From the NCBI GenBank assembly GCA_038883775.1, contig JAVZLM010000005.1, forward strand, positions 64,001 to 128,000: a DNA stretch of 64,000 nucleotides, written 5' to 3'. Shown piece after piece: positions 1 through 64,000 of this stretch; position 1 is the first letter of the stretch; each line of letters begins with the position of its first letter. The notes below the pieces were generated by a model, which saw nothing but the letters and a program-made list of their open reading frames with translations, was not told where the DNA came from and searched no databases. This DNA comes from Candidatus Bathyarchaeia archaeon (GTDB lineage Archaea > Thermoproteota > Bathyarchaeia > Bathyarchaeales > Bathycorpusculaceae). The translations under genes and the position numbers were made by a program.

Positions 1-15
1 CCTTTACGCCTTCAC

Positions 16-1173
16 TTACCTTTTTAGTGAAAGGAGTTTATCTTCCGCTGCTGCTAATCCAGCTCCAAGTTTGAAATTGTATCCTAAACTTTTCAAAGTT
101 GATTCAATAGCCGCTATTGTAGACATTATATCGTTTTGACTAACGTTTCCCATATGTCCCACTCGGAAGCCCTTCCCCTTTAATGGTCCAAGAGTGGAGG
201 CAACAACAATTCCACACTTTTTCATTTCGCTTCTGAACTTTGCATCATCAATGTTTTCTGGATAATACACGGCAGTAACAGTGTCAGCTGCATGTTCTCT
301 ATCTGCCACCAGCTTAAGGTTTAAGGTGTTCATTGCAGCCCTAAAAGCCTCAGCCAAAACATGATGTCTTCTAAATCGCTCACTTAACCCTTCCTCAAGC
401 ACAATTTTCAAAGCTTCAGAAAGGGCATAAATCATGTTAACTGGCGGAGTTGCAAAGTATTGCGATGGGTCTCGCATAACTGGAAGCCAATTTAGCAAAT
501 TTCCATACCAAAAACTTGGGGGATTTTTTCGCTTTTCAAGATAGTCTAAAACTTTGTCGCTGATTGAAAGTAGGGCTAAACCAGGCGGAACGCCCAGGCA
601 TTTTTGTGAACCGGAAACGCAAATGTCTATGTTCCACTCGTCAACTCGAACTTCCATTCCACCAAGTGAACAGACGGTATCTACAATGTAGAAGGCATCA
701 CTGTTTTCCCTAACAATTTCGCCTATCTCCTTAATTGGGTTCGCAACACCAGTGGACGTTTCAACATGGGTAACAGTAACCGCCTTATAAGAATCCTCTT
801 TTAAGGCATTCCTAATCATTTCCGGCTTTACTGCTTTACCCCACGGCACTTCCAAAACTTTTGCAGTAGCTCCATAAGCCTTTGATATTTTAACGAAATA
901 ATCGCCAAAATAGCCAGCAACCAAATTTAAAATTTTGTCTCCGGGCTCTACGAGGTTGGCAATAGCCATTTCTAGGGCTAGGGTTCCAGAACCAGCTATT
1001 ACAAAAACATCATTTTCCGTCATGAAAACCCTTTTTAAGTTGTTAAGGGTTTCTTTGAAGATTTCAACAAATTCTGGACTTGTGTGGGATAGAGGTGGCT
1101 TGCTTAGAGCTCTTAAAACTTTTGGGTCAACATTTGTTGGACCTGGAATCATGAGAAGCTCTCTTTCACCCAT
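16..1173 (-). CDS. PLP-dependent class V aminotransferase (alanine-glyoxylate/serine-pyruvate type)
   Basis: N-terminal LLMIPGPT, GSGTLALE, HVETSTGV, DTVCS and PLP-lysine motif SGSQKCL, FRVGHMG. Confidence 0.92.
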   Translation of the reverse strand: MGERELLMIPGPTNVDPKVLRALSKPPLSHTSPEFVEIFKETLNNLKRVFMTENDVFVIAGSGTLALEMAIANLVEPGDKILNLVAGYFGDYFVKISKAYGATAKVLEVPWGKAVKPEMIRNALKEDSYKAVTVTHVETSTGVANPIKEIGEIVRENSDAFYIVDTVCSLGGMEVRVDEWNIDICVSGSQKCLGVPPGLALLSISDKVLDYLEKRKNPPSFWYGNLLNWLPVMRDPSQYFATPPVNMIYALSEALKIVLEEGLSERFRRHHVLAEAFRAAMNTLNLKLVADREHAADTVTAVYYPENIDDAKFRSEMKKCGIVVASTLGPLKGKGFRVGHMGNVSQNDIMSTIAAIESTLKSLGYNFKLGAGLAAAEDKLLSLKR

Positions 1174-1246
1174 TTAGGTTAGCCTCCTTATGGCGACCAA
1201 TACAGCTATATTTATGTTTACTTTTAAATTGTGCGGAAGGATTTTC

Positions 1247-1516
1247 TTGTCTGCTAAGGCTGAAGGTTTAGGATTTTGGCGGAAAATCAAAGACTTTTTT
1301 ATCGGAGCAACTGTTTATAGCGCTATTAAGGAACTTGAAGAAAGGAGACTGCTTGTCGAGTATGGGTTAATGCTGGCAGTGATTGGAGACATGCTGGGGT
1401 ATCCTGTTCCTTCTTATTATAAGCTTAGATTGCTTCCTTTTTGGTTGCCAAGGATAGAAGCGTGGAAAAGTTTCTTGCTTAAAGAGAAGGATATAACGGA
1501 GAAGTTGAAGGGATAA
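1247..1516 (+). CDS. Small CstA/ArsA-cluster protein, paralog 1
   Basis: Motif GDMLGYP-YYKLRLLP-WK-LLKEKD shared with next ORF; TTG start at 1247 preferred over 1190. Confidence 0.7.
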   Translation: MSAKAEGLGFWRKIKDFFIGATVYSAIKELEERRLLVEYGLMLAVIGDMLGYPVPSYYKLRLLPFWLPRIEAWKSFLLKEKDITEKLKG

Positions 1517-1575
1517 ATAAGAATAACATTTTTATCTTGAGAGTATTTCCTTATTGTTTTGTGAGTGAAAAACCA

Positions 1576-1863
1576 ATGGCGAAAAAAGAAAAGAACGCGG
1601 AAAAAAGGGAAAGCGAGATTAAAAAGGCAGCAAAGGGCTTAGTTTATGGAATGGCTATGCATGGTATGGTGAGTTATGCCCTAAAAACAAGGATGCACTT
1701 GGAAAATCTTTTTATGCTCATTACAATGGGAGACATGCTAGGCGTTCCAGTATTGCCACCATACTACTGCTTAAGGCTTTTGCCATACTGCGTTCCCCAC
1801 ATTAAAACTTGGAAGAGAACATTGCTGAGGGAACGCGACGTCACTGACTCGATTTTTGCCTAA
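1576..1863 (+). CDS. Small CstA/ArsA-cluster protein, paralog 2
   Basis: Motif GDMLGVP-YYCLRLLP-WK-LLRERD; ATG at 1576 (MAKKE). Confidence 0.72.
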   Translation: MAKKEKNAEKRESEIKKAAKGLVYGMAMHGMVSYALKTRMHLENLFMLITMGDMLGVPVLPPYYCLRLLPYCVPHIKTWKRTLLRERDVTDSIFA

Positions 1864-1879
1864 TGGAGGCTGAACAAAT

Positions 1880-2872
1880 TTGTCAATAACTATGTCGATG
1901 GAAGAATATTTAAAAACTCATCCAAACGTGAAATACATACTCTTCGGCGGTAAGGGAGGACTCGGAAAAACAACGTTGTCTGCTGCAACTGCTTATTGGC
2001 TTTCTAAACATGGGAAAAGGGTTGTTGTATTTTCAACAGATCCCCAAGCAAGTCTCACCGATATTTTTGAGAGGAACATTTTCGGCAAGGGAGAGGTTGA
2101 AATAGCCCCTAACCTTTTTGCGTTGGAAATTGATGCTGATAAACGCATAGCGGACTATCAGCAGGAAATTCGAAACAAGATAATGGAAATGTATGGGGAA
2201 GTTCCAAAAGAAGTGGAAGATTATATTCAATCTTCTGCAGCGGAGCCCGCCATGGCTGAATCAGCAACTTTTGACGCCATGGTTGAGTTGATGACAAGCG
2301 GCACATATGATTACTACATTTTTGATATGATGCCACATGGACATGCTATTCGTTTTCTCGGCATGTCAGAAATATTAGACGCTTGGGTTAACAAAATTGT
2401 TGAGACCAGAAAAAAAGCAGCAGAGTATGGTGATGTAGCTTCTGTTATGAGCGGAAAGGGCGGATTAGCTCAAGAAGATAAGATTTTGGAGGAGTTGGAT
2501 TTCATAAGAACCCGATTAGGATTTGTCAGTAACATGATGAGGGATGAGGAGCACACAGCCTTCTTTTATGTTCTTATACCAGAGCTTATGCCAATTCTAG
2601 ACACCAAAAAAGCCCTAGAGATGTTTAGAGCCTTCAACATTCCATTAAGCGGCGTTATAGTGAATCAAGTTTATCCTACGGATTTGTTAAAGCAAAAGAA
2701 TGTTCCTTCATTCTTAAAAAATAAGATATCAATGCAGCAAGAACACATGAAAACGATTCAAAGAGAGTTTGGACCATTAATTCGTGGAATTGTGCCAATG
2801 TTTGATAGAGAACCAAAGGGGCTTAAAATGATTCCTGAAGTTGCTAAGGTACTATTTAAGGAGGGACGCTAG
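1880..2872 (+). CDS. Get3/TRC40/ArsA-family ATPase 1
   Basis: Deviant P-loop GGKGGLGKTT, switch I STDPQAS, switch II DMMPHGH, VIVNQV; RBS GGAGG upstream. Confidence 0.92.
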   Translation: MSITMSMEEYLKTHPNVKYILFGGKGGLGKTTLSAATAYWLSKHGKRVVVFSTDPQASLTDIFERNIFGKGEVEIAPNLFALEIDADKRIADYQQEIRNKIMEMYGEVPKEVEDYIQSSAAEPAMAESATFDAMVELMTSGTYDYYIFDMMPHGHAIRFLGMSEILDAWVNKIVETRKKAAEYGDVASVMSGKGGLAQEDKILEELDFIRTRLGFVSNMMRDEEHTAFFYVLIPELMPILDTKKALEMFRAFNIPLSGVIVNQVYPTDLLKQKNVPSFLKNKISMQQEHMKTIQREFGPLIRGIVPMFDREPKGLKMIPEVAKVLFKEGR

Positions 2873-2874
2873 TT

Positions 2875-3879
2875 ATGAGTCAAACTCAAACCTTTGGAGA
2901 CTTCATATCCTCAAATCCTCAATTGAAATACATGTTTTTTGGAGGGAAGGGTGGGGTAGGTAAGACCGTAGTTGCTGCTGGCGCTGCCTATTATTTGGCT
3001 GAAAAGTTGGGCAGAAAAACGTTAATTTCATCCACTAATCCTGTTCATAGTTTGTCAAGCGCTTTTGGACAAGACATTTGGGGCAAAGGCATCCGAAAAA
3101 TTGAGGGGGCAAAAAATCTTTACGCTATTGAGATTGATGTAACAGACACGATTAAGAGGTATAAAGAGGAAATACGTGAAAAAATTCTCACGTTTTTGAA
3201 GTATGCAGATATACCATTGGACCCTGAACCTTTTGTGGATATTGCTACCACGAATCCAGCTTTTGAAGAATCTGCCATGTTTGATGACATGATTGATTTG
3301 ATATTGAAGGGCGAATTTGACGCTTACATTTTTGACACTGCACCAGTTGCCCACACCTATCGCCTTTTGGGAATGTCTAAAGTTTATGATCTTTGGCTGC
3401 ATAAAATGGTTGAAAGCCGAAAGGAAGCCCTTTCCCTACGGGTTAAGTTGTCTTTTAGAAAAGAAAAGATTATGGAGGAAATAAAGCGAGATCCCATGCT
3501 TGCCAGTCTCTTAGCCACCAGGGAAAAGACTGAGAAGGGACGAAAGCTTTTGACGGATAAGGAGAAAACAGCATTCTTCTTTGTTACGTTACCGCTTGCT
3601 CTTCCTATAGCGGTTATTGAGCGTTTCATTGGTTGGGTTAAAGCCTTCGATATACCAACTGGCGGCGTTATAGTGAATGAGGTTTTGCCAAAGGAAGAGT
3701 TTGACTTGAAAAATGCTACATCCTACATAGTTAACAAGATTCAGGAGCAAGAAGGCTACTTGAAAATGATTCACAGCAAGTTTCCAGGAATGGTTCGCGG
3801 TTATGTTCCGTTGTTTGAAAAAGAAGTCGCTGGTTTAGAAATGATTGCCCGTGTGGCAGACGCCTTAGGGAAAAAATAA
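2875..3879 (+). CDS. Get3/TRC40/ArsA-family ATPase 2 (switch I D->N)
   Basis: GGKGGVGKTV, STNPVHS, FDTAPVAHT, VIVNEV. Confidence 0.92.
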   Translation: MSQTQTFGDFISSNPQLKYMFFGGKGGVGKTVVAAGAAYYLAEKLGRKTLISSTNPVHSLSSAFGQDIWGKGIRKIEGAKNLYAIEIDVTDTIKRYKEEIREKILTFLKYADIPLDPEPFVDIATTNPAFEESAMFDDMIDLILKGEFDAYIFDTAPVAHTYRLLGMSKVYDLWLHKMVESRKEALSLRVKLSFRKEKIMEEIKRDPMLASLLATREKTEKGRKLLTDKEKTAFFFVTLPLALPIAVIERFIGWVKAFDIPTGGVIVNEVLPKEEFDLKNATSYIVNKIQEQEGYLKMIHSKFPGMVRGYVPLFEKEVAGLEMIARVADALGKK

Positions 3880-3889
3880 AAGGGGAAAA

Positions 3890-5587
3890 TTAAGTTTTAG
3901 CAGTTTCTTCCTTTGGCTTTGCCCTTAACCGCTGGAAAGCTTTTGCTCCCTCATAACACATGAAAAGACCAAGAATTAACAAGAAGATATTTACAATAGC
4001 TGCAATTAAGGCTCCGATTTTCGAAGGATCTGCAATGTATCCAGTAATTCCACTGTATGTAAGATACGCCAACGCTGACAAGGTAGTTGCTAACATGAAA
4101 AGCATAGGAATCACGGTATAGATTGTGGGACGTTTTTCTTTGGTAAGCCATAGGGACACTATCATCAATGCCAATCCAGCCATGAGTTGATTAGCTCCGC
4201 CGAAAGTGCCCCAAATATAGCTGAATACAGCACCAACGTGTGGACTTGTTATTAAATAGACTATTATGCATACTAAGATGGCACTGAAGTACATATTCTT
4301 GAATATTCCGCCAAATCTGGGCCCACCTAAATCTGACAGAACCAAGCGGGTAATCCTGAGTCCTATATGCATTATTGTTATCGCTAATATAATTAGCATT
4401 ACAGACGTCAATGCATTTCCAACAGTTTCTGAAATTCCTATATAACCTAATAGTTGGGAACCGCCTTTTACAAATACGCTTCCTGCAGCAGTTGTTTCTA
4501 CCAAGCTTGGAGAAAGAATTGCGCATGTAACCAAAGCCACAGTTGCCAGTATTCCCTCAGCCAACATTGCGCCACCACCTATGAAATGAGCATCAGGTTC
4601 TGTATCCAACTGTTTTGAAGTAATGGAAGAGCCTATTAAGCTGTGCCATCCAGATATTGCTCCACATGCGATGGTTACAAACATCATCGGCCATAACGGA
4701 CCAATTGCTGCTGAGTTAACCCATTTTCCCGTAGTCCAAAAGGTTGTGGTCGCTGTTTGCGAAAAATTCGGAGCGCCAATGATAGCGCCAATAATTATGC
4801 CTATAACGCCTGAATATACAAGATAGAAGGAAAGATAGTTAATGGGTTGTATGAAAACCCAAATCGGCAGCACAGCTCCAAGGAAACAGAAGAGCAGAGT
4901 TATGAACATCCAAAAATCTAAAGCGTTTGGAAATGGACCTGTCGCTGGAAGAGGGACCCTAAAAGGTTGGGCTATACCAGCCCAGATTCCTAGAAACATT
5001 ACTATTACGGCGATGATCGTGGTGTAAACTATGTTAACTTTAAGCTTATATGTCATAAAACCTGCTAGCACACCTATAAGTGTTACAATAAGCACAGGTA
5101 TTGGACTTACGGGATAGCTTCTAAATAATCCTGCAACAACGTTGGTGAACGATGAAAGAATCAAAATGATATACCAGAGAATATACCATAACAATATTGT
5201 CCGAGCCCTTGGCGAAACTAACTCATAAGTTATAGGTCCAAAAGAAGCGCCTTCCGATCTTGCTGATACCATTAAGCTTCCATAGTCATGTATCCAGCCG
5301 ATGAATATTGTTCCAAAGAGAATCCACAAAAGGGCGGGAAGCCATCCCCATTGAACGCCAATAATTGGGCCAAGAACAGGTCCCAAGGCTGCTATGCTTT
5401 TCCATTGGAAGCCGAATAGGACGTATTTGTTTGTTGGAAAGAATTCAACGCCATCCATGTATGTGTGTGCGGGCGTTTCTCGTTTAGGGTCTGACATTAT
5501 GACGTTTCTGTCAAACCATTTGACATAGCCCCAATAGGCAATTGCGTAAAGGATTATACCCAATAGAATGACAATTACTGAGAGCAT
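3890..5587 (-). CDS. cstA: Carbon starvation protein A family transporter
   Basis: TPAH..DGVEF, GPVLGPI, WGWLPALLWI, HDYGSL, FVTIACGAISGWHSL, FGGANQL; many TM helices; ATG at 5587 after GGAGGAG. Confidence 0.93.
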   Translation of the reverse strand: MLSVIVILLGIILYAIAYWGYVKWFDRNVIMSDPKRETPAHTYMDGVEFFPTNKYVLFGFQWKSIAALGPVLGPIIGVQWGWLPALLWILFGTIFIGWIHDYGSLMVSARSEGASFGPITYELVSPRARTILLWYILWYIILILSSFTNVVAGLFRSYPVSPIPVLIVTLIGVLAGFMTYKLKVNIVYTTIIAVIVMFLGIWAGIAQPFRVPLPATGPFPNALDFWMFITLLFCFLGAVLPIWVFIQPINYLSFYLVYSGVIGIIIGAIIGAPNFSQTATTTFWTTGKWVNSAAIGPLWPMMFVTIACGAISGWHSLIGSSITSKQLDTEPDAHFIGGGAMLAEGILATVALVTCAILSPSLVETTAAGSVFVKGGSQLLGYIGISETVGNALTSVMLIILAITIMHIGLRITRLVLSDLGGPRFGGIFKNMYFSAILVCIIVYLITSPHVGAVFSYIWGTFGGANQLMAGLALMIVSLWLTKEKRPTIYTVIPMLFMLATTLSALAYLTYSGITGYIADPSKIGALIAAIVNIFLLILGLFMCYEGAKAFQRLRAKPKEETAKT

Positions 5588-5686
5588 TTTTCTCCTCCAA
5601 AAATGTATATTGAGGGTTATCTTAATATAAAACTTATCATACACATCAAAGCAGAATGGCCGCCCGTCAACGAAAGGAGCCTTAAA

Positions 5687-6343
5687 ATGTACGAATTTAC
5701 TGCAATCTTCCTTCTCGCTTTACTTTTTATAATTGTATACTTTATTGGAATGAGACAAAACCGAAAGATTGCAGTCAAATACGCCAGAACAGTAAAGGAA
5801 TATATGTCTCCGAAAAGCGAGTTTGTAGGCTTCCGTCCATACAGCCGAGGAGGATTTAGAGCAGTATGCAAAATGAAAGAAAAGGAGGCTTTCAAACAAA
5901 TTGAAATGGCAGTAAGCCTCGTAGACCGGGAAAACCTAATGCATTACCCATTAACACTACTAACAAAAGACACCGATCGCCTCGCATGTTGGGGGTTCCT
6001 TAAAGACCCATTATCTCTCAGCATGGAAATCCTATCAAAACCAAATGAAAAAATACGTAAAAAAATGGCTACGGAGAAAAACCTTAAAGAGATAACCGTA
6101 AACAATACATTAAATTCCTCTTTTACTATCCTCACATCAGACCAAAAGTCTGCAAAAAGATTCTTGTCCTATACTAAACTCGAAAAATGCCTAATGGAAA
6201 CGAAGGATTTTGTAAAACGTCTTTCTTTAGACAGCAAAGATTCAAGAATATATTTAATAGGCGACTTGCGAGATGAGTCCACAATAAAATCACTTTTTGA
6301 CATTTTGTTGTGTTGTGGTGAACAAAGCAGAAAAATACACTAA
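5687..6343 (+). CDS. Single-pass membrane protein resembling CCDC47/DUF1682 (PAT complex subunit)
   Basis: N-terminal TM then [12 protein letters not shown], and LVDRENLM...DRL; ATG at 5687 after AGGAG; family similarity recognised by eye from memory. Confidence 0.6.
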   Translation: [218 protein letters not shown]

Positions 6344-6864
6344 TTATAGCTTTTAATAAATTGTTTCTGGATTTCAATAACTGCTAAGCTATCTGCAGCT
6401 TTTGCGTAGCTTTCAAGCTTTTCTTTGTTTATTTCGATGAAAGTGTGTCCCCACTTAAATATGGAAAGAAGCCTTTGCGCTTCTTCTTTGAATCCAGCTA
6501 TGTATAGGGCTCCAGCTAAAGCCTCAACAGTGCTAAGTTGGGTTGGCTTGCCAAAGTTGATTGGGTTTCCGGCAACCAAAACTGGTAAGCAGCGAGCGGT
6601 TCCTCTCACGTGTTTTGATAAAACTTTTTGGGCATGTTCCCAACTGCAATCTAAGGCAGCTAATCCAAATTTTTCTATGCGTTGCCTATCCGCTGGAGAA
6701 AAGGCTATTTCCGAAAAGGGGTTAAGCACAACAGCCCTTTTCGGCAAGAACTTTATTTGATTTACCATGCGGATTAGCCCGTGGCGTTTGAGCTTTAGGG
6801 CTGTACACTTTTTAGGGTCGCATTGCCCAGCATGATAAACAACAATTCTAACTCTTTCTTGCAC
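6340..6864 (-). CDS. tsr3: SSU rRNA aminocarboxypropyltransferase Tsr3
   Basis: QCDPKKCT, LDCSW, RCLPVLVAGNPINFG, LSTVEAL, FKWGHTF. Confidence 0.95.
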   Translation of the reverse strand: MQERVRIVVYHAGQCDPKKCTALKLKRHGLIRMVNQIKFLPKRAVVLNPFSEIAFSPADRQRIEKFGLAALDCSWEHAQKVLSKHVRGTARCLPVLVAGNPINFGKPTQLSTVEALAGALYIAGFKEEAQRLLSIFKWGHTFIEINKEKLESYAKAADSLAVIEIQKQFIKSYN

Positions 6865-8392
6865 TGTTCTTGCGCACCTTCAAGTGGCTCATGGGGTCAT
6901 CTAAAACTTTCGGAATCCACTGCAGCAAATCACTGGAAACCATGTGGCAACCCTTCTCTTCAAAAACAAAGTCTCCAGCGGCACCATTAACAAAGGCTCC
7001 AGCCACAGCAGCCTCAAAAGGATCGCACTGTTGGGCTAAGAGGGCGCCCACAATTCCCGAAAGCACGTCTCCTGTTCCGCCAACGGTCATGCCTGGGTTT
7101 CCAGTAAAGTTGAGTTTGAAGCGTTTTTCGTCGCAGATTATGTCCACTGGACCTTTCAAAAGTATTACAGCGCCCAATTCTGCCGCTGTCTTCTGCACTT
7201 CATAAACCCTTTCCTTCAAACTTTCCGGAAGCCGCCTTCCCGTGAGTGTAACATATTCACCAGCGTGGGGTGTCAAAACTAAAGGCACATTTAACTTTCT
7301 TTTGAATTCTGAAAAAGCTTTAAGCGCATCCGCATCTAAAAGCAAAGGTTTCCCAGCCATTTCCACAGCCTCCACAACAGCCTTTACTGCTTCTCGCGTT
7401 TCCACATGCAACCCAAGACCCGGTCCCAAAACGACTGCGTTTGCTATTTCTATGTAGGTTTTCAACATTGGTATATTGCTTATGTTTAGGTGTTTTCCCT
7501 CAAGCTTTATTGTGATTAAATCTGGTGACATGGAAGAAATGGTATAGGCGGTTTTCTCCGGCGCAGCAATATAAGCTAAATCCACGCCAGTTCGTAGAGC
7601 GGCCAAAGCAACAAAGGCGGGAGCCCCAGAAAAGCTTTCGCTTCCTCCAATTACAAGTAGGCGCCCAAAATCTCCTTTATGGGACTCCGAAGGGCGAGGT
7701 TTAACAACCAGCGAAACGTCTCCTGGTCCTGCAAAGTTTTCAAAATCTTTTGGTAACCCTATGTCTTTTACTTTTAATTCGCCAATATAATCTCTTGCTT
7801 TTTCGAGTCCCTGCTTTGTTTTGTGGAAAGTTATGGTTAGGTCGGCTTTGACGGCTTCGCCTAAAATTTCTCCGGTGTCCGAGTCGATTCCCGTTGGTAC
7901 GTCAACTGCAATCTTGAAGGCGTTCATAGAGTTGATTTTTTGGACAAGCTGCAAAATTGGCGGTCTCAATTTTCCTTTAGTGCCTATCCCAAGTAAGGCA
8001 TCGACCACGATATCTGCTTTTATTTCGGGTATGAGTATGCTATCATAAACTTCGTAGATTGGAATTGTTTCCTTCAAAAATTGTAGGGCTTCCCAGTTTT
8101 TTAATGCCGCCTTGTCTGTTATTTCTTTGGCTTTTCCAGCAAGAATTACCGTGACTTTAAAGCCAAATGAGGAAAGATGCCTAGCGATAACGAAACCGTC
8201 GCCGCCATTCCCGCCTAATCCGCAGAAAACTGCAACACTTTTTTCCGGTGGGAATCGCGAAGCAACCTCCAAAGCCACATTATGCCCAGCATTCTCCATT
8301 AATTGAAGTCTGGAAACACCAAAATATTCGCTGTTTAGCTCTAACGCCCGCATCTCTCGGCTGGTTATGACACTTTCACTTTTTTCCAGCAT
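6848..8392 (-). CDS. nnr: Bifunctional NAD(P)H-hydrate epimerase/dehydratase
   Basis: LMENAG, GNGGDG, DVPTG (YjeF-N); HKGDFG, TPHAGE, GGTGDVL (YjeF-C). Confidence 0.95.
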   Translation of the reverse strand: MLEKSESVITSREMRALELNSEYFGVSRLQLMENAGHNVALEVASRFPPEKSVAVFCGLGGNGGDGFVIARHLSSFGFKVTVILAGKAKEITDKAALKNWEALQFLKETIPIYEVYDSILIPEIKADIVVDALLGIGTKGKLRPPILQLVQKINSMNAFKIAVDVPTGIDSDTGEILGEAVKADLTITFHKTKQGLEKARDYIGELKVKDIGLPKDFENFAGPGDVSLVVKPRPSESHKGDFGRLLVIGGSESFSGAPAFVALAALRTGVDLAYIAAPEKTAYTISSMSPDLITIKLEGKHLNISNIPMLKTYIEIANAVVLGPGLGLHVETREAVKAVVEAVEMAGKPLLLDADALKAFSEFKRKLNVPLVLTPHAGEYVTLTGRRLPESLKERVYEVQKTAAELGAVILLKGPVDIICDEKRFKLNFTGNPGMTVGGTGDVLSGIVGALLAQQCDPFEAAVAGAFVNGAAGDFVFEEKGCHMVSSDLLQWIPKVLDDPMSHLKVRKNSARKS

Positions 8393-8505
8393 ACCAAAAC
8401 CTAATAGTTTAATGCCTAAAATAGAAGATAAGCCTATCCATGCTATTCAAAATTTAGCAAAATATTTTAATGCATAAAGATAAAACATTAAGTGAGGAGA
8501 ATTTC

Positions 8506-8745
8506 ATGCCAACAGCCTTTGTGTTGATAAATACTGAGATAGGCTCAGAAGCAGATGTGCTAAAAGACCTTAAGAAAGTGGAGGGAGTGGACGAAGCCTT
8601 CGCTGTTTATGGCGTATATGACATTGTTGCAAGGGTTAAAGCAGAATCCATGGATAAGCTTAAGGAAATTGTAACCTGGCGAATAAGGAGACTTGATAAG
8701 GTTAGGTCAACTTTAACAATGATTGTTGTGGAAGAGTCGAAATAA
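8506..8745 (+). CDS. Lrp/AsnC ligand-binding (RAM) domain protein
   Basis: AFVLIN, VYGVYDIV, VRSTLTMIV; no HTH. Confidence 0.88.
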   Translation: MPTAFVLINTEIGSEADVLKDLKKVEGVDEAFAVYGVYDIVARVKAESMDKLKEIVTWRIRRLDKVRSTLTMIVVEESK

Positions 8746-8808
8746 CAAAACTTCCTCTTTTTTATTTACCTAAGCTTTCCTTTATTCATCAAGAATGGGA
8801 CACCATAA

Positions 8809-10146
8809 ATGACAAAACAAATCATGCACATAGGACTGGACGATACAGACTCCATAAGAAGAGGATGCACAACATACATTGCCGCCCTCTTAGTGGAAAA
8901 ACTGCAAAAATTAAATGCCAACTTCATTGATTACCCAAACCTAATTAGATTAAATCCTAACGTGCCATGGAAAACTAGGGGAAACGGAGCCCTCTGCCTA
9001 AGAATACAATACAATAAAAATGTTGAGGAAAAAATCAAAGAATTAGCCATAAGTATGGTGGAGGAGAATGCGGATTTAGAATTTAAAGGCACAGACCCAG
9101 GCATAGTCTTCTTTAAAGGAAAACACATACCAAATGAGATCAAAAATTTTGCCAAGAACACAATCACTGGAATTGTAAGTCTAAAAGAGGCATTAAAACT
9201 TCTGAAAAAGTTTGGGGCGGAAGCGGTTGGCTTCAAAAAGGGTAGAGGCATAATTGGCAGTTTAGCAGCGGTTGGCGAAACCCTTCACGGAGATCACACC
9301 TACGAGATACTTGCGTATCGTGTCCCAGAAAATTGCGGTTCAAAAAGAAGGGTGGATGAGGCTTCAATTTTTGAAATGGATAAGGCTACAGCGCCCTACA
9401 CGTTCAATAATGTGGACCAAGAAAAGCACAGAGTAATCATTACGCCGAGGGGACCAGACCCGATTCTTTTTGGAATTAGGGGTGAAACTCCAGAAATTGT
9501 AAAGAAGGCATTTGTCATGGTTAAGCCTTTTGAGCCTATAGAACGATGGGTTATATTTCGAACAAATCAAGGAACAGATGCGCATTTAAAAAGGGTTGCA
9601 AAACTGAGCGAAGTTAAGCCTTACCATCCAGTTATAGCTAGAGGAATTGTGGCGGCGAATCCAAAAATGATTCCTCGAAGGCATGTGATTTTCTCAATTG
9701 AAGATGACAGCGCTCAAGTGGACTGTGCAGCCTACGAGCCTACAGGCGTTCTTCGCCGTGCCACAATGAAGTTATTGGTTGGGGATTACGTTGAAGTTTA
9801 TGGTGGGGTAAGGGCGCCATCAAAAAAGAATCCATTAACTATAAACCTTGAAAAGATTCGGCTGTTGAAGTTGGCGCCAAAAATTGTTTACCAAAATCCA
9901 GTGTGCACTAAATGTGGAAAACGATTGAAATCCATAGGAAAGTATAAGGGTTTTAGATGCGAAAATTGCGGTTCTAGATACGTTAACATTGGGAAAGTTA
10001 AGGTTAAAATGAAACGAGAAATAAGAAAAGGACTTTACATAACATCCACCAGGTCTCAAAGACATTTAACAAAGCCTTTTAGGCGTTATGGAATGGAAAA
10101 ACACAAAATAAACGGAAAGCTAATTGATTGTTGGCATTTTCCTTAA
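8809..10146 (+). CDS. tiaS: tRNA(Ile2) agmatinylcytidine synthetase
   Basis: IGLDDTDS, GCTTY, RLNPNVPWKTRGNGA, TNQGTD, OB fold, CxxC zinc ribbon. Confidence 0.96.
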   Translation: MTKQIMHIGLDDTDSIRRGCTTYIAALLVEKLQKLNANFIDYPNLIRLNPNVPWKTRGNGALCLRIQYNKNVEEKIKELAISMVEENADLEFKGTDPGIVFFKGKHIPNEIKNFAKNTITGIVSLKEALKLLKKFGAEAVGFKKGRGIIGSLAAVGETLHGDHTYEILAYRVPENCGSKRRVDEASIFEMDKATAPYTFNNVDQEKHRVIITPRGPDPILFGIRGETPEIVKKAFVMVKPFEPIERWVIFRTNQGTDAHLKRVAKLSEVKPYHPVIARGIVAANPKMIPRRHVIFSIEDDSAQVDCAAYEPTGVLRRATMKLLVGDYVEVYGGVRAPSKKNPLTINLEKIRLLKLAPKIVYQNPVCTKCGKRLKSIGKYKGFRCENCGSRYVNIGKVKVKMKREIRKGLYITSTRSQRHLTKPFRRYGMEKHKINGKLIDCWHFP

Positions 10147-10154
10147 TTTTTTCT

Positions 10155-10391
10155 TTACTCGTTTACTTTGAAAATTTCGCACAGCATTTGATAAAGCTCA
10201 TCGCCGCCCTCCACTTTCGAAAACAGATCTTTTTCGGCTTTAAGCAATCGTCCCATGGTTTGATAGGTTCTTCTCCATTCCAGTTCCTGCCACATCATGC
10301 GGTAATGTTTCTGTTCAATCCAAGCCCTAAAAATCAAGACAGCAAACATACCCAACGTAACTATAAGATTTAATATGTAAAGGTCCAGCAA
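10155..10391 (-). CDS. Small hypothetical membrane protein
   Basis: One N-terminal TM helix; GGAGGTGA RBS upstream. Confidence 0.65.
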   Translation of the reverse strand: MLDLYILNLIVTLGMFAVLIFRAWIEQKHYRMMWQELEWRRTYQTMGRLLKAEKDLFSKVEGGDELYQMLCEIFKVNE

Positions 10392-10472
10392 ACCCTTTTC
10401 ACCTCCTTTCTTTTATTTAGCAAAATACATTTAAATCAAACTTGCGATAGCACTTCAAAAGAGAGATATCCT

Positions 10473-10781
10473 ATGAGCGAAATTATTTCGCCGCTTGCTT
10501 ATCAGTTGGGGTTAGGAGGCATAGGCGGTTTCATAGTTGGATATGCTGTAAAAAAGCTAAGCAAGCTAATAGCCATTTTAATAGGCTTATTTATAATAGC
10601 ACTAATTTATCTAAGCACACAAGGGATATTAAGCATAAATTATGAGAGACTTTTTGATTCATTAAAAAATGCTTTGGGATTGGTGGGTCAAGCAGCAGAA
10701 TGGTTCATTAGCTTAATATCGCTACTTCCCTTCATGGGAAGCTTTGTTGTTGGTTTCCTGCTTGGCTTTAAGCTTGGGTAG
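10473..10781 (+). CDS. FUN14-family membrane protein
   Basis: QLGLGGIGGFIVGYAVKK...G.LSINY...GSFVVGFLLGFKLG. Confidence 0.85.
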   Translation: MSEIISPLAYQLGLGGIGGFIVGYAVKKLSKLIAILIGLFIIALIYLSTQGILSINYERLFDSLKNALGLVGQAAEWFISLISLLPFMGSFVVGFLLGFKLG

Positions 10782-10858
10782 TGAAATAGTTTAAATTTGT
10801 GAAGCTCTTTAATCCATTGGAACTTGAAATTAAAGAATTTATTGGAGTGTCTTAAACG

Positions 10859-13660
10859 TTGGAGAAAAAGTTTCCAGCAGAGGAGTACAGCGTCCCATTC
10901 TTTAAGGAAATGGATTATGTGAGGAAGCTTTGTCCAAAATGTGGAGATTATTTTTGGACGCAAAATCCAGAGCAACAAACTTGCGGAGAAGCAAGAAAGG
11001 AAGGTTGCGCTTTTTACACTTTTATAGAAAACCCGCCCACAAAGAGAAGCTACACTTTTGGCGAGATGCGAGAGGCTTTCTTATCATTTTTTGAAAGGCA
11101 TGGGCATACCCGCATAAAGCCTTATCCCGTTGTAGCCCGATGGAGAGAAGACATTTACCTAACACATGCAAGCATCATCGACTTTCAACCCTACGTAACT
11201 GAGGGAATTGCTCCTCCACCAGCAAACCCCCTTGTGATTGTTCAGCCCTGCATTCGTTTAGTGGATATTGCCAACACTGGTCCAACTTTTGGAAAGTATG
11301 AAACTGTTTTTGAAATGGGGGGGCATCACGCATTTAATTATCCAGACAAGGAGGTTTATTGGAAAGACCAAACCGTAAGGTACCACCATGAGTTTGCTAC
11401 AAAAGAATTGGGCATTAAATCTGAGGAGATTGTTTACAAGGAAGAAGTTTGGTCTGGTGGCGGAAATGCTGGTCCATGTTTAGAAACTATTGTTCGAGGA
11501 CTGGAGCTTGCAACACTTGTTTTTATGCAATACAAAGTTATTAACAACGAATTCATCAAATTGCCCATAAGAACCGTCGACACCGGCTACGGCATTGACC
11601 GTTTTACATGGATCTCTCAAGGTGCGATCAGCGGTTTTCACGCAGTTTATGGAGAATTGCTTGACAAGATTTTTGAAATTGTGGGAATAACCAGCGTTGA
11701 CAAGGATTTGTTGGCGAAGGTGGCAAGAGTTTCCGGTTTGGTCAGTTTGGATAAAACAACTGGCATGTGGGAAGTTAGGAAAAAAGTGGCGGAAATTATT
11801 GGAGTGAAAGTTGAGGAACTAGACGCTTTTCTCTCGCCTATCGAAAATGCTTTCGCCGTGGCTGACCACACGAAATGTTTAAGTTTCATACTTTCCGAGG
11901 GCGTAGTTCCATCAAACATTCAGGAAGGCTATTTGGCGAGACTGCTTTTCCGCAGAATCTACCGACTATTAAAGATGTTGGGTGTTCCGGAAAAATTGCC
12001 AGACATTATAGACATGCAAATTAGTTTCTGGTCTAAGGATTATCCTCACCTTAAGGAGATGCGAGACGAAATAATGGAAATGCTTTCAGTTGAAAACGAA
12101 AAGTTTCAAGAAACAATAAAGAGGGGCGAGGGGCTGGTTAAGCGAATATCCAGCGAATTGAAAACCAGAAAGGCGCATGAAATTCCTGTGGAAACTTTGA
12201 CGGAGCTTTATGATTCTCATGGGCTTCCACCAGAAATTGTTAAGCAGATTGCGGAAGAAGAGGGGTTAAGCGTGAATATTCCAGAAAACTTCTACGCATT
12301 AATCGCAGAAAGACACATGCAAACAACAAAACCAGTAGAAGAAGAAGTTAAACCCGAAGAATGGTTGGAAAAAGAAGTTTCGGAACTCCCTCAAACAATA
12401 CCCCTCTATTATCAGGACCAATACATGAAAGAGTTTGATGCAACAGTCATCAAAGTAATAGATAATGATTATGTGGTTCTTGATGAGACATGCTTTTATC
12501 CAGAAGGCGGAGGACAACCAGCAGACACGGGCTATTTCCTATTCGACGGAAAAAGGGTTGATGTTGTTGACGTTAAAAAAGTCGGCAAAGTAATAGTCCA
12601 CAAAATTAAGGGCGAAGCCATTCCGAAAGAAGGCAGCATTGTTAAAGGTGTTATTGACTGGGAAAAGCGGTACAGTTTAATGAAGGCACATACAGCAACT
12701 CATTTAGTTAATGGCGCTGCAAGGCGTGTTTTGGGACAGCACGTTTGGCAGTTTGGAACACAAAAAGGCATTGAAACCTCAAGGCTGGACATATCCCATT
12801 ATCGCCGATTGACGCCAGAAGAAATTCACAAAATAGAAACTTTGGCAAATCAAGCAATTCTAAAAAACATGCCTGTGGAAACCCTTTGGATGCCAAGAAG
12901 CGAAGCAGAAAACCAATATGGTTTTAGACTCTATCAGGGCGGTGCGGTTCCAGGCAAAGAAATCCGCGTGGTAAAAACTGGAGACTGGGATGTAGAAGCG
13001 TGCGCTGGAACTCACTTGAAAAGCACAGGAGAGATCGGCTTCATAAAAATAATTCACACAGAAAGAATTCAAGATGGCGTTGAAAGACTCGTATATTCAG
13101 TCGGAATTCCCGCCCTAAAAACAGTACAAGAGAAGGAAAGGCTGCTATGGAAATTGTCGGAAATTTTGAACGCTCCAGTAGAAAAACTGGACAAAACAGC
13201 CGAAAAACTCGTGAAAGACTATAAGGAAGTCATAGCAGAAAGAAGAAGGCTGATTAAGGAATTAGCGGAACGGGAAAGCGCAAGTTTGGGAGCAAAACCA
13301 ACCGAAAAAATTAAAGAAATAAGCGGCGTCAAAATAGTAATACGCGATTTTCAAGATTCCATTGATGTTGACCGCATGGTTCAAACAGCCAACGAAACAA
13401 TCAAGAAGGACGATGCAACGGTTACAATATTTTATGGAAATGACGGAAAAAATGCGAGAATTATGGTTATGGTTGGTAAAGCTGCTCTGGAAAAAGGTGT
13501 AAACGCAAACGAAATTGTAAAAGAAGCATCAGCAATAATAGGCGGCGGAGGCGGTGGAAAACCAAACTTCGCCCAAGGCGGAGGAACAAAAATCGAAAAA
13601 CTAAAAGAGGCGGTTAAGAAAGCTGAAGAAATCTTGAAGAAACAATTAAAACCCGAATAG
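10859..13660 (+). CDS. alaS: Alanine--tRNA ligase
   Basis: ASIIDFQP, QPCIR, DTGYG, editing HTATH and CAGTH, C-terminal GGGGG. Confidence 0.97.
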   Translation: MEKKFPAEEYSVPFFKEMDYVRKLCPKCGDYFWTQNPEQQTCGEARKEGCAFYTFIENPPTKRSYTFGEMREAFLSFFERHGHTRIKPYPVVARWREDIYLTHASIIDFQPYVTEGIAPPPANPLVIVQPCIRLVDIANTGPTFGKYETVFEMGGHHAFNYPDKEVYWKDQTVRYHHEFATKELGIKSEEIVYKEEVWSGGGNAGPCLETIVRGLELATLVFMQYKVINNEFIKLPIRTVDTGYGIDRFTWISQGAISGFHAVYGELLDKIFEIVGITSVDKDLLAKVARVSGLVSLDKTTGMWEVRKKVAEIIGVKVEELDAFLSPIENAFAVADHTKCLSFILSEGVVPSNIQEGYLARLLFRRIYRLLKMLGVPEKLPDIIDMQISFWSKDYPHLKEMRDEIMEMLSVENEKFQETIKRGEGLVKRISSELKTRKAHEIPVETLTELYDSHGLPPEIVKQIAEEEGLSVNIPENFYALIAERHMQTTKPVEEEVKPEEWLEKEVSELPQTIPLYYQDQYMKEFDATVIKVIDNDYVVLDETCFYPEGGGQPADTGYFLFDGKRVDVVDVKKVGKVIVHKIKGEAIPKEGSIVKGVIDWEKRYSLMKAHTATHLVNGAARRVLGQHVWQFGTQKGIETSRLDISHYRRLTPEEIHKIETLANQAILKNMPVETLWMPRSEAENQYGFRLYQGGAVPGKEIRVVKTGDWDVEACAGTHLKSTGEIGFIKIIHTERIQDGVERLVYSVGIPALKTVQEKERLLWKLSEILNAPVEKLDKTAEKLVKDYKEVIAERRRLIKELAERESASLGAKPTEKIKEISGVKIVIRDFQDSIDVDRMVQTANETIKKDDATVTIFYGNDGKNARIMVMVGKAALEKGVNANEIVKEASAIIGGGGGGKPNFAQGGGTKIEKLKEAVKKAEEILKKQLKPE

Positions 13661-13791
13661 TTAGGGAAAGAGAGTAAAGGATTAATGCAAGTTCTGTTAT
13701 GACTTGATATGGTGTTTAAACGTGAGGAATAGCGTTCTCTGTCCGTGAAAACAAAACCTTTAATATCCCTCAAACCAATTCAGAAAGTTTT

Positions 13792-16671
13792 ATGGAATTT
13801 TTAAAGAAAATAGAAGAAAAATGGCAAAAACAATGGGAAACAGCAAAAATCTTTGAGGCAAACCCAGATCCAAACAAAAAGAAATTCTTCATAACCTTCC
13901 CATATCCATACATGAATGGACCCCTCCACGTAGGCCACGGCTTCACAGCCTCCCGCGTAGACGTATACGCACGATTCAAAAGAATGCAAGGCTACAACGT
14001 GCTCTGGCCATGGGCATGGCATTGGACAGGCCAACCACTATTAGGTGCAAGCGAACGTGTAGCAAAGGGCGATGAAGAATTCATAAAAGTTTTAAGAGAA
14101 GTGGATGGCGTTCCAGAAGAAGAACTCAGAAAATTTAGTGACCCAATTTGCATGGCAACATACTATACAAACGATGGACGAACCGCCGCAAAAAAGGCCG
14201 GCTTCTCGATTGATTGGAGAAGAGAATTTAACACAATAATGCCCACTTATCAAAAATTTATAGAATGGCAATATGAAAACCTCAAAGCGAAAGGCTACGT
14301 TTCAAGAGGGACGCATCCAGTTGTTTGGTGTGCAAAATGTCAAAGCCCAACAGGAGACCATGACCGCCAAGTTGGAGAAGGCGTAACTCCAGAAGAATAC
14401 ACGCTAATAAAGTTTAAGCTAAATCATGAAACCATTTTGCCAGCAGCAACTTTCCGCCCCGAAACAATTTACGGCGTAACCAACATGTGGATAAATCCAG
14501 ACGCAACCTACGTCGAAGCTTTGGTAGACAGCGAAACTTGGATAATAAGCGAAGAGGCAGCCCAAAAAATGAAAGAGCAAGGGAGAAACGTGAAAATAAA
14601 ACGAACACTGAAAGGGAGAGAGCTCATAGGAAAAACCTTCGAAAACCCAGTAACAAAAGAACGTTTCCCGATACTTCCAGGATGGTTTGTCAACTCAAAA
14701 CAAGCAACAGGCGTTGTTTACAGCGTTCCAGCCCATGCACCATACGATTGGTTAGCCCTCAAAGACCTACAAGAAAAACCAGAAGTATTACAGGAGTTTG
14801 GCATAGACCCAGAAACTGTGAAGAAAATAAAGCCCATTTCCCTAATCAAAGTAGAAGGATTCGGCGAATATCCAGCCATCGAAATAGTGGAACAGTTAGG
14901 CGCCAAAAACCAGCACGACCCAAAGGCTGAAGAAGCAACAAAAATACTCTACAAGAAGGAATTTCATGGCGGAATCCTAAAAGAAAACTGCATGGAATAT
15001 TCTGGAAAAATAGTTAGAGAAGTGAAGGAAAACCTAATAAAGGATTTTAAAAACCGCGGAATCGTAGACTCAATGTATGACCTACCACAACCAGTGGTTT
15101 GCCGCTGTCTAACGCCATGCATCGTCAAAGTCTTGCAAGACCAATGGTTCCTAAACTATTCAGACTCAGAATGGAAAGAAAAAGCAAAAGAAGCCATAAA
15201 TCAGATGAAAATTTACCCAGAAACCGCAACCCAATGGTTCTTAACAGTAATTGACTGGTTGAAAGAGTGGGCTTGCGCAAGAAGAACAGGATTCGGCACA
15301 CCATTACCATGGGGAGAAGGTTGGATTATAGAGACGCTAAGCGACTCAACAATTTACATGGCTTTCTACACAATAAACAAACACATAAAAGAAAACAATA
15401 TACCGCCGGAGAAGCTCACTAAAGAAGTTTTCAACTACATTTTCTATGGAGAAGGAAACGCGGATACAATAGCCGCACAAACTGGAATAGAAGCCAAAAC
15501 TCTCGAAGAAATGCGAAAAGAATTCCTATACTGGTATCCAGTGGACTTAAGAGTTTCAGCCAAAGAACTCGTCCCCAACCACCTAACATTCTTCGTATTC
15601 CACCACACAGCGCTTTTCCCACCGCAACACTGGCCAAAAGGAATAGGCGTAAACGGCATGCTAATGATAGAAGGGAAACAAATGCATAGGCATCTGGGAA
15701 ACTTCATACCCCTAAAAAAAGCCATAGAAAAATATGGGGCAGATGCCACGAGATGCGCCTTATTATTAGCTGCGGAGGGAATGGATGACCCAGACTGGAG
15801 AAGCGAAAACGTTAAAGACATACAAAATAAACTCGAAACATTCTATAATTTTGCAAAAAACATAATAGAACAAGCCAAAAGCACAGAAACTGGACACATG
15901 GAGAAATGGCTCATGAGCATCTTACAACACCGCATAAAAGAAGTCACAGAAAATTTGGAAGAAATGAAAACAAGAACAGCCCTAGAAATCGCTTTATTCG
16001 AAACATGGAACGACTTTCGCTGGTATATACAAAGAAAAAAGACAATAGAATCTAAGACTCTAAAAGAAGCCCTAAAAACATGGCTAAAATTGCTCGCACC
16101 ATTTGCACCGCACATATGTGAAGAATTGTGGAGCGAAATGGAAGAAGAGAGTTTCATCTCACTTGCTGAATGGCCAAAAATTAATGAAGAGCAAATAGAC
16201 ATACTAGCAGAGGAAAAGGAAAACTTCATAGAAGACTTAATCGAAGACACATTAAATGTCTTAAAAGCAACAAAAATCACTCCCCAAAAAATATTCTATT
16301 ACACAGCCAACTCATGGAAATGGAAAGTCTACCAAAAAATTTTAGAGAAATCAAAACGTGGAGAAGTAAAACTAAACGAACTCATGAAAGAATTCACCAC
16401 AGAAAAAGAATTGAAAGAAAAAATCAGAGAAGTCGTAAAATTCGCTTCAAACATCTTAAAAGAAATAAAATTAATACCAGAAAACAGAAGAGAAAGCATA
16501 TTACAAATAAAACTCGACGAAAAAAGGATAATTGAAGATGCAAAGGAATTTTTAATTGAAAAATTCAAGGCGCAAATCATTGTCTATACCGAAGATGACA
16601 AAGAAATTTATGATCCCCGACAAAGAGCAACAATAGCTATGCCGCTCCGACCAGCAATTTACATAGAATAA
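13792..16671 (+). CDS. leuS: Leucine--tRNA ligase (archaeal type), atypical KMSKS
   Basis: PYMNGPLHVGH, DHDR..GEG, ATFRPET, SVPAHAPYD, LSDSTIY; KMSKS position reads QMHRH. Confidence 0.95.
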   Translation: MEFLKKIEEKWQKQWETAKIFEANPDPNKKKFFITFPYPYMNGPLHVGHGFTASRVDVYARFKRMQGYNVLWPWAWHWTGQPLLGASERVAKGDEEFIKVLREVDGVPEEELRKFSDPICMATYYTNDGRTAAKKAGFSIDWRREFNTIMPTYQKFIEWQYENLKAKGYVSRGTHPVVWCAKCQSPTGDHDRQVGEGVTPEEYTLIKFKLNHETILPAATFRPETIYGVTNMWINPDATYVEALVDSETWIISEEAAQKMKEQGRNVKIKRTLKGRELIGKTFENPVTKERFPILPGWFVNSKQATGVVYSVPAHAPYDWLALKDLQEKPEVLQEFGIDPETVKKIKPISLIKVEGFGEYPAIEIVEQLGAKNQHDPKAEEATKILYKKEFHGGILKENCMEYSGKIVREVKENLIKDFKNRGIVDSMYDLPQPVVCRCLTPCIVKVLQDQWFLNYSDSEWKEKAKEAINQMKIYPETATQWFLTVIDWLKEWACARRTGFGTPLPWGEGWIIETLSDSTIYMAFYTINKHIKENNIPPEKLTKEVFNYIFYGEGNADTIAAQTGIEAKTLEEMRKEFLYWYPVDLRVSAKELVPNHLTFFVFHHTALFPPQHWPKGIGVNGMLMIEGKQMHRHLGNFIPLKKAIEKYGADATRCALLLAAEGMDDPDWRSENVKDIQNKLETFYNFAKNIIEQAKSTETGHMEKWLMSILQHRIKEVTENLEEMKTRTALEIALFETWNDFRWYIQRKKTIESKTLKEALKTWLKLLAPFAPHICEELWSEMEEESFISLAEWPKINEEQIDILAEEKENFIEDLIEDTLNVLKATKITPQKIFYYTANSWKWKVYQKILEKSKRGEVKLNELMKEFTTEKELKEKIREVVKFASNILKEIKLIPENRRESILQIKLDEKRIIEDAKEFLIEKFKAQIIVYTEDDKEIYDPRQRATIAMPLRPAIYIE

Positions 16672-16770
16672 ATTATTCAATTGACAATTGCGACAATGAA
16701 CCTAAGATGGTTGGTGATTTCTTCTTTCGCTAACGTCGTCACCCAATATCACAATTTACTAATGAAATAG

Positions 16771-17046
16771 TTACAAGATTCTCGACATTAAACTCAGAGT
16801 GCGAGAATTAACCCTAATGTGATAATTCCTTCGTCCTCTACTGGTTGTTGTGACATAGAAATCTTTTCCTTCACGAAGTTTGCTTCCATACAAAAAGGCC
16901 AAAATGGTGCGACAAACATTCACGTTAGTTAATTTCTCATCTGCAACTCTCTTTTCAATCTCTTCTTGTAAAACTCTAGGATTAATTGTGTAAATAACCT
17001 CGGAATCTTGTCCCACTTTTTCGTAGTGTATCTCCATCTCTTTCAA
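16771..17046 (-). CDS. Hypothetical protein
   Basis: 91-aa ORF filling the gap between leuS and tRNA; no motif recognised. Confidence 0.6.
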   Translation of the reverse strand: MKEMEIHYEKVGQDSEVIYTINPRVLQEEIEKRVADEKLTNVNVCRTILAFLYGSKLREGKDFYVTTTSRGRRNYHIRVNSRTLSLMSRIL

Positions 17047-17273
17047 AAGAAAGTTGACTATGTCATAATAGGGTGACTTGCGGTTTTGAATTAGAAATAT
17101 GTAATTAACTAGGGGGATGGGAATGTTAAAGCGGTGAATCTCTGAGATCTTCGCCCCCTCCCTAATAAAGTTAATTTAACGCTTATTTAAAAGCTTTAAG
17201 TAACATTTTTCTATAGAGAATTTTCAATTAATACAGATAAAATTATTATTTGTGCCCACTATCACATCTTGTA

Positions 17274-17368
17274 GGGTCCGTGGCGCAGCTTGGATAAGGC
17301 TAAATTCCAAAAAGCGCGTCGGCCTTCTAAGCCGGAGATCCTGGGTTCAAATCCCAGCGGACCCGCCA
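17274..17368 (+). tRNA. tRNA-Arg(UCU) with ~17-nt intron in the D-loop (about 17296-17312)
   Basis: Acceptor GGGTCCG/CGGACCC, D-stem GCGC/GCGC, anticodon arm TCGGC-CTTCTAA-GCCGG, T-arm CTGGG-TTCAAAT-CCCAG, encoded CCA; extra segment folds as a BHB-like motif. Confidence 0.92.
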
Positions 17369-17462
17369 TTGTTCGTTTCGGAACGGAAATTTTAAATTAG
17401 TAATGCAATAATAAATGGTAAACGCTTTAAGATTGACGTGTCAGTGTATAAGGGGGGTTGCC

Positions 17463-18218
17463 ATGAGCACGCATGTTGATGAGTTAAAGCTTCGTTTGAT
17501 GACTATTGAACTGCTTAGGACGGCCAAGTATAAGCGGAATATTACTTATCGTGAGTTAGCTTCCAAAACTGGTTTGCCCGTAACTGTTTTGAGCAGATAT
17601 GCTAAAGGACACGTTTTGCCGAATACTGCGAGGGCAAGGCAGCTTTGGAAAGTTTTAAATAAGCTTGTTGGTTTGGAGACTGAATTGCGTAATAGGATAA
17701 AGTTTGATGAGGAAGGTTATTTTGATAATACTGATATTGTTGGGGATTTTAACATTTTACAGCAGGCGGCTAATCATGCCCTTGCAAATTTTGCAGGAAA
17801 ACGGGTTACAAAGGTTTTGACGGCGGCTGTGGATGGCATACCATTGGCAACTATGGTTGCCAGCGCTTTGGGAGTGAACCTCATAATTGCGAAGAGAAGC
17901 AAAGAAGTTGGAGTTAAGACTTTTTTGGAAGAAACTTATGCGCTTAGGGATTCAGGCGTAACCATGACGCTTTACATTCCAAAAGACGCCATCAAAAAGC
18001 GAGACAGCGTTTTGATAGTGGATGACATGATTAAGACTGGAGAAACCCAAGCGGCTTTGGTGAACCTTGTTAGAAAGGCAAAGGCTGAAATTTCAGGATT
18101 TTTTTCCCTTATAGCTGTGGGCGAAGAGTGGAAGAAGAAGCTTAAACTTTCTGGAGAATGCCCAATAGAGGTTATCACTTATGTTAAGGCGCCTTCGGAG
18201 CAGAGCACTCGCTTTTAA
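17463..18218 (+). CDS. HTH + type I phosphoribosyltransferase (PurR-like regulator/purine PRTase)
   Basis: N-terminal HTH TYRELASKTGLPVTVLSRY; PRPP motif VLIVDDMIKTGET. Confidence 0.85.
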   Translation: MSTHVDELKLRLMTIELLRTAKYKRNITYRELASKTGLPVTVLSRYAKGHVLPNTARARQLWKVLNKLVGLETELRNRIKFDEEGYFDNTDIVGDFNILQQAANHALANFAGKRVTKVLTAAVDGIPLATMVASALGVNLIIAKRSKEVGVKTFLEETYALRDSGVTMTLYIPKDAIKKRDSVLIVDDMIKTGETQAALVNLVRKAKAEISGFFSLIAVGEEWKKKLKLSGECPIEVITYVKAPSEQSTRF

Positions 18219-18903
18219 CAGGACAAGAAGCACATTTGCCCTTTCTGCAAGAATCCTTGCCAAGCCTTAGCAGTGCTGTTTCAAAATTTATGAAGGATTT
18301 TCCTTCAACCTTGTTTCTGAGCCAAAAATCCTCTAATTGTTTTAAGGCGTTTTCGCGTTTTTCTTTTTTGATTATTCCAAGGTTTTTTGCTGCAAGCAGA
18401 ACGAGGCTTGTTGGTTCTAGTTTGGCTTTACCCCATATATCGCGGAGTTCTCTTAAGAAAATGTTTACTGTTACTTCTCCAATGCCCTTCCCCAAACTTT
18501 TTAGGCGACTTTTCAAGTCTTGCATGTCTGAAGCTTGGTTGTAGAGGAGGGTTAGGCTTCCATTGTATTTTTGAGTGAGGTTTTGCATAACTTCGAGGAG
18601 TTTGTCTGCAGTTTTAAAGTCGTAACGTGTGTAGCTTCCTTCATCTAATATTCTGACAAGTCCGTCCCATCCAGTTTGGAGAATTCGCTGAGGCGTTAAT
18701 ACACCATATTTTTGGAAGCACTTGTAGGTTTTAATGACGGAGTTTTCTGTTATTGGAGCGCCAAAAAGTATTGAGGCAAAAAACCATTTGAAAATTTCTT
18801 CGTCTTTGCCGCTTGCTAGATCGATGTCTAATGTTTCAGCGTATCTTTTTCCAAAATTTTCCACAAGAATCCTAAGGCTTTCCTTTCTCATAACGAGGTT
18901 CAC
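18184..18903 (-). CDS. HhH-GPD (endonuclease III-like) protein
   Basis: HhH LGKGIGEVTVNIFLRE; C-terminal CRKGKCASCPVKSEC FeS-type motif. Confidence 0.75.
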   Translation of the reverse strand: MNLVMRKESLRILVENFGKRYAETLDIDLASGKDEEIFKWFFASILFGAPITENSVIKTYKCFQKYGVLTPQRILQTGWDGLVRILDEGSYTRYDFKTADKLLEVMQNLTQKYNGSLTLLYNQASDMQDLKSRLKSLGKGIGEVTVNIFLRELRDIWGKAKLEPTSLVLLAAKNLGIIKKEKRENALKQLEDFWLRNKVEGKSFINFETALLRLGKDSCRKGKCASCPVKSECSAPKAP

Positions 18904-18958
18904 TTTCTAACATATTTTATACTCGTTCCGGCATAAACAATTTACTGAGGCAAACGCG

Positions 18959-19975
18959 ATGCTAACTCACACGATTGAATGGCATGACGGAAAAGTACTA
19001 ACCATAGACCAGTCAAAGCTTCCATGGGAAACCATAATGCTTGAGATGAAAAGTTGTGATGATGTGGCTGAAGCCATAAAAACAATGAAAATCAGAGGCG
19101 CACCTCTTTTAGGCGCTGCTGCAGCCTTCGCATTGGCTTTAACAGCCTACCACTCGAAAAATAAAAGTAAAGAGGGGCTTCTTCAAGAATTGGAGAACAC
19201 TGCTGAAGTTTTGAGAAGTACAAGACCGACTGGTGTTAACCTTTTCTGGGCTGTAGACAGAATTTTAGCTAAGGCAAGGGATTTTTCAGGAAGCGCTGAG
19301 GCTTTAGCTGCTTTTGTTGTCGAGGAAGCGAAGAGAATAGCTGACGAAGATGCTGCGGCAAACCGCATGATTGGAAAGTTTGGCGCCGAACTCATCCGTG
19401 ACGGAGATGTTGTCCTAACCCATTGCAATGCTGGCGCTTTAGCAACTGTTGAGTATGGCACTGCTCTTGGAGTCATAAGGGCTGCTTGGGAACAAGGTAA
19501 AAAAATTAGGGTTATCGCCACAGAAACGCGTCCAAAATTGCAAGGGGCAAGGTTAACAACTTATGAGCTTAAGCGGGAGGGAATTCCGGTTACTTTGATT
19601 ACTGATAACATGGTTGGTTATGTCATGTTTAAGCGAATAGTTAGTAAGGTGATTGTTGGTGCTGACAGAATAGTTCAAGATGCAGTCATAAACAAGATTG
19701 GAACTTTCACAGTGGCTGTTTTAGCCAAAGAGCATCGTATACCCTTCTATGTGGCGGCTCCAAAATCCACCTTTGATTTAAAGCATAAGTCTGCAGACGT
19801 CATTATTGAAGAGCGGAACCCAGAAGAAGTAACCCATGTAGGTTCGCTGCGTATTGCCGCTGAAAGTGTGGACGCTTTGAATCCAGCATTTGACATAACT
19901 CCACTTAAATATGTGACAGCAATAATCTGCGAAAGCGGGATTCTATATAAGAAGGACTTTGATAAGTTTAAATGA
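18959..19975 (+). CDS. mtnA: Methylthioribose-1-phosphate isomerase (eIF-2B family)
   Basis: IRGAP, TRPTGVNL, THCNAGALAT, ETRP.LQGARLT, NKIGT, NPAFDIT. Confidence 0.92.
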   Translation: MLTHTIEWHDGKVLTIDQSKLPWETIMLEMKSCDDVAEAIKTMKIRGAPLLGAAAAFALALTAYHSKNKSKEGLLQELENTAEVLRSTRPTGVNLFWAVDRILAKARDFSGSAEALAAFVVEEAKRIADEDAAANRMIGKFGAELIRDGDVVLTHCNAGALATVEYGTALGVIRAAWEQGKKIRVIATETRPKLQGARLTTYELKREGIPVTLITDNMVGYVMFKRIVSKVIVGADRIVQDAVINKIGTFTVAVLAKEHRIPFYVAAPKSTFDLKHKSADVIIEERNPEEVTHVGSLRIAAESVDALNPAFDITPLKYVTAIICESGILYKKDFDKFK

Positions 19976-20000
19976 AATTTGGCGACGGTTGATGGTTTAA

Positions 20001-20555
20001 ATGAGCAAAAGCAAAGGAAAAGTTTCTGGCAACACAGAACTCAAAGTTAAGGGACTACTTGCGGAGAAGGGTGTGCACATTCCAAAAAGCCAGAATATAG
20101 AGGGCATTTCTTCAAGAGGATATGGCACGATAGAAAATGATGAACTTCTGCTAACTTTTTATGAGGCATTATATCTTTTGGAAAAGAAAATACTTGAAAT
20201 CGAAGATGAAAAAGGAGAAGCCGTGGATTTTCAGAGGCTTCTACGTTGCTATGAGGCTGTTAATGAAAATGCTTGGGCTGCATACTTAACCTATCGCGAT
20301 TTAAGAAGCCGTGGGTATGTGGTGCGGGAGGGTTTTGGTTTAGGCGTTGATTTTCGAGTTTATGAGAGAGGCGAGTATGGCAAAGACACGGCTAAATATT
20401 TAGTCTTAAACATTCAAGAAGGAAAGCCTATCTCATTGGAGGATTTAACCCGTGCCATGATGCAGTGTCAAAGCCTCAAAAAGGAGTTGGTTTTGGCTGT
20501 CATTAATCGCAGGGGAGAAATAGTTTACTATTCAGTTTCTCAGCTACAAATCTAA
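20001..20555 (+). CDS. endA: tRNA-splicing endonuclease subunit, probably structural
   Basis: YRDLRSRGYVV, DFRVYERG, GEIVYY; catalytic His position occupied by Thr. Confidence 0.85.
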   Translation: MSKSKGKVSGNTELKVKGLLAEKGVHIPKSQNIEGISSRGYGTIENDELLLTFYEALYLLEKKILEIEDEKGEAVDFQRLLRCYEAVNENAWAAYLTYRDLRSRGYVVREGFGLGVDFRVYERGEYGKDTAKYLVLNIQEGKPISLEDLTRAMMQCQSLKKELVLAVINRRGEIVYYSVSQLQI

Positions 20556-20673
20556 GTTTAAACTTATTTTACATTAAGCACTTTGTATCGCATAATTTCT
20601 TGTGCGGTTTGCAAAGCTAAAATGCCAATAAAAAAGAGGGTTCAAAGCGTCAAACTAGTTTTCTATGTTTGAG

Positions 20674-21018
20674 TTAGATAAGTGCTAATAATCCAATGCC
20701 TATCAATGCAAGTATTGCAACTATTACTATGAAGATTATTACTGCGATGATGGCGATTGCCAATGCCATTATCCATCCACAATCAAAGAAATGTTTAATC
20801 AATGCAAGCCATATAATGAGCATTATAACTGCTGCAATTAAGCCACCGATGAAACTTCCAATGACCGTACCTAATATCGTTCCGAGAATCACTATCCATA
20901 TTGCATCAGTGAACTTTGCTTTGTCTTTTCCCACCAGTGCTCTTCCAGCTAACCAAAGGACTGGGGCGACAATTATTGTTCCTACGACGATCTGAATTAA
21001 TAGTGCAACAAGATCCGT
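20674..21018 (-). CDS. Small multi-pass membrane protein; probable start at ACG (21018)
   Basis: Frame is open 28 codons upstream of the called GTG (20934), adding a TM helix; AGGTGA RBS lies 6 nt before ACG. Confidence 0.65.
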   Translation of the reverse strand, partial: TDLVALLIQIVVGTIIVAPVLWLAGRALVGKDKAKFTDAIWIVILGTILGTVIGSFIGGLIAAVIMLIIWLALIKHFFDCGWIMALAIAIIAVIIFIVIVAILALIGIGLLALI

Positions 21019-21210
21019 TTCAAATCACCTTTTAGGCAGTACCTTTGTGGGTGTATCCTTATAAATCTAATCCGTTGGTTAAGCAACCAACATTAAAAAC
21101 AAACATATAAACCAAGACATGTACAAAATATCGGGAAGAAATTAAAATAGATATGCAATATCTTTACTATTCAGTTTCGCACTTGCCCTTAAAATGATGG
21201 AGAATTTGGC

Positions 21211-22497
21211 ATGTCTCAATTTAAAACTGTTAGGGGAATGAGGGATTTCCTGCCAGAAGAAGCCAAAATGATGAAGTACATCGAAGCCAAAGCAAGGCGA
21301 GTGGCTGAGCTTTACGGATATCAAGAAATCATAACGCCCGTCGTAGAGTCCTATGAACTTTTGGCAGCAAAGAGTGGTGAAGAAATTCGTTCAAGAATGT
21401 TTGCCTTCAGAGATTTGGGCGACCGAATGGTTGCTCTACGCCCAGAGTTTACAGCTTCAGTTGCAAGACTTGTTGCAACCACTTTAAAAAATGAGCCAAA
21501 ACCATTGAGGCTTTTTTCTGTAGGAAGCGTTTACCGCTATGACGAGCCCCAACGGGGACGCTATAGAGAGTTTTGGCAATCAAACTACGAGTTGATGGGT
21601 TCAGACAAGCCCGAAGCAGACGCTGAAATACTGATGCTAACAAACAGTCTAATGAAAAACGTTGGGCTGAGGAATTGCGCTTTTAAAATTGGACATGTCG
21701 GAGTCTTAAGGGGCGTCATGGCGGAGGAAAATTTGGATGAGAAAACACAAAATGCAGCTATGCAACTAATGGACAAGAAACTGTATGATGAGGCCATTAA
21801 CTTGGTAAAAGATTCGGGAGTCAAAGAAAAGTGCATAAAAACTCTCCAAAAATTGGTTGAGCTTAAAGGCGGTGACATTTTTGAAACCGTTAAAAGAATG
21901 AAAGAGTGTGTTATGGGTTACGAAAAAGCTGAGGCTGCTGTAGAAAACCTTCATGAAATTTTAAAGCTTGTTTCGGAAAGCAAAAGCAAAATCGCCTTTG
22001 TAGTTGATGCTGGTTTTGCGAGGGGACTTGAATATTATACTGGAATGATTTTTGAAGTTAGTGTGCCAGAAATAGACATAGCCTTGGGCGGAGGCGGAAG
22101 ATACGATAGGCTTATTGAATTGTTTGGTGGCGAACCCACACCAGCGGTTGGAGTAGCCCATGGAATAGATAGGATAATGTTAGCCATGCAAACTCAAAAA
22201 ATCTCCATCGAGAAAAGAGAGGAAAATAGGGTTATGGTGATTCCAACAAAAGATGAGTTGATTGGAAAGGCTATGGAAATTTCACGAAGGCTACGAGATG
22301 CGGACATACCAACAGAAGTTGAGGTTATGGGTCGAAAAATAACTAAAGCCTTAGAGGATGCGGACAGAAGAGGGGTAAAGTATGCGATAATAGTTGGAGA
22401 AAAGGAGCTAAAAGAGGATGCTGTGGTTGTCCGAGATTTAATGAAGCGGGAGCAGAAAACTGTAAAAATTGAAAAAATAGTAGAGGAAATAGCCTAG
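21211..22497 (+). CDS. hisS: Histidine--tRNA ligase
   Basis: RGMRDF, LRPEFTAS, YRYDEPQRGRYREF, RGLEYYTG, GGGRYD. Confidence 0.97.
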   Translation: MSQFKTVRGMRDFLPEEAKMMKYIEAKARRVAELYGYQEIITPVVESYELLAAKSGEEIRSRMFAFRDLGDRMVALRPEFTASVARLVATTLKNEPKPLRLFSVGSVYRYDEPQRGRYREFWQSNYELMGSDKPEADAEILMLTNSLMKNVGLRNCAFKIGHVGVLRGVMAEENLDEKTQNAAMQLMDKKLYDEAINLVKDSGVKEKCIKTLQKLVELKGGDIFETVKRMKECVMGYEKAEAAVENLHEILKLVSESKSKIAFVVDAGFARGLEYYTGMIFEVSVPEIDIALGGGGRYDRLIELFGGEPTPAVGVAHGIDRIMLAMQTQKISIEKREENRVMVIPTKDELIGKAMEISRRLRDADIPTEVEVMGRKITKALEDADRRGVKYAIIVGEKELKEDAVVVRDLMKREQKTVKIEKIVEEIA

Positions 22498-22964
22498 ATT
22501 TGATGTCTTTCTCTCCTTAGAAAATCGCCTACATCAGAAATGTTTTTTACAGCAACGCCTTCCACAATTTCATCCAAATTGCCCAAAATCTTACCGAAGC
22601 CTAGGCACTCGCCATGCTGGTTTAGGATAAGCGCATAATCACCTTTCTTTTTTGAACCGACAATTTTTGTTATTCCTTGCTTGAATAGGTCTCTTCCACA
22701 AATAAAGAGCCACTCGGACCATTTGTCAACAAAAATTTTGTTTGCCTTTTCCTTTGCGATCATCGATAAAAGGTTAAAGCTTGGGAAAAATTTTCCATCT
22801 TTGACTTTTCCAAGATAAACTCCAGCGTAAAAGAAGTCCTTTCCAACCAGAGTTTTCAGTCTCTCATTGAGAAGAAAGTATCTGTTTCCTCTTTTCGCTA
22901 TGAGATTCTCATTTAGCGTAATTTTTGCGCCAAATCGGCTCACAAATTTCTTTAAAAATTTCAT
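22494..22964 (-). CDS. nip7: Nip7-like PUA-domain ribosome biogenesis protein
   Basis: AGVYLG, EWLFICGRD, CLGFG, C-terminal DVGDFLRRE; coupled to Nop2-like MTase. Confidence 0.8.
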   Translation of the reverse strand: MKFLKKFVSRFGAKITLNENLIAKRGNRYFLLNERLKTLVGKDFFYAGVYLGKVKDGKFFPSFNLLSMIAKEKANKIFVDKWSEWLFICGRDLFKQGITKIVGSKKKGDYALILNQHGECLGFGKILGNLDEIVEGVAVKNISDVGDFLRRERHQI

Positions 22965-23851
22965 CTTATCCGCGCATCCTTCTTGAGTTTGCAGACAAAG
23001 AAACCTTGAGTTTTACCCGGCCAAATTCTCCTACAATTCTCTATTTGATCGTCAAGCTTTCTTCCAAAAATCTCGGTCGAGGGAGGCTCACCATAACAAT
23101 CGATTTTTTCCACGTGAAGCCCGAGGTTTTTTATTGCCCAATCAATGATTAATTCGTCTTCTTCGGGTTCAAGGGAGCACGTTGAATAGACTATTTCTCC
23201 ATCATCCTTCAAAACTTTCGCTGCTTCAGCCAATATTTCTTTTTGGCATTTCGCATTCTTCTCAATATCTTTGATCGTTCTGCGTTTGAACCAGTATTCG
23301 TCTGTGGAAAAGTTGCCAGAACATGGAACATCCAATAATATGCGATCAAACTTCATTTTCAATTTGGAGGCATGCCGCGCATCTGAATTATAAACTATCG
23401 TGTTTTTCACGTGGCATCGCTCAAGTTGATTTGAAAGGGCGGTTAATCTCCGCAATTTAACGTCTAAAGCTATAATTACGCCGGTGTTCTCCATCAAATC
23501 TGCCAATTGAACAGTTTTTCCTCCAGGAGCCGCACAAGCATCCAAAACAATTTTGTCTTTCAAATCTGTGAAAAGCGTTGGTGGAATCTGGGATGCTGCT
23601 TCTTGAATTGAATAATAGCCTAAAAGGTATTCTGTTGTTGCGCCAACGGAAAATTCTGAATGAGATACCCAATAGCCCTTTTCTAAGAAGGGGATTTTCT
23701 CAAGTCCAATTCCCAAAGATTGTAATCTTTTAACGATTTCTTCTTCCTCGGCGTTCGTGGAGTTTATCCTAATGGCTGGTTTAGGCTTTACATCCTCATA
23801 TTTCCAGCCGAGCATTTCATAGCGGTTTACAAAAAACTCTTTTCCAGACAT
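22961..23851 (-). CDS. RsmB/NOP2-family RNA m5C methyltransferase
   Basis: IQEAAS, DACAAPGGKT, LLDVPCSG, YSTCSL. Confidence 0.93.
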   Translation of the reverse strand: MSGKEFFVNRYEMLGWKYEDVKPKPAIRINSTNAEEEEIVKRLQSLGIGLEKIPFLEKGYWVSHSEFSVGATTEYLLGYYSIQEAASQIPPTLFTDLKDKIVLDACAAPGGKTVQLADLMENTGVIIALDVKLRRLTALSNQLERCHVKNTIVYNSDARHASKLKMKFDRILLDVPCSGNFSTDEYWFKRRTIKDIEKNAKCQKEILAEAAKVLKDDGEIVYSTCSLEPEEDELIIDWAIKNLGLHVEKIDCYGEPPSTEIFGRKLDDQIENCRRIWPGKTQGFFVCKLKKDARIR

Positions 23852-23936
23852 CAACAATGAATAATCAAGCATAGGATAAAAAGTTTAGTTCAACAAGTTT
23901 TAAATTACGAAGTATTCAGCATATTAACGTGGTTTA

Positions 23937-24386
23937 ATGAAGAAAAAATATGCTTTCATCATAATGGTTAAGGAGAAATGGTGGCGCGAATTCTGCCGTC
24001 TTAGCCACGAAGGAAGACAAGTGCACTCTTATGTTGGCGGTCCGCGAGCGCCTCCCAAAAATACTTCTTTACTTATCTTTTACGTTTCAAAACCCGTAGC
24101 CGAGATAGGTGGTTATGCAGAGTTTATTGAAAGGAAAGTTGGAAAGTCTGAAGAGTTATGGAAGGAATACGGCAGTGAATCGGTTTTAAGCTCTGCGGAA
24201 CAATACTTTCAATTCGTTAAAGATAAACAGCAAGTTTCCTTTATAAGATTCAAAAACCTTCGAGAAGCAGCCAACCCCATACCGCTTAATAATGCTCGTT
24301 TACTTTTGGGCGTTAACAGATTAGCCCGAGGAGGCTTTTACGTAGATAAGGAAACTGCGGAAAAAATGATTACATTAATGGAATAA
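23937..24386 (+). CDS. PUA-like (EVE/ASCH/DUF365-type) domain protein
   Basis: LIFYVSKP..EIGGYAEF, ELWKEYG pattern. Confidence 0.65.
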   Translation: MKKKYAFIIMVKEKWWREFCRLSHEGRQVHSYVGGPRAPPKNTSLLIFYVSKPVAEIGGYAEFIERKVGKSEELWKEYGSESVLSSAEQYFQFVKDKQQVSFIRFKNLREAANPIPLNNARLLLGVNRLARGGFYVDKETAEKMITLME

Positions 24387-24528
24387 GAGTTATAACAAAA
24401 AGTTAATAGGTTACATTTCGCTTTTCCATGTAGCTCTTTTCAGAGAGCGAAATAACAATGATTAAAGAAACTAAAACAGAACATTCCATCAAAAAATCCA
24501 ATTTAATTAGCATGGGGAAGGTTTAACC

Positions 24529-26745
24529 ATGGGACGTTACAGACAAATTGAAGACATCGTCAAACTGATGAATAATCCAGAAATAATCCGAAACACAAGC
24601 ATAATAGCCCATGTAGACCACGGAAAAACAACGCTTTCAGACAGCCTTTTGGCTGCGGCCGGCATTATAAGCGAACAAAGAGCCGGGCAACAGCTTTATC
24701 TTGACAGTTGGGAACTTGAACAAAAGAGGCAGATGACAGTTTTCGCCTCCAACATAAGCATGGTTCACACTTACAATGGGAAAGAACATCTCATAAACTT
24801 AATTGACACGCCGGGACACATAGACTTCAGTGGAGCAGTAACAAGAAGTCTCCGCGCGGTGGACGGCGCATTAGTGGTTGTTGATGCAGTAGAAGGTCCT
24901 ATGACGCAGACAGAAACGGTTTTAATGCAAGCCCTCAGAGAAAGGGTCAAGCCTATTCTTTACATAAACAAGGTTGACAGACTCATAAAAGAGATAAAAT
25001 TAACACCCGAAGAAATACAGCGAAAATTTGCGAAAATAATTGTACGCATAAACAGCCTCATAGAAAAATATGCACCGCCAGAGCATAAAAAGGACTGGCA
25101 AGTCAAAGTGGAAGACGGACGAGTAGCCTTCGGCTCAGCTCTCCACAAATGGGGACTAAACCTACCTCATATGAAAGCAAGAGGCATAACCTTCCAAGAA
25201 ATCATCGACGCCTATACGGGAGAACCAGAAGAAATCGCAAAGAAAGTGGATGCCCTAAGCAAAAAAGCCCCTCTATACGAGCCAATATTGGACATGTTCT
25301 GCGAACATTTGCCAAACCCATTAGACGCCCAACCATATAGGCAAAGCCAAATCTGGCCCGGAGACTTGAATAGCCCAGTAGGCAAAGCCATGGCAAAAGT
25401 TGACCCAACAGGGCCTCTTCTCATGTGCATAACAACAATTGAAGTTGACCCTCACAGCGGTGTCATAGCCATAGGAAGAGTTTTCAGCGGCACAGTTAAG
25501 AAAGGAAAAACCGTCAGTCTCATAAACAGTCGCCAAAAGGGAACAATCCAGCAAGTTTACATGAGCATGGCAGCCGACAGAGTCATCGTAGACGAGATTC
25601 CAGCGGGAAACATAGCCGCCTTATCAGGGTTACCATCAATTCATGTGGGTGAAACTGTGGCAGAAGAAGGTGTGGAAACGCAACCCTTTGAAGGATTAAA
25701 ATACGTTTCAGACCCAGTAGTCACAGTGGCAGTAGAGCCAGAAGACGTAAAAGACCTACCACTCTTCGACAAAGTAATCCACAAACTAACATTAGAAGAC
25801 CCAAACCTTCACTTCGTAATAAATAAGGAGAGCGGAGAATACCTCCTAAGCGGCATGGGCGAACTCCACCTAGAAGTCACAGCCTACCGCATGCAAGAAG
25901 CAGGACTGAAAGTGAAAATAAGCAAACCCATAGTAATTTACCGCGAAACTATAAGCCACGACTACAAAGGACCACCAATAATGGGCAAAAGCCCCAACAA
26001 ACACAACCGCCTATGGGTAACCATAGAAAAACTGCCAGAAGAAGTCATAGAAGCCATAAGAACAGGAAAAATCAACGAAATGCAAACCCGCGACGAAAGA
26101 GCAAAAATTTTAAGGCAGTTCGGATGGTCAACCGAAGACGCCCGCAACGTCATAGCCATAGAAGGCACAAACATACTAGTAAACAGAATAAAGGGAAGGC
26201 AATACGTGGAAGAAATTATAGACCATGTGAAATCAGGTTTCCGCGAAGCCGTTTACACGTCAGTTTTAGCAAAAGAACCAGCCTATGGATTAAAAGTTAA
26301 CCTAGAAGATATACTAGTCCACGAAGACCCAGTTCACAGAGGCCCAGCCCAAATACTTCCCATGACTTGGCGTCCCATATGGTGCTGTTTCCTATTAAGC
26401 GACCCAAAACTGTTAGAACCAATCCTAAACTTCGAATGTAAGGTTCCAAATCAATTTGTAAGCAACGTCATCGCCATAGTACAGAAACGCAGAGGAAAAA
26501 TCCTAGACATGATAAACGAAGAAGACATGGTAATAGTAAAAGCCGAAATGCCAGTAGCCGAATCCTTCGGACTAGCAGACGAACTTCGCTCATCAACCCA
26601 AGGAAGAGCCTTCTGGGCAACACAATTCAGCCGTTGGGCACCAGTTCCAGAATCAATGCAAGCCGAAATAATAGCTCAAATACGCAAACGCAGAGGCCTG
26701 AGCCCAACACCACCAAGAGCAGAAGAATTCTACGAAGAAGCCTAA
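24529..26745 (+). CDS. fusA: Translation elongation factor 2 (possibly the EF-2 paralog)
   Basis: AHVDHGKTT, DTPGHIDF, NKVD, GMGELHLE, HEDPVHRG diphthamide loop; switch I is RQMT. Confidence 0.93.
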   Translation: MGRYRQIEDIVKLMNNPEIIRNTSIIAHVDHGKTTLSDSLLAAAGIISEQRAGQQLYLDSWELEQKRQMTVFASNISMVHTYNGKEHLINLIDTPGHIDFSGAVTRSLRAVDGALVVVDAVEGPMTQTETVLMQALRERVKPILYINKVDRLIKEIKLTPEEIQRKFAKIIVRINSLIEKYAPPEHKKDWQVKVEDGRVAFGSALHKWGLNLPHMKARGITFQEIIDAYTGEPEEIAKKVDALSKKAPLYEPILDMFCEHLPNPLDAQPYRQSQIWPGDLNSPVGKAMAKVDPTGPLLMCITTIEVDPHSGVIAIGRVFSGTVKKGKTVSLINSRQKGTIQQVYMSMAADRVIVDEIPAGNIAALSGLPSIHVGETVAEEGVETQPFEGLKYVSDPVVTVAVEPEDVKDLPLFDKVIHKLTLEDPNLHFVINKESGEYLLSGMGELHLEVTAYRMQEAGLKVKISKPIVIYRETISHDYKGPPIMGKSPNKHNRLWVTIEKLPEEVIEAIRTGKINEMQTRDERAKILRQFGWSTEDARNVIAIEGTNILVNRIKGRQYVEEIIDHVKSGFREAVYTSVLAKEPAYGLKVNLEDILVHEDPVHRGPAQILPMTWRPIWCCFLLSDPKLLEPILNFECKVPNQFVSNVIAIVQKRRGKILDMINEEDMVIVKAEMPVAESFGLADELRSSTQGRAFWATQFSRWAPVPESMQAEIIAQIRKRRGLSPTPPRAEEFYEEA

Positions 26746-26805
26746 AAACCATACCATCAAATATGCTATCCTTTCATACTCATAAATGAAGCACCTAAAG
26801 AATTT

Positions 26806-26882
26806 TGGTGCGGTCGCCGGGATTTGAACCCGGGTCGTCAGCGTGGGAGGCTGATGTCCTAACCATGCTAGACGACGACCGC
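26806..26882 (-). tRNA. tRNA-Gly(CCC)
   Basis: Reverse complement GCGGTCG...TCAGC-CTCCCAC-GCTGA...GGTTCAAATCC...CGACCGC-A-CCA. Confidence 0.95.
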
Positions 26883-26916
26883 ATTAGAAGCTAAAAACCT
26901 TTTAAATTTTTATGCG

Positions 26917-28833
26917 TTACTCTCTCTTGTTTTCGTCTTTAATTCTCCCTAATTTTGTTGTCAAACTCCTATGTGCACGTTTTGATAGATACGCAGTGAC
27001 AATTATCAGAGTTGCTGCCATAGCAGCGAGAACATAGCTCAAGTTCCGAACATTGCTAACATTTTGAGAGTAATTATACAGATATTCCTGATAAGAAGCC
27101 TCCAAGCTTTGGAATTCTTCTTGAAGCTGAGTATAGTTACCCAAAAGAAGAACCAGATTGTCAAGAAGTTCATTAAATTTATCAGTCAAATTATCATAAT
27201 CCCTTTCTAATTCTAAGTAGGTGTTTTTAAGGTTATAGTATGTTTCGTTTAGATGATGAAAGTCTTCTTGTAGCCTTGAATAGTTGTTTAGAAAATTATA
27301 AAATGTTGCATTCAACTCGTAAAGATGTTGTGAAGAAGCGTTTAATTGCTCAAAGTTGCTCTGGAGCCTAGCAAAGTTGTCCAAAAGACTTGTGTAATTA
27401 TTCAGAAGATCATAAAAGGTGTCCAAAAAGTTATAGTATGTAGCATTTAAATGAATGTAAAGGGTAAACAATTCTTCATAGAGTTCAGAAGAAATTATCG
27501 TGATGGTTTGGTTCGTGTGTAAATAACTGAAATATAAATAAACGTTAGTTTCGTTTGAAACATCAAGAAAAGTTGGACTGACTTCTTCGTTGCCCAGAAG
27601 AACGATGTATGGATAACCCAAAAATTTGATAGGAACCATAACTCGGCAGAAACCACTGAAATTTTCGTTGCCAATAGGTTTAAAGCGTATTATCTTGTTC
27701 CCTGTTTCTACTCCAAGTTGAAACTGAAAATCAGAAATTGATGAATTAGAAATAATAGTAACTTGATATGTTTCCTTTTTGTAAATAATGTTAAACGCAA
27801 AGAATCTTCCCATAAGGGGACCAATGTCTACGTTATTTTCATCTATAACGTAGGGAGTATCACCTATTCCGTCGCCGTTTAAATCTCGTCCATAATAGTC
27901 ACTCCAATAGTTTCCTTCGCCGTAGAAGCTCCAAAAATTTTTAGAATTATCACTGGATACTTGAACTGTATTGTTAAAGTTGTTGTGATAAACAGTGTTG
28001 TTGCTTGAAAAAGCAAAGTTAATTCCGTAGGGATGGTTTACGATGGTGTTAGTTGAAAATACATTAACGGATGATGAGTAGAGGCTAATTCCATAAAACC
28101 GATTATAAGAAATATTATTGCCAAAAACTATATTAGCTTCAGAGTTATAGAGGCTAATTCCGGTGAGCTCGTTAGCTGCTATAAAGTTATTTGTAATGGT
28201 ATTGTTAAAAGAGTTAAAAAGGCAAATTCCATCGTTAACGCTCGAAAGTACAATGTTATCGGAAACGATGTTATTGCTGCAGGAAGTGAGACTGATTCCG
28301 TAAATGTTGTTAGAGAAAAGATTACGAGAAACGATGTTATTACTAGAAAAATAAAGATAAATCCCGTAAGAATTTTCTACTATTTTATTATTAATTATGG
28401 CGTTGCTTGCAGAAGGTGGCTTTACGAATATTCCACTATATGGAACACTTCCACTCATCTTTATAGTAAAACCTTGGATATTAACATTATTAGCCTCTAT
28501 AACAACGACATGACCAGTATTGTTGCCGTTAATGATGGTAAAGTCGGAGTTCTCGCCAATGAGCGTGATGCTTTTAGTGATAACTATGTTTTCAATATAT
28601 GTACCATTGCGAACAAAAATAATGTCTCCAGAACTTGCGTTATTAATGGCATCCTGAATAGTCTTAAAGTCATCAGGTTCATTTCCCACAATTAATGTTC
28701 TTGTCGAATTTGCCCTCAGAGACGCTTTATAATTGCTTGTCAACGACATGAATAGTAAACATAATACAATAAAAAAAGCTACTTTAGTTTTTTTCAACGA
28801 GGTCACACCTATTTTCTTTTCTAATTGTAACAA
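26917..28833 (-). CDS. NosD/right-handed beta-helix surface protein with coiled-coil stalk and C-terminal TM
   Basis: Signal-like N terminus, TIQDAINNA, repeated GI.L..S..N.I..N, GNYWSDY...DGIGDTPY, heptad region rich in NxS/T, C-terminal hydrophobic helix. Confidence 0.85.
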   Translation of the reverse strand: MLQLEKKIGVTSLKKTKVAFFIVLCLLFMSLTSNYKASLRANSTRTLIVGNEPDDFKTIQDAINNASSGDIIFVRNGTYIENIVITKSITLIGENSDFTIINGNNTGHVVVIEANNVNIQGFTIKMSGSVPYSGIFVKPPSASNAIINNKIVENSYGIYLYFSSNNIVSRNLFSNNIYGISLTSCSNNIVSDNIVLSSVNDGICLFNSFNNTITNNFIAANELTGISLYNSEANIVFGNNISYNRFYGISLYSSSVNVFSTNTIVNHPYGINFAFSSNNTVYHNNFNNTVQVSSDNSKNFWSFYGEGNYWSDYYGRDLNGDGIGDTPYVIDENNVDIGPLMGRFFAFNIIYKKETYQVTIISNSSISDFQFQLGVETGNKIIRFKPIGNENFSGFCRVMVPIKFLGYPYIVLLGNEEVSPTFLDVSNETNVYLYFSYLHTNQTITIISSELYEELFTLYIHLNATYYNFLDTFYDLLNNYTSLLDNFARLQSNFEQLNASSQHLYELNATFYNFLNNYSRLQEDFHHLNETYYNLKNTYLELERDYDNLTDKFNELLDNLVLLLGNYTQLQEEFQSLEASYQEYLYNYSQNVSNVRNLSYVLAAMAATLIIVTAYLSKRAHRSLTTKLGRIKDENKRE

Positions 28834-28860
28834 TTATTAAATGTTAAGGTAAGCAAGTAA

Positions 28861-29472
28861 TTATCCTCCAGAGAGAGTTTTGCCCAGAAGGATAGCGCAG
28901 ACAACAGCTACTAAGAGAGTTGAAATACAAATGATTGGACTTATTAGCGGTTGAATGAGGCTCCATAAAATGGTTAGGTATGAGACAATTATCATTAGTG
29001 CTAATAGAGAAATTTTGACCTTGGTATTTATTATTTTGGTTGTATATTTTTCTTCTTGATTTATCATGGAGCTTAGAAGAGTTTGCGCTTGTCTTACTTG
29101 CTCTTCTGTTGCGAAAGTTATCAAGTTTTTTTCGCTATCTTGAAACTTGAAGCTGGAAAGCATGTATCTTTGTAGGTCCCAAGGATTTTTTTTCGGTAAA
29201 ATTCTGACAACATTACTTTTCTCCATTTTTTTTAAAATTGTTTGAATCATACGTATGAATTGGATGTCGTTAGCTTTTTCCTCTCCGTACAGTCTTTTTA
29301 TTATATCTTTGACATCCGGAAAATGCAGTTCAAGATGGAAGGATGCTATTGCTTTAGCAAGATTGTATTGGTATTCGCCTTCCCGCAAACGAATATTGCC
29401 ATTTTTATAATCTGAGCTTAAAATCTCTTGCAGGAGTTGAATTTCGTCCAATGTTAGCTTTCGGTGGGACAC
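28861..29472 (-). CDS. Hypothetical protein, wHTH-like N terminus and two C-terminal TM helices
   Basis: IQTILKKMEKSNVVRI wHTH-like segment; two hydrophobic helices at the C terminus. Confidence 0.65.
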   Translation of the reverse strand: MSHRKLTLDEIQLLQEILSSDYKNGNIRLREGEYQYNLAKAIASFHLELHFPDVKDIIKRLYGEEKANDIQFIRMIQTILKKMEKSNVVRILPKKNPWDLQRYMLSSFKFQDSEKNLITFATEEQVRQAQTLLSSMINQEEKYTTKIINTKVKISLLALMIIVSYLTILWSLIQPLISPIICISTLLVAVVCAILLGKTLSGG

Positions 29473-29547
29473 TTTTTCTCCTCAATTGAAACTATTGAAA
29501 TAACATAAAAAAGCTTCGCTTTAAAATATGGATTTTCAATAAAGTCT

Positions 29548-30009
29548 ATGGAAAAAACGCCTAATTTATTCAACGCTAATAAATACGCTGTAAGGCGCGT
29601 ATTTATGGTAACCCGTGCAAGAGAATTGGATTTAATTCGTGTTCCTTTTCAGAAAAGGTATAGGAGCCGAATGGAAATTATTGCTTTAATACTGGAAGCT
29701 GCAGGATGCGATGGCGCTGCTCTATATTCTATCATGAAACGTGCCGATATTAATTATGTGCAGCTTAAGAAGTATTTGCCGTCTCTTGCTAAAATTGGTT
29801 TTGTTGAAGCTGAAATTAAAGGGGGCAAACTTTTATTTAGATTAAGTGAGAAGGGAATTGCTTTTCTAAGACAATATAATATTTTACGTGATATGCTGCT
29901 AAACGCTTACCGTAATGAACCAGACGTAAATATTCAAGATAGCAACTTATCAAAAAACCAGCAGCAAGTTATTATGCCTTTTTTAACATGGACCGCAAAG
30001 CGTAAATAG
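29548..30009 (+). CDS. Winged-helix transcriptional regulator
   Basis: RSRMEIIALILE..IMKRADINY..LKKYL..LSEKGIAFL. Confidence 0.82.
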   Translation: MEKTPNLFNANKYAVRRVFMVTRARELDLIRVPFQKRYRSRMEIIALILEAAGCDGAALYSIMKRADINYVQLKKYLPSLAKIGFVEAEIKGGKLLFRLSEKGIAFLRQYNILRDMLLNAYRNEPDVNIQDSNLSKNQQQVIMPFLTWTAKRK

Positions 30010-30144
30010 GGATTTATTGTCAAGGCATAAACTCAACTGATTATCTTAAATGTGCATAGTAGTTTAGTGTAATTTTGGACAAAACTATTATTTATGTCGC
30101 TTCTTTTAAAAGTGCAACCTTATCTATGTTATATGAGAGGGGTT

Positions 30145-31227
30145 ATGTTGCGCAGAGAATTTACTTATGCTAAGGCAGGTGTTAATAGAAGGATAAGATT
30201 CAAGTCCAAGAAGGCTCTGCAGATTTTGAAGGAAACTTATAGGTTTAGTTATTATGGTGAGGTTGTTGAGCTTCCTTTTGGGAACATTTTTCCTATAGGA
30301 AATGGCTGTCTTTTGGATTTGGTTATTGAGGGTGTGGGTACTAAGGTTCTTGTTGCGCAGTTGGCTGAAAAATTTGATACTATAGGGGTTGATGGTGTTG
30401 CAATGGCTGTTAATGATGTTATTAGGTCTGGGGCTAAACCTTTAGCGGTTGCGGATAATATTCATGTTCAAGTTTCTGATCCGAAGCTGATGAGGGATTT
30501 GTTGAAGGGAATAGCAAAAGGGGCTGTTGAGGCTGGATGTGTTGTGCCCAGTGGGGAAATTGGTGATGTTGCTGAGGTAGTGAAGGGGTTGGTGGAGGGC
30601 AAGGGGTTTGACTTGGTTGTAGCAGCTATTGGAATGGTTTCTGATGAAAAAATTATTTATGGAAAAGACGTAAAAGCTGGCAATGTTATTGTCGGTTTGA
30701 GAAGTTCTGGAATTCACAGTAATGGTGTTTCTTTGGCAAGGAAAGTTCTTTTCAAGCGTTGGGGTGGAAAATATGAGCCTTACGACGTTCCAGATGGATT
30801 AGAAAGGGAAGTCGTTTATGAGGTTTTGGAGCCTACTAGGGTGTATGTGAAGCCTTTGCTCGAGGTTGCAGAAGAGATTAGGATTAAGGCTGCAGTGCAC
30901 ATAACTGGCGATGCGTATTTAAAATTTGATAGGTTGACAAGGTTTTCTAAGGGTATAGGTTTTGAATTTGACAGTTTTAAGCCGCAGCCCATTTTTGAGT
31001 TAATTCAGAAAACCGCTTCAGAATTAGGTGGAAAACTAACGGATGAGGAGATGTTTAAGACTTTTAATATGGGATGGGGTTTTGCAGTGATAGTTGACAG
31101 AAAGGACGTAGACAGAGCAGTAGACGCTTTAGAGAGGAATGGGGTTCAGGCTGAACCAATAGGGCATGTAACGGATTACAAAGGAATAAGGATTCTATAT
31201 AAGGATAGGAAAATTATTTTGAAATGA
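30145..31227 (+). CDS. purM: AIR synthetase
   Basis: TYAKAGV, EGVGTK, AVNDV, SSGIHSNG, HITG, TFNMGWG. Confidence 0.94.
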   Translation: MLRREFTYAKAGVNRRIRFKSKKALQILKETYRFSYYGEVVELPFGNIFPIGNGCLLDLVIEGVGTKVLVAQLAEKFDTIGVDGVAMAVNDVIRSGAKPLAVADNIHVQVSDPKLMRDLLKGIAKGAVEAGCVVPSGEIGDVAEVVKGLVEGKGFDLVVAAIGMVSDEKIIYGKDVKAGNVIVGLRSSGIHSNGVSLARKVLFKRWGGKYEPYDVPDGLEREVVYEVLEPTRVYVKPLLEVAEEIRIKAAVHITGDAYLKFDRLTRFSKGIGFEFDSFKPQPIFELIQKTASELGGKLTDEEMFKTFNMGWGFAVIVDRKDVDRAVDALERNGVQAEPIGHVTDYKGIRILYKDRKIILK

Positions 31228-31281
31228 TTTTGCTTCTTGCTGATAAAAGCGTTTAAATCTTTTAAAACTCAAACTTAGCGT

Positions 31282-31533
31282 ATGAAATACCGCTTAAAGA
31301 TTGAAGTAAAATTGAAACCCGGACACAGTGACCCAGAAGGGGAAACCACGGCACATTTGCTGAAGGAGCTTGGTTATAAAGTTGAAACTGTGAATGTTAG
31401 TAAGGTTTACTATGTGATTCTTGAAACTGAATCCAAGGAAGAGGCTAAAGCGAAGGCTGATGAGATGTGTAGGAGGCTTTTGGCTAATCCAACTAAGGAT
31501 GATTATGTGATAGTGGTTGAGGAAGAAAGATGA
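31282..31533 (+). CDS. purS: FGAM synthase subunit PurS
   Basis: DPEGET, LLANP. Confidence 0.95.
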   Translation: MKYRLKIEVKLKPGHSDPEGETTAHLLKELGYKVETVNVSKVYYVILETESKEEAKAKADEMCRRLLANPTKDDYVIVVEEER

Positions 31534-33911
31534 ATGTAAGCCTTTACACTCACAGAAAAACTCCGTTTTCGCATTTTGAAGTGAACGTTCTTGAGGCTTC
31601 TGAACAGCAACTTTTGGAAATAAGCAGCGAACTTGGCATAGGCTTAAGTTTGCAAGAAATGAAGAGTGTTCAAGAGTATTTTAGGCGGAAGGGGCGAAAC
31701 CCCACAGATGTGGAACTTCAAACTATTGGGCAAACGTGGTCTGAGCATTGTTTTCACAAAACTTTCAAGGGTAAAATAAAATTTGATGGGAAAGAGATTG
31801 AAAGCCTTTTCAGAACTTACATAGTAAAGGCAACTAATGAAATTAAGCCAAAATGGTGCTTTTCCATTTTTGAGGATAACGCGGGTATAATCCGTTTTGA
31901 CAAGGGTTATGGAGTGGCTGTTAAGGTTGAAACTCATAATCATCCATCTGCTGTGGAGCCTTTTGGGGGTGCTGCCACTGGAGTTGGTGGAGTGATTCGG
32001 GATGTGTTGGGGGTTTGGGCTGACCCGATAGCGTGTATGGATGTTTTGGGTTTTGGTCCGTTAGATTTTGATTATGAAAGGCTTCCGCCCGGCGTTAAAC
32101 ATCCAAAGTATGTTTTCATGGGGGTTGTTGCTGGCATAGGAAGTTATGGCAATAATATGGGTATTCCAACTGTTAACGGCGCCATATACTTTGATGAAAA
32201 CTATGTGGGGAATGTGGTTGTTTATTGTGGATGTGTTGGATTGCTTCCATTGAAAAAGTTTAGGAGAAACGCTAAGCCAAATGACGTTATAGTTTTGGCT
32301 GGAGGGAGAACCGGTCGGGATGGCATTCACGGCGTAACCTTTGCATCAGCCGTATTAACAGAAAAGTCAGAAGAGGTTTCGAGACCAGCAGTTCAAATTG
32401 CAAATCCTATTGAAGAGGAAAAGCTGAAAAGGGCTATCATTAGAGTTCGAGATTTGGAGTTGGCTTCAGCAATAACGGATTTGGGTGGAGGAGGCTTATC
32501 ATCGGCTGTTGGCGAAACAGCAAAGCGGTTTGGTTGCGGCGCTTTTGTTGAGTTGGATAAAGTTCCATTAAAGTATTCTGGTTTGGCGCCTTGGGAAATT
32601 TACGTTTCCGAATCCCAAGAGAGGATGCTTTTGGCTGTGCCTCCTGAAAATTTGGAGAAAGTTTTGGAAGTTTTTAAGGGCGAGGATGTGGAGGCTAATG
32701 CTATTGGAAAATATACGGCGGATGAAGTTTTAAGAATTTATTATGAAGGCGAAAAAGTTGCTGAAATAGATATTTCATTCCTTTTCGAACCACCCAGGGT
32801 CATAAGAACCGCCCATTATAAGCCAAAAATTTTTGAGGAACCATCCTTTCAAGAACCAGGAAACTTGACTGAAACGCTTATGCAACTTTTGTCATCGCCC
32901 AACATTGCAAGTAAGGAAAGCGTAATACGCACTTATGACCATGAGGTGAAAGGAAACACTTTGCTTAAGCCCTTGCATGGCGAGTTTGCTGGACCTAACG
33001 ATGCTGCTGTTCTTAAGCCATTGGAGGATTCGTGGAAAGGCTTAGCCATCTCATGTGGGATGAATCCAAATTATGGGAGGATTGATGTTTATTGGATGGC
33101 TGCCTCAGCCATAGACGAGGCTATAAGGAACAATGTGGCTGTTGGCGGCAGAAGAATTGCCTTGCTTGACAATTTCACTTGGGGCGACCCTGAAAAGCCA
33201 GAAATTCTTGGCAGTCTTGTCAGGGCTTGTGAGGCGTGTTATGATTTTGCAACTGCCTTTAAGGCGCCGTTCATTTCTGGAAAGGACAGCCTCTATAATG
33301 AGTCGCCGCTTGGAACGGTTACGCCAACGCTTTTAATAACGGCTTTAGGCATCGTTCCCGATGTTCGTTTGGTTGTTTCTATAGATGTTAAGGATGCTGG
33401 CGACTTAATCTACATTGTTGGGCAAACCTATAAAGAGTTGGGCGGTTCGGAATATTATAGGCTTAAGGGTTTTGTTGGAAATACTGTGCCAAAAGTGCGG
33501 GCAAAACAAGCCAAGAAAACTTTTAGGGCAATTACTAAAGCTGTGGATTTGGGTTTAGTTAAGGCTTGCCATGATTTATCAGAAGGCGGTTTAGGCGTGG
33601 CGGCGGCGGAAATGGCTTTTGCTGGTGGATATGGAATGGAATTACATTTGCAGAAGGTTCCAAGAGAAAATTTGAATCGTGATGATTTCATTTTGTTTTC
33701 TGAGTCTAACAGCCGCTTTTTGGTGGAAGTTTCGCAAAAGGCTAAGGAAGAGTTTGAAGCATTGCTTAGAGGCGTAGTGTATGCTGAAATAGGAAAGGTC
33801 ACAAAAGTTCCAAGGTTATGCGTTTACGGACTAAGCGATAAAGTTGTTGTGGAGGCTTCGTTGAATGATTTGTTGGCAAGTTGGAAAAGAACTCTAAGTA
33901 GCTGGGTTTAG
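31530..33911 (+). CDS. purL: FGAM synthase subunit PurL
   Basis: WSEHCFHK, KVETHNHPS, GRDGIHG, DLGGGG, SESQERM, HDLSEGG. Confidence 0.97.
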   Translation: MNVSLYTHRKTPFSHFEVNVLEASEQQLLEISSELGIGLSLQEMKSVQEYFRRKGRNPTDVELQTIGQTWSEHCFHKTFKGKIKFDGKEIESLFRTYIVKATNEIKPKWCFSIFEDNAGIIRFDKGYGVAVKVETHNHPSAVEPFGGAATGVGGVIRDVLGVWADPIACMDVLGFGPLDFDYERLPPGVKHPKYVFMGVVAGIGSYGNNMGIPTVNGAIYFDENYVGNVVVYCGCVGLLPLKKFRRNAKPNDVIVLAGGRTGRDGIHGVTFASAVLTEKSEEVSRPAVQIANPIEEEKLKRAIIRVRDLELASAITDLGGGGLSSAVGETAKRFGCGAFVELDKVPLKYSGLAPWEIYVSESQERMLLAVPPENLEKVLEVFKGEDVEANAIGKYTADEVLRIYYEGEKVAEIDISFLFEPPRVIRTAHYKPKIFEEPSFQEPGNLTETLMQLLSSPNIASKESVIRTYDHEVKGNTLLKPLHGEFAGPNDAAVLKPLEDSWKGLAISCGMNPNYGRIDVYWMAASAIDEAIRNNVAVGGRRIALLDNFTWGDPEKPEILGSLVRACEACYDFATAFKAPFISGKDSLYNESPLGTVTPTLLITALGIVPDVRLVVSIDVKDAGDLIYIVGQTYKELGGSEYYRLKGFVGNTVPKVRAKQAKKTFRAITKAVDLGLVKACHDLSEGGLGVAAAEMAFAGGYGMELHLQKVPRENLNRDDFILFSESNSRFLVEVSQKAKEEFEALLRGVVYAEIGKVTKVPRLCVYGLSDKVVVEASLNDLLASWKRTLSSWV

Positions 33912-33913
33912 AC

Positions 33914-34732
33914 ATGAAGCGGGAAGAGATTAAAGTCTGCGTTTTAAGGGTAGGCGGAACAAACTGCGATGCAGAAACAAAACGGGCTTTTGAAGAGTTA
34001 GGCGTTCAAGCAGAGGTCGTACATGCAAATGAGCTGGTTAAACGCAGAAACCTTTTGGAATATCATGTTCTGGTTTTTCCAGGGGGTTTCTCTTATGGGG
34101 ATTATGTGCGGGCTGGCGCCATATGGGCGAAGTGGATAATGGCAAAATTGGGCAAGGAGCTTAAAGCCTTCGTAGACGAAAACCGCTTAATCCTTGGTAT
34201 TTGTAATGGCTTTCAAGTGCTTGTTGAGGCTGGTTTTCTTCCGGGATTTGATGGAATAAGCCCATATCCAGAAGCGGTTTTGGCAACCAATTTTCCACCA
34301 GGATATAATTGCCGTTGGATTTACATTAAGCACGAAAATAAGGGAAAATGTGCATTTACTTGGAACATTCCACATGAAAAAGTTTTGCGGATTCCCGTTG
34401 CCCATTCAGAGGGCAGATTTATGTTTGCAAAAGAAAAGGAAAAAGAGTTTCTGGAAAGACTTTACGAAAATGACCAGCTGGTCTTTCGCTATTGTGATAA
34501 AAGTGGCGAATATGCTGATGGACGTTTTCCAACAAACCCAAACGGTTCTTTCCATGATATAGCTGGATTATGCAACCTAGAAGGGACTATTTTTGGTTTG
34601 ATGCCGCATCCAGAAAGAGCCTTTTATTGGTGGCAACAGCCAGACTGGACAAGACAAAAGCAAATGCCCCAATACGGCGATGGAAAACTAATTTTCGAAA
34701 GCTTAATTGAATATTTAACGAAGAAGTTTTAA
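33914..34732 (+). CDS. purQ: FGAM synthase glutaminase subunit PurQ
   Basis: GTNCD, PGGFSYGD, GICNGFQ, MPHPER. Confidence 0.97.
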   Translation: MKREEIKVCVLRVGGTNCDAETKRAFEELGVQAEVVHANELVKRRNLLEYHVLVFPGGFSYGDYVRAGAIWAKWIMAKLGKELKAFVDENRLILGICNGFQVLVEAGFLPGFDGISPYPEAVLATNFPPGYNCRWIYIKHENKGKCAFTWNIPHEKVLRIPVAHSEGRFMFAKEKEKEFLERLYENDQLVFRYCDKSGEYADGRFPTNPNGSFHDIAGLCNLEGTIFGLMPHPERAFYWWQQPDWTRQKQMPQYGDGKLIFESLIEYLTKKF

Positions 34733-35629
34733 ATCCTCCACATGCGGAAGCCCTGTTCTGGCACCCATTTTCATTATACACTTTGAAGCTACAAAATTGC
34801 CAAGTCTTCCGCATTCATACAAACTTTTACCATTAATAAGACCATATAGGAAACCTGCACAGAAAGCATCACCAGCGCCCGTTGTATCTACAACTTTTAC
34901 GTTAAAGCGGTTTATTTGGTGACTTTCCCGTCCATCAGTAACATAACAGCCCTTATTGCCAAGTTTTACGGCAACTATTTTAACGCCTTTTTCAAGCAGA
35001 AACTTTGCGCCTTTCTTGTAATCTTTAACTTTGGTTAGGAGTTCAAGTTCCCTTTGATTTGGCATCAAAACAAAAGCACGCCTTATTATGGGCTCTAATG
35101 CAGCTAATCCTTTTCTGGCGTATAATTCGCCTGGGTCAAGGCTAACCTTAACATTTTCTGGCAACATCTCAACAAGCCTTAGCTGGGTTTGGAAGGATTT
35201 TTCTCCAACAAAAGAGGTTAAATGCAAAAATTGCGCGTTGAAGGCGTAATCCTTGTTTATTTCGTTAAACTCTATTGCGTCGTTCACACCTGGGTCCACA
35301 TATAATGCTCTTTCGCCATTTTGGTCTACGAAACCCATAACTGTCCCGCTTCTGCCATCTTTTGCGTAGATTATGCCCTTTGTGTCGACGCCTTCCCTTC
35401 GAAAATCTTCAATTAGCATTTTTCCTTCCCTATCGTTGGCTACCTTTCCTATAAAACCCACTTTGCAGCCGAGCCTTGCCAAGCCCACAGTGGTGTTTGC
35501 TGCCGAGCCTCCGCACCATTCTTCACAGTTTATAATGAAGCCTTCTTCTTCAGCCCCAGCTATTTTGTTCACTCTGAACAGCTTATCTACATTCAAGGCA
35601 CCGAATCCTACTACGTCAAAGGTGCTCAT
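34715..35629 (-). CDS. PfkB-family carbohydrate/nucleoside kinase
   Basis: [26 protein letters not shown]. Confidence 0.93.
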
Positions 35630-36537
35630 GAAAACAGCTCACGCAAATAAATCTTATAATCGCCAAGTTTTCCGTCATAATTTCCAGCGGAAACCTTCAC
35701 CACGCCATCCACTTCTAATACTGCTTCTATGCCAGCCCGCATAGCCCTTTTTATAGCTTCAAGCGAAACGCCATTAATCACGATTTCTGGAATATAATTG
35801 ACGCCTTCTGGAACCTTTGATTCCTTGTCTAACTTCTTTTTTAGGGATGGGCAGTAGGGATGGTTTGTTGTCGGTCCAATCCATGGAAAACTTGTTTCAG
35901 GCTTGGAACCAGCACTGCAAACGTCAAAAGGCGTTATTACACCATCAATTTTGTGTATTGCCTCTAAGGCTTTTTCTCCAGCCTTTTTTAGGGCTTCTTT
36001 TGTTTTGCACATGACCCAAAAGTTTGCACCCATAACGCCACGAGCATAGCCTAGATAGCGTTCGATAATGAAGTCTGGAACCATTATGGGAACAACGATA
36101 ACCTCACGCCCAAAGCGTTTTTCAACCCACTCATAGCCATCTCCACAGTGTCCAACACGCTCCATCATGTCAATTTTACCCTCAGCATTTGACGTTGCAT
36201 CAAAAACCGCCGTAAAAGGCTTAACAAGAATGTCTTGACGAATTCGATAAGAAAGCTCAACTTCAAACTTCTTTAGGGAATCTGAAAAGGGCTTTTTAGG
36301 GTCTATTCCACCCCAAAACTGGAGCAAAGCACCTTCACGCTTGTCTGGAGTTTCCCTTTCGCTTAACCATTTTTCTATTCCACCTTCAACTCTACCAATG
36401 ACTATGGACGGCGTTGCCGTGGCATCTTCAGCAGCCCTTCGCAATGTTTCTCCATCATCAGCCGTAACAATTATTCTGGAGAAGATTCCCTCGAAAGCCT
36501 CGGCGTAAGTGTCTTCTACAAGTTCTTTACCAATCAA
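35626..36537 (-). CDS. ftr: Formylmethanofuran--H4MPT formyltransferase (Ftr) family protein
   Basis: [32 protein letters not shown]; divergent from canonical Ftr and located in a purine operon. Confidence 0.88.
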
Positions 36538-36569
36538 CTTTTAATCTCCTAAAGCGGTCGTCTAGCGGA

Positions 36570-37547
36570 TTATTTTATTTTGGCGATTTCAGTTATTAAA
36601 TCTTCAACTCTAATATACGCCAAAGATAACTGGAAACGGGCTTGTACCAGAGGCGTTTGATAAATATGATAAAGTGTGTTGTTAACGATTAGGTTTGTGG
36701 AGCCTGATGGCAGTTCGCTGTAGTTTTCGTCTTGGAAAAAGTTCTTTTTTGCAATATCCCAGTATTTGAGGTCGCCTGAAGAGTATAGGTCATAGCCTGT
36801 TCCATTCCATATTCCTAGCATCATGTACCATTTTGAATCCAAATAGAACAGTGTTGGGTTTTCAAGGATTCCAGTAACAGCTATTTTTGTGTAATTCCAT
36901 TGCATTCCAAGGCTTTTGGCAGTTGCCAAGTGCACTCCATATTTTGCGGCTGATATCAGCATGTAATAGGTGTCTTCCAATTTCAGTATGTAAGGGTCCC
37001 AGCCTAGATTCGGTGCGAGGGGTTCTGGCATATCTTCCACTGTTAAATAGCCATGGTCAGTGAAAGTTGAGGGGTTTTTAATGTCTATTCCAACAGCTAA
37101 TCCAAGTCTTGAAAAGTTAATGTCTTTTTCAACGATGTTTTTCCAGTCGCTATAGTAAAGGTAGAATTTTCCATCGTCTGGGTTGTATATGCAGTAAGGC
37201 GCTATTTTCCCATCCATTTGTATGGGCGTGAAGCCAACAAAATTGTAGGTATGCAAATCCCTGGTCCTTATGACGCCGGTAAGCCATCTGCCGTCTGTTT
37301 TATTAACTGACAATACAATGTAATAGAAGCCTTCGTTATCTCTGAAAGCTGTGTGGTTTGGGTACCGCACAAACTCTGGGTCTTTCACGCTGTGCATGTT
37401 CGGTATGTTTATGGTTATGGCGCCACAGTAAACCCACTTTGTTGGCTGTTTTCTAATTATTAGGTAAAATGCTGTGAGAGTCGCTGCGAGAGCAATGATT
37501 ATGATGGCTGCCACAATAATCCATTCACGTTTACCCGACGAGACCAA
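36570..37547 (-). CDS. Membrane-anchored beta-propeller glycoside hydrolase-like protein (GH43/32-like clan)
   Basis: N-terminal TM; blade motifs KDPEF, IAPYC, WDPYI, ENPTL. Confidence 0.6.
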   Translation of the reverse strand: MVSSGKREWIIVAAIIIIALAATLTAFYLIIRKQPTKWVYCGAITINIPNMHSVKDPEFVRYPNHTAFRDNEGFYYIVLSVNKTDGRWLTGVIRTRDLHTYNFVGFTPIQMDGKIAPYCIYNPDDGKFYLYYSDWKNIVEKDINFSRLGLAVGIDIKNPSTFTDHGYLTVEDMPEPLAPNLGWDPYILKLEDTYYMLISAAKYGVHLATAKSLGMQWNYTKIAVTGILENPTLFYLDSKWYMMLGIWNGTGYDLYSSGDLKYWDIAKKNFFQDENYSELPSGSTNLIVNNTLYHIYQTPLVQARFQLSLAYIRVEDLITEIAKIK

Positions 37548-37550
37548 CTT

Positions 37551-38633
37551 TTATCCAAGCCTTCCTATGGCCTCGCCTCTTACCGTTTTACGAAAGGTTG
37601 TGCTTTCCCTTATCAGCCTTTCCATATTATCAGCTTTCACAATCTCAACTGAGGGCAATTTGCCACCATGCATGTTGAAAAACATGGTTTTGAGTTTGGC
37701 GTTTACATCGGCGCTTCCAAGCGTGGAAGTACTCCAATTTTCCACAAGCTCAATAACTCCTCTTTTGCCGTATTTGCAGAAAACCTCCGCCAGCACCGCA
37801 GTTACAAGTGCATTGGCAGATATGACGGCTATTTCCGCCTCTTTTACAGCATATTCGTTGCCGTTGAAGGATATGGTTAAGCCCCCAGCATGGCGAACTG
37901 TTTTGAAGGCTTCCATGTCCGTTATGCTGTCGCCAACATAAATAACATCCGCCAGTTCTGCACTAACTTTTTTAGCTGCATCTTTTACTGCTTCGGCTTT
38001 TTCGCTTCCTCCAACTGGATTGACTTCAGAGAAAATTTTGCCAATCTCCATTTTAGCGATAACTTCCCAGAAAATTTCGTCTAGCCGACCAATTAGTTCT
38101 TGGTCTCTTTTAGAAAAGTCGCTTAGAGCTTTTGCATCGGGAGGAATCTCGATTAAAGGCATCTTAACAATTTCCTCTGCCAATTCTTTCAGTTCGCTTC
38201 TTTCCTTCTCCGTTATGGAGTATTTGTCGAGGCATAGCCTTGTGGAGTAGGTGTTTTCGTATGGAAAATTCAGGGCTTGACATAAGGCTTCTATGTAATG
38301 CTGATAGCTCGTGCTAACAATAAAGGCATTGGTTATATTTCTTATATAAGACAGCATGTCCTTCACATTGGCAATTAAAAGTAGGCTCTTGGCAGAAAAA
38401 GTTCGCATTTTAGCGTCGGTAACATCATAAGCCTTTAAGAAGGGCAAAATAAGCTTTAAGGTGTCTCCAGCCTTATAGTTTGGTCTTTTTAGGATTTCTG
38501 CCAAAACATCATCATATTTGCTTATAACCGTGAAGAGTTTGCCTCCGTTTGGAACATAGTGAAATGTTATTTCGAAGGCATTATCATTTTTTGAGATTGG
38601 CCCTTCACAGTCTGATATGAAAACTCTTTTCAC
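37551..38633 (-). CDS. HAD-superfamily hydrolase (EhaR/COG4030-like)
   Basis: DCEGPISKNDNAFE, IVSTSY, K, YVGDSITD, FNGN. Confidence 0.85.
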   Translation of the reverse strand: MKRVFISDCEGPISKNDNAFEITFHYVPNGGKLFTVISKYDDVLAEILKRPNYKAGDTLKLILPFLKAYDVTDAKMRTFSAKSLLLIANVKDMLSYIRNITNAFIVSTSYQHYIEALCQALNFPYENTYSTRLCLDKYSITEKERSELKELAEEIVKMPLIEIPPDAKALSDFSKRDQELIGRLDEIFWEVIAKMEIGKIFSEVNPVGGSEKAEAVKDAAKKVSAELADVIYVGDSITDMEAFKTVRHAGGLTISFNGNEYAVKEAEIAVISANALVTAVLAEVFCKYGKRGVIELVENWSTSTLGSADVNAKLKTMFFNMHGGKLPSVEIVKADNMERLIRESTTFRKTVRGEAIGRLG

Positions 38634-40036
38634 TTTCGAAGCCTCAACTTCTCCATATGCCTAACGCTTTTTCCTATATGCTTTTTAGAGGCTATGTCTT
38701 TTCTATGCCACAAAGCTCCGCCTTTAATGGCTTTTATGCCTTCCAAAGAAATTTTTCTAGCAGTTTCTATGTCGTCGCCTATGCCCACAACGCCCACGGC
38801 TCTTGATTTAAGGGCGTAAGTTTCGTTGTTGCGGAATTCCATGGAGGCGGGATAGATGCGGATTTTTTCGCCATGCTTTTTGGATAGTTCGTAAGCCTTT
38901 GTTAGGTCGACTGGTGTGCCAATTTCATTTTTGTCGACAAGTTTTGGAAAAGCGTCTATGTATCCGCCGTAGTTTGGCGGAACCTTGTAGGTGACAACAG
39001 TTGCAGCATTTTCTAATTCAATCTTTGTCAAATTTCCTTCCAAAATTTTGAAGCACACGTCCACAAAATCATCTTTTAAAACCGGTAGAATGTTGATTAT
39101 TTCTGGGTCGCCTGGTCTGCTGTTGTTTTCAAGAATTTTCGGTTCCTTGCCCGTGTGCATAAAAGCCACATAGAACGGAATACCTCTTAGGCTGTCGCCA
39201 TCTTTAACCTCCCACTTTTCAAAAATTCGCCTAACAATTTCAACTTCCTTAGCCCTATCAGCATGAGTCATAAAAGGCAAAACATCGCCAACATCCTTAT
39301 AAGAACCCATACCGCCAGTGTTAGGACCCTTGTCATCGTCGAAGGCTCGCTTATAATCCCTCGTTTCTGGCAACGGCACCAAGTGTTTGCCGTCACAGAA
39401 GGCTTGAAAACTTGATTCTTCTCCCTCAATTTTCTCTTCAATTATTACTGCACCATGCTGAAAATTTGCCATAAAATGCTCAAACAATTGTTCTCGCGTG
39501 GTAAAGTGGTCTCCCCATACGCCCACGCCTTTTCCAGCTGCTGGTTGGTCTGGTTTAACCACAGCCCTATTTTCAAGCTCGTCCAACCATTCGTAAACAG
39601 CTTTTTTCACTTCTCGGGTTTTGTAATTTTTTGGGTTGAAAATTTTGAAGCGAGGGTTTACTTCTGGCGCAATTTTTTGGAATAGTAGGCGCTGCTGCAC
39701 TTTGCTTGCTTCTATGGCATATTCCTTTTTTGGGCAGATGATGGGTATGCCAGTGTGCTTTTCTACAAGGTCGCGGACGCCATCAATTATGGGTTTTTCT
39801 GGTCCAACAATGCCAAAGTCAATTTCGTCCCTATTGTTTTCTGCGAATTTGCAAATTTCCTCCACGTTTAAGTCTGGAATAACCATGTGCTTTGCTGCCT
39901 TTTTGACGTTAAAGGGATTGCGTTGTTTATCAACAACAAAAACCTTCACCTCATAATTTGTGCTTCGTGTGAAAGCGTCTATCATGGCAGATTCTCTTGC
40001 ACCGTAAGAAACAACGAGGATGCCAACTTTCTCCAT
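38630..40036 (-). CDS. purD: Phosphoribosylamine--glycine ligase
   Basis: GARE, VGPE, AAGKGV, DYKRA.DDD.GPNTGGMGSY, RPGDPE. Confidence 0.95.
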   Translation of the reverse strand: MEKVGILVVSYGARESAMIDAFTRSTNYEVKVFVVDKQRNPFNVKKAAKHMVIPDLNVEEICKFAENNRDEIDFGIVGPEKPIIDGVRDLVEKHTGIPIICPKKEYAIEASKVQQRLLFQKIAPEVNPRFKIFNPKNYKTREVKKAVYEWLDELENRAVVKPDQPAAGKGVGVWGDHFTTREQLFEHFMANFQHGAVIIEEKIEGEESSFQAFCDGKHLVPLPETRDYKRAFDDDKGPNTGGMGSYKDVGDVLPFMTHADRAKEVEIVRRIFEKWEVKDGDSLRGIPFYVAFMHTGKEPKILENNSRPGDPEIINILPVLKDDFVDVCFKILEGNLTKIELENAATVVTYKVPPNYGGYIDAFPKLVDKNEIGTPVDLTKAYELSKKHGEKIRIYPASMEFRNNETYALKSRAVGVVGIGDDIETARKISLEGIKAIKGGALWHRKDIASKKHIGKSVRHMEKLRLRK

Positions 40037-40092
40037 TTCATGCTCCCGCTAGTTTAACGAAAATGAGTTTGAAGCCTATTTTATTTTTGGCT

Positions 40093-41580
40093 TTAGGCTT
40101 TTTGGATGGCTTCAGATATCTCGTAAAGCCTTCCCTGTTCCTCGTAGCCTTCAAGGAATTTCTTCTTCATCTCATCCGCAATTTTTTGCGCTAATGGTGT
40201 GGGATATTTGCCCGTTACACATGCCAAACAAAGTTGGTCACGACGGAACCCTGTGGCTTTTACGAAACCTTCTATTGACTGGTAGCAGACGGCATCAGCG
40301 CCTATTATTTTTGCTATTTCTTCCGCCGTATGCCTTGAGCCTATTAATTGCCCATAAGTTGCCATGTCTATTCCATAGAAGCATGGTCCAATGATGCGGG
40401 GAAAAGTTACAAACATGTAAACTTTCTTTGCGCCCATTCTGCGAAGTTTCTCTATAACAATTTTTGTTGTGTCGCCGCGCACTATGCTATCTTCTGTCAC
40501 TATGACACGTTTTCCTTTAACTTTAGAGGCTATAATGTTAATTTTTCTGTCTATGGTTGCATAACGCTCCCTATTTAGCAGTATAAAGGCTCTTTCTGTT
40601 ACAAAACGATGCCTCCGTGAAGCCCTCTCCCACTTTAGCCCAGACTCTTCGTGAACTCCGAAGGCTGCATCATCGCCCGTTTCTGGAATGGATATGACTA
40701 TGTCTGCGTTTTTGGCTATTTCTGGATTTTCTCTAACAAGGTTTCTTCCAAACTCTTCTCGAACTTCGTAAACATATTTGTTATCAAAGCATGAGTCGGG
40801 TCTAGCGAAATATGCAAATTCGAAAGCGCAGAAAGCCCTGCATCCGCCATTCACCAATTTTTCTCTTTCAAGTCCATTTTTTGAAACTGTTACGAGTTCG
40901 CCTGGCTCAATTTCAAAAGCTTTCTTAAAGCCGTTTATGTCTAAACCTACGGTTTCTGAAGAGAAAGCGTAAGTTGTCTTGTCTTCGCTTTGTCCAGCGC
41001 ATAATGGTCTAATGCCATTTTGGTCTTTGAAGGCGAAGAACTCACCGTTTTTTGTGATGCAAGCTACAGAAAAGGCGCCTTCAATTTCTTCCATGCACGT
41101 TTTTACTGCTGATGTAACATCCTTATTCTTCACCAACTCAATTAAAAGCTTGTGAGAAATGAGGTCTGCATCGCATTCGTAAGAAAATTTTGGAAAATAT
41201 TTGCTTATTTCCTTTTTAAGTTGAAATATGTTAACAACATTACCATTAAAAGAAACAGCCACAGCAAACCCATTTTTTAAAGCGGTAACTGGTTGAGTGC
41301 CCTTTATAAGGGATTTTTCGTCGCATTTTCCAGAAGTCGTATATCTAACGTTTGCTATGCCCACACTTCCAGGTAAACGTCCAAACCATTCTTGGATGGC
41401 GCTTGTCTTTATTTTTGGTATTAAGTCTAAGCTTCGGTGAACATGAAATTTTCCATGATCAAATGTTAAGAAGCCATGAGATTGGTGTCCTCTGTGGTTT
41501 TGAGCGCGCATTCCCCAGTAGATGTATGGGAATATGGGCTGTTCTTCAAAGTTTATTGCTCCAAATACGCCACAACCCAT
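40093..41580 (-). CDS. purF: Amidophosphoribosyltransferase
   Basis: N-terminal CGV, HRG, RYTTSG, CAFEFAYFARPDS, DSIVRG, CFYGID, CLAC. Confidence 0.95.
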   Translation of the reverse strand: MGCGVFGAINFEEQPIFPYIYWGMRAQNHRGHQSHGFLTFDHGKFHVHRSLDLIPKIKTSAIQEWFGRLPGSVGIANVRYTTSGKCDEKSLIKGTQPVTALKNGFAVAVSFNGNVVNIFQLKKEISKYFPKFSYECDADLISHKLLIELVKNKDVTSAVKTCMEEIEGAFSVACITKNGEFFAFKDQNGIRPLCAGQSEDKTTYAFSSETVGLDINGFKKAFEIEPGELVTVSKNGLEREKLVNGGCRAFCAFEFAYFARPDSCFDNKYVYEVREEFGRNLVRENPEIAKNADIVISIPETGDDAAFGVHEESGLKWERASRRHRFVTERAFILLNRERYATIDRKINIIASKVKGKRVIVTEDSIVRGDTTKIVIEKLRRMGAKKVYMFVTFPRIIGPCFYGIDMATYGQLIGSRHTAEEIAKIIGADAVCYQSIEGFVKATGFRRDQLCLACVTGKYPTPLAQKIADEMKKKFLEGYEEQGRLYEISEAIQKA

Positions 41581-41692
41581 TTTGGCCTTTCGCCCCTTGT
41601 TGCGAATAAAGAAGTTGGTGTTTATCAGTTTTTATGACATTTTTAACTAAAAAATATGTTAAATTTTACAGAACGAATGCCAACTGCCGCTT

Positions 41693-42127
41693 TTATTTTA
41701 CCGTGCTTGAGGTTATTGTTAGCTCTGCTCCTGAAATGACGTGAATCCACCAGCTCAGCGCAGTAAAAGAGTCATTGTAATAGACTATTAAGCGTGCTAT
41801 GGAGTTTATTGGAGCATCGCATGGAACGGTGCCATTCCATGTTAAAGTTTTTGTCTTGCATGGTTTAAGGGTTAAAGTTTGCGGCGTTCCACTCCAAGTC
41901 CAAGTTTCGCCTTCAAAGGCTATGTTAACAGACCATGTTCCTTCGCATTTTCCAGTATTCTTGAAAACTATTTTCACGGTGAAAGCCTCACATGGCGTTT
42001 TGTCAACAACGCCGCCGTCTTCACATGCAAAACAAAGCCATTGCGTTTCTTCTGAACGTATAGTTGAAAGGCTAAGTGTAAGAAGCAAAGCAGCTATAGC
42101 AAAAGATAGAAGATAATATCTTTTCAT
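41693..42127 (-). CDS. Secreted Ig-like beta-sandwich protein
   Basis: Signal peptide MKRYYLLSFAIAALL; KNTG..EG.W.V pattern. Confidence 0.6.
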   Translation of the reverse strand: MKRYYLLSFAIAALLLTLSLSTIRSEETQWLCFACEDGGVVDKTPCEAFTVKIVFKNTGKCEGTWSVNIAFEGETWTWSGTPQTLTLKPCKTKTLTWNGTVPCDAPINSIARLIVYYNDSFTALSWWIHVISGAELTITSSTVK

Positions 42128-42268
42128 GTTTCTCTCCTTTCCTCCACAATAATAATTTGCAAGCTCCTCTTTATCCATTCTGTAATATACCTCTATAAAA
42201 TAAAACAAGAAAAATCCTAGAGAGGGTAGGCGCTATTGCAATGGAAAAGCGCCAAAAATATGAAGAAT

Positions 42269-43597
42269 TTATGGAGTTACTCTAAACTTGTCTCGTGGAT
42301 AAAGCGTCACTTCCCTAATGTTCCTTTTACCCGTCAACATCATCGTCAACCGTTCCAAACCAATGGCCCAACCAGCATGCGGAGGCATCCCAAAATCAAA
42401 AGCCTGCAGATGAAATTTGAAGGCTTCGGGGTTTAAGCCCTTCTCTTGCAGACGTTTTATTAAAAGCTCTTTTGTTGCAATTCTTGTTCCGCCAGAAACA
42501 AGCTCAAGCCAACGCCACATTAAATCGAAGCCTTCGCAAATTTCTGGTTTGTCATCCCGCGGTTTTATGTAAAAAGCTTTGGAATGAGTAGGCCAGTCGG
42601 TTATGAAATAGAAGTAGGGATGAATTTTTCCAAGAGTTCTCAGGGCTGGGGTTGGAATGTCTTCTCCCCATGGAACATTTACGCCTTCCCTTTCCAATTC
42701 TTTGAGAACCTCATCGTAAGTTAACCGTTTAAACGGAACCTTAGGCACATCAATTTTGTGTTTTAGCAAACCTAACTCTTTTTGGCATTTTTCATTCACA
42801 ACTTTGCAAACATGCTGCATTAACCTTTCAAGCAACTGCATCACATCTTCAGCGTCCGCAAAGGCTTGCTCAATATCGATGGAAACAAACTCGCTGGTGT
42901 GAAAGCGTGTATGCGATTCTTCAGCCCTAAAAAAGGGACCCACCTCGAAAACTTTTTCGAGGCTCATGACAAGCTGCTCTTTATACAATTGTGGACTTTG
43001 GGCGAGAAAGGCTTTCCTTCCAAAATAGTCTACGGGAAATAGTGCTGCTCCGCCTTCAGTGGCGGAAGCAATAATCCTTGGCGTGTGCACTTCTATGAAG
43101 CCTCTTTCGAAGAGGAAGTCTCGAATGGCTTCTACGGCTGTGTGTTGAATTTTGAAAACTGCTATGTTTTTGTCTTGGCAGAGGTCTAAGGCTCTTGCAT
43201 CCAACCGCGTTTCCAAACTTGCAGGAGTTTTTCCTGTAATGTCTATGGGCAGTTGGGGAGCCGCTGTGCCAAAAATTTTAATTTCCTTCGGTATGACTTC
43301 GACCCCTCTGGGGGTTACTTCTGTTTTCTTCACTGTTCCCTTCACGCCGATACTATACCTTTTCTGCAAAACATCAGACCTCGACAAAACTTCGTTTGGA
43401 ACTTTCTTTCGTGGTATAGTGATTTGGATGGTGCCTTCTCTGTCTTGCAATATTATAAATCGAATTCCACCTAAATCTCTGATTTCTTGAATCCAACCGA
43501 AAAGCGTAACTTCTGAACCATCCATTTCAGGCTTTACGTTAACCGAATAATGGGTTCTACGCCAATCACCAATGGAATCCAATTTCATATACTGCAC
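42269..43597 (-). CDS. aspS: Aspartate--tRNA ligase (archaeal type)
   Basis: RDLGG, ATEGGA, LAQSPQLYK, FRAE, GMPPHAG.AIGLER. Confidence 0.96.
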   Translation of the reverse strand: MQYMKLDSIGDWRRTHYSVNVKPEMDGSEVTLFGWIQEIRDLGGIRFIILQDREGTIQITIPRKKVPNEVLSRSDVLQKRYSIGVKGTVKKTEVTPRGVEVIPKEIKIFGTAAPQLPIDITGKTPASLETRLDARALDLCQDKNIAVFKIQHTAVEAIRDFLFERGFIEVHTPRIIASATEGGAALFPVDYFGRKAFLAQSPQLYKEQLVMSLEKVFEVGPFFRAEESHTRFHTSEFVSIDIEQAFADAEDVMQLLERLMQHVCKVVNEKCQKELGLLKHKIDVPKVPFKRLTYDEVLKELEREGVNVPWGEDIPTPALRTLGKIHPYFYFITDWPTHSKAFYIKPRDDKPEICEGFDLMWRWLELVSGGTRIATKELLIKRLQEKGLNPEAFKFHLQAFDFGMPPHAGWAIGLERLTMMLTGKRNIREVTLYPRDKFRVTP

Positions 43598-43607
43598 CCA
43601 TCAAACC

Positions 43608-44117
43608 CTAATCTGCAAACTCAACCCGCAAAGTCATGTTGCGAACTTTACGAGCAATCTCCTTTAAAGCTTTTACATCAAAAGGAGGCTGCGAACCGCG
43701 CCTCTTCTTTAGGATTACTCTGGTCTCGGTGGTTCCATCTGGAAGCCAAATAGTGTTAATGGTAATTATGCTCAGAGGAGCAAACAAGTCTTCCAAAAAT
43801 TTTCTGTCATCCACTCCATGCTCCAAAACACGAATACTCTTACCAACTTCTTCGCCCAAAGTCTTTATTATTTTGCCGCCATAACCCAAAAGACGCGGAA
43901 CATCGCCGGGTCCAACAATCACTGCCAAAGTTTTGCCAGCATCAACCGCCTTACGAAAATAAACGTTCTGAAGGGAAGGAAATTTCTCTTCCAAGGATAA
44001 GAGTAAACGGGCAATTTTCAAGTCTAATTCTGTTATTTCGCCAGACTTAACTTTAGCTAAACACTTTTGGCACAGTATACCACTTTTTAAACAGAAGCTG
44101 CATAATTCTGTTTTCAC
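43608..44117 (-). CDS. Archaeal NusA-like KH-domain protein with zinc finger
   Basis: CSFCLKSGILCQKC; KH GxxG LLGYGGK. Confidence 0.8.
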   Translation of the reverse strand: MKTELCSFCLKSGILCQKCLAKVKSGEITELDLKIARLLLSLEEKFPSLQNVYFRKAVDAGKTLAVIVGPGDVPRLLGYGGKIIKTLGEEVGKSIRVLEHGVDDRKFLEDLFAPLSIITINTIWLPDGTTETRVILKKRRGSQPPFDVKALKEIARKVRNMTLRVEFAD

Positions 44118-44190
44118 CTAGAAAGGCGCCCTCCACAAATAAAGGAGGGGCGGCGGAGCATTGCAAACTTTGCTTTGAGAGTTGCTGAAT

Positions 44191-44469
44191 TTAGCGCTCT
44201 AGCGTTATTTCGATGGTGCTAACGTTTGTGGGCGTGCCACCCTCTTCTCTGGGTGCCACCTGCTCTGTTCCCACACCAACTTTCTTGATTTTCACATCTG
44301 GTAGGAATCGGCGTCTGACAACTTCAACGACATCAACCGCTCGGCTTATGGCTCTTCCTCTTGCTTTAATATTCACTTCTTTTGCTCCGCCGTGAAAGAG
44401 GGTTATGCAAGCCAGTACATAGTTCATTACTGGCTTTCTCCCGATCAGCACTGAGTTGCTTTCTGACAT
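44191..44469 (-). CDS. albA: DNA/RNA-binding protein Alba
   Basis: [32 protein letters not shown]. Confidence 0.97.
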
Positions 44470-44677
44470 TTTGTACCGCCTCACTCCTAGTTTTCACGTT
44501 TTCTATGGCTTCATAACCTTTTTTATCGATAAATAAATACATTACGGTTTTTACTTCTATTCAAAAACAAAAACTCAAAAAATAATGTAGTTTAACGCTT
44601 TATCTTTGCTAAACTTTTAAATAAGCGGTACTAATGTAAAACCTAAACTTAACAAAAAGTTCAAAAAGGGAAACGCT

Positions 44678-45136
44678 TTGGAAGCACTTACAAGACGTTC
44701 GATCCAATTGTTGCGAATGCTCTATGAAAAAGGAAAATCCACCAGCACCTATACACTTCATGTGAAACAGGATGAGCTGGCAAAACAGCTTGGAATAAGC
44801 AGGCAAGCCTTAAACATTCACCTTCGAAAACTCAGAGACCTAAATTATATACGCACTGGAAGAGGGTTCATAGACGTAACCGAAAAAGGATTAGAAGCGC
44901 TTGGCGTATCAGCAAATCCCGCCTTTGTATTCCTCAAGGTTTCGCCTCACAAGCGAATGTACGCTTACGAGAAAGTTAAAGAACTCGCCCTCCAAAGGGC
45001 CTTCAGAATAGCAGGCGATGTAGACGCCTTATTAATAGTCGATAGGGGTAAGCTTGACGAAGTTTTAAAAAGGTTAGCTTCTATTGATGGTATACAAGAC
45101 ACAAAATCCTACGTCACAATAGAAGCCATAAAATGA
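44678..45136 (+). CDS. Lrp/AsnC-family transcriptional regulator
   Basis: HTH QDELAKQLGISRQAL; C-terminal RAM domain IAGDVD. Confidence 0.85.
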   Translation: MEALTRRSIQLLRMLYEKGKSTSTYTLHVKQDELAKQLGISRQALNIHLRKLRDLNYIRTGRGFIDVTEKGLEALGVSANPAFVFLKVSPHKRMYAYEKVKELALQRAFRIAGDVDALLIVDRGKLDEVLKRLASIDGIQDTKSYVTIEAIK

Positions 45137-45147
45137 GGGAATGCAAG

Positions 45148-46296
45148 ATGAAGCTTTTCGAATATGAAGCAAAAAACATACTCGCAAAATACGGAATACC
45201 AATACCAAAAGGAGGATTAGCCACAACCCCGAACCAAGCCAAGGAAGTGGCAAGCCAAATAAAACCGCCCTTCGCCGTTAAAGCCCAAGTGCTGGTTGCT
45301 GGAAGGGGCAAAGCTGGCGGAATCCTCTTCCCAGATACTATTGAAGGAGTTGAGGAAGTCGCTGAGAAATTGCTTAACATGCAAATAAAAGGGATACCAG
45401 TAAAGAGCCTATGGATTGAGGAACAAATACGGATAAAAAGGGAATTGTATTTTGGCATAACAACGGACAGATTCCATCAAAGCTATATCGCAATAGCCTC
45501 ATCAGTTGGCGGAATGGAAATTGAAGAAGTAGCCCAAAAATCTCCAGAAAAAGTCATAAAATTTCCAATAAATCCTCAATTGGGCTTTCGTTCTTTCCAT
45601 GCCAGAGAAATAGCAAGAAAAATGGGGTATGCTGGCGGTCAACTTTCAGAAATTGCAAGAATCTTTGAAACACTGTATAAAATTGGAATGGATCACGATG
45701 CTGAATTAATTGAAATGAACCCGCTGGTGGAAACCGTTGATGGAAAATTTGTAGCAGCAGACGCCCGCATAATAATTGATGATAACGCTTTATTCCGCCA
45801 CCAAGAATACAAAAAGAGACTTTTAGAAGGCGAAAGCGAACTAACCCCAGAAGAAATAGAAGCCATAAAAAACGACCTAGCCTACGTCAAACTAGACGGA
45901 AACATAGGCGTTATAGGCAACGGAGCAGGTCTTGTAATGGCAACCTTGGACACAATTCAATATTATGGCGGAAAACCAGCCAACTTCTTAGATGTGGGCG
46001 GAGGAGCACCAGCAGAAAAAATCGCCACAGCCCTAAAAATAGTGCTTTTAGACCCAAATGTTAAGACGCTTTTCATAAACATTTTAGGCGGAATAACAAG
46101 ATGCGACGAAGTTGCAAAGGGAATACTAGAGGCGAAAATAAAAGTTGGCGTAACAAAACCCATGGTTATTAGGCTTGTAGGCACAAATGAGGAAGAAGGA
46201 AAAAGGATACTGAAAGAAGCTGGAATCCACGTTTTAGAAAGCATGGAAGAAGCCGCACAAAAAGCAGTCGAAATCTCAAAGCATGGAGGAGAATAA
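45148..46296 (+). CDS. sucC: Succinyl-CoA synthetase beta subunit
   Basis: [40 protein letters not shown]. Confidence 0.96.
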
Positions 46297-46297
46297 T

Positions 46298-47158
46298 TTG
46301 GGAATAATAATAGGAAAAGATACACGCGCCATAGTTCAAGGAATAACAGGAGCCCAAGGAAGCTTTCACACAAAACTCATGCTTGAATATGGAACAAAAA
46401 TAGTGGCGGGAGTAACTCCTGGAAAAGGTGGAACCCAAGTTCATGGAATTCCAGTTTATGATACTGTGAAAGAAGCCCAAGAAAAGCATTCAGCCAACGC
46501 CTCAATAATTTTTGTTCCAGCCCCCTTCGCTGCAGATGCAGCCCTAGAAGCGCTTGAAAATGGGATAAGAACTATTGTGATAATAACGGAGCACATCCCA
46601 ATAAAAGACGCAATAAACCTAATGGCAGCCGCAAAACAACTAAAAGCAACAATAATCGGACCAAACACGCCTGGCATAATCACGCCAGAAGAAAGCAAAC
46701 TTGGAATAATGCCAGCCCACATTTTCAAAAAAGGTAGCATAGGGATGGTTTCAAGAAGCGGAACCCTAACATACGAAATAGCAGCAAGCCTAACAAAGAA
46801 AGGTTTGGGACAATCCACATGCCTAGGCTTGGGAGGAGACCCAATAACGGGTTTAAACTTCATAGATGCATTAAAAATGTTTAAAGAAGACCCTCAAACA
46901 AATGCTGTGGTCTTGATTGGAGAGATAGGCGGAAACCTCGAAGAACTCGCCGCAGAATATATACAAAAAGAAAGATATTCAAAGCCAGTTGTAGCCTTCA
47001 TAGCTGGCCGCTCCGCTCCCCCTGGGAAACGCATGGGGCATGCTGGAGCAATAGTGATGGGAAAAGCTGGAACTGCGGAAAGCAAAATAGATGCCTTCAA
47101 AAAAGCCGGTGTGAAAGTGGCTGAAAAACCAAGCGACGTAGCAGAATTGCTGAAATGA
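46298..47158 (+). CDS. sucD: Succinyl-CoA synthetase alpha subunit
   Basis: [30 protein letters not shown]. Confidence 0.96.
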
Positions 47159-47261
47159 ATTCGCAGTCGGAAAAACTGTAATGAGGCACTCATTAAAAAT
47201 GCAAAAAGTATATTTTCCAGTATAATATCTCACTTTTAGCAATTCATTAGAGGAAAACAAA

Positions 47262-47423
47262 ATGCCAATAATGGATCCGCTTAAAAAAACTCTCGCCCAG
47301 AAACACAGATTATATATGAAAATATGCAGAGAATGCGGCGCCAGAAATGCTGCAACCGCAGTTAAATGCAGAAAATGCCGAAGCAAAAACCTACGTTGGA
47401 AGAAAAGAGAACTCGTAAAGTAA
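47262..47423 (+). CDS. rpl40e: 50S ribosomal protein L40e (absent from the ORF track)
   Basis: MPIMDPLKKTLAQKHRLYMKICRECGARNAATAVKCRKCRSKNLRWKKRELVK. Confidence 0.95.
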   Translation: MPIMDPLKKTLAQKHRLYMKICRECGARNAATAVKCRKCRSKNLRWKKRELVK

Positions 47424-47503
47424 TTTTCCTCTAACTTCTCTACTCAGTTGATTGGTTATTGAATGCGAAAATTACATATATGATAAATTCCATATTTATA
47501 AAA

Positions 47504-47522
47504 TAGGCTGTTCGAAGATTAA
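47504..47522 (+). repeat. Left terminal inverted repeat
   Basis: TAGGCTGTTCGAAGATTAA, with imperfect extension AAACTTTTATATA. Confidence 0.92.
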
Positions 47523-47627
47523 AAACTTTTATATATAACTGTCATATTACTATTATTTGGTTGCCATATGGCTATTATATAATCCCAGAAGGATGGAAAA
47601 CCACCCCTCTGGAGGAGTTGACAACCC

Positions 47628-48632
47628 GTGGTAGCGAGCCTCAACTCCAATATGCCCAGTCATATTCAGAGTGATAAATGTCTTTCGTTAGAGTTTTTGT
47701 TTGACAATGTGGATTTTTTGTTTGTTTGGAAGATTGTTATGAAAAAGTATCATTTGCGTGGGAGACCTCATGACCCTATTGCTATGTTTAAGGCTTTGCT
47801 TTTGAAGGAGATGAGGCAGTTTTCTTCTCGTCGGAAATTGGTGGAGTTTCTTAGGCGTGATTCTTTTTGGTTGAGAAAGTGTGGTTTTGAGCAGCCGCCG
47901 AGCCATAATAGTTTTTCTGATTTTGTTGATAGGGTTGGGGCAGATGCTACTGAGCAGCTTTTCTATCATTTGGTCAATGAAATAAGGAAACTTAAGAAGA
48001 TTGGGGAAATCGTCTCAATAGACTCCACACCTTTGAAAGCATATGCACATTTTTGGAAGAATAGGGAATGCTCTGACCCTGATGCCAAGTGGGGATATAG
48101 TCCTACGGCGGAGTGGGTTTTCGGTTATAAAGTTCACTTAGCCGTTGATGCAGATTCAGAACTTCCTTTGGCATTTATTGTTACACCAGCCAATATTTAT
48201 GATAGTGTAGAATATCCTGAACTTTTAAACAAACTGATTCAGATGGGAATACAGCCAAAAATAGTTCTTGCGGACGCAGGATACGACTCCAAGAAAAACT
48301 ATCTGCTAACTCTAAAATGTGGAGCTACTCCAATCATTGCACTTAACAAGCGAAAAATGAAGAGAAGGAAAACAAGGGATTTCGAACGTATCTTGCCGAT
48401 AAAACGAAAAAGTGAACGTTGGAAGTCTCTTTACAGAAAGAGAAGCAGTGCTGAAAGAGTCATTTCACGGCTGAAAGAAGAGTTAGCTTTGAGAGACGTA
48501 AAAGTGAGAGGATTGAACAATGTGCGAATTCACGTAGCATTCTCTTTAATAGCAATGTTAACCGTAGCCCTCGTTGCCTTAAAAACCGGAAATGGACACA
48601 AAGCGACAAGTGTAAACTCATTTAGATTCTAA
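47628..48632 (+). CDS. DDE transposase (IS4/IS5/IS1182-like superfamily)
   Basis: SIDST, GYKVHL, LADAGYDS, Y-x2-R-x3-E-x6-K (YRKRSSAERVISRLK); RBS GGAGGAG. Confidence 0.93.
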   Translation: MVASLNSNMPSHIQSDKCLSLEFLFDNVDFLFVWKIVMKKYHLRGRPHDPIAMFKALLLKEMRQFSSRRKLVEFLRRDSFWLRKCGFEQPPSHNSFSDFVDRVGADATEQLFYHLVNEIRKLKKIGEIVSIDSTPLKAYAHFWKNRECSDPDAKWGYSPTAEWVFGYKVHLAVDADSELPLAFIVTPANIYDSVEYPELLNKLIQMGIQPKIVLADAGYDSKKNYLLTLKCGATPIIALNKRKMKRRKTRDFERILPIKRKSERWKSLYRKRSSAERVISRLKEELALRDVKVRGLNNVRIHVAFSLIAMLTVALVALKTGNGHKATSVNSFRF

Positions 48633-48940
48633 TCGGTATTCATAGTTACTCATGCACGAGGAGCTGCCAGTATTTTACTCATTGTTTGGAGTGTGCAAGA
48701 AAACCAGAGAAAAACATTATTGAAGGTGTGGGCACACATTAGATATTCGATTGGTTAATGCAAAGGCGAAAAGCAATTCGCTTACTTTAAATTCTACTAA
48801 ATATTACTTGTAACAGGTGTTTTATGCTCTATTACACTATCCTATTTTGAGAAAGCTTAAAATCCTTTTTTGAGATAACTTTATAAGCAACTCTGTATCT
48901 TATTTTAGGATGTAAATAAGCATAACAACGTAAGTAGGAG

Positions 48941-49618
48941 GTGAAAATCTTGCCGAAGTTAGGAAATATGGTGTATCCATATATTAAACTTAGCCGTGCT
49001 ATTGAAATCGCCAGACGTATTTGTGAGAGTCCATACAAAGGAGAAATCAGCGTTAGTGGTCTTGCTCAAGAACTTAAAATGTCAGAGAAAGGCGGAGGTT
49101 TCCTTTATCTCGTAGCTTCCTTGCGAGACTATGGATTAGTTGAGGGGACGGGCACTCTTAGAGCGACGGAAATAGCTAAGAAAATCGTAGCAGGAACTCC
49201 TGAAGAAATGAGTAAGAGTCGAGTAGAAAGCTTCCTAAAAGTTGAGCTTTTTAAGAGTCTTAAAGAGAAAATAGGCACAGAGGTTCCAGAAATAGAGCAG
49301 TTTTCTGTCATTTTAAGAGATTTAACGAAAGCAGACCCGCTTAAAGTAAAAAATGTCGCAGAAACAATCCGTAATCTTTATTTAGACGGAGTTCCTTACA
49401 TTAAAGCACTTGAAGAGGCTAAAAAAGAGGAGATTAAAATGACCAAAGAAACTGCAACAGCCCAAGTTGACATATCTACGGCAAAACCGCCTATGCTTGA
49501 AGAACTGAAGTTTGGAGAAAATGTTAGAATATGGCTTCCCAAAGAGAACATCAAAGAGGAATGGAAAAAAGCCAAAAAGATGGTTGATATCTATCTCGGT
49601 ATTGAAGAGGGGAGATAA
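48941..49618 (+). CDS. Hypothetical protein with N-terminal wHTH-like domain
   Basis: YPYIKLSRAI..LAQEL..GGGF..VASLRDYGLV. Confidence 0.7.
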   Translation: MKILPKLGNMVYPYIKLSRAIEIARRICESPYKGEISVSGLAQELKMSEKGGGFLYLVASLRDYGLVEGTGTLRATEIAKKIVAGTPEEMSKSRVESFLKVELFKSLKEKIGTEVPEIEQFSVILRDLTKADPLKVKNVAETIRNLYLDGVPYIKALEEAKKEEIKMTKETATAQVDISTAKPPMLEELKFGENVRIWLPKENIKEEWKKAKKMVDIYLGIEEGR

Positions 49619-49733
49619 TTCCTCTTTTCCCTTAATTTTTTGTAGAGGCATACCTCTTGAAAATTTAAAGCCCATTTTTAGAGTGAACGAATTTTCAATC
49701 TTAGTTTGGATGCAAAAGCAGGAAAAAGAGAGA

Positions 49734-50009
49734 TTAATAAATTTTGAGTTTTCCTTTAATCTGATTAACAGTGTCTCTAATCTCTTTTAGGTCCTTTTGG
49801 ATTTCATCTACATCTTTTGAAACCAGTGATACTTTCATGTATAAAGCACCTGCTCCAAAGGCGACTGAAATCCAAGGCACATTAGCCAAAATATCCTCAA
49901 ATGGAGGGTCTAATCTCAACAACATTTTGATAATCCATATAACGAGTATAGCAAAAGCTATAAGGAAAATCAAATTACTAAGCGATTCTTGCTTTTTTCT
50001 TCTCGCCAT
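49734..50009 (-). CDS. Small 2-TM protein with C-terminal coiled coil
   Basis: Two hydrophobic helices then heptads VDEIQKDLKEIRDTVNQIKGKL; AGGTGA RBS. Confidence 0.7.
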   Translation of the reverse strand: MARRKKQESLSNLIFLIAFAILVIWIIKMLLRLDPPFEDILANVPWISVAFGAGALYMKVSLVSKDVDEIQKDLKEIRDTVNQIKGKLKIY

Positions 50010-50098
50010 TTTATCACCTAAATCTATTCACTCTATTTTAACAATTAACATTTTCTGAAAATCATAAAATATCTTAACATTGCCTATGAAAAACCAGT

Positions 50099-50359
50099 TC
50101 AAGTATCTCCCAGAGCAATTTCTTCTACAATATCTTGTGGGGATTTTAATTGGTAGGTTCTTTTTCTGGCATCGTTGGGGTCTAAAAATGTTTTAAGCCA
50201 TCCGTGCTTTCTTAAATCAGACAAAATCACACTGACAGTCTTATCGTCTTTCTCTTTTAGCAGACGCCTTGCCTCGTCAAAATCGAAATTTTGATTCTTT
50301 TTCTCTTTCCAAAGCTTGGCATAGCGAAGAAATAACCATTTAGGAAGGGGGTTAGTCAT
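50099..50359 (-). CDS. Small winged-helix regulator
   Basis: VSVILSDLRKHGWL...DPNDARKRTYQL (MarR-like wing). Confidence 0.8.
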   Translation of the reverse strand: MTNPLPKWLFLRYAKLWKEKKNQNFDFDEARRLLKEKDDKTVSVILSDLRKHGWLKTFLDPNDARKRTYQLKSPQDIVEEIALGDT

Positions 50360-50453
50360 GTTTATCCCAGTCCTTTAGTTATCTGTTAAGCGCTATATTT
50401 ATATACTACGTAAGCTATTAGCTTGTATGACAAGCAAACAACAAACCATATGA

Positions 50454-51617
50454 GTGAAATTAATGAGCGTTGAAAGATGTCCTGTTTGCGGAGGCTTTCC
50501 AAGTCGATATTTAATTAATGATGCGAATCTGAAGTTTCTGAAGGATTGCGCAACTAAGGGTCAACTGGATGAAGCCATCTCTGTTGCTCGAATCCTTTGG
50601 AGCAAGTTTCCAGAACTGCGGTTAAACGCTGATTCAAAGATAATTATAGAGGGTGTATCAGCTAATATGCTCAGAGCACTACAAGCCCAAATAAACGAAA
50701 CATTGGAACCAGCAAAAATGTTTGCTGAGAAGCTTCCTGAACTTGTTTACAAGCTACCAGTGGAAATGGATAAGACCATGGATGAGAAGATTGAAGAAAT
50801 GAGAACTTTATTAGCTAAGGAGTTTAAGGAGACACTTAACAACATGGGATTTCCCGAACCCGAGCAACTCAAGTTACTGAGCCAACTTATGCCTGCTGTT
50901 TTACCTCTTCTACAAGAATTATTGATGCTTCAAAAAGTTCCAAGCGAAAAAGGGAAAACTGGAGAATTAGAACTACTAAAGGAATTGAAAGACGTTTTCC
51001 CAGAAGATGACTACAAACATGTTGGCGGTCCAGGAGCAACGGATATCATCGCCACCCCCGTATATGGTGGTTTTCAACTCAGTCAAAGAGTGCTCATCGA
51101 ATCAAAGAAAAACAACAGCGGTTGGAGCAGAGACTTTGTAGATGAAGTCAGAAGGCATATGCAAGCCTATTCAAATCGTTTCGCTATACTCGCTGTAGAA
51201 GTTATGCCAAAAGGAGCAAGAGGTTTTCTCATCGAACATTTCAATGAAGGTGCCATTTTGGTCACAAGTAGAAAAGATGTTTGCATAGCCTATGGAGCTC
51301 TTAGGGCTGTTTTCATCGCTACGTATCCTTTCGAAGTTAGTGCTGGAGACCTTCGGAAACTTTTTGAAGAAAAAAGAATCGAAGAAGCTATAAAAGACGC
51401 TTTGAATTATCAAGAATATCTAAAAAAGATTAAAACAAAATCAGCAAGCATAATTTTAAATGCAAAAAATATTGTTGAGCTTTCTGACGACCTGAACACT
51501 CATTTAAGATTTTGCCTCACCGAACTTCAGAAAAGAATAAGAAATGCAGTTCAAGAAATCGTAGAAGCTCGACCAACTACTAAAGGTGGTTCACCAAACA
51601 TATTAAAAAGGAGTTAA
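50454..51617 (+). CDS. Coiled-coil PD-(D/E)XK nuclease-like protein (DUF2130/RmuC-like)
   Basis: CPVCG, helical stalk, KGKTGELEL...ATDII...LIESK, C-terminal coiled coil. Confidence 0.7.
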   Translation: MKLMSVERCPVCGGFPSRYLINDANLKFLKDCATKGQLDEAISVARILWSKFPELRLNADSKIIIEGVSANMLRALQAQINETLEPAKMFAEKLPELVYKLPVEMDKTMDEKIEEMRTLLAKEFKETLNNMGFPEPEQLKLLSQLMPAVLPLLQELLMLQKVPSEKGKTGELELLKELKDVFPEDDYKHVGGPGATDIIATPVYGGFQLSQRVLIESKKNNSGWSRDFVDEVRRHMQAYSNRFAILAVEVMPKGARGFLIEHFNEGAILVTSRKDVCIAYGALRAVFIATYPFEVSAGDLRKLFEEKRIEEAIKDALNYQEYLKKIKTKSASIILNAKNIVELSDDLNTHLRFCLTELQKRIRNAVQEIVEARPTTKGGSPNILKRS

Positions 51618-51658
51618 CGTTACCTTAGTAAGTGTAAGAAGGAGGATTTAGAAAAACA

Positions 51659-52903
51659 TTGCTTGAGGCTCCAAGGTCTATGGCTGAGCCGATTCTTGAC
51701 TGGATTCTGAACGGCATACCTGTGCGTGTTGACGTGAAACTTTTTGATGATGTTAGTCTTATTTATGAAGCCCAACTCGCCAAAATGGAGCTATCAAAAT
51801 GGTGGGACGACCTTGAAAGTTTTAGAAAGAGAACAGCATATTTCGAAGAAGTTAACGGGAAAAAGTCCTACCACTATTATATTTCAGACATCAAAGGGAA
51901 GGGGCAGATAGGGAGAACATGTCAATATCTTACTCATTGGTATTATCCTTATAAAGCAAAGTTTCATCCTCAAATGATTAAAGCAATAATTAACTGGATG
52001 GGTCTAAAGAGACCTCAAAAACTGCTTGACCCATTCGTGGGAAGTGGAACTGCTTTGGTTGAAGCCAAAACAATGGGTGTAGACAGCATAGGAATAGACA
52101 TCAATCCCGTTTGCACTTTGATGTCCAGAGTTAAATGCGACCTTCTGGACTTATCTCCAGAGGATTTAAATTCTGTTCCAAGGGAAAAAGCTTTCCATTT
52201 CTTTGACAGAAAAAGAAAAAAACTCGGGCACACAAGCCTTGAAAAATTTGTAGAACATAATACAGAGCAAATTATTCAGCTTTCATCAGATGAAAGAGTG
52301 GCTCGATTCTACGAACTATCCTATCTTTATGCATTATCTGATTTCACCTATGTAAAGAGAGACTTATGGAAAGGGTTTAACGAAAATATTGATGCCGTTA
52401 TTGACACCGTGGAAAGGTTCAGTAAATTGAAAGAGGAGCTGAATCTTGAGTTAGGGAATGTTGATGTAAGGGAAGGAGACGCAAGAAAGCTACCTTTTAG
52501 AGATGAGGAAATAGATGGAATTGTTACTTCCCCACCTTACAGTATTGCTGTCGATTACATTAAACAAGATTTACACGCTTTGGACTATCTAAACATTGAT
52601 ATCGCTCAACTTGTCAATAACATGATAGGGCTCAGAGGAAAGGGCGAAGAAAGAATCGTCAACTACTTCGTGGACATGCTTGCTGCATTTAGAGAGATGT
52701 ATCGAGTTTTAAAGAAAGGAGCATTTTGCGTGATTCTAATAGGAGACGTGACATATAATGGGAAACGGTTACCTATACATAAAAAGTATATTGAATTTGC
52801 TGAAACCGTTGGTTTCTCTCATATTGGAATAATAAAGCGACCTATACTTGGCGGTTACGCCAGACTCAGGTATGAATACATTTTAATGTTCCAAAAATTA
52901 TAG
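51659..52903 (+). CDS. Amino-DNA methyltransferase (probably m4C; motif I precedes motif IV)
   Basis: THWYYPYKAKFHPQM, LDPFVGSGT, IDINP, VTSPPY. Confidence 0.92.
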   Translation: MLEAPRSMAEPILDWILNGIPVRVDVKLFDDVSLIYEAQLAKMELSKWWDDLESFRKRTAYFEEVNGKKSYHYYISDIKGKGQIGRTCQYLTHWYYPYKAKFHPQMIKAIINWMGLKRPQKLLDPFVGSGTALVEAKTMGVDSIGIDINPVCTLMSRVKCDLLDLSPEDLNSVPREKAFHFFDRKRKKLGHTSLEKFVEHNTEQIIQLSSDERVARFYELSYLYALSDFTYVKRDLWKGFNENIDAVIDTVERFSKLKEELNLELGNVDVREGDARKLPFRDEEIDGIVTSPPYSIAVDYIKQDLHALDYLNIDIAQLVNNMIGLRGKGEERIVNYFVDMLAAFREMYRVLKKGAFCVILIGDVTYNGKRLPIHKKYIEFAETVGFSHIGIIKRPILGGYARLRYEYILMFQKL

Positions 52904-53974
52904 TCTGCTTAAGCCTTGAACATGAGGATAATAGGAAATAAGTCTTTTTTCTTGTTCTTTCTCGTCCTTCAAAAGATTTCTAACAAATGGTTTTTTTCTT
53001 ACGCAATTGTAGTGATAGTGAAGTTCCTTTTCCTCAGAGGGTTTGAGCACTCCTTTATACGTTATGTAATTGCACTTTCTGAAATTTTTGCATTCTTTTT
53101 TGCAGCTTATTTTTATATCTTCAATCTTCTGAGAGTAGTCAGAAAATCTGTTTATGATTTCGTCGCAATAAAGAATCCATTTTTCGCATATTGGGCAACG
53201 CAACGGAACAGTGTTTGGGACACGAGCTACCACGACCGGAATAGAGGTTCTTGATGAAAAATCGAATATGTGGTCGGGAGTTTTTTGAATGGCTTGCTTC
53301 ACTTCCACTCCAAAAATTCGACCATTTTTGACTATTAGAAAGTCTGGAGCTATAGAATGTGAATCATGAGATAACAATCTTTGATTGAGAAGCATTGGAA
53401 TAACGTATCCAAAATTGTGCCTTATCAGGTAAGCATAAACAATAAGCTCAATGGCTGCGCCAACAGATTTGGGAAGAAGGGAGTCCACAGCATAGTAAAG
53501 CTTCTTTGTTTTCTTATCTTTGTATGACAAGTCCTCCTTGAACTTTTTAGCTTCTTCGTAGATTTTTTCAGCTTCTTCATCTTCGAAAAAGTATGGAATA
53601 TTCTGTTTTTTCATGAAATCCATAAGGCGTTTTCTTATTGAGAAACAAGCATAGGTAGTAACTTGTTCTTGAATTAGAAGCTGGTTAACGACGTATAATA
53701 TCATTTTAAGATACGATTTTCGGTTAGTCTTGTGAAAGCCCCAGATAGAACCTCGAGATACTAAAATATACATAAGGTAGTCGTATAGAATCATTTGTCT
53801 GCCATCTTTACCAACATAAAGCTCTTTAGAGAATTTCTCATAACCTTCAAGTGAATCAATCTTTTTACGCATCATCATGTAATCTTGGTCATGTGTGGCA
53901 AAAAATTGGTCAACAATCAGAAGATGTTTTGCTGTTGATAATGCCCTTTCCAAAACTTTATCCAAAACATTCAC
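52898..53974 (-). CDS. Putative restriction endonuclease (PD-(D/E)XK) with Cys-rich C terminus
   Basis: AAIE, APDFL...GVEVK, CPIC, CKKEC; convergent with and overlapping the MTase stop. Confidence 0.65.
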   Translation of the reverse strand: MNVLDKVLERALSTAKHLLIVDQFFATHDQDYMMMRKKIDSLEGYEKFSKELYVGKDGRQMILYDYLMYILVSRGSIWGFHKTNRKSYLKMILYVVNQLLIQEQVTTYACFSIRKRLMDFMKKQNIPYFFEDEEAEKIYEEAKKFKEDLSYKDKKTKKLYYAVDSLLPKSVGAAIELIVYAYLIRHNFGYVIPMLLNQRLLSHDSHSIAPDFLIVKNGRIFGVEVKQAIQKTPDHIFDFSSRTSIPVVVARVPNTVPLRCPICEKWILYCDEIINRFSDYSQKIEDIKISCKKECKNFRKCNYITYKGVLKPSEEKELHYHYNCVRKKPFVRNLLKDEKEQEKRLISYYPHVQGLSRL

Positions 53975-54004
53975 CTACAAAGAATTTGTTTGCGGGATAG
54001 TTGC

Positions 54005-54769
54005 CTAAAATAATTTCGTTTGTTGTCCTTTGTCTCTTCTCCATTCATCACTGGCTTTTTTGATTATTCGCAAAATTGCTTCGTAGGTTCCAACTCCTCC
54101 AAGTTTATCCCACATTTCCTTTCCGATTAGCACCTCTTTTTCCATATCCATAATTCGTTTCGTAAAACTCCACCTATACAAATGCCGTTCAACGTAAGGA
54201 TTATATGTCAAACCAAGAAATGCTTGAGCTCTTTTTCCTTCATGAGCTACCAAAAACAATAGCATCTTCCTTTTCGATTCAGCACATTGGTCAAGATTAG
54301 GTAAAGGAGCCTTAATTTCCATGAACAAAGGTCCATCTTCATGGTCACCTACATACAAATCAGCTATTATCCTAACAGAAGTTTTTTCAGAGCTGGAAAC
54401 TGACATTATTTCCCTCATTTCCTCTATGTGATTTGGTCTTCGCATTCCGCTACGAAGGCTATTCACTATAGTGTCAACCATTGTGACTTTTGCACCGTCA
54501 AGGTCAGTTAAAATTTCATATTCCCTGTGAACATCTGAATATCGTCCCTTCGCAACAATCTCCGCCACTGCTGGCAGAAAACGAGTCCCCACAGTTGTCT
54601 CAACTGAACTTACCAAATCTCCATGAAGTATAGCTTCATCGGTCAAAAACGCACTATGAAAAGGTTTAGCCTCCTTAACTTCTTCCAGAGAACGCCGAGC
54701 CTTAATAGAAAGGTCCTCAAGAACTCTCTTAACTAAATCTGAAATTTCCTTTTCCGTTTTCTCGTCCAA
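54005..54769 (-). CDS. TdeIII/MjaII-family type II restriction endonuclease
   Basis: KPFH, ADLY, EIKAPLPNLDQ, YNPY, VLIGKEMWD.LGG..TY. Confidence 0.85.
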   Translation of the reverse strand: MDEKTEKEISDLVKRVLEDLSIKARRSLEEVKEAKPFHSAFLTDEAILHGDLVSSVETTVGTRFLPAVAEIVAKGRYSDVHREYEILTDLDGAKVTMVDTIVNSLRSGMRRPNHIEEMREIMSVSSSEKTSVRIIADLYVGDHEDGPLFMEIKAPLPNLDQCAESKRKMLLFLVAHEGKRAQAFLGLTYNPYVERHLYRWSFTKRIMDMEKEVLIGKEMWDKLGGVGTYEAILRIIKKASDEWRRDKGQQTKLF

Positions 54770-54894
54770 GTATTTATCACTAATCTAACAAATCGTCTGA
54801 CCAGATTTATAAGAACTATCCCTCGGAATAATAACAACGCTAACTTAGAAAGTTTTATTTGCTGAGTGAAAAAGATTTAGACCTTGTGATTTAT

Positions 54895-55329
54895 ATGACG
54901 TTAAGAATAACTACAAGAAATAGAAACAAGCTTTCACAAGAGTTGCATGATTGGGTTATTGAAATGACTGTGGAGCGTCTTTATGGTAAATTTAGAGAGG
55001 CAGGCAGAAAAATATACACAAATCCAAATCAACAGAAGAACTTTGCTGTAAATGGTTTCTATCCCGACATTGTGGTCTAAAATCCGGAGACGGAAAAAGT
55101 TACATTTATCGATGAAATAGAGACGGAAGTGGGCGAAATCGAGAAAAATCAATGGGAAGATTTCGCCAAACTTGGAATAGGTTTTTCTGTAACAGTTCCA
55201 TTGAATGACGTAGAAAATGCCAAGAAAATTATTAGAGACAACAAAATTAGAGTAACCTCTCTTTGGTCTTATAAAACTGATTACCCGGCAACTAAAAATA
55301 TAACTTTCAAAGAAGAAACTCTTTCATAA
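54895..55329 (+). pseudogene. PD-(D/E)XK-like nuclease gene interrupted by in-frame TAA (55078-55080)
   Basis: ORFs 54859-55080 and 55129-55329 share a frame; reading through gives FYPDIVV*NPETEKVTFIDEIET. Confidence 0.78.
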
Positions 55330-55356
55330 ATGGTCACAAAAACAAACAAAAAATGG

Positions 55357-55557
55357 TTATTTCGCTTCTTTCTGAGACCATTTTGCTTTAACTGCAAGCA
55401 ACTCTTGTATATACTCTTCTCTTTTCTTTGCGTATTCTTTGATGGCGTTTGCGAAAGCTTTCCCGATGGTATCTTCTAACCCCAACTTAGTTAATTGTCG
55501 AGCTAAATTGTAAGCCTCTTCTGGAACCGTTACGGATTTATATCCATTTAGAGGCAT
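55357..55557 (-). CDS. Small ribbon-helix-helix-like regulator/antitoxin
   Basis: YKSVTVPEEAYNLA; AGGTGG RBS. Confidence 0.65.
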   Translation of the reverse strand: MPLNGYKSVTVPEEAYNLARQLTKLGLEDTIGKAFANAIKEYAKKREEYIQELLAVKAKWSQKEAK

Positions 55558-55644
55558 CTAAACCACCTTTGCTATAAATATGTTGAAAAAGTAAATATAT
55601 GTTATTACCACAAAACCTTAAATCAGTATGGTAAAAATGGTAAG

Positions 55645-55905
55645 GTGCATATCATGGAAACTGAAGGTTCATCAGACTTTATCATAACAAATGGAAAATA
55701 CGCAGAAGGTAATAGAATCCTTGTAATCAATCCAAAGACGAACAAAGGGTTGTATGCAATGCTCAGAAACCTCGAGTTTCTAAGCGAGATTCAACGACCC
55801 GGCGATAAAATAAATGTGCACTGCAGAAGTGGCGTCACCTCAAAGGGCGAATTTGTATTCTGTGACGTTTTCCTAACCAGAGAATTCGCTAACTCTGAGT
55901 TCTGA
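55645..55905 (+). CDS. Hypothetical protein
   Basis: 86-aa ORF divergent from the RHH-like gene; no motif recognised. Confidence 0.5.
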   Translation: MHIMETEGSSDFIITNGKYAEGNRILVINPKTNKGLYAMLRNLEFLSEIQRPGDKINVHCRSGVTSKGEFVFCDVFLTREFANSEF

Positions 55906-55968
55906 TTGAGCGATAGTTGACCGAGTTTTCTATTTGCTCGTCCCTGAATGGCTTTCTAAGCACAAAAT

Positions 55969-56559
55969 TTAGATTGAAATGATGTGAATATCCTCTGGTA
56001 ACTTTGTTATATCGATGAGTGGAGAAACGGTCATTATTGCTTGGATTTTAAGGCGTTTTAGTTCTCTAAAAAGGGAAGGGACCATATTTTTGATAAGCCT
56101 CTCAAAAGGGTCGTCAGCTATCAAGCATTGGTAGCCTCTTGTAAGGTTTTGTAAGTTTCCCGTTATGCTTATGGAATCTTGTTTTGGAAACAGTCTTAGC
56201 GTTATTGTTCCATTGTTAAATACTCTGTTCGTGAAATATCGGTGTCTTATACCGAAAGCAAACAGAATAGCTCTTACTATGGTAGATTTGCCACTTCCGC
56301 ATGTGCCATGAATCAAATTTATCGAGTTTCTGCAAAAATATGCTTCAAAATTATCAAATGGTCCGACTTTAGTCAATTTCAGTGATTCAATTTGGAAAGG
56401 CAAGAAGTATGTTTCTCCGTAAAGGGAGTCTTCACAGCCTACTTCAGCCAACAATTTTCGCAAATGTTCTTTAGCTGTTCTTGGTCTTTTTATCTCTAAA
56501 GCTTGTCTTAGTTCCTTCTTTTGAGGTCTGGAAATACTTGTGTTTTCTGTTTTCTTCAT
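55969..56559 (-). CDS. Minimal SMC/Rad50/OLD-type P-loop ATPase
   Basis: IESLKL..VGPF, Walker A GTCGSGKST, Walker B/D-loop LIADDPFERL. Confidence 0.7.
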   Translation of the reverse strand: MKKTENTSISRPQKKELRQALEIKRPRTAKEHLRKLLAEVGCEDSLYGETYFLPFQIESLKLTKVGPFDNFEAYFCRNSINLIHGTCGSGKSTIVRAILFAFGIRHRYFTNRVFNNGTITLRLFPKQDSISITGNLQNLTRGYQCLIADDPFERLIKNMVPSLFRELKRLKIQAIMTVSPLIDITKLPEDIHIISI

Positions 56560-56793
56560 GGAATAAAATAAATTTGACCATGTAAATAAGTTCTTCTTAA
56601 GGTTTGATACTATTCACTTCTATGGTTTTTTCTATATTGCCTTGGACATTAGAGTTTAGAAGGAAAAGAGAAAATCTTAGAAAAGAATGTGGCGTTGTCA
56701 TACTAAATGCTCAGATGAATTATTTCAGTTTGGCGAGAGAGTATGGAGATAAATTTTTTAACTATTGATGAGCAAGATTAGTGTGGTAGAAGT

Positions 56794-57498
56794 ATGGAGT
56801 TAATTCTTAAAGAAGCAGCAAAGGCTTTTGGAAAGGAAGTAGCAAAAGAAGTAACGCCAATAATAGTGAAGAAATTTTTAGGGAAAACACAAAAACTATC
56901 TGTAAAGTTCGGGTTAGTGTTGACTTTTTATGAATATCCATTAATGGATGATGCAATAGCCCTTATAGAAAATTGTATACACAAGTTCAAATGTGGCGTA
57001 GGTATGTTGAAGATTGATGACGTAACATTTGATTATTACATTAGCTTTGAACTTGAAGAGTTTGTGAGCCCCGATATTGACATTCTAATTCAAGAAGAGC
57101 CTGAATACGCAATCTCTGACCAATTTATTTCCTTGCTTGAGATTCTGCTCTCTCCTCATCTAAAGAAAGAAGTCCATGACAAGAAAGAAGTTGAAAATGT
57201 CTTCTTTTCCGGGTTTAAGCTGTTAGATGGAATTACAAAGTGTTTAGAAAATGAAGAAATCGCTGCGACAGTATTAAAAATTCGTTCAGCAGTAAAATTG
57301 CTTGGTATTGAATCTGAGTTAAATTTTGCACAGAATATTTTTACGGAGTTGTCTAAAAAAATTGCGAAATTAAAATTGCCTTACAGCCCATACGTCTCTT
57401 TTTCGCCAATTTCAAAAATAGAAGGACAAATTGGGCAAGTTATCGTATCACTCAAAGATGCGGGGGTGTTAATGGCTATAATAGATGCGATAACATGA
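56794..57498 (+). CDS. Hypothetical protein
   Basis: 234-aa ORF, 1 nt from the next gene. Confidence 0.7.
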   Translation: MELILKEAAKAFGKEVAKEVTPIIVKKFLGKTQKLSVKFGLVLTFYEYPLMDDAIALIENCIHKFKCGVGMLKIDDVTFDYYISFELEEFVSPDIDILIQEEPEYAISDQFISLLEILLSPHLKKEVHDKKEVENVFFSGFKLLDGITKCLENEEIAATVLKIRSAVKLLGIESELNFAQNIFTELSKKIAKLKLPYSPYVSFSPISKIEGQIGQVIVSLKDAGVLMAIIDAIT

Positions 57499-57499
57499 G

Positions 57500-58267
57500 G
57501 TGAAGATTTTGGTATTTTGGACGTGTAGAGTTTTTAAAATAAATCCCAAATTTGATAGTATTGTAAAGGATGTTATTTTGAAAACGGGAAGTTACCAATA
57601 TGGTAAAGTTGAAAACAAAAATCTTTTCTTATACATTGACAGAATTCAGGAGACTTTTGGTGGATGGGCTAAATTAATTGAGACTTACATCGATAGTCCT
57701 CGCAGGGTATTTAATAGAGAAGAAGGTTATGTTGCCATAAAAGAAACAGTTCCATTTAACATTTGTCTATTTGAAAAATCAAGCATCCCAAATTTCTTGG
57801 CTATTTTTGGTTCAAGTTACAATATTCCAGTTCTGACCTATGCTCTTAAGGTGATAATTTCTGAAAGGGGACGGTCTAAAGGTCAGATTCCAGACTCATT
57901 AATTGTGTTCTCTCCTTTATTTAAACTGAATTTCAGGTTGAAAGGAAAAGAAAATGAATTAAGTAAATATCTCTCTAACATCAGAGAAATTAGCGTTAGA
58001 GAAATTAAAGACATGTATGTCCATGCAGCGAGCCTCAAAGGACTATTATTGGAATTAAGTGAAGAATATCAAAAATATGTCCGTGACAGTGAGATATCTG
58101 GAAGAATAAATTATTTCGGCGTAAACGTTGAAGGCAGAGTTATGATGTTGTCTTCTGAAGGAAAAATATGGACGAGACAGGGAAAAAATAATGTCGAACC
58201 GGAAATTGTTAAAATGATTCTCGAGGTCTTAGATAAATGTGATGCAATTCATGTTGTAGAGCAATGA
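57500..58267 (+). CDS. Hypothetical protein
   Basis: 255-aa alpha/beta ORF tightly coupled to the previous gene. Confidence 0.72.
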   Translation: MKILVFWTCRVFKINPKFDSIVKDVILKTGSYQYGKVENKNLFLYIDRIQETFGGWAKLIETYIDSPRRVFNREEGYVAIKETVPFNICLFEKSSIPNFLAIFGSSYNIPVLTYALKVIISERGRSKGQIPDSLIVFSPLFKLNFRLKGKENELSKYLSNIREISVREIKDMYVHAASLKGLLLELSEEYQKYVRDSEISGRINYFGVNVEGRVMMLSSEGKIWTRQGKNNVEPEIVKMILEVLDKCDAIHVVEQ

Positions 58268-58304
58268 AAATTGTGCTCATGTTTTAACGGTTGTTAGTGA
58301 GAGT

Positions 58305-58514
58305 TTGATAAGAATGTTTGAGCATGCTGAAAAGGTTGTAAAAAAATTGACGAAAGAAAACATGGAACATTTGAGACGCCAGATAGATGAGTGCTTGAAG
58401 ATGGCAATCAAGTTTGATGAAACGGGTAAAGCAAAATATTTTGTTAAGATGAAGAATTCTTGCCAAACCTTTCTCCAGATGCTAAATGAGTTGGAGAAGA
58501 AAGCTGATTCTTAG
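58305..58514 (+). CDS. Small helical hypothetical protein
   Basis: 69-aa ORF convergent with the AbrB-like gene. Confidence 0.5.
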   Translation: MIRMFEHAEKVVKKLTKENMEHLRRQIDECLKMAIKFDETGKAKYFVKMKNSCQTFLQMLNELEKKADS

Positions 58515-58753
58515 CCTTCCACGATTTTTATTTTCTTTCCTCTAATCACAAAGCCATCCGGCGACACTTTGATTTTCGGCTCTTCTACCGACGTTATTAT
58601 CATTAGCTTGCGATATGGGTCAATAGTAATTTTAACTGTATCTCCAGCCTTAAACGGATAATTAGAATCCTGAACCATAACAGACGGAATAACCAAATAC
58701 TGAGTATGTGCATTCTTACTTTGCACAATCTTAACTTCAGCCTCTAAAACCAT
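58511..58753 (-). CDS. AbrB/MazE/SpoVT-like DNA-binding protein
   Basis: KIVQSKNAHTQYLVIP.......FKAGDTVKITID. Confidence 0.72.
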   Translation of the reverse strand: MVLEAEVKIVQSKNAHTQYLVIPSVMVQDSNYPFKAGDTVKITIDPYRKLMIITSVEEPKIKVSPDGFVIRGKKIKIVEG

Positions 58754-58812
58754 ACAACAACCACCAACAGACTCCCAAATAACAACTGTATGAAAACTAT
58801 ATAAAAACTTTA

Positions 58813-58831
58813 TTAATCTTCGAACAGCCTA
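58813..58831 (-). repeat. Right terminal inverted repeat
   Basis: TTAATCTTCGAACAGCCTA, exact reverse complement of 47504-47522. Confidence 0.92.
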
Positions 58832-58867
58832 ATAAAATTATAAAATGCAGGTTTTGAGGTGCAAGCA

Positions 58868-58921
58868 GTGGCTTGTAAGACTAAGAAGAAAACCAAGAAA
58901 AAAGCGAAGAAAACGAAATAA
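58868..58921 (+). CDS. Candidate 17-aa Lys-rich micropeptide MACKTKKKTKKKAKKTK
   Basis: GAGGTG RBS 6 nt before GTG; T-rich tract downstream. Confidence 0.45.
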   Translation: MACKTKKKTKKKAKKTK

Positions 58922-58991
58922 AAAATCACATTAATCTCCTCATTTCCCCATTTTTATTTGAAAGAAAAACGTGCGCTCAACTCTCTTATAT

Positions 58992-59606
58992 TTAAAGAAT
59001 TTTTGATAAAGTTTCAAGGTTGAAAATGGTGTTTGCACAGCCATTCTTTATCAGAGGAACGGCTTGACCAGCAATTCCCAAATAGTTTAATGCCTCACCG
59101 CTCAATCTTATTTCTTCGCCACAAGCAACTCCAACAACCCCATCATAATGATTATTTTTCAAAATTTTCTGAACACAAGAACCACCAGGCAATATGTAAA
59201 CGTCATAACCTTTTTTCTCGGCGAGAACCACTGCTCTGTTAATTAGGCAGTCTGGGGAACAATGCGCACAACTGTAAGAGGGAATATGGGGGTCAAAAGT
59301 TGCCTTACAACGATTATCCATATATTTCCTAGAACAATGTGGCAGAAAAAGAGCCCGTTTTCTCGTCTGCTCAAACCGTTTCCTTTCTAAAAGGTTTCTG
59401 GCTTGCATGTCTATAAGGTCTTGAAGAAGAAAAACAGCATCAGACAAGTTGAGACCCGTAATCTCCTGAATCCTAAACTTTTTAATGATATCCTGCATTG
59501 TTTTGCTAACCTTTTTATGAACACCCTTTTGAAATCCAACTCTAGCAACTTCGGTAAAGAAGAAACGAGGAACCCTTGAAAGGTCAAAGGTAAACTTGTA
59601 TGGCAT
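58992..59606 (-). CDS. DUF116 domain protein
   Basis: LFLPHC, CAHCSPDC, ILPGGS, VGVAC, GC. Confidence 0.85.
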   Translation of the reverse strand: MPYKFTFDLSRVPRFFFTEVARVGFQKGVHKKVSKTMQDIIKKFRIQEITGLNLSDAVFLLQDLIDMQARNLLERKRFEQTRKRALFLPHCSRKYMDNRCKATFDPHIPSYSCAHCSPDCLINRAVVLAEKKGYDVYILPGGSCVQKILKNNHYDGVVGVACGEEIRLSGEALNYLGIAGQAVPLIKNGCANTIFNLETLSKIL

Positions 59607-59693
59607 AAAGTATTCTATAAATAACAAACCTTTAAAATTAACTGTTGCTTATACTCATACTCTAAGACATTGAAACAAAAAGGAGGAAAAACG

Positions 59694-60101
59694 TTGGGCA
59701 TACTTGACAGATTTAGAAAGAAAAAAGAAGAACAAAAGAAAACGGATACAGAAACTGTAAAGACAATAACTGAACTTGAACAAATCTGCGAAGACGACAA
59801 AGAAACATATGAAGCATTACACAATACCATGTTCCTTGATCCTACAAAGATAACAACATCCATGAAAGAAGCAGCTGAAAACGCCAAAAAATTTGAGAAA
59901 GAAAAAGATTTTGTCAGAGCCAAAGCATGGTATGAGATTGCAGGCGGCTTAGCCATCTATGAAGGAAACGTGAAAAAAGTTGTTGAATATTTTAGTGAAT
60001 GCCAAAAACTCTCTCCAAATACAGAATATCTAATCTTGAAAAATCCGGAGAAGGCTGTAGCTAAGGCTCAAGAATATTATAAAAAATATTTGAAAGCTTA
60101 A
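59694..60101 (+). CDS. Hypothetical helical (TPR-like) protein
   Basis: AKAWYEIAGGLAIYEG..VVEYF; GGAGG RBS before TTG. Confidence 0.65.
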   Translation: MGILDRFRKKKEEQKKTDTETVKTITELEQICEDDKETYEALHNTMFLDPTKITTSMKEAAENAKKFEKEKDFVRAKAWYEIAGGLAIYEGNVKKVVEYFSECQKLSPNTEYLILKNPEKAVAKAQEYYKKYLKA

Positions 60102-60114
60102 GCAAGTATCACTG

Positions 60115-60546
60115 TTATTTTTCTGTTTCTTCCGAATAGCCCAAAAGCTCTCTTAGAGATTTTACTTCTTCCCGGAGCATGTGTACTTCACTTTCAAGAG
60201 CGTTAACCCTTGATTCCGCAACCTTCTTTAATTTTTCAATTTCAACCATCAAATTTGCCCGTTCCGTCTCCAGAGTCTTTATTTTTTCACGGAGATTCTT
60301 TAAAGTCTGCATAAGTTCTCCCTTTATACCCTTAATTCTTTCAACCATATTTTTAATACTTACTCTCTCCTCAACCCTTGCCTCAGCGGTTAAAGCAGAC
60401 CTAAATCTGGCTTTACAATTTGGACATTCAAATATTCCTATAACAAGCCCAGTCTCTTCACCCTTCCCCAACGGTTTCTTAGGAGAAACCATCCAAGTTT
60501 TAGTTGGTGCGGCCACTTCAACACCACATCTTGGACACTTAACCAA
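60115..60546 (-). CDS. Cren7-like zinc-ribbon protein fused to a leucine-zipper coiled coil
   Basis: VKCPRCG..PTKTWMVSPK..GLVIGIFECPNCKARFR followed by long heptads. Confidence 0.72.
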   Translation of the reverse strand: MVKCPRCGVEVAAPTKTWMVSPKKPLGKGEETGLVIGIFECPNCKARFRSALTAEARVEERVSIKNMVERIKGIKGELMQTLKNLREKIKTLETERANLMVEIEKLKKVAESRVNALESEVHMLREEVKSLRELLGYSEETEK

Positions 60547-60657
60547 CCATAAACCCCCATAATAATTATCATTTAAAGTTAAAATGTGTTTTGCATTCAA
60601 ATGAGGATAAATTATTAATTGCAAACTTGAATAAAATGAAAAAGGGAGTGAAGGGTT

Positions 60658-60951
60658 ATGAAGGCTGTGGAAATGAAAACGAAATTGGAAGAAAGAATTA
60701 GGGCTTTAGAAAAGGAGAAAAGTATGCTTTTGGAGGAGATAGGGCAGCTTAAAGAAATTGTGGAGTTAAGTGAGAAAGCAAAAGAGTTAGAGAACGAAGT
60801 AAACAAACTCAAAAAGGAAGCTAAAGCGTTAAAAGAAAGGATCCCACAAGAATTTCTCCAAGAACTCCGTGAGGTTACATCCCCTTTAGAGGGAGAAAAA
60901 GAAGAGGACAGCGAAGAATGTCCTAGCTGCGAGGAAGAAGAACTTCTTTAG
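60658..60951 (+). CDS. Coiled-coil protein with acidic CxxC tail
   Basis: Heptads LEERIRALEKEK...; tail EEDSEECPSCEEEELL. Confidence 0.7.
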   Translation: MKAVEMKTKLEERIRALEKEKSMLLEEIGQLKEIVELSEKAKELENEVNKLKKEAKALKERIPQEFLQELREVTSPLEGEKEEDSEECPSCEEEELL

Positions 60952-61003
60952 AAAAGCACTTGCGCAAGAGTTGAGTAGATGCATAGAAAAAAGAAGAGAA
61001 ATT

Positions 61004-61984
61004 TTAGATAGTTATTTGGAACATTAACCTTTCAACGAGTTCCTTGTAGCGGTTTCGAATGGTAACCTCTGTTACTTGCGCTATTTCAGCTATTTCCCTC
61101 TGCGTTTTTCTTTCGCCAGTTAACACAGAAGCGATATAACTTGCAGCAGCAGCAATGCCTGTAGGCCCGCGTCCAGAGGTTAGTTTAAGCTCCTTTGCCG
61201 CAGTTAAAATTTTGTGGGCAATTTCTTCAACCTTCCCCTGCATTGTCAACTGGTTTGAAAACTTTGTTATGTACTGGCTTGGCTTAAGCGGAGGTATGGA
61301 ATAGTCAAGTTCTTTGATTAGAAAGCGATAACTGCGACCAATCTCCTTCTTGTTAACGTTGGATGCTTGGGCTATCTCTTCCAGTGTTCTGGGCAATCCA
61401 CACTGCCTACAAGCCAAATAAATTGCTGCAGCGGTTACGCCTTGAATAGACCTTCCACGAATCAATCTCTCTTTAACGGCTTTTCTATAAATGACGGATG
61501 CTGTTTCAAGAATGTTTTTTGGAAGGCTAAGGTTTGTGGCAAACTTTGTTATTTCAGACAAGGCAAAGGCAAGGTTACGTTCCGTTGCGTCAGAAACCCT
61601 TATGCGACGCTGCCATTTTCTAAGCCTATAAACCTGCGCCTTTTGTCCTGGAGATAAACTTTTTCCATAAATGTCACGGTCATGCCAATCAATCATTGTT
61701 GACAAGCCTTTGTCATGTATTGTATAGGTTAAGGGTGCGCCAACCCTTGTTCTTTTGGCTCTTTGCTCATCGTCGAAAGCTCGCCATTCCGGTCCTCTAT
61801 CCGCTATTTTTGCGGCTACCACAAAACCGCAGTCCATACAAACTATTTCGGCGCATTCATAATCTCGCATAAGCCTTGTGCTTCCACATTCTGGGCAACG
61901 TTGAACCTTCGCTGGCTCAACATGCTGTAGTGGTAATGCAAGGTCAGAATCATCCTGCCCTTCACTATCATGGCTCAATTTCAT
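61004..61984 (-). CDS. tfb: Transcription initiation factor IIB
   Basis: CPECG..CMDCG, PEWRAF, HDKGLST, two cyclin repeats, [13 protein letters not shown]. Confidence 0.97.
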
Positions 61985-62226
61985 CTTCTCCTTTCTCCTC
62001 TTGAGGGGAAAACATACAATATCTTACCTGCCAATTTCTCAGCTTCTCGCAAAGTCGGCTTTACTGCTGCGTAAGGCGAGGAAACTGGACCGAAAATGTC
62101 GAAAACTTTTCCAAGAGGCGTTAAATTTTCGTCAATAACTGTTTCGCCGATTTTGGGAGTGTTTTCAATTTTTACTATAAGGTTTCGGCTTGAACTTAGG
62201 TGAAGAACTCGGCCTATTCTCTGCAA
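61981..62226 (-). CDS. gar1: H/ACA RNP protein Gar1
   Basis: [14 protein letters not shown]; upstream of tfb. Confidence 0.9.
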
Positions 62227-62459
62227 ACTTTTAAATTCCCCTCACGGAAAAGCAGAATGGTTCAAACGAATCACCGTATTTAAACTTTTCTACAAGGATA
62301 TGCGTGACAGAAGCTATATAAACTGCTCATGTCTAAAACTGACTGCCGAACCGCGTGTCATAAATAACAATTGTTCTCTTCAATTGTCACCGTATACTCA
62401 CATTCATATGTGATAGTGCTATTTAGAATTTGGCGTCGTAAACAAAATTTTCAACGGCA

Positions 62460-63347
62460 TTAAACTGTTACGACTTCGTATTCTTCTTCGCTGTGCGGAC
62501 CAAGGCCCAACTCTACTGCGTGTTTAATTTGCCTTAAATTCCAAACATCTTTGTCTTCTAAACTATTGGCCGGGTAGCTCTGTAATATTTTCACACCTTC
62601 TACGTCTATGGCTACTTGATTGCCAGAAGCCAAAATCAAGTTAGGCTCCCGTAATTCGCCTTTTGCCGGTCCTCCATTGATGAAAACTTTTCTTGCATCC
62701 ATAATAATTAGATCTGGCTTTATTATTAGGCTTAGTTCTGCAAGTTTTTCGTGAAGATGTTTCATGTGAAACGTAATTTGGTCAAAGAAAGGTTTTACAA
62801 ATCCCATGGCAAGTTTTATTGCGCCAGTAAATTCAGCGGCGTGATGAGTTTTTATTAGTGGAGCGTAAACAATCTTCTTTATTTCCAAGGCTTCTTTGGC
62901 AACGGAAACCTTACGCAAAAATTGACCGCCCGGAACTTTAACACGTCTCCATCCGCTTCTGTCAAATAGCACTTGCCAACCATCTTTTCCGAAAACTTTA
63001 ACCTCAGCCCTAGCTTTCTCAGCAACCTTAATAATGCCTGCTTGCTCCAAAACCATGCGGCTGTGGAGAAATGCTGTCCTTTCGCCTACAATGACTTTTC
63101 CAGCCCCAGCCTCATATAGCAGTTCTATAATGGTCTTTAAGAACTCTGGGTCGCTTGAGCCTGGAAACGGATCCGCTGTATTATAGTTTGGTTTTAAAAG
63201 AATTGTGTCGCCTTTCTCAACAAGCTTATCGAGTCCTCCAATAAGTGAAACAGCATGTTCAACAGATTCCTTCAAGTTTCCATCATATGCAACCTCGCTT
63301 ACAAGTGGGCGCCCAGAACGCACAAAAAGGTTTTGTTTCATGAACAT
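62460..63347 (-). CDS. DUF362 domain protein
   Basis: LLKPN, KTH..FTGAIK, IMDA, GGP..G, VAID. Confidence 0.85.
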   Translation of the reverse strand: MFMKQNLFVRSGRPLVSEVAYDGNLKESVEHAVSLIGGLDKLVEKGDTILLKPNYNTADPFPGSSDPEFLKTIIELLYEAGAGKVIVGERTAFLHSRMVLEQAGIIKVAEKARAEVKVFGKDGWQVLFDRSGWRRVKVPGGQFLRKVSVAKEALEIKKIVYAPLIKTHHAAEFTGAIKLAMGFVKPFFDQITFHMKHLHEKLAELSLIIKPDLIIMDARKVFINGGPAKGELREPNLILASGNQVAIDVEGVKILQSYPANSLEDKDVWNLRQIKHAVELGLGPHSEEEYEVVTV

Positions 63348-63363
63348 TCACGATTTTCGCCAA

Positions 63364-63999
63364 TCAAAGCAGCCTAAATGTTTCCATTATTGCCGGTGCG
63401 AGCGCTTGGATTCCGCATCTTTTTTGGATGAAGTTGGCTACGCTTAGGCATTTTGCTCTTTCACCGTGGCAAACAATAACTCTTTCGGGTTTGGGCTTTA
63501 GGTTAGTTATGTAGTTGATTATTTGTCTTCGGTCTGAATGTCCAGAAAAGCCTTCAATGGATTCCACACGCAACCTAACCTTTACAACGTCCATTTTGCC
63601 TTCGCTGTTCATCATTGTGACTTCTGTTAAGCCCTTCTGTACACGCCTTCCTAAGGTGCCCTCAATTTGATAGCTAACAAAGATTATCGAGTTATTCTCG
63701 TTTTCAGCTAAGCTTTTGAAATATTCTATTACTGGACCGCCTTCAAGCATGCCAGAAGTTGCCATAATAATGCATGGCTCTCCATCTATAATGTCTTGTC
63801 TAACGTTTGGATGCTCAACGACCGTGAAATAATCTGATTGAAAGGGGTTAACTCCCTCATGTAATATGCTGTAGCGAACTTCCCTTCCCAAATATTCTGG
63901 ATAAGCCGTGTGGATGGCTGTAGCCTCAGAAATCATACCTTCAATAAAAACTGGCGCCTCCTTCATTAAACCTCGACGCATATAACCGTCAATAATAAG
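63364..63999 (-). CDS. Beta-CASP ribonuclease aCPSF1/FttA, C-terminal part (runs off the window)
   Basis: ATSGML.GGP, YQ.EGTLGRR, GFSGHSD, CHGE. Confidence 0.9.
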   Translation of the reverse strand, partial: LIIDGYMRRGLMKEAPVFIEGMISEATAIHTAYPEYLGREVRYSILHEGVNPFQSDYFTVVEHPNVRQDIIDGEPCIIMATSGMLEGGPVIEYFKSLAENENNSIIFVSYQIEGTLGRRVQKGLTEVTMMNSEGKMDVVKVRLRVESIEGFSGHSDRRQIINYITNLKPKPERVIVCHGERAKCLSVANFIQKRCGIQALAPAIMETFRLL

Positions 64000-64000
64000 C

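Follow-up and report, generated by a model that had tools for sequence, protein, structure and literature searches.

Purine genes and an Ftr paralog in the window

The analysed stretch of 64,000 nucleotides (the window) belongs to a Bathyarchaeia MAG of 91% completeness and 5% contamination with an assembly of 1.69 Mb. Gene calls combine open reading frames (ORFs) and family scans; the purM start at 30094 is that of the longest ORF. The central part of the window contains the following genes.

30094-31227, plus strand: purM (step 5); TIGR00878, 261 bits, above cut-off
31282-31533, plus strand: purS (step 4 subunit); TIGR00302, 77 bits
31530-33911, plus strand: purL (step 4); TIGR01736, 699 bits
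33914-34732, plus strand: purQ (step 4 glutaminase subunit), convergent with the PfkB gene; NF002252, 319 bits
34715-35629, minus strand: PfkB-family (ribokinase-like) kinase, EhaT counterpart; PfkB, 191 bits
35626-36537, minus strand: Ftr2, an Ftr paralog of the EhaS type; Pfam FTR and FTR_C; NF002554, 346 bits (cut-off 297)
36570-37547, minus strand: unclassified ORF of 325 aa between the HAD-like gene and Ftr2; GH43 match below cut-off
37551-38633, minus strand: HAD-superfamily protein of 360 aa, EhaR counterpart; weak HAD matches, homologue of PDB 1Y8A
38630-40036, minus strand: purD, GAR synthetase (step 2), divergent type; GARS_N/A/C; TIGR00877, 276 bits (cut-off 288)
40093-41580, minus strand: purF, amidophosphoribosyltransferase (step 1), divergent type; TIGR01134, 312.6 bits (cut-off 350)

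The minus-strand cluster starts with purF and continues with purD, the HAD-like gene, the unclassified ORF, Ftr2 and PfkB, while purM, purS, purL and purQ are divergent. Since the gaps between the minus-strand genes range from -4 to +56 bases, with 4-base overlaps at purD/HAD-like and Ftr2/PfkB, these genes are predicted to fit one transcription unit. Family-model matches agree with the preliminary description in the assignment of purF, purD, purS/L/Q and purM, and ORFs and family scans place its Ftr homologue within the purF-purD cluster as described. The cluster start given there, 30145, falls inside purM. The description missed the three genes that lie between or beside purD and Ftr2 (the HAD-like gene, the unclassified ORF and the PfkB gene), and with them the conserved HAD-like/Ftr2/PfkB module.

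Outside the cluster, 21 ORFs were scanned, comprising most of the larger ones in about the 18-54 kb region of the window. Seventeen belong to translation, tRNA synthetases, succinyl-CoA synthetase, transposase and other non-H4MPT families; the remaining four have no family match. As previously claimed, no further H4MPT-pathway genes were found near the cluster among these ORFs.

Step 3 in the source genome and the Ftr2 protein

Step 3 of purine synthesis places C8 on glycinamide ribonucleotide (GAR). PurN gave zero matches across the whole assembly, and the best PurT-model match reached only 36 bits; this protein, an uncharacterised ATP-grasp protein resembling carbamoyl-phosphate synthase, was rejected as PurT. 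PurN and PurT matches are likewise absent in all 15 other genomes of the source family, three of which are rated 100% complete. The other purine formylation is covered, because a PurP-family gene is present; PurH1 was looked for in the source genome and is absent. FwdA (818 bits) and a canonical ftr on contig C2 (TIGR03119, 388 bits), whose product is 38% identical to the window Ftr2, indicate that the C1 cofactor pathway is present. By the preliminary description, purN, purT or a sole canonical ftr in the genome would speak against its reading: purN and purT were not found, and a second, canonical ftr was.

Against TIGR03119, the window Ftr2 scores 229.7 bits, below the equivalog cut-off of 292.6, and it does not group with the canonical Ftr enzymes, whose clade is supported by an SH-aLRT value of 100%. 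It is an orthologue of the "Ftr2"/EhaS clade, which is distinct and conserved among Ftr proteins. The fold families FTR and FTR_C are common to Ftr2 and the solved two-lobe canonical enzymes (1FTR/2FHJ/2FHK, 1M5S, 1M5H), which match the window protein over the full length with 174-180 bits and share core residues, including the Glu; E251 aligns with the oxyanion-stabilising Glu252 of FhcD, a position matched by manual count. The window Ftr2 is about 38-40% identical to canonical Ftr. Residues that set the Ftr2 class apart are C131 (F in canonical Ftr), A209 (S), P222/T223 (A/S), and E214 (G); two residues are deleted after F204, and W75, W174, C177, C207, and H226 are conserved in Ftr2 only. 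Unlike canonical Ftr, the window Ftr2 is located in a purine operon.

Distribution and gene order of Ftr2, PurN and PurT

We studied 151 Bathyarchaeia genomes (122 with purD) and 151 Halobacteriota genomes (65 with Ftr2); both samples include related genomes and hence are not independent. In both, Ftr2 is complementary to PurN and PurT, as had been anticipated for this Ftr clade. Among the 54 Bathyarchaeia with purD and Ftr2, 52 reveal no PurN- or PurT-type candidate. None of the 54 exceeds the PurN cut-off, one (G149) has a weak PurN-like ORF, and the sole PurT-model match, in G001, was dismissed as PurK. A step-3 candidate exists in 61 of the 68 Bathyarchaeia that possess purD without Ftr2: 16 have PurN, 12 a PurT-like gene, and 33 a weaker PurN-family ORF only, the latter being below-cut-off matches of 51-108 bits with putative PurN activity; nothing was found in the other seven.

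Halobacteriota without PurN and PurT contain Ftr2 in 59 of 67 cases, those with PurN or PurT in 6 of 84. PurN co-occurs in 6 of the 65 Ftr2-bearing Halobacteriota genomes, while Ftr2 together with PurT was observed in none of these 65 and in none of the 54 Bathyarchaeia. Methanobacteria carry Ftr2 in all 101 sampled genomes, and PurN and PurT are absent in all five genomes tested from this group. Since PurP is near-universal in genomes with Ftr2 (55 of 57 Bathyarchaeia; 54 of 59 Halobacteriota with Ftr2 but no PurN), the gap does not concern the AICAR step.

The purD gene scores mostly 220-276 bits in Ftr2 genomes (exceptions are G031 and a second copy in G087, both 397) and 303-505 bits in most PurN or PurT lineages. 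G014, the only member of its family without purD, has also lost Ftr2 and the HAD-like gene. In G081 (single contig, 2.0 Mb, 86% complete), purD was not detectable, and HAD-like, Ftr2 and PfkB genes adjoin purF and a purM-like gene.

The order purD, HAD-like, Ftr2 recurs in 36 of 80 related loci, and the full run purF-purD-HAD-like-Ftr2-PfkB in 30 of them, including the Asgard Borrarchaeum (L077). The slot after purD is occupied by PurN in G099, G083, G063, G040, G037, G058, and G052 (in G146, PurN follows about 400 bases further downstream), by a PurN-like gene in G010, G002, G034, G028, G140, G071, G111, and G137, and by PurT in G016, G073, G119, and G006; the other lineages have the HAD-like/Ftr2/PfkB module there. 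The operon of G028 is otherwise retained, but a PurN-like gene stands in place of Ftr2. PurN shares with Ftr2 the slot in sister lineages and the proposed reaction, but has an unrelated fold (Formyl_trans_N) and uses 10-formyl-tetrahydrofolate. PurT, which takes the slot in the Bathyarchaeia families f17 and f12, serves the same step independently of folate; unlike Ftr2, it has an ATP-grasp fold and consumes free formate and ATP.

Comparative genomics, the support throughout, suggests that Ftr2 probably performs formyl transfer at step 3, with formyl-H4MPT or formyl-methanofuran as the source. The proposal covers archaea with H4MPT and methanofuran as cofactors but without PurN and PurT. The acceptor would be GAR or a close derivative. 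N5-formyl-H4MPT could be the donor, the primary amine of GAR replacing the methanofuran amine in a reverse Ftr reaction; formyl-methanofuran made by Fwd could serve as well. Archaeal purine synthesis has had a gap at this step since at least 2011, and the candidate makes it directly testable.

The co-occurrence data also bear on a different role, in which Ftr2 would function like PurU or FhcD and help to liberate free formate from either formyl-H4MPT or formyl-methanofuran. The formate would then be used by PurP and by a hypothetical GAR enzyme that likewise depends on it. FhcD (6S6Y), an Ftr homologue, is part of a multi-protein assembly, where it exchanges formyl groups between H4MPT and a furan cofactor, and acts in formate generation in methylotrophs (PMC6926001), and formate-dependent PurP nearly always accompanies Ftr2. 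However, such a role predicts co-occurrence with the formate-dependent PurT, which is never seen, and leaves the step-3 gap unexplained. FhcD matches the window Ftr2 with just 99 bits, and its partners are FhcABC rather than HAD-like or PfkB proteins; an FhcA-like hydrolase is absent from the module. We regard formate release as very improbable.

Companion genes and Eha counterparts

The HAD-like protein, encoded in all 57 Bathyarchaeia genomes with Ftr2, is homologous to PDB 1Y8A over residues 4-292 (E 2e-32); as this structure, AF1437 of Archaeoglobus fulgidus, was deposited as "hypothetical protein", it gives no functional lead. Its clusters are auto-named "EhaR" in Atlas, and 16 sequences share the invariants D8-x-E10-G-P, S107-T-S, K212, and G234-D-S-I-T-D239. 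The PfkB kinase has ribokinase as its best NCBIfam match (173 bits, cut-off 300), reaches 136-144 bits with ribose-1-phosphate kinase models, and has ribokinases as its nearest solved structures. The unclassified ORF (GH43 27.6 bits, cut-off 32.2; no NCBIfam match) gave zero tblastn matches in the 80 related loci and, judged from gene spacing, is shared with G145 only; it is an insertion outside the conserved HAD-like/Ftr2/PfkB module.

Both companions, HAD-like and PfkB, are conserved and linked to the step-3 part of the pathway. The pair is also found where Ftr2 is absent, in Bathyarchaeia in 5 of 94 genomes and in Halobacteriota in 13 of 86, and therefore the module has a function beyond the simple model; since the pair persists beside the PurN-like gene of G028 and a true PurT (G309), the notion that Ftr alone replaces PurN may be incomplete. 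The GAR transformylase interpretation of the preliminary description is partly supported in this sense: its genomic predictions hold, but Ftr2 may not act on its own.

This persistence, in the 13 Halobacteriota as in G028 and G309, would also fit a module for sugar-phosphate or ribose supply, nucleoside salvage or purine-linked cofactor biosynthesis, with GAR formylated by another unrecognised enzyme, e.g., a formate-using ATP-grasp protein. The ribokinase-like score of the PfkB protein points in the same direction, as do the ANME-1-like loci, where HAD-like and Ftr2 genes have FBP aldolase/phosphatase, PFK and aldolase-like genes as neighbours, and the source genome itself, which encodes the uncharacterised ATP-grasp ORF alongside the formate-requiring PurP-family gene. 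Yet neither the Ftr2-specific complementarity to PurN/PurT nor the PurN-like substitution for Ftr2 within the same operon is explained in this way, and no ATP-grasp candidate of matching distribution emerged from the scan with the PurT model. We consider a supply or salvage module unlikely.

Counterparts of the module are EhaR, EhaS and EhaT of Methanothermobacter/Methanobrevibacter, whose genes keep the order of the module (35%, 55% and 44% identity). In Methanobacteria they close the eha hydrogenase operon, after the small and large hydrogenase subunits and polyferredoxins and away from pur genes, whereas the module of the window is flanked by purD and the divergent purMSLQ, with hydrogenase genes absent nearby. 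EhaS and EhaT have been read as hydrogenase subunits, and in Methanothermobacter EhaS is co-transcribed with eha (PMC3087415). Along this line, Ftr2 might be an Eha-associated subunit or an ordinary formylmethanofuran:H4MPT formyltransferase isoenzyme that balances both formyl pools for anabolism, its pur location reflecting co-regulation of C1 supply only. The full Ftr architecture, a score that exceeds the subfamily cut-off and the retained catalytic Glu are consistent with this, and the H4MPT pathway always accompanies Ftr2, with canonical Ftr as second match in most genomes. Nevertheless, Ftr2 proteins group apart and have invariant residues of their own, Ftr2 resides in Bathyarchaeia and Asgard pur operons without adjacent hydrogenase genes, and redundancy accounts neither for the complementarity to PurN/PurT nor for the co-loss with purD in G014. 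An isoenzyme or Eha subunit is thus a quite doubtful explanation.

Our literature search found no paper tying EhaS/Ftr2 to purines. Passages of PMC3261824 list GAR formyltransferase as missing in Archaeoglobi, four species termed Methanomicrobiales, and M. kandleri; by name, the four are Methanobacteriales, and passages of PMC9012536 cite them as such. The latter also report Ftr2 from ANME-1, Archaeoglobales, M. kandleri, and Methanothermobacter, and describe ANME-1 as being without PurN and PurT. As far as these published lists extend, Ftr2-bearing taxa and taxa missing GAR formyltransferase overlap. In the same passages of PMC3261824, purN is not expected in archaea whose sole C1 carriers are methanopterin-related, and N10-formyl-H4MPT is, citing Maden, not believed to be a formyl donor. 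According to the summary given there, C2 of acetate labels purine C8 in M. stadtmanae and not in M. smithii; in our reading, both labelling results would fit a cofactor-bound formyl donor.

The purine locus and its host genome

The Ftr paralog of the window, called Ftr2 here and of the EhaS type, belongs to six tightly packed minus-strand open reading frames (34715-41580) with gaps of -4 to +56 bases:

40093-41580, minus strand: purF, first gene of the cluster
38630-40036, minus strand: purD
37551-38633, minus strand: HAD-superfamily protein of 360 aa (HAD-like)
36570-37547, minus strand: ORF of 325 aa, no family above any cut-off
35626-36537, minus strand: Ftr homologue (Ftr2)
34715-35629, minus strand: PfkB-family kinase
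30094-34732, plus strand: purM, purS, purL and purQ, converging on the kinase gene

The preliminary description placed the Ftr homologue in a purF-purD unit without other H4MPT-pathway genes nearby. This is confirmed, but the unit also contains three further genes. Among 21 ORFs scanned outside the cluster (about 18-54 kb of the window) no H4MPT-pathway gene was found; 17 belong to unrelated families and four to no family. The 325-aa ORF has only a below-cut-off GH43 match, matches none of 80 related loci and, judged by gene spacing, is common to a single other genome (G145). It appears to have entered the operon recently. At larger distance, a DDE transposase (DDE_Tnp_1; 47628-48632, plus strand) lies 6 kb and an IF-2B-family protein (18959-19975, plus strand) 15 kb off the cluster; the IF-2B family includes ribose-1,5-bisphosphate and methylthioribose-1-phosphate isomerases.

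The host assembly (1.69 Mb, 28 contigs) is rated 91% complete and 5% contaminated, and its close protein relatives are named as Bathyarchaeia. The 1.69-Mb assembly contains no match to PurN, and the best score of the PurT model, 36 bits, belongs to an uncharacterised ATP-grasp protein. The ATP-grasp ORF, on contig C25, was dismissed as PurT, its best match being carbamoyl-phosphate-synthase-like (97 bits) with only 37 bits on the PurT model. A second Ftr gene on contig C2 adjoins cofE and aRF1, scores 388.3 bits on the canonical-Ftr equivalog TIGR03119 and is 38% identical to the window copy; FwdA is present with 818 bits. The earlier proposal that the Ftr homologue of the purF-purD unit is a third solution to purine step 3, replacing PurN and PurT, is thus not contradicted at the level of the genome: neither PurN nor PurT was found, and a canonical ftr exists on C2 besides the window copy. 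Step 3 is without a recognised enzyme in the host genome.

For the later formylation, Pfam recognises a PurP-family gene, a divergent one that scores 139 bits on the PurP models of NCBIfam, while PurH1 was not found in the host genome. This only PurP-family gene of the genome (G000:C8:26102-26866; locus L084, 1201-2634) is a 477-aa form that exceeds the usual PurP length by about 100 residues; its model match comes in two pieces (model positions 1-130 and 135-188). The same form occurs in G008, G072 and G082; other relatives carry two ordinary PurP copies.

The sequencing runs matching the window are hot-spring metagenomes; no RNA run is listed among them, and the two with a metatranscriptomic label carry the flag 'probably DNA'. 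Short contig pieces of related strains in these runs span the pur genes and Ftr2 and carry no information on transcription; in three of four runs depth is low at about 36759-37612, a stretch without cover to which we attach no weight. A promoter and terminator scan of 34000-42500, applying a bacterial consensus to an archaeal host, gave promoter-like sites no commoner than in shuffled sequences.

Ftr2 as a probable formyltransferase and its relation to EhaS

Ftr2 shows the two-lobe architecture at full length (FTR, 148 bits, residues 6-151; FTR_C, 195 bits, residues 154-301). It passes the subfamily model NF002554 (346.3 bits, cut-off 297) and fails TIGR03119 (229.7 bits, cut-off 292.6). A first tree of representatives from 1.8 billion proteins placed it in an 11-row clade separate from the main Ftr clade. 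In a tree with named sequences, the canonical Ftr clade (22 rows, SH-aLRT 100) excludes the window Ftr2, which groups with Bathyarchaeia, Methanobrevibacter and Borrarchaeum copies in a 28-row clade (SH-aLRT 96). No homology to PurN (Formyl_trans_N) or PurT (ATP-grasp) was found in Ftr2, which matches Ftr families only. Should it be a GAR transformylase, it is one of a third, non-homologous kind.

The oxyanion glutamate of M. kandleri Ftr is presumably Glu245. E251 of the window Ftr2 pairs in the alignment with the Glu of 'YEIVING' in 1M5S. A comparison of 46 Ftr2 with 21 canonical sequences places it in the common core that Ftr2 retains, with at least 90% conservation in either class; it is invariant in 16 Ftr2 sequences. 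A passage of PMC6926001 names Glu252 of FhcD as stabiliser of the oxyanion intermediate; by manual residue count, E251 would be its equivalent. Class-fixed residues of Ftr2 are C131, A209, E214, P222 and T223, together with a two-residue deletion, and W75, W174, C177, C207 and H226 are conserved in Ftr2 alone. These residues suggest that Ftr2 is an active formyltransferase whose substrate site is altered. According to passages of PMC9012536, the characterised Ftr versions are exclusively of the canonical type, Ftr1, and the Ftr2 paralog, although on record since the genomes were annotated, was apparently never characterised.

The window Ftr2 is 54-57% identical to Methanobrevibacter copies and 39-40% identical to their canonical Ftr. 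In the Methanobrevibacter locus the HAD-like, Ftr-like and PfkB genes keep the order of the window, with 35%, 55% and 44% identity to the window genes. They come after the two [NiFe] hydrogenase subunits, small and large, and a pair of polyferredoxins, at the end of the eha operon. Along this line, protein-atlas clusters of the HAD-like protein are automatically named EhaR. The order HAD-like, Ftr2, PfkB recurs in 47 of the 80 loci that were fetched with an Ftr2 alignment; the window has one extra ORF between the first two. On sequence grounds, we assign the window gene as an orthologue of Ftr2/EhaS. In contrast to the eha operon, the window module is embedded in a purF-purD ... purQLSM context, and hydrogenase genes were seen in the Methanobrevibacter locus only.

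A role of EhaS and EhaT within the hydrogenase has been the alternative view. Their annotations as formyltransferase and ribokinase were judged unlikely roles in a passage of PMC3087415, given co-transcription with eha, and the same source, as far as its passages on these 'subunits' go, assigns the Ftr-like EhaS and the ribokinase-like EhaT no known role. A 2023 systems study of Methanothermobacter took the Eha subunits as equimolar hydrogenase parts in abundance normalisation (PMC10579436); its passages on purine, formyltransferase, Eha and glycinamide make no mention of step 3.

Two side observations concern the history of Ftr2. Methanobrevibacter Ftr2 forms a long branch nested within the Bathyarchaeia clade, and in 12 genomes of the Halobacteriota sample (e.g., L106, G321:C1) Ftr2 is 70-77% identical to the window copy, which together points to an exchange of the gene or module across phyla, or else to an artefact of long branches. 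In Candidatus Pyrohabitans (G155, L004) an Ftr2-type copy (60% identity) was found alone, without a canonical Ftr, in a genome of unknown completeness.

Distribution of Ftr2, PurN and PurT

Our Bathyarchaeia sample comprises 151 genomes, 122 of which have purD. As related genomes are not independent, we give counts and no statistics. Matches to the window protein are bimodal, with 52-84% identity in 57 genomes (some partial) versus 36-44% for the canonical Ftr. In the 54 genomes with purD and Ftr2, PurN never exceeds the cut-off and a weak PurN-family ORF occurs once (G149); 52 of them are without a PurN- or PurT-type candidate, whereas 61 of the 68 purD genomes without Ftr2 have one. These 68 divide into 16 with PurN, 12 with a PurT-like gene (225-303 bits), 33 whose sole candidate is a weaker ORF of the PurN family, with PurN remaining its best NCBIfam match, and seven with none. 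Three of these seven are 98%, 94% and 90% complete (G042, G108 and G053, respectively), the other four 61-77%. G001, the single PurT-model match among the 54 and at first a candidate for carrying both Ftr2 and PurT, was rejected: its ORF is PurK (466 bits), followed by PurE.

Switches are also seen within families. In f11, Ftr2 occurs in G011 and G035, PurT in eight relatives and PurN in one; f21 is split between three genomes with Ftr2 and two with a PurN-like gene.

The choice of enzyme is mirrored by the slot after purD. In Bathyarchaeia this slot holds PurN in G099, G083, G063, G040, G037, G058 and G052 (about 400 bases further in G146), a PurN-like gene in G010, G002, G034, G028, G140, G071, G111 and G137, PurT in G016, G073, G119 and G006, and the HAD-like/Ftr2/PfkB module in the remaining lineages. 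Among the 80 loci, purD, the HAD-like gene and Ftr2 follow in order in 36, and the full run purF-purD-HAD-like-Ftr2-PfkB is present in 30, with purQ and purL beside it in 23. One of the 30 full runs is that of the Asgard archaeon Borrarchaeum, with purL, purQ and purM next on the same strand. At locus L096 (G028:C17, 5319-11066) the order is purF, purD, PurN-like, HAD-like, PfkB; in G028 the formyltransferase is swapped in place within the operon. G034:C8 and G140:C162 likewise show, as does G028:C17, a divergent PurN-family gene (51-77 bits) in the place of Ftr2, with both partners kept.

Ftr2 without a purD match at E 1e-30 or better was found in three genomes. In G109, contig ends carry fragments of purD, one of them on the Ftr2 contig, and G067 consists of 300 contigs. 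Counter to the otherwise tight link of Ftr2 and purD, no purD is detectable in G081 (best match 37 bits). In this single contig of 2.0 Mb the module (C1:1527439-1529125; L094, 8943-12715) adjoins purF and a purM-like gene. Conversely, G014, the sole f2 member without purD, is also without Ftr2 and the HAD-like gene.

The purD genes themselves fall into two score classes on TIGR00877 across the 151 Bathyarchaeia. Most Ftr2 and some PurN-like lineages score about 220-280 bits, with G031 (Ftr2, 397 bits) as an exception; most lineages with PurN or PurT score about 300-505 bits. The type of the step-2 enzyme seems to co-vary with that of the step-3 enzyme.

In a Halobacteriota-type sample of 151 genomes, Ftr2 was found in 65, PurN in 71 and PurT (at least 233 bits) in 15. 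Ftr2 is present in 59 of the 67 genomes without PurN and PurT and in 6 of the 84 with either; these six all have PurN, and four of them a divergent Ftr2 of 51-54% identity. The anticorrelation of the Ftr2 clade with purN/purT, which the preliminary description had called for, is therefore borne out in both Bathyarchaeia and Halobacteriota. All 101 genomes of the Methanobacteria sample carry Ftr2, and PurN and PurT are absent from five of five chosen across its identity range.

A passage of the curated survey PMC3261824 reports no GAR formyltransferase in Archaeoglobi, four 'Methanomicrobiales' species and M. kandleri; these four are Methanobacteriales by name and so cited in a passage of PMC9012536, where the step-3 gap was restated for ANME-1 in 2022. 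The latter paper also records Ftr2 in ANME-1, Archaeoglobales, M. kandleri and Methanothermobacter. Our genome counts agree with the statements in both papers. The passages concerned in PMC3261824 and PMC9012536 do not connect the missing GAR formyltransferase with Ftr2.

Outside Bathyarchaeia, Methanobrevibacter and Borrarchaeum, Ftr2 neighbourhoods show no widely conserved partner except the HAD-like gene, 3-5 kb off in two loci. On ANME-1-like contigs (L038, 2477-8861; L013, 1553-6528; L007) the stretch immediately before Ftr2 holds the HAD-like gene together with genes for an FBP aldolase/phosphatase (FBPase_3), an ATP-PFK and a class-II-aldolase-like protein, a sugar-phosphate rather than a pur context. 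Two contigs labelled as relatives of ammonia oxidisers also carry Ftr2, namely L027 (Nitrosotalea) and L060 (Nitrososphaerota), the latter with the entire Bathyarchaeia-type run purF-purD-HAD-like-Ftr2-PfkB at 62-70% identity; these contigs are probably misbinned or mislabelled.

Proposed formyl transfer at step 3 and the partner proteins

Purine synthesis offers AICAR as acceptor for Ftr2 instead of GAR, and we rejected it. PurP accompanies Ftr2 in 55 of 57 Bathyarchaeia and, in Halobacteriota, in 54 of the 59 genomes that have Ftr2 and are without PurN; therefore the AICAR step is covered and step 3 is left open. Moreover, the complementarity is specifically with PurN/PurT. On balance, we favour Ftr2 as the supplier of the step-3 formyl transfer; the observations behind this reading are clade identity, the retained catalytic Glu, operon position, complementarity, and the presence of Fwd and a canonical Ftr. 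GAR would offer its primary amine in place of the aminomethyl group of methanofuran and accept the formyl group of N5-formyl-H4MPT; alternatively, formyl-methanofuran could be the donor. The ATP-driven PurL step would pull the transfer.

A labelling discrepancy may be seen in the same light. C8 derives from acetate C2 in M. stadtmanae and not in M. smithii, which a passage of PMC3261824 termed inconsistent. Both results would be consistent if the donor is a cofactor-bound formyl group, serine-fed in M. stadtmanae and CO2-fed in M. smithii. The physiology of the two species underlies this distinction.

Neither the gene family nor the open question of step 3 is new. What appears to be novel is their connection, along with the placement of the three-gene module in the step-3 slot and the quantitative complementarity: in the open-access full texts searched, we found no published link of Ftr2/EhaS to GAR formylation. 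Two puzzles, the missing GAR formyltransferase and the role of EhaS/EhaT, are joined in one clonable candidate with two partners. If confirmed, Ftr2 would add a third, non-homologous way of carrying out step 3, and for the first time a biosynthetic reaction would pass a formyl group from methanogenic C1 cofactors to a purine precursor. Thousands of genes now annotated as 'formylmethanofuran--H4MPT formyltransferase' would have their annotation corrected, and the carbon drain from methanogenesis/Wood-Ljungdahl would be modelled differently for methanogens and methane oxidisers as well as for Bathyarchaeia and Asgard archaea.

In 16 diverse sequences the HAD-like protein, which is homologous to the uncharacterised AF1437 structure, has invariant D8-x-E10-G-P, S-T-S, K212 and G-D-S-I-T-D; the PfkB protein is ribokinase-like. 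Of the genomes with Ftr2, all 57 Bathyarchaeia and 61 of the 65 Halobacteriota also have the HAD-like gene; it occurs without Ftr2 in five and 13 genomes, respectively, including all five Bathyarchaeia with a divergent PurN-like gene (51-77 bits) directly beside purD. No genome of the Bathyarchaeia sample was found to combine it with canonical PurN, with PurT or with the f18-type PurN-like gene. Elsewhere, genome G309, which has no Ftr2, shows at locus L105 (G309:C7, 3675-6887) a true PurT (NF006766, 346 bits, cut-off 339) running convergently towards a PfkB/HAD-like pair. Because the pair also occurs beside a PurN-like gene and PurT without Ftr2, it is tied to this part of purine synthesis and not strictly to Ftr2. 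Use of H4MPT by the divergent PurN-like genes of f8 and f21, proposed as the reason for keeping the HAD-like gene, was not supported: since these genomes are without PurP, the genes look folate-type.

For the HAD-like protein with an Ftr2 dimer, complex prediction gave a score of 0.47 against 0.00 for the best of three controls, a grade of 'weak support' from which we do not claim binding. The runs share at least 89% of their contacts, with partner pLDDT of at least 89. Scores of 0.60 or under were where only 7 solved complexes out of 80 reached the mark, and where the two mismatched pairs out of 110 that passed both lay.

Close structural/feature atlas neighbours of the HAD-like protein include mostly bacterial clusters (Thermodesulfobacteriota). 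Due to these neighbours, its function is probably not tied to archaeal C1 cofactors; Thermodesulfobacteriota are not expected to use H4MPT.

The gene order HAD-like, Ftr2, PfkB could also be read as a reaction order, in a three-enzyme, ATP-driven bypass of step 3, which we regard as unlikely. The HAD-like protein would take off the 5'-phosphate of GAR, Ftr2 would formylate the neutral glycinamide riboside from N5-formyl-H4MPT or formyl-methanofuran, and the ribokinase-like PfkB protein would re-phosphorylate the product to FGAR. Thermodynamically, the formyl transfer is expected to lie near equilibrium; hydrolysis and the kinase step would make it irreversible for one ATP, the same cost as that of PurT. 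Riboflavin synthesis provides a precedent for a phosphatase step. Eha has an anaplerotic role and helps to replenish the formyl pool. In Methanobacteria, the module of such a bypass would draw its formyl groups from this pool, which would explain its ride on the eha operon.

Follow-up and report, generated by a model that had tools for sequence, protein, structure and literature searches.

The region between rpl40e and a DUF116 gene in a 1.69-Mb Bathyarchaeia genome from a hot spring raises the question of whether a single transposase of the insertion sequence (IS) type moves a large set of passenger genes as one unit. In the window, the stretch of 64,000 nucleotides that was analyzed, this region holds an element of 11328 bp, which the first-pass annotation had described as a single-transposase cargo transposon. 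We put the probability that it is a non-composite DNA transposon (a 'unit' transposon of the transporter IS type), thus an IS-type element with passenger genes between its two ends, at around 85%. Its limits and flanking genes are as follows:

47262-47423, rpl40e, the left flank gene
47498..47503, left target-site duplication ATAAAA, directly outside the left end
47504..47560, + strand, left terminal inverted repeat, perfect over 47504-47522 and imperfect as far as 47560
58775..58831, - strand, right terminal inverted repeat, perfect over 58813-58831
58832..58837, right target-site duplication ATAAAA, directly outside the right end
58992-59627, - strand, DUF116 gene, the right flank gene

The terminal 19-mer TAGGCTGTTCGAAGATTAA was found exact at 47504-47522 (+) and 58813-58831 (-), and the first-pass annotation had placed the perfect 19-bp repeats and the ATAAAA outside both of them to the nucleotide. 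When up to three mismatches were allowed, the 19-mer had two matches in the whole window, both of them the element ends, a number reached in none of 100 shuffles; with up to two mismatches the same two ends were the only matches in the 1.69-Mb genome. The inverted repeat extends imperfectly to 57 nt (79%; 47504-47560 against 58775-58831). Within the left copy, at 24-34 nt from the tip, lies a TTTTATATATA stretch that looks like an archaeal TATA box facing inward, and the right copy has a TTTTTATATAG stretch at 25-35 nt from the tip, pointing at a gene for an 80-aa protein.

The annotation had predicted a clean empty site with one ATAAAA in relatives, and such sites were recovered. In the same-genus genomes G001 and G003 the rpl40e side directly adjoins the DUF116 side, and in G004 and at least nine more distant genomes the flank blocks also lie next to each other on one contig, lacking the island. 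At the empty sites of G001 (TTATAAA) and G003, an 8-bp duplication TTATAAAA with six extra bases at the right end would fit as well. In a metagenome contig of run X2, 47497 is followed directly by 58832, with 94 nt on the shorter side; since the contig skips 11334 nt, which is exactly the element plus one repeat (11328 + 6), it represents an empty site with a single ATAAAA, although the empty-site contigs were taken at a likeness of at least 90% and possibly derive from related strains rather than from the same population. The occupied state is present in run X1, where contigs identical to the window span both junctions (47382-55378 and 58097-59052). Given that nothing lies between the flanks in the relatives, the whole 11.3 kb came in between one pair of ends and with one duplication.

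Two genes stand at the ends of the element:

47628..48632, + strand, DDE transposase of 334 aa with a GTG start, intact, DUF772 and DDE_Tnp_1 domains
58511..58753, - strand, conserved 80-aa protein, reading inward from the right end and present in every complete relative

The transposase matches DUF772 (E 1.6e-13) and DDE_Tnp_1 (E 1.5e-31) in Pfam and has one match in the genome, being single-copy. D132, D216 and E276, which we take to be the candidate DDE catalytic triad, are identical in one aligned relative with 56% identity. The best NCBIfam models were those of IS1182 (E 1.4e-50) and IS5_4 (E 4.6e-29), with lower scores for the other IS models, but the protein remained below every curated IS-family cut-off (172.7 bits against 270 for IS1182, 101.7 against 140 for IS5_4), so that the earlier label 'IS4/IS5-like' is valid at the level of the superfamily and not at that of a curated family. 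On these scores, its group is best described as unclassified and IS5/IS1182-like; the best annotated plasmid relatives have 31% identity and are labelled ISNCY. As the first-pass annotation had it, one intact transposase occurs at the left end and no terminal repeat follows: an end-like site was absent from 48194-53547 even at up to six mismatches.

The gene at the other end reaches within 60 bp of the right end, and in all six cases with sequence beyond (the window, L051, L044, L043, L057 and L066) it is located immediately inward of a TAGGCTGT-type end. It is convergent with its neighbor and stands alone, and no toxin partner was seen among the window ORFs. Searches with the protein gave nothing in Pfam at E <=0.01 except one chance-level match and nothing relevant among PDB sequences, while an Atlas lead toward AbrB/MazE/SpoVT appeared at rank 19 only (score 0.83). 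The AF2 model (pLDDT 83.2) was compared with known structures. The best eight of the 23 VIA rows were of the AbrB, VapB, SpoVT or C56 type, together with one titled 'histone-like protein', at Z values of 2.7-4.3 over 47-58 residues that are weak and may reflect only a common arrangement; the top Foldseek rows were folds of the same kind at E 0.45 or worse. Judging from the model, the N-terminal ~50 residues weakly resemble the DNA-binding domains of AbrB/VapB/MazE/SpoVT, which have a swapped-hairpin beta fold, more than others. The protein would most likely be a repressor or an end-binding cofactor. The dN/dS ratio was 0.03-0.11 for the transposase (six intact copies, the window included) and 0.06-0.08 for the 80-aa gene; both genes are under strong purifying selection.

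The window element is one member of a previously undescribed family in which the cargo differs between copies. Five copies with both ends were found, measuring 11328, 10244, 5558, 5101 and 4582 bp and flanked by repeats of 6, 6, 8, 6 and 5 bp, respectively. A 6-bp duplication is thus seen in the window (ATAAAA), L051 (TTAAGA) and L057 (ATCTAC), but the flanking repeats are not uniform, with 8 bp in L043 and only 5 in L044. The cargo ranges from ~3.3 to 9.8 kb and exceeds 10 kb where the far end of a locus was beyond reach. Homology with the window ceases at 48628-48638, which is the transposase stop codon, and the sequence after the transposase is of seven different kinds among nine copies. 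The cargo forms a mosaic, in line with the expectation that it would vary beside transposase homologs, and includes restriction-modification (R-M) systems, a HamB-like helicase and a BrxP-like/ParB module. The conserved gene at the far end is found in every complete copy as well, and the unit seen in the window is not a one-off.

In the transposase tree, a branch with 100/98 support splits the transposases of long elements from 23 relatives, where 'long' covers ten rows: the far end was seen in three of them (the window, L051 and L057), no right end occurs within the ~10 kb examined in L049, L052, L054 and L056, and for L050, L053 and L046 the term means no end after the transposase in 1.8, 0.42 and 0.27 kb, respectively. 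The 23 relatives are ISs of 1.05-1.37 kb where ends could be paired, with the second end 20-120 bp past the transposase. More generally, distant relatives of the transposase (29-38% identity) are ordinary single-gene ISs of 1.05-1.37 kb, some of them with TAGGCTGTT-type ends.

The part of the window copy that separates the transposase from the right end has 14-16 ORFs of at least 60 aa, in agreement with the earlier estimate of about 15 passenger genes. They include:

48941..49618, + strand, passenger ORF of 225 aa, no family
50099..50359, - strand, passenger ORF of 86 aa, weak winged-helix-like match, common to L049, L051 and L052
50454..51617, + strand, DUF2130 protein of 387 aa (Pfam), common to L049, L051 and L052
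51659..52903, + strand, Type II DNA methyltransferase (N6_N4_Mtase) of 414 aa, Pfam E 1.6e-15, PADLOC MTase_II E 6.8e-29
52898..53974, - strand, ORF of 358 aa, no family, accompanying the methylase in L049 and L052
54005..54769, - strand, Type II restriction endonuclease of the TdeIII family, 254 aa, Pfam RE_TdeIII E 2.3e-49, PADLOC REase_II E 1.2e-26
55969..56559, - strand, small SMC-N/AAA_23-like ATPase of 196 aa (Pfam/PADLOC), in L051 just a 64-aa remnant
56794..58514, + strand, three ORFs (234, 255 and 69 aa), no family, 86% DNA identity with L051

The methyltransferase and TdeIII genes, neighbors with the 358-aa ORF between them, are predicted to form a type II R-M pair. The 358-aa ORF gave no Pfam, PADLOC, NCBIfam or PDB match; a PD...E-V-K-like motif was noticed in it by eye only. 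The methyltransferase and the mini ATPase of the first-pass annotation were thus both recovered, whereas of its 'four nuclease-like genes' two have Pfam matches (TdeIII and DUF2130, the latter listed, as far as the consulted part of the source goes, in the PD-(D/E)XK nuclease superfamily with function unknown), and of its 'three small regulators' one is represented, by the weak match of the 86-aa ORF to the winged-helix model MsvR (27.6 bits, the cut-off being 220). Of the 'defence island', the R-M pair alone belongs to a recognised type of defence system. The cargo may have defence activity. In L049, L051 and L052 other sequence takes the place of the 48.6-50.1 kb stretch.

Since most of the cargo ORFs have no family, replication or other functions are possible, and one may ask whether the region is rather an episome, a plasmid- or virus-like element that integrated by means of the DDE transposase and has some of its uncharacterized genes for replication or partition. 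Such an origin would suit the many ORFs without family and the recurrence of the winged-helix plus DUF2130 pair in the window, L049, L051 and L052. It would also suit the four-gene block of the sister group L043, L057 and L056 (BrxP/PAPS-reductase-like, ParB_N, a 198-aa ORF and a proteasome-like gene), which looks more like part of the element's own machinery than a random set of passengers; according to the excerpts at hand of PMC11529989 and PMC8813620, ParB-like and IbrA-like genes occur in mobile elements of archaea. The 20 window proteins, however, include no replication initiator, capsid, terminase or recombinase family in Pfam (nor an integrase, as had been noted), and the 4.6-kb copy of G349 has just an R-M pair, an HTH protein and one uncharacterized ORF between the two core genes, while L054 has the transposase alone in common with the window over the 10 kb compared. 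No back-joint of a circle occurred among the contigs listed, contigs being poor evidence for circular or excised forms. We consider the episome improbable.

The reading as a unit transposon also accounts for the distribution of the ends. Nine different flanks adjoin an exact copy of the 19-bp left end, namely that of the window and those of 8 of the 14 metagenome loci (among them L059, which is the G349 site). Over 1957 bp the copies in L055 and L052 have 99.7% identity, but their left flanks differ, and in runs X2 and X3 element contigs with ~96-99% identity continue into flanks unlike those of the window. With the same ends at several sites, the element appears to move as a unit, and the 11.3-kb element is real and probably active, the evidence for mobility being comparative and all from assemblies. 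The insertion is, on the basis of the flank comparison, later than the split from species with ~88% identical flanks. The earlier statement of a 'recent insertion' holds in this relative sense only. Copies in different samples differ by a dS of 0.26-0.77.

The divergence of 7-20% between the transposases of different samples, the single copy in the genome and the broken transposase genes in G349, G278 and L060 could also be explained by a fossil that once inserted as a unit and is now inherited vertically only, similar copies being independently decaying lineages. Against this stand the perfect termini, the low dN/dS and intact frame in the window and five other copies, the nearly identical copies at different sites in L055 and L052, and the element contigs of X2 and X3 at other flanks, and we give the fossil a very small chance. 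Slimmer still is that of a decayed composite transposon or of two separate IS insertions, with the right end as the remains of a second IS and an island that this transposase did not move as a unit: IS-type transposases more commonly carry genes in composites, and an inverted repeat can be left standing alone when its IS is deleted, but a composite needs two IS copies and the genome has one transposase match and two end copies, relatives have nothing between the flanks, no second end follows the transposase in the window as it does in the short relatives, and a conserved gene adjoins the right end here and in five other elements, by which this origin is largely refuted and the annotation's view of a non-composite element, with a right repeat that is not part of a degraded second IS, is borne out.

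Taken as a unit transposon, the element may work as follows. The 334-aa transposase, which is presumably the enzyme that does the moving, would recognize both 19-bp termini inside the 57-nt imperfect inverted repeats, cut the target with a 6-bp stagger and transfer everything between the ends in one piece. The core would be bipartite, with the transposase at one end and, at the opposite end, the 80-aa protein, probably a DNA-binding protein of the AbrB-like type, both genes reading inward from a TATA-like box within their own inverted repeat that may serve as promoter. The cargo bay would begin at the transposase stop codon, its modules being exchanged by recombination, and the type II R-M pair would protect the host and stabilize the element. 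A more far-reaching proposal is that the elements constitute a new family of archaeal ISs/transposons whose core has two genes and in which an AbrB-like end-binder is needed for or controls transposition and a hot-swappable cargo bay serves as a defence shuttle between hosts; we hold this as tentative, at clearly less than even odds. If true, whole defence modules (several R-M types, the HamB-like helicase and the BrxP/ParB block) would be shuttled between Bathyarchaeia and related Thermoproteota, and each of 276 small-protein clusters would mark such an element.

Elements with comparable features are known. Some Tn3-family transposons include a toxin-antitoxin or regulator module as a fixed component, a small gene of the DNA-binding type being part of the transposition module, and the family is characterized by a large TnpA (about 1000 aa) plus a resolvase. 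The 80-aa gene differs from the toxin-antitoxin arrangement in being alone, and membership of the Tn3 family was rejected, as the only transposase has 334 aa and no resolvase or recombinase was matched by the window proteins in Pfam. Tn7-like transposons have defence-rich cargo that varies between copies in bacteria (PMC8649781) and, according to a 2025 preprint (10.1101/2025.07.27.667033), in archaea, as far as the seen parts of these sources go, and are similar to the present elements in this. Membership of the Tn7-like group was rejected as well, as no TnsA/TnsB/TnsC-type family occurs among the 20 window proteins (Pfam); the window element further differs by its single small DDE transposase, its 6-bp duplication and nine unrelated flanks that give no sign of a dedicated attachment site. 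The aloposons of Heimdallarchaeia, archaeal transposons with cargo genes, are described in the available sections of PMC8813620 and PMC11529989 as integrating at tRNA sites and having tandem giant genes (3,000-6,000 aa) and a MinD/ParA-like ATPase; measured against these sections, the window element differs in all three respects.

Similarities also exist with the ISs themselves. The IS5, IS1182 and ISNCY-type elements of the DDE_Tnp_1 superfamily share the domain pair DUF772 and DDE_Tnp_1, although the window transposase is, with 334 aa, much shorter than the 488-position IS1182 model, and the 6-bp duplication and a length 4-10 times that of an IS set the element apart from all three. Transporter ISs (tIS in the sense of ISfinder/ISsaga) are, in the portion of PMC3129680 consulted, IS copies that include passenger genes, and in elements of the IS231 group the passengers lie between the left end and the transposase (PMC2266710, likewise in part). 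Like a tIS, the window element has a single transposase of the IS-type DDE kind, and a single pair of inverted repeats and a single target duplication enclose the whole unit, whose passengers are unrelated to transposition. It differs in that its transposase reaches no curated IS-family cut-off, in its archaeal host (Bathyarchaeia), in the large cargo placed after the transposase, in the second conserved gene at the far end and in the swapping of cargo as modules between copies.

The first-pass annotation had read an 11.3-kb stretch of the window (47504-58831) as a non-composite cargo transposon. The comparisons support this reading and we consider the finding real; judged from sequence, the element would belong to an undescribed IS5/IS1182-like group. 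The exact 19-mer TAGGCTGTTCGAAGATTAA was found at both ends, with ATAAAA immediately outside each of them, which confirms the perfect 19-bp ends and the 6-bp repeat reported before. Allowing up to 3 mismatches, the 19-mer matched the window at just these 2 sites (a number reached in 0 of 100 shuffles), and the genome-wide search that had been proposed (1.69 Mb, 28 contigs, up to 2 mismatches) returned the element's own 2 ends alone. The inverted repeat extends imperfectly to 57 nt (79%). The features referred to are the following:

47262-47423, ribosomal protein L40e gene, left flank of the element
47504-47522, plus strand, exact 19-mer, left end
47628-48632, transposase (334 aa, DUF772 and DDE_Tnp_1)
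51659-52903, plus strand, methylase
52898-53974, minus strand, 358-aa ORF
54005-54769, minus strand, TdeIII gene
54859-55329, plus strand, two adjacent short ORFs
58813-58831, minus strand, exact 19-mer, right end
58859-58912, plus strand, 17-codon lysine-rich ORF
58992-59627, minus strand, DUF116 gene, right flank of the element

The transposase is the sole one of the element and gave one match genome-wide. No end-like site (up to 6 mismatches) was present directly 3' of it, the nearest being located at 53548, and the claim of a single transposase at the left end without a terminal repeat right after it thus stands. The GC content is slightly lower inside the element (0.34-0.39 versus 0.39-0.44 in the flanks), which is a weak signal. 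Just right of the insertion lies the 17-codon ORF (GTG start, MACKTKKK...), which may encode a tiny basic peptide; its sequence and position are kept in G001 and G003, two genomes of the same genus, and it is absent from G004, a third.

To find the empty site, the region and its flanks were searched against 40 relatives. Of the four same-genus genomes, two have flanks that meet exactly at the element borders, with the junctions ...ccatacTTATAAAtgcag... (G001) and ...ccatatTTAAAAAcgcaat... (G003). In G004 the flanks are adjacent and the intergenic spacer is different, and in the fourth, G002, the contig stops within the left flank. Both flank blocks also adjoin on one contig in at least nine genomes that are more distantly related. 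The clean empty site with one ATAAAA that had been predicted was recovered exactly as such from the public metagenome run X2, where a contig (whose shorter arm at the joint measures 94 nt) connects 47497 to 58832 and skips 11334 bases, i.e. the element (11328 bp) and one 6-bp repeat. Run X1 has contigs that equal the window in sequence and span both element junctions, which are therefore not peculiar to the window assembly; X1 may be the sample that the window came from. The runs that contain the window sequence are labelled as hot-spring metagenomes. G001 (...CTTATAAATGCAG) and G003 (...TTTAAAAACGC) first suggested a duplication of 8 bp (TTATAAAA) and a right end with 6 additional bases. This reading is considered the less likely one, because clean 6-bp repeats flank the relatives L051 and L057, because short IS relatives are flanked by the 6-bp GCGCGC, and because the empty site of the X2 contig has exactly one ATAAAA. 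The depth in X2 and X3 was higher for the flanks than for the element, and as these figures sum contigs of several organisms they provide no evidence of polymorphism. At five loci (L049, L050, L052, L054 and L057) the metagenome contigs break off 123-127 bp outside the element end; one may speculate that coexisting filled and empty alleles split the assembly graph there.

Transposase homologues (E ≤1e-10) were recovered from 98 of the 401 genomes sampled from the order, and more than 50% identity was reached in three of these alone: G349 (69%, broken), G053 (56%) and G278 (63/51%, split). Searching the genome contigs with the single transposase yielded no related loci, and a query with a two-sequence alignment re-found G349 and G053 and no others. 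An inverted-repeat search with default flanks gave nothing useful for the three closest loci, as the far ends lay beyond those loci; longer flanking sequence revealed these ends, and the close relatives are thus also long elements. In G278, TAGGCTGTTCACGGGTTAG-type ends are spaced 5558 bp and flanked by a perfect 8-bp repeat, and in G349 the 19-mer of the window occurs at both ends (with 1 mismatch in one), spaced 4582 bp. A metagenome scan added 14 further loci, in 8 of which the transposase is preceded by the exact 19-mer. Nine unrelated left flanks (the window and 8 metagenome loci) abut the exact 19-mer; L059 is the G349 site. Two of the metagenome copies are complete, namely L051 (10244 bp, flank repeat TTAAGA) and L057 (5101 bp, flank repeat ATCTAC). 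Over the five complete copies the duplication measured 6 bp in three, 8 bp in one and 5 bp in one. L055 and L052 are 99.7% identical across 1957 bp and differ in their flanks, and in contigs of X2 and X3 the element continues into flanks unlike those of the window. No right end was encountered within ~10 kb of sequence for L049, L052 and L054; in L060, where the transposase is decayed and the small end gene discussed below also occurs, no element ends were found. L055 (at 138-168) has lost about 230 bp, corresponding to window 47533-47763, from the stretch that links the left end to the transposase body, and its transposase is truncated. In L056 an oppositely oriented TAGGCTGT core (8464-8471, minus strand), perhaps the end of an adjacent element, precedes the element's left end by 1.3 kb.

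At the end away from the transposase, every complete copy possesses a second gene, of ~80 amino acids, which lies immediately within the terminus and is read inward. A TAGGCTGT-type end is located ~60-120 bp past this gene in all six cases with sequence beyond it (the window, L051, L044, L043, L057 and L066 of G172). Order-wide, strong matches to the protein (E <1e-30) were confined to the genomes G000, G278, G349 and G172. A collection of 5.8 billion proteins held 276 clusters at E ≤0.001, the 120 listed of which were all unnamed and lacked a Pfam domain; the source names pointed to Bathyarchaeia, Conexivisphaerales and Nitrososphaerales. Sequence-profile searches of Pfam and PDB sequences gave no match. 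An AlphaFold2 model built on a 59-sequence alignment had a pLDDT of 83.2 (an earlier, poor model from 9 sequences, pLDDT 56.4, was discarded). With this model Foldseek returned nothing at E ≤0.001, the top rows being mostly VapB, MazE and Sso7c4. An Atlas search of the protein gave nothing beyond a sub-threshold AbrB/MazE lead. The 8 best rows of an all-against-representatives structure search (Z 2.7-4.3, 47-58 residues) were AbrB-, VapB-, SpoVT- or C56-type DNA-binding domains and one chain with no title beyond 'histone-like protein'. The modelled structure weakly resembles AbrB/VapB/MazE-type DNA-binding folds, a lead and not proof; the group would feature a conserved, putatively DNA-binding gene at its far end, which provides a handle for finding further copies. 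Some 25-35 nt inward of its tip, each inverted repeat has a TTTATATA-like stretch that faces the transposase at the left end and the 80-aa gene at the right; these may be archaeal TATA boxes. A second, internal paralogue of the protein was observed in a sister group (L043 5034-5219; L057 2708-2878; L056 15398-15583), directly upstream of a ParB_N gene and overlapping its start.

More distant relatives are plain ISs: in 23 of the 26 loci with 29-49% identity an inverted-repeat pair surrounds the transposase, at lengths of 1046-1374 bp. TAGGCTGTT-type ends, flanked by the 6-bp GCGCGC, occur in several of these ISs; the long elements have no GCGCGC preference. This palindrome, present on both sides of many of the 1.05-1.37-kb ISs (L017-L038), either reflects strict selection of a 6-bp target or belongs to the ends themselves. 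In a maximum-likelihood tree of 33 transposases, with a midpoint root only, 10 long-element rows fell on one side of a branch (100/98 support), the far end being unseen for 7 of these 10 and L050, L053 and L046 being called long from 0.27-1.8 kb of post-transposase sequence. L039, one long branch, adjoins the long-element group. Given the dN/dS values of the transposase (0.03-0.11 at dS 0.26-0.77) and the 80-aa gene (0.06-0.08), both core genes are under purifying selection. The best NCBIfam models for the transposase were IS1182 (172.7 bits, cut-off 270) and IS5_4 (101.7, cut-off 140), and the best annotated plasmid relatives, labelled ISNCY, share 31% identity. Because of these sub-cut-off scores and distant relatives, the element was assigned to the DDE_Tnp_1 (IS4/IS5/IS1182) superfamily and to no family within it.

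The DNA homology that other copies show to the window breaks off at 48628-48638, which is the transposase stop codon, and 9 copies have 7 different sequences after the transposase. Mosaic blocks of the window recur in L051 (50116-51583, 55366-56154 and 56733-58843), L052 (50113-54817) and L049 (50116-53966), and L054 has nothing in common with the window cargo over 10 kb. The variation of cargo beside transposase homologues for which the first-pass annotation had called a search is thus evident. The recognisable cargo comprised:

Window: N6_N4 methylase, TdeIII endonuclease, DUF2130, small ATPase
L051: N6_N4 methylase, different from that of the window
G349: D12 methylase, SacI-family endonuclease
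L056: Eco57I/type IIG enzyme
L054: HamB-like DEAD helicase, nitrilase-like protein
L049: RNase HII
L043, L057 and L056: conserved block of BrxP-like PAPS reductase, ParB_N, 198-aa ORF and proteasome-like protein

A DNA methylase was present in 6 of the 9 elements with cargo sequence and a recognisable endonuclease partner in 4 of 9, L052 being entered by clustering with the genes of the window. Most remaining cargo ORFs have no family, and neither the 358-aa ORF nor the TdeIII-like protein found a match among PDB sequences. DUF2130 is listed within the PD-(D/E)XK superfamily, function unknown (PMC3424549). Taken by predicted families, the cargo appears exchangeable and largely of the defence type. 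The two short ORFs (73 and 66 aa, no family) that separate the TdeIII gene from the conserved block after it may represent one gene that was split or has decayed. In G004 (C21:14347-14914 and 23014-23391) and G012 (C1:384133-387314), short segments match cargo genes (small ATPase, 69-aa ORF region, DUF2130) at 64-81% identity; as both genomes lack the element, cargo modules occur outside the transposon too.

The Bathyarchaeia are an uncultured but abundant archaeal class, and the family would supply a concrete, clearly bounded means by which restriction-modification and other putative defence genes move within it. The exact ends, the target duplication and the natural empty sites make this claim testable, and the minimal parts (334-aa transposase, 57-nt ends) are a possible thermophile-derived transposition tool. 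In bacteria, multi-gene cargo transposons that depend on a small IS-type transposase are familiar; archaeal ones are hardly described. Tn7-family elements have reportedly been found in archaea, and Tn7 is said to carry defence cargo. Among the papers searched, none described cargo transposons in Bathyarchaeia. A 2019 survey describes thaumarchaeal IS-like transposons of 1-2 genes and states that passenger-gene transposons had not been detected in archaea (PMC6563490). Later archaeal reports concern other kinds of element: Tn7-like elements, and aloposons, which insert at tRNA sites and contain giant genes (PMC8813620; PMC11529989). The element is of the same kind as unit transposons and 'transporter ISs', defined as IS copies with passenger genes (PMC3129680); passenger genes are likewise described for the IS231 group (PMC2266710). 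It differs from these known examples by its archaeal host, its bipartite core and the documented exchange of its cargo.
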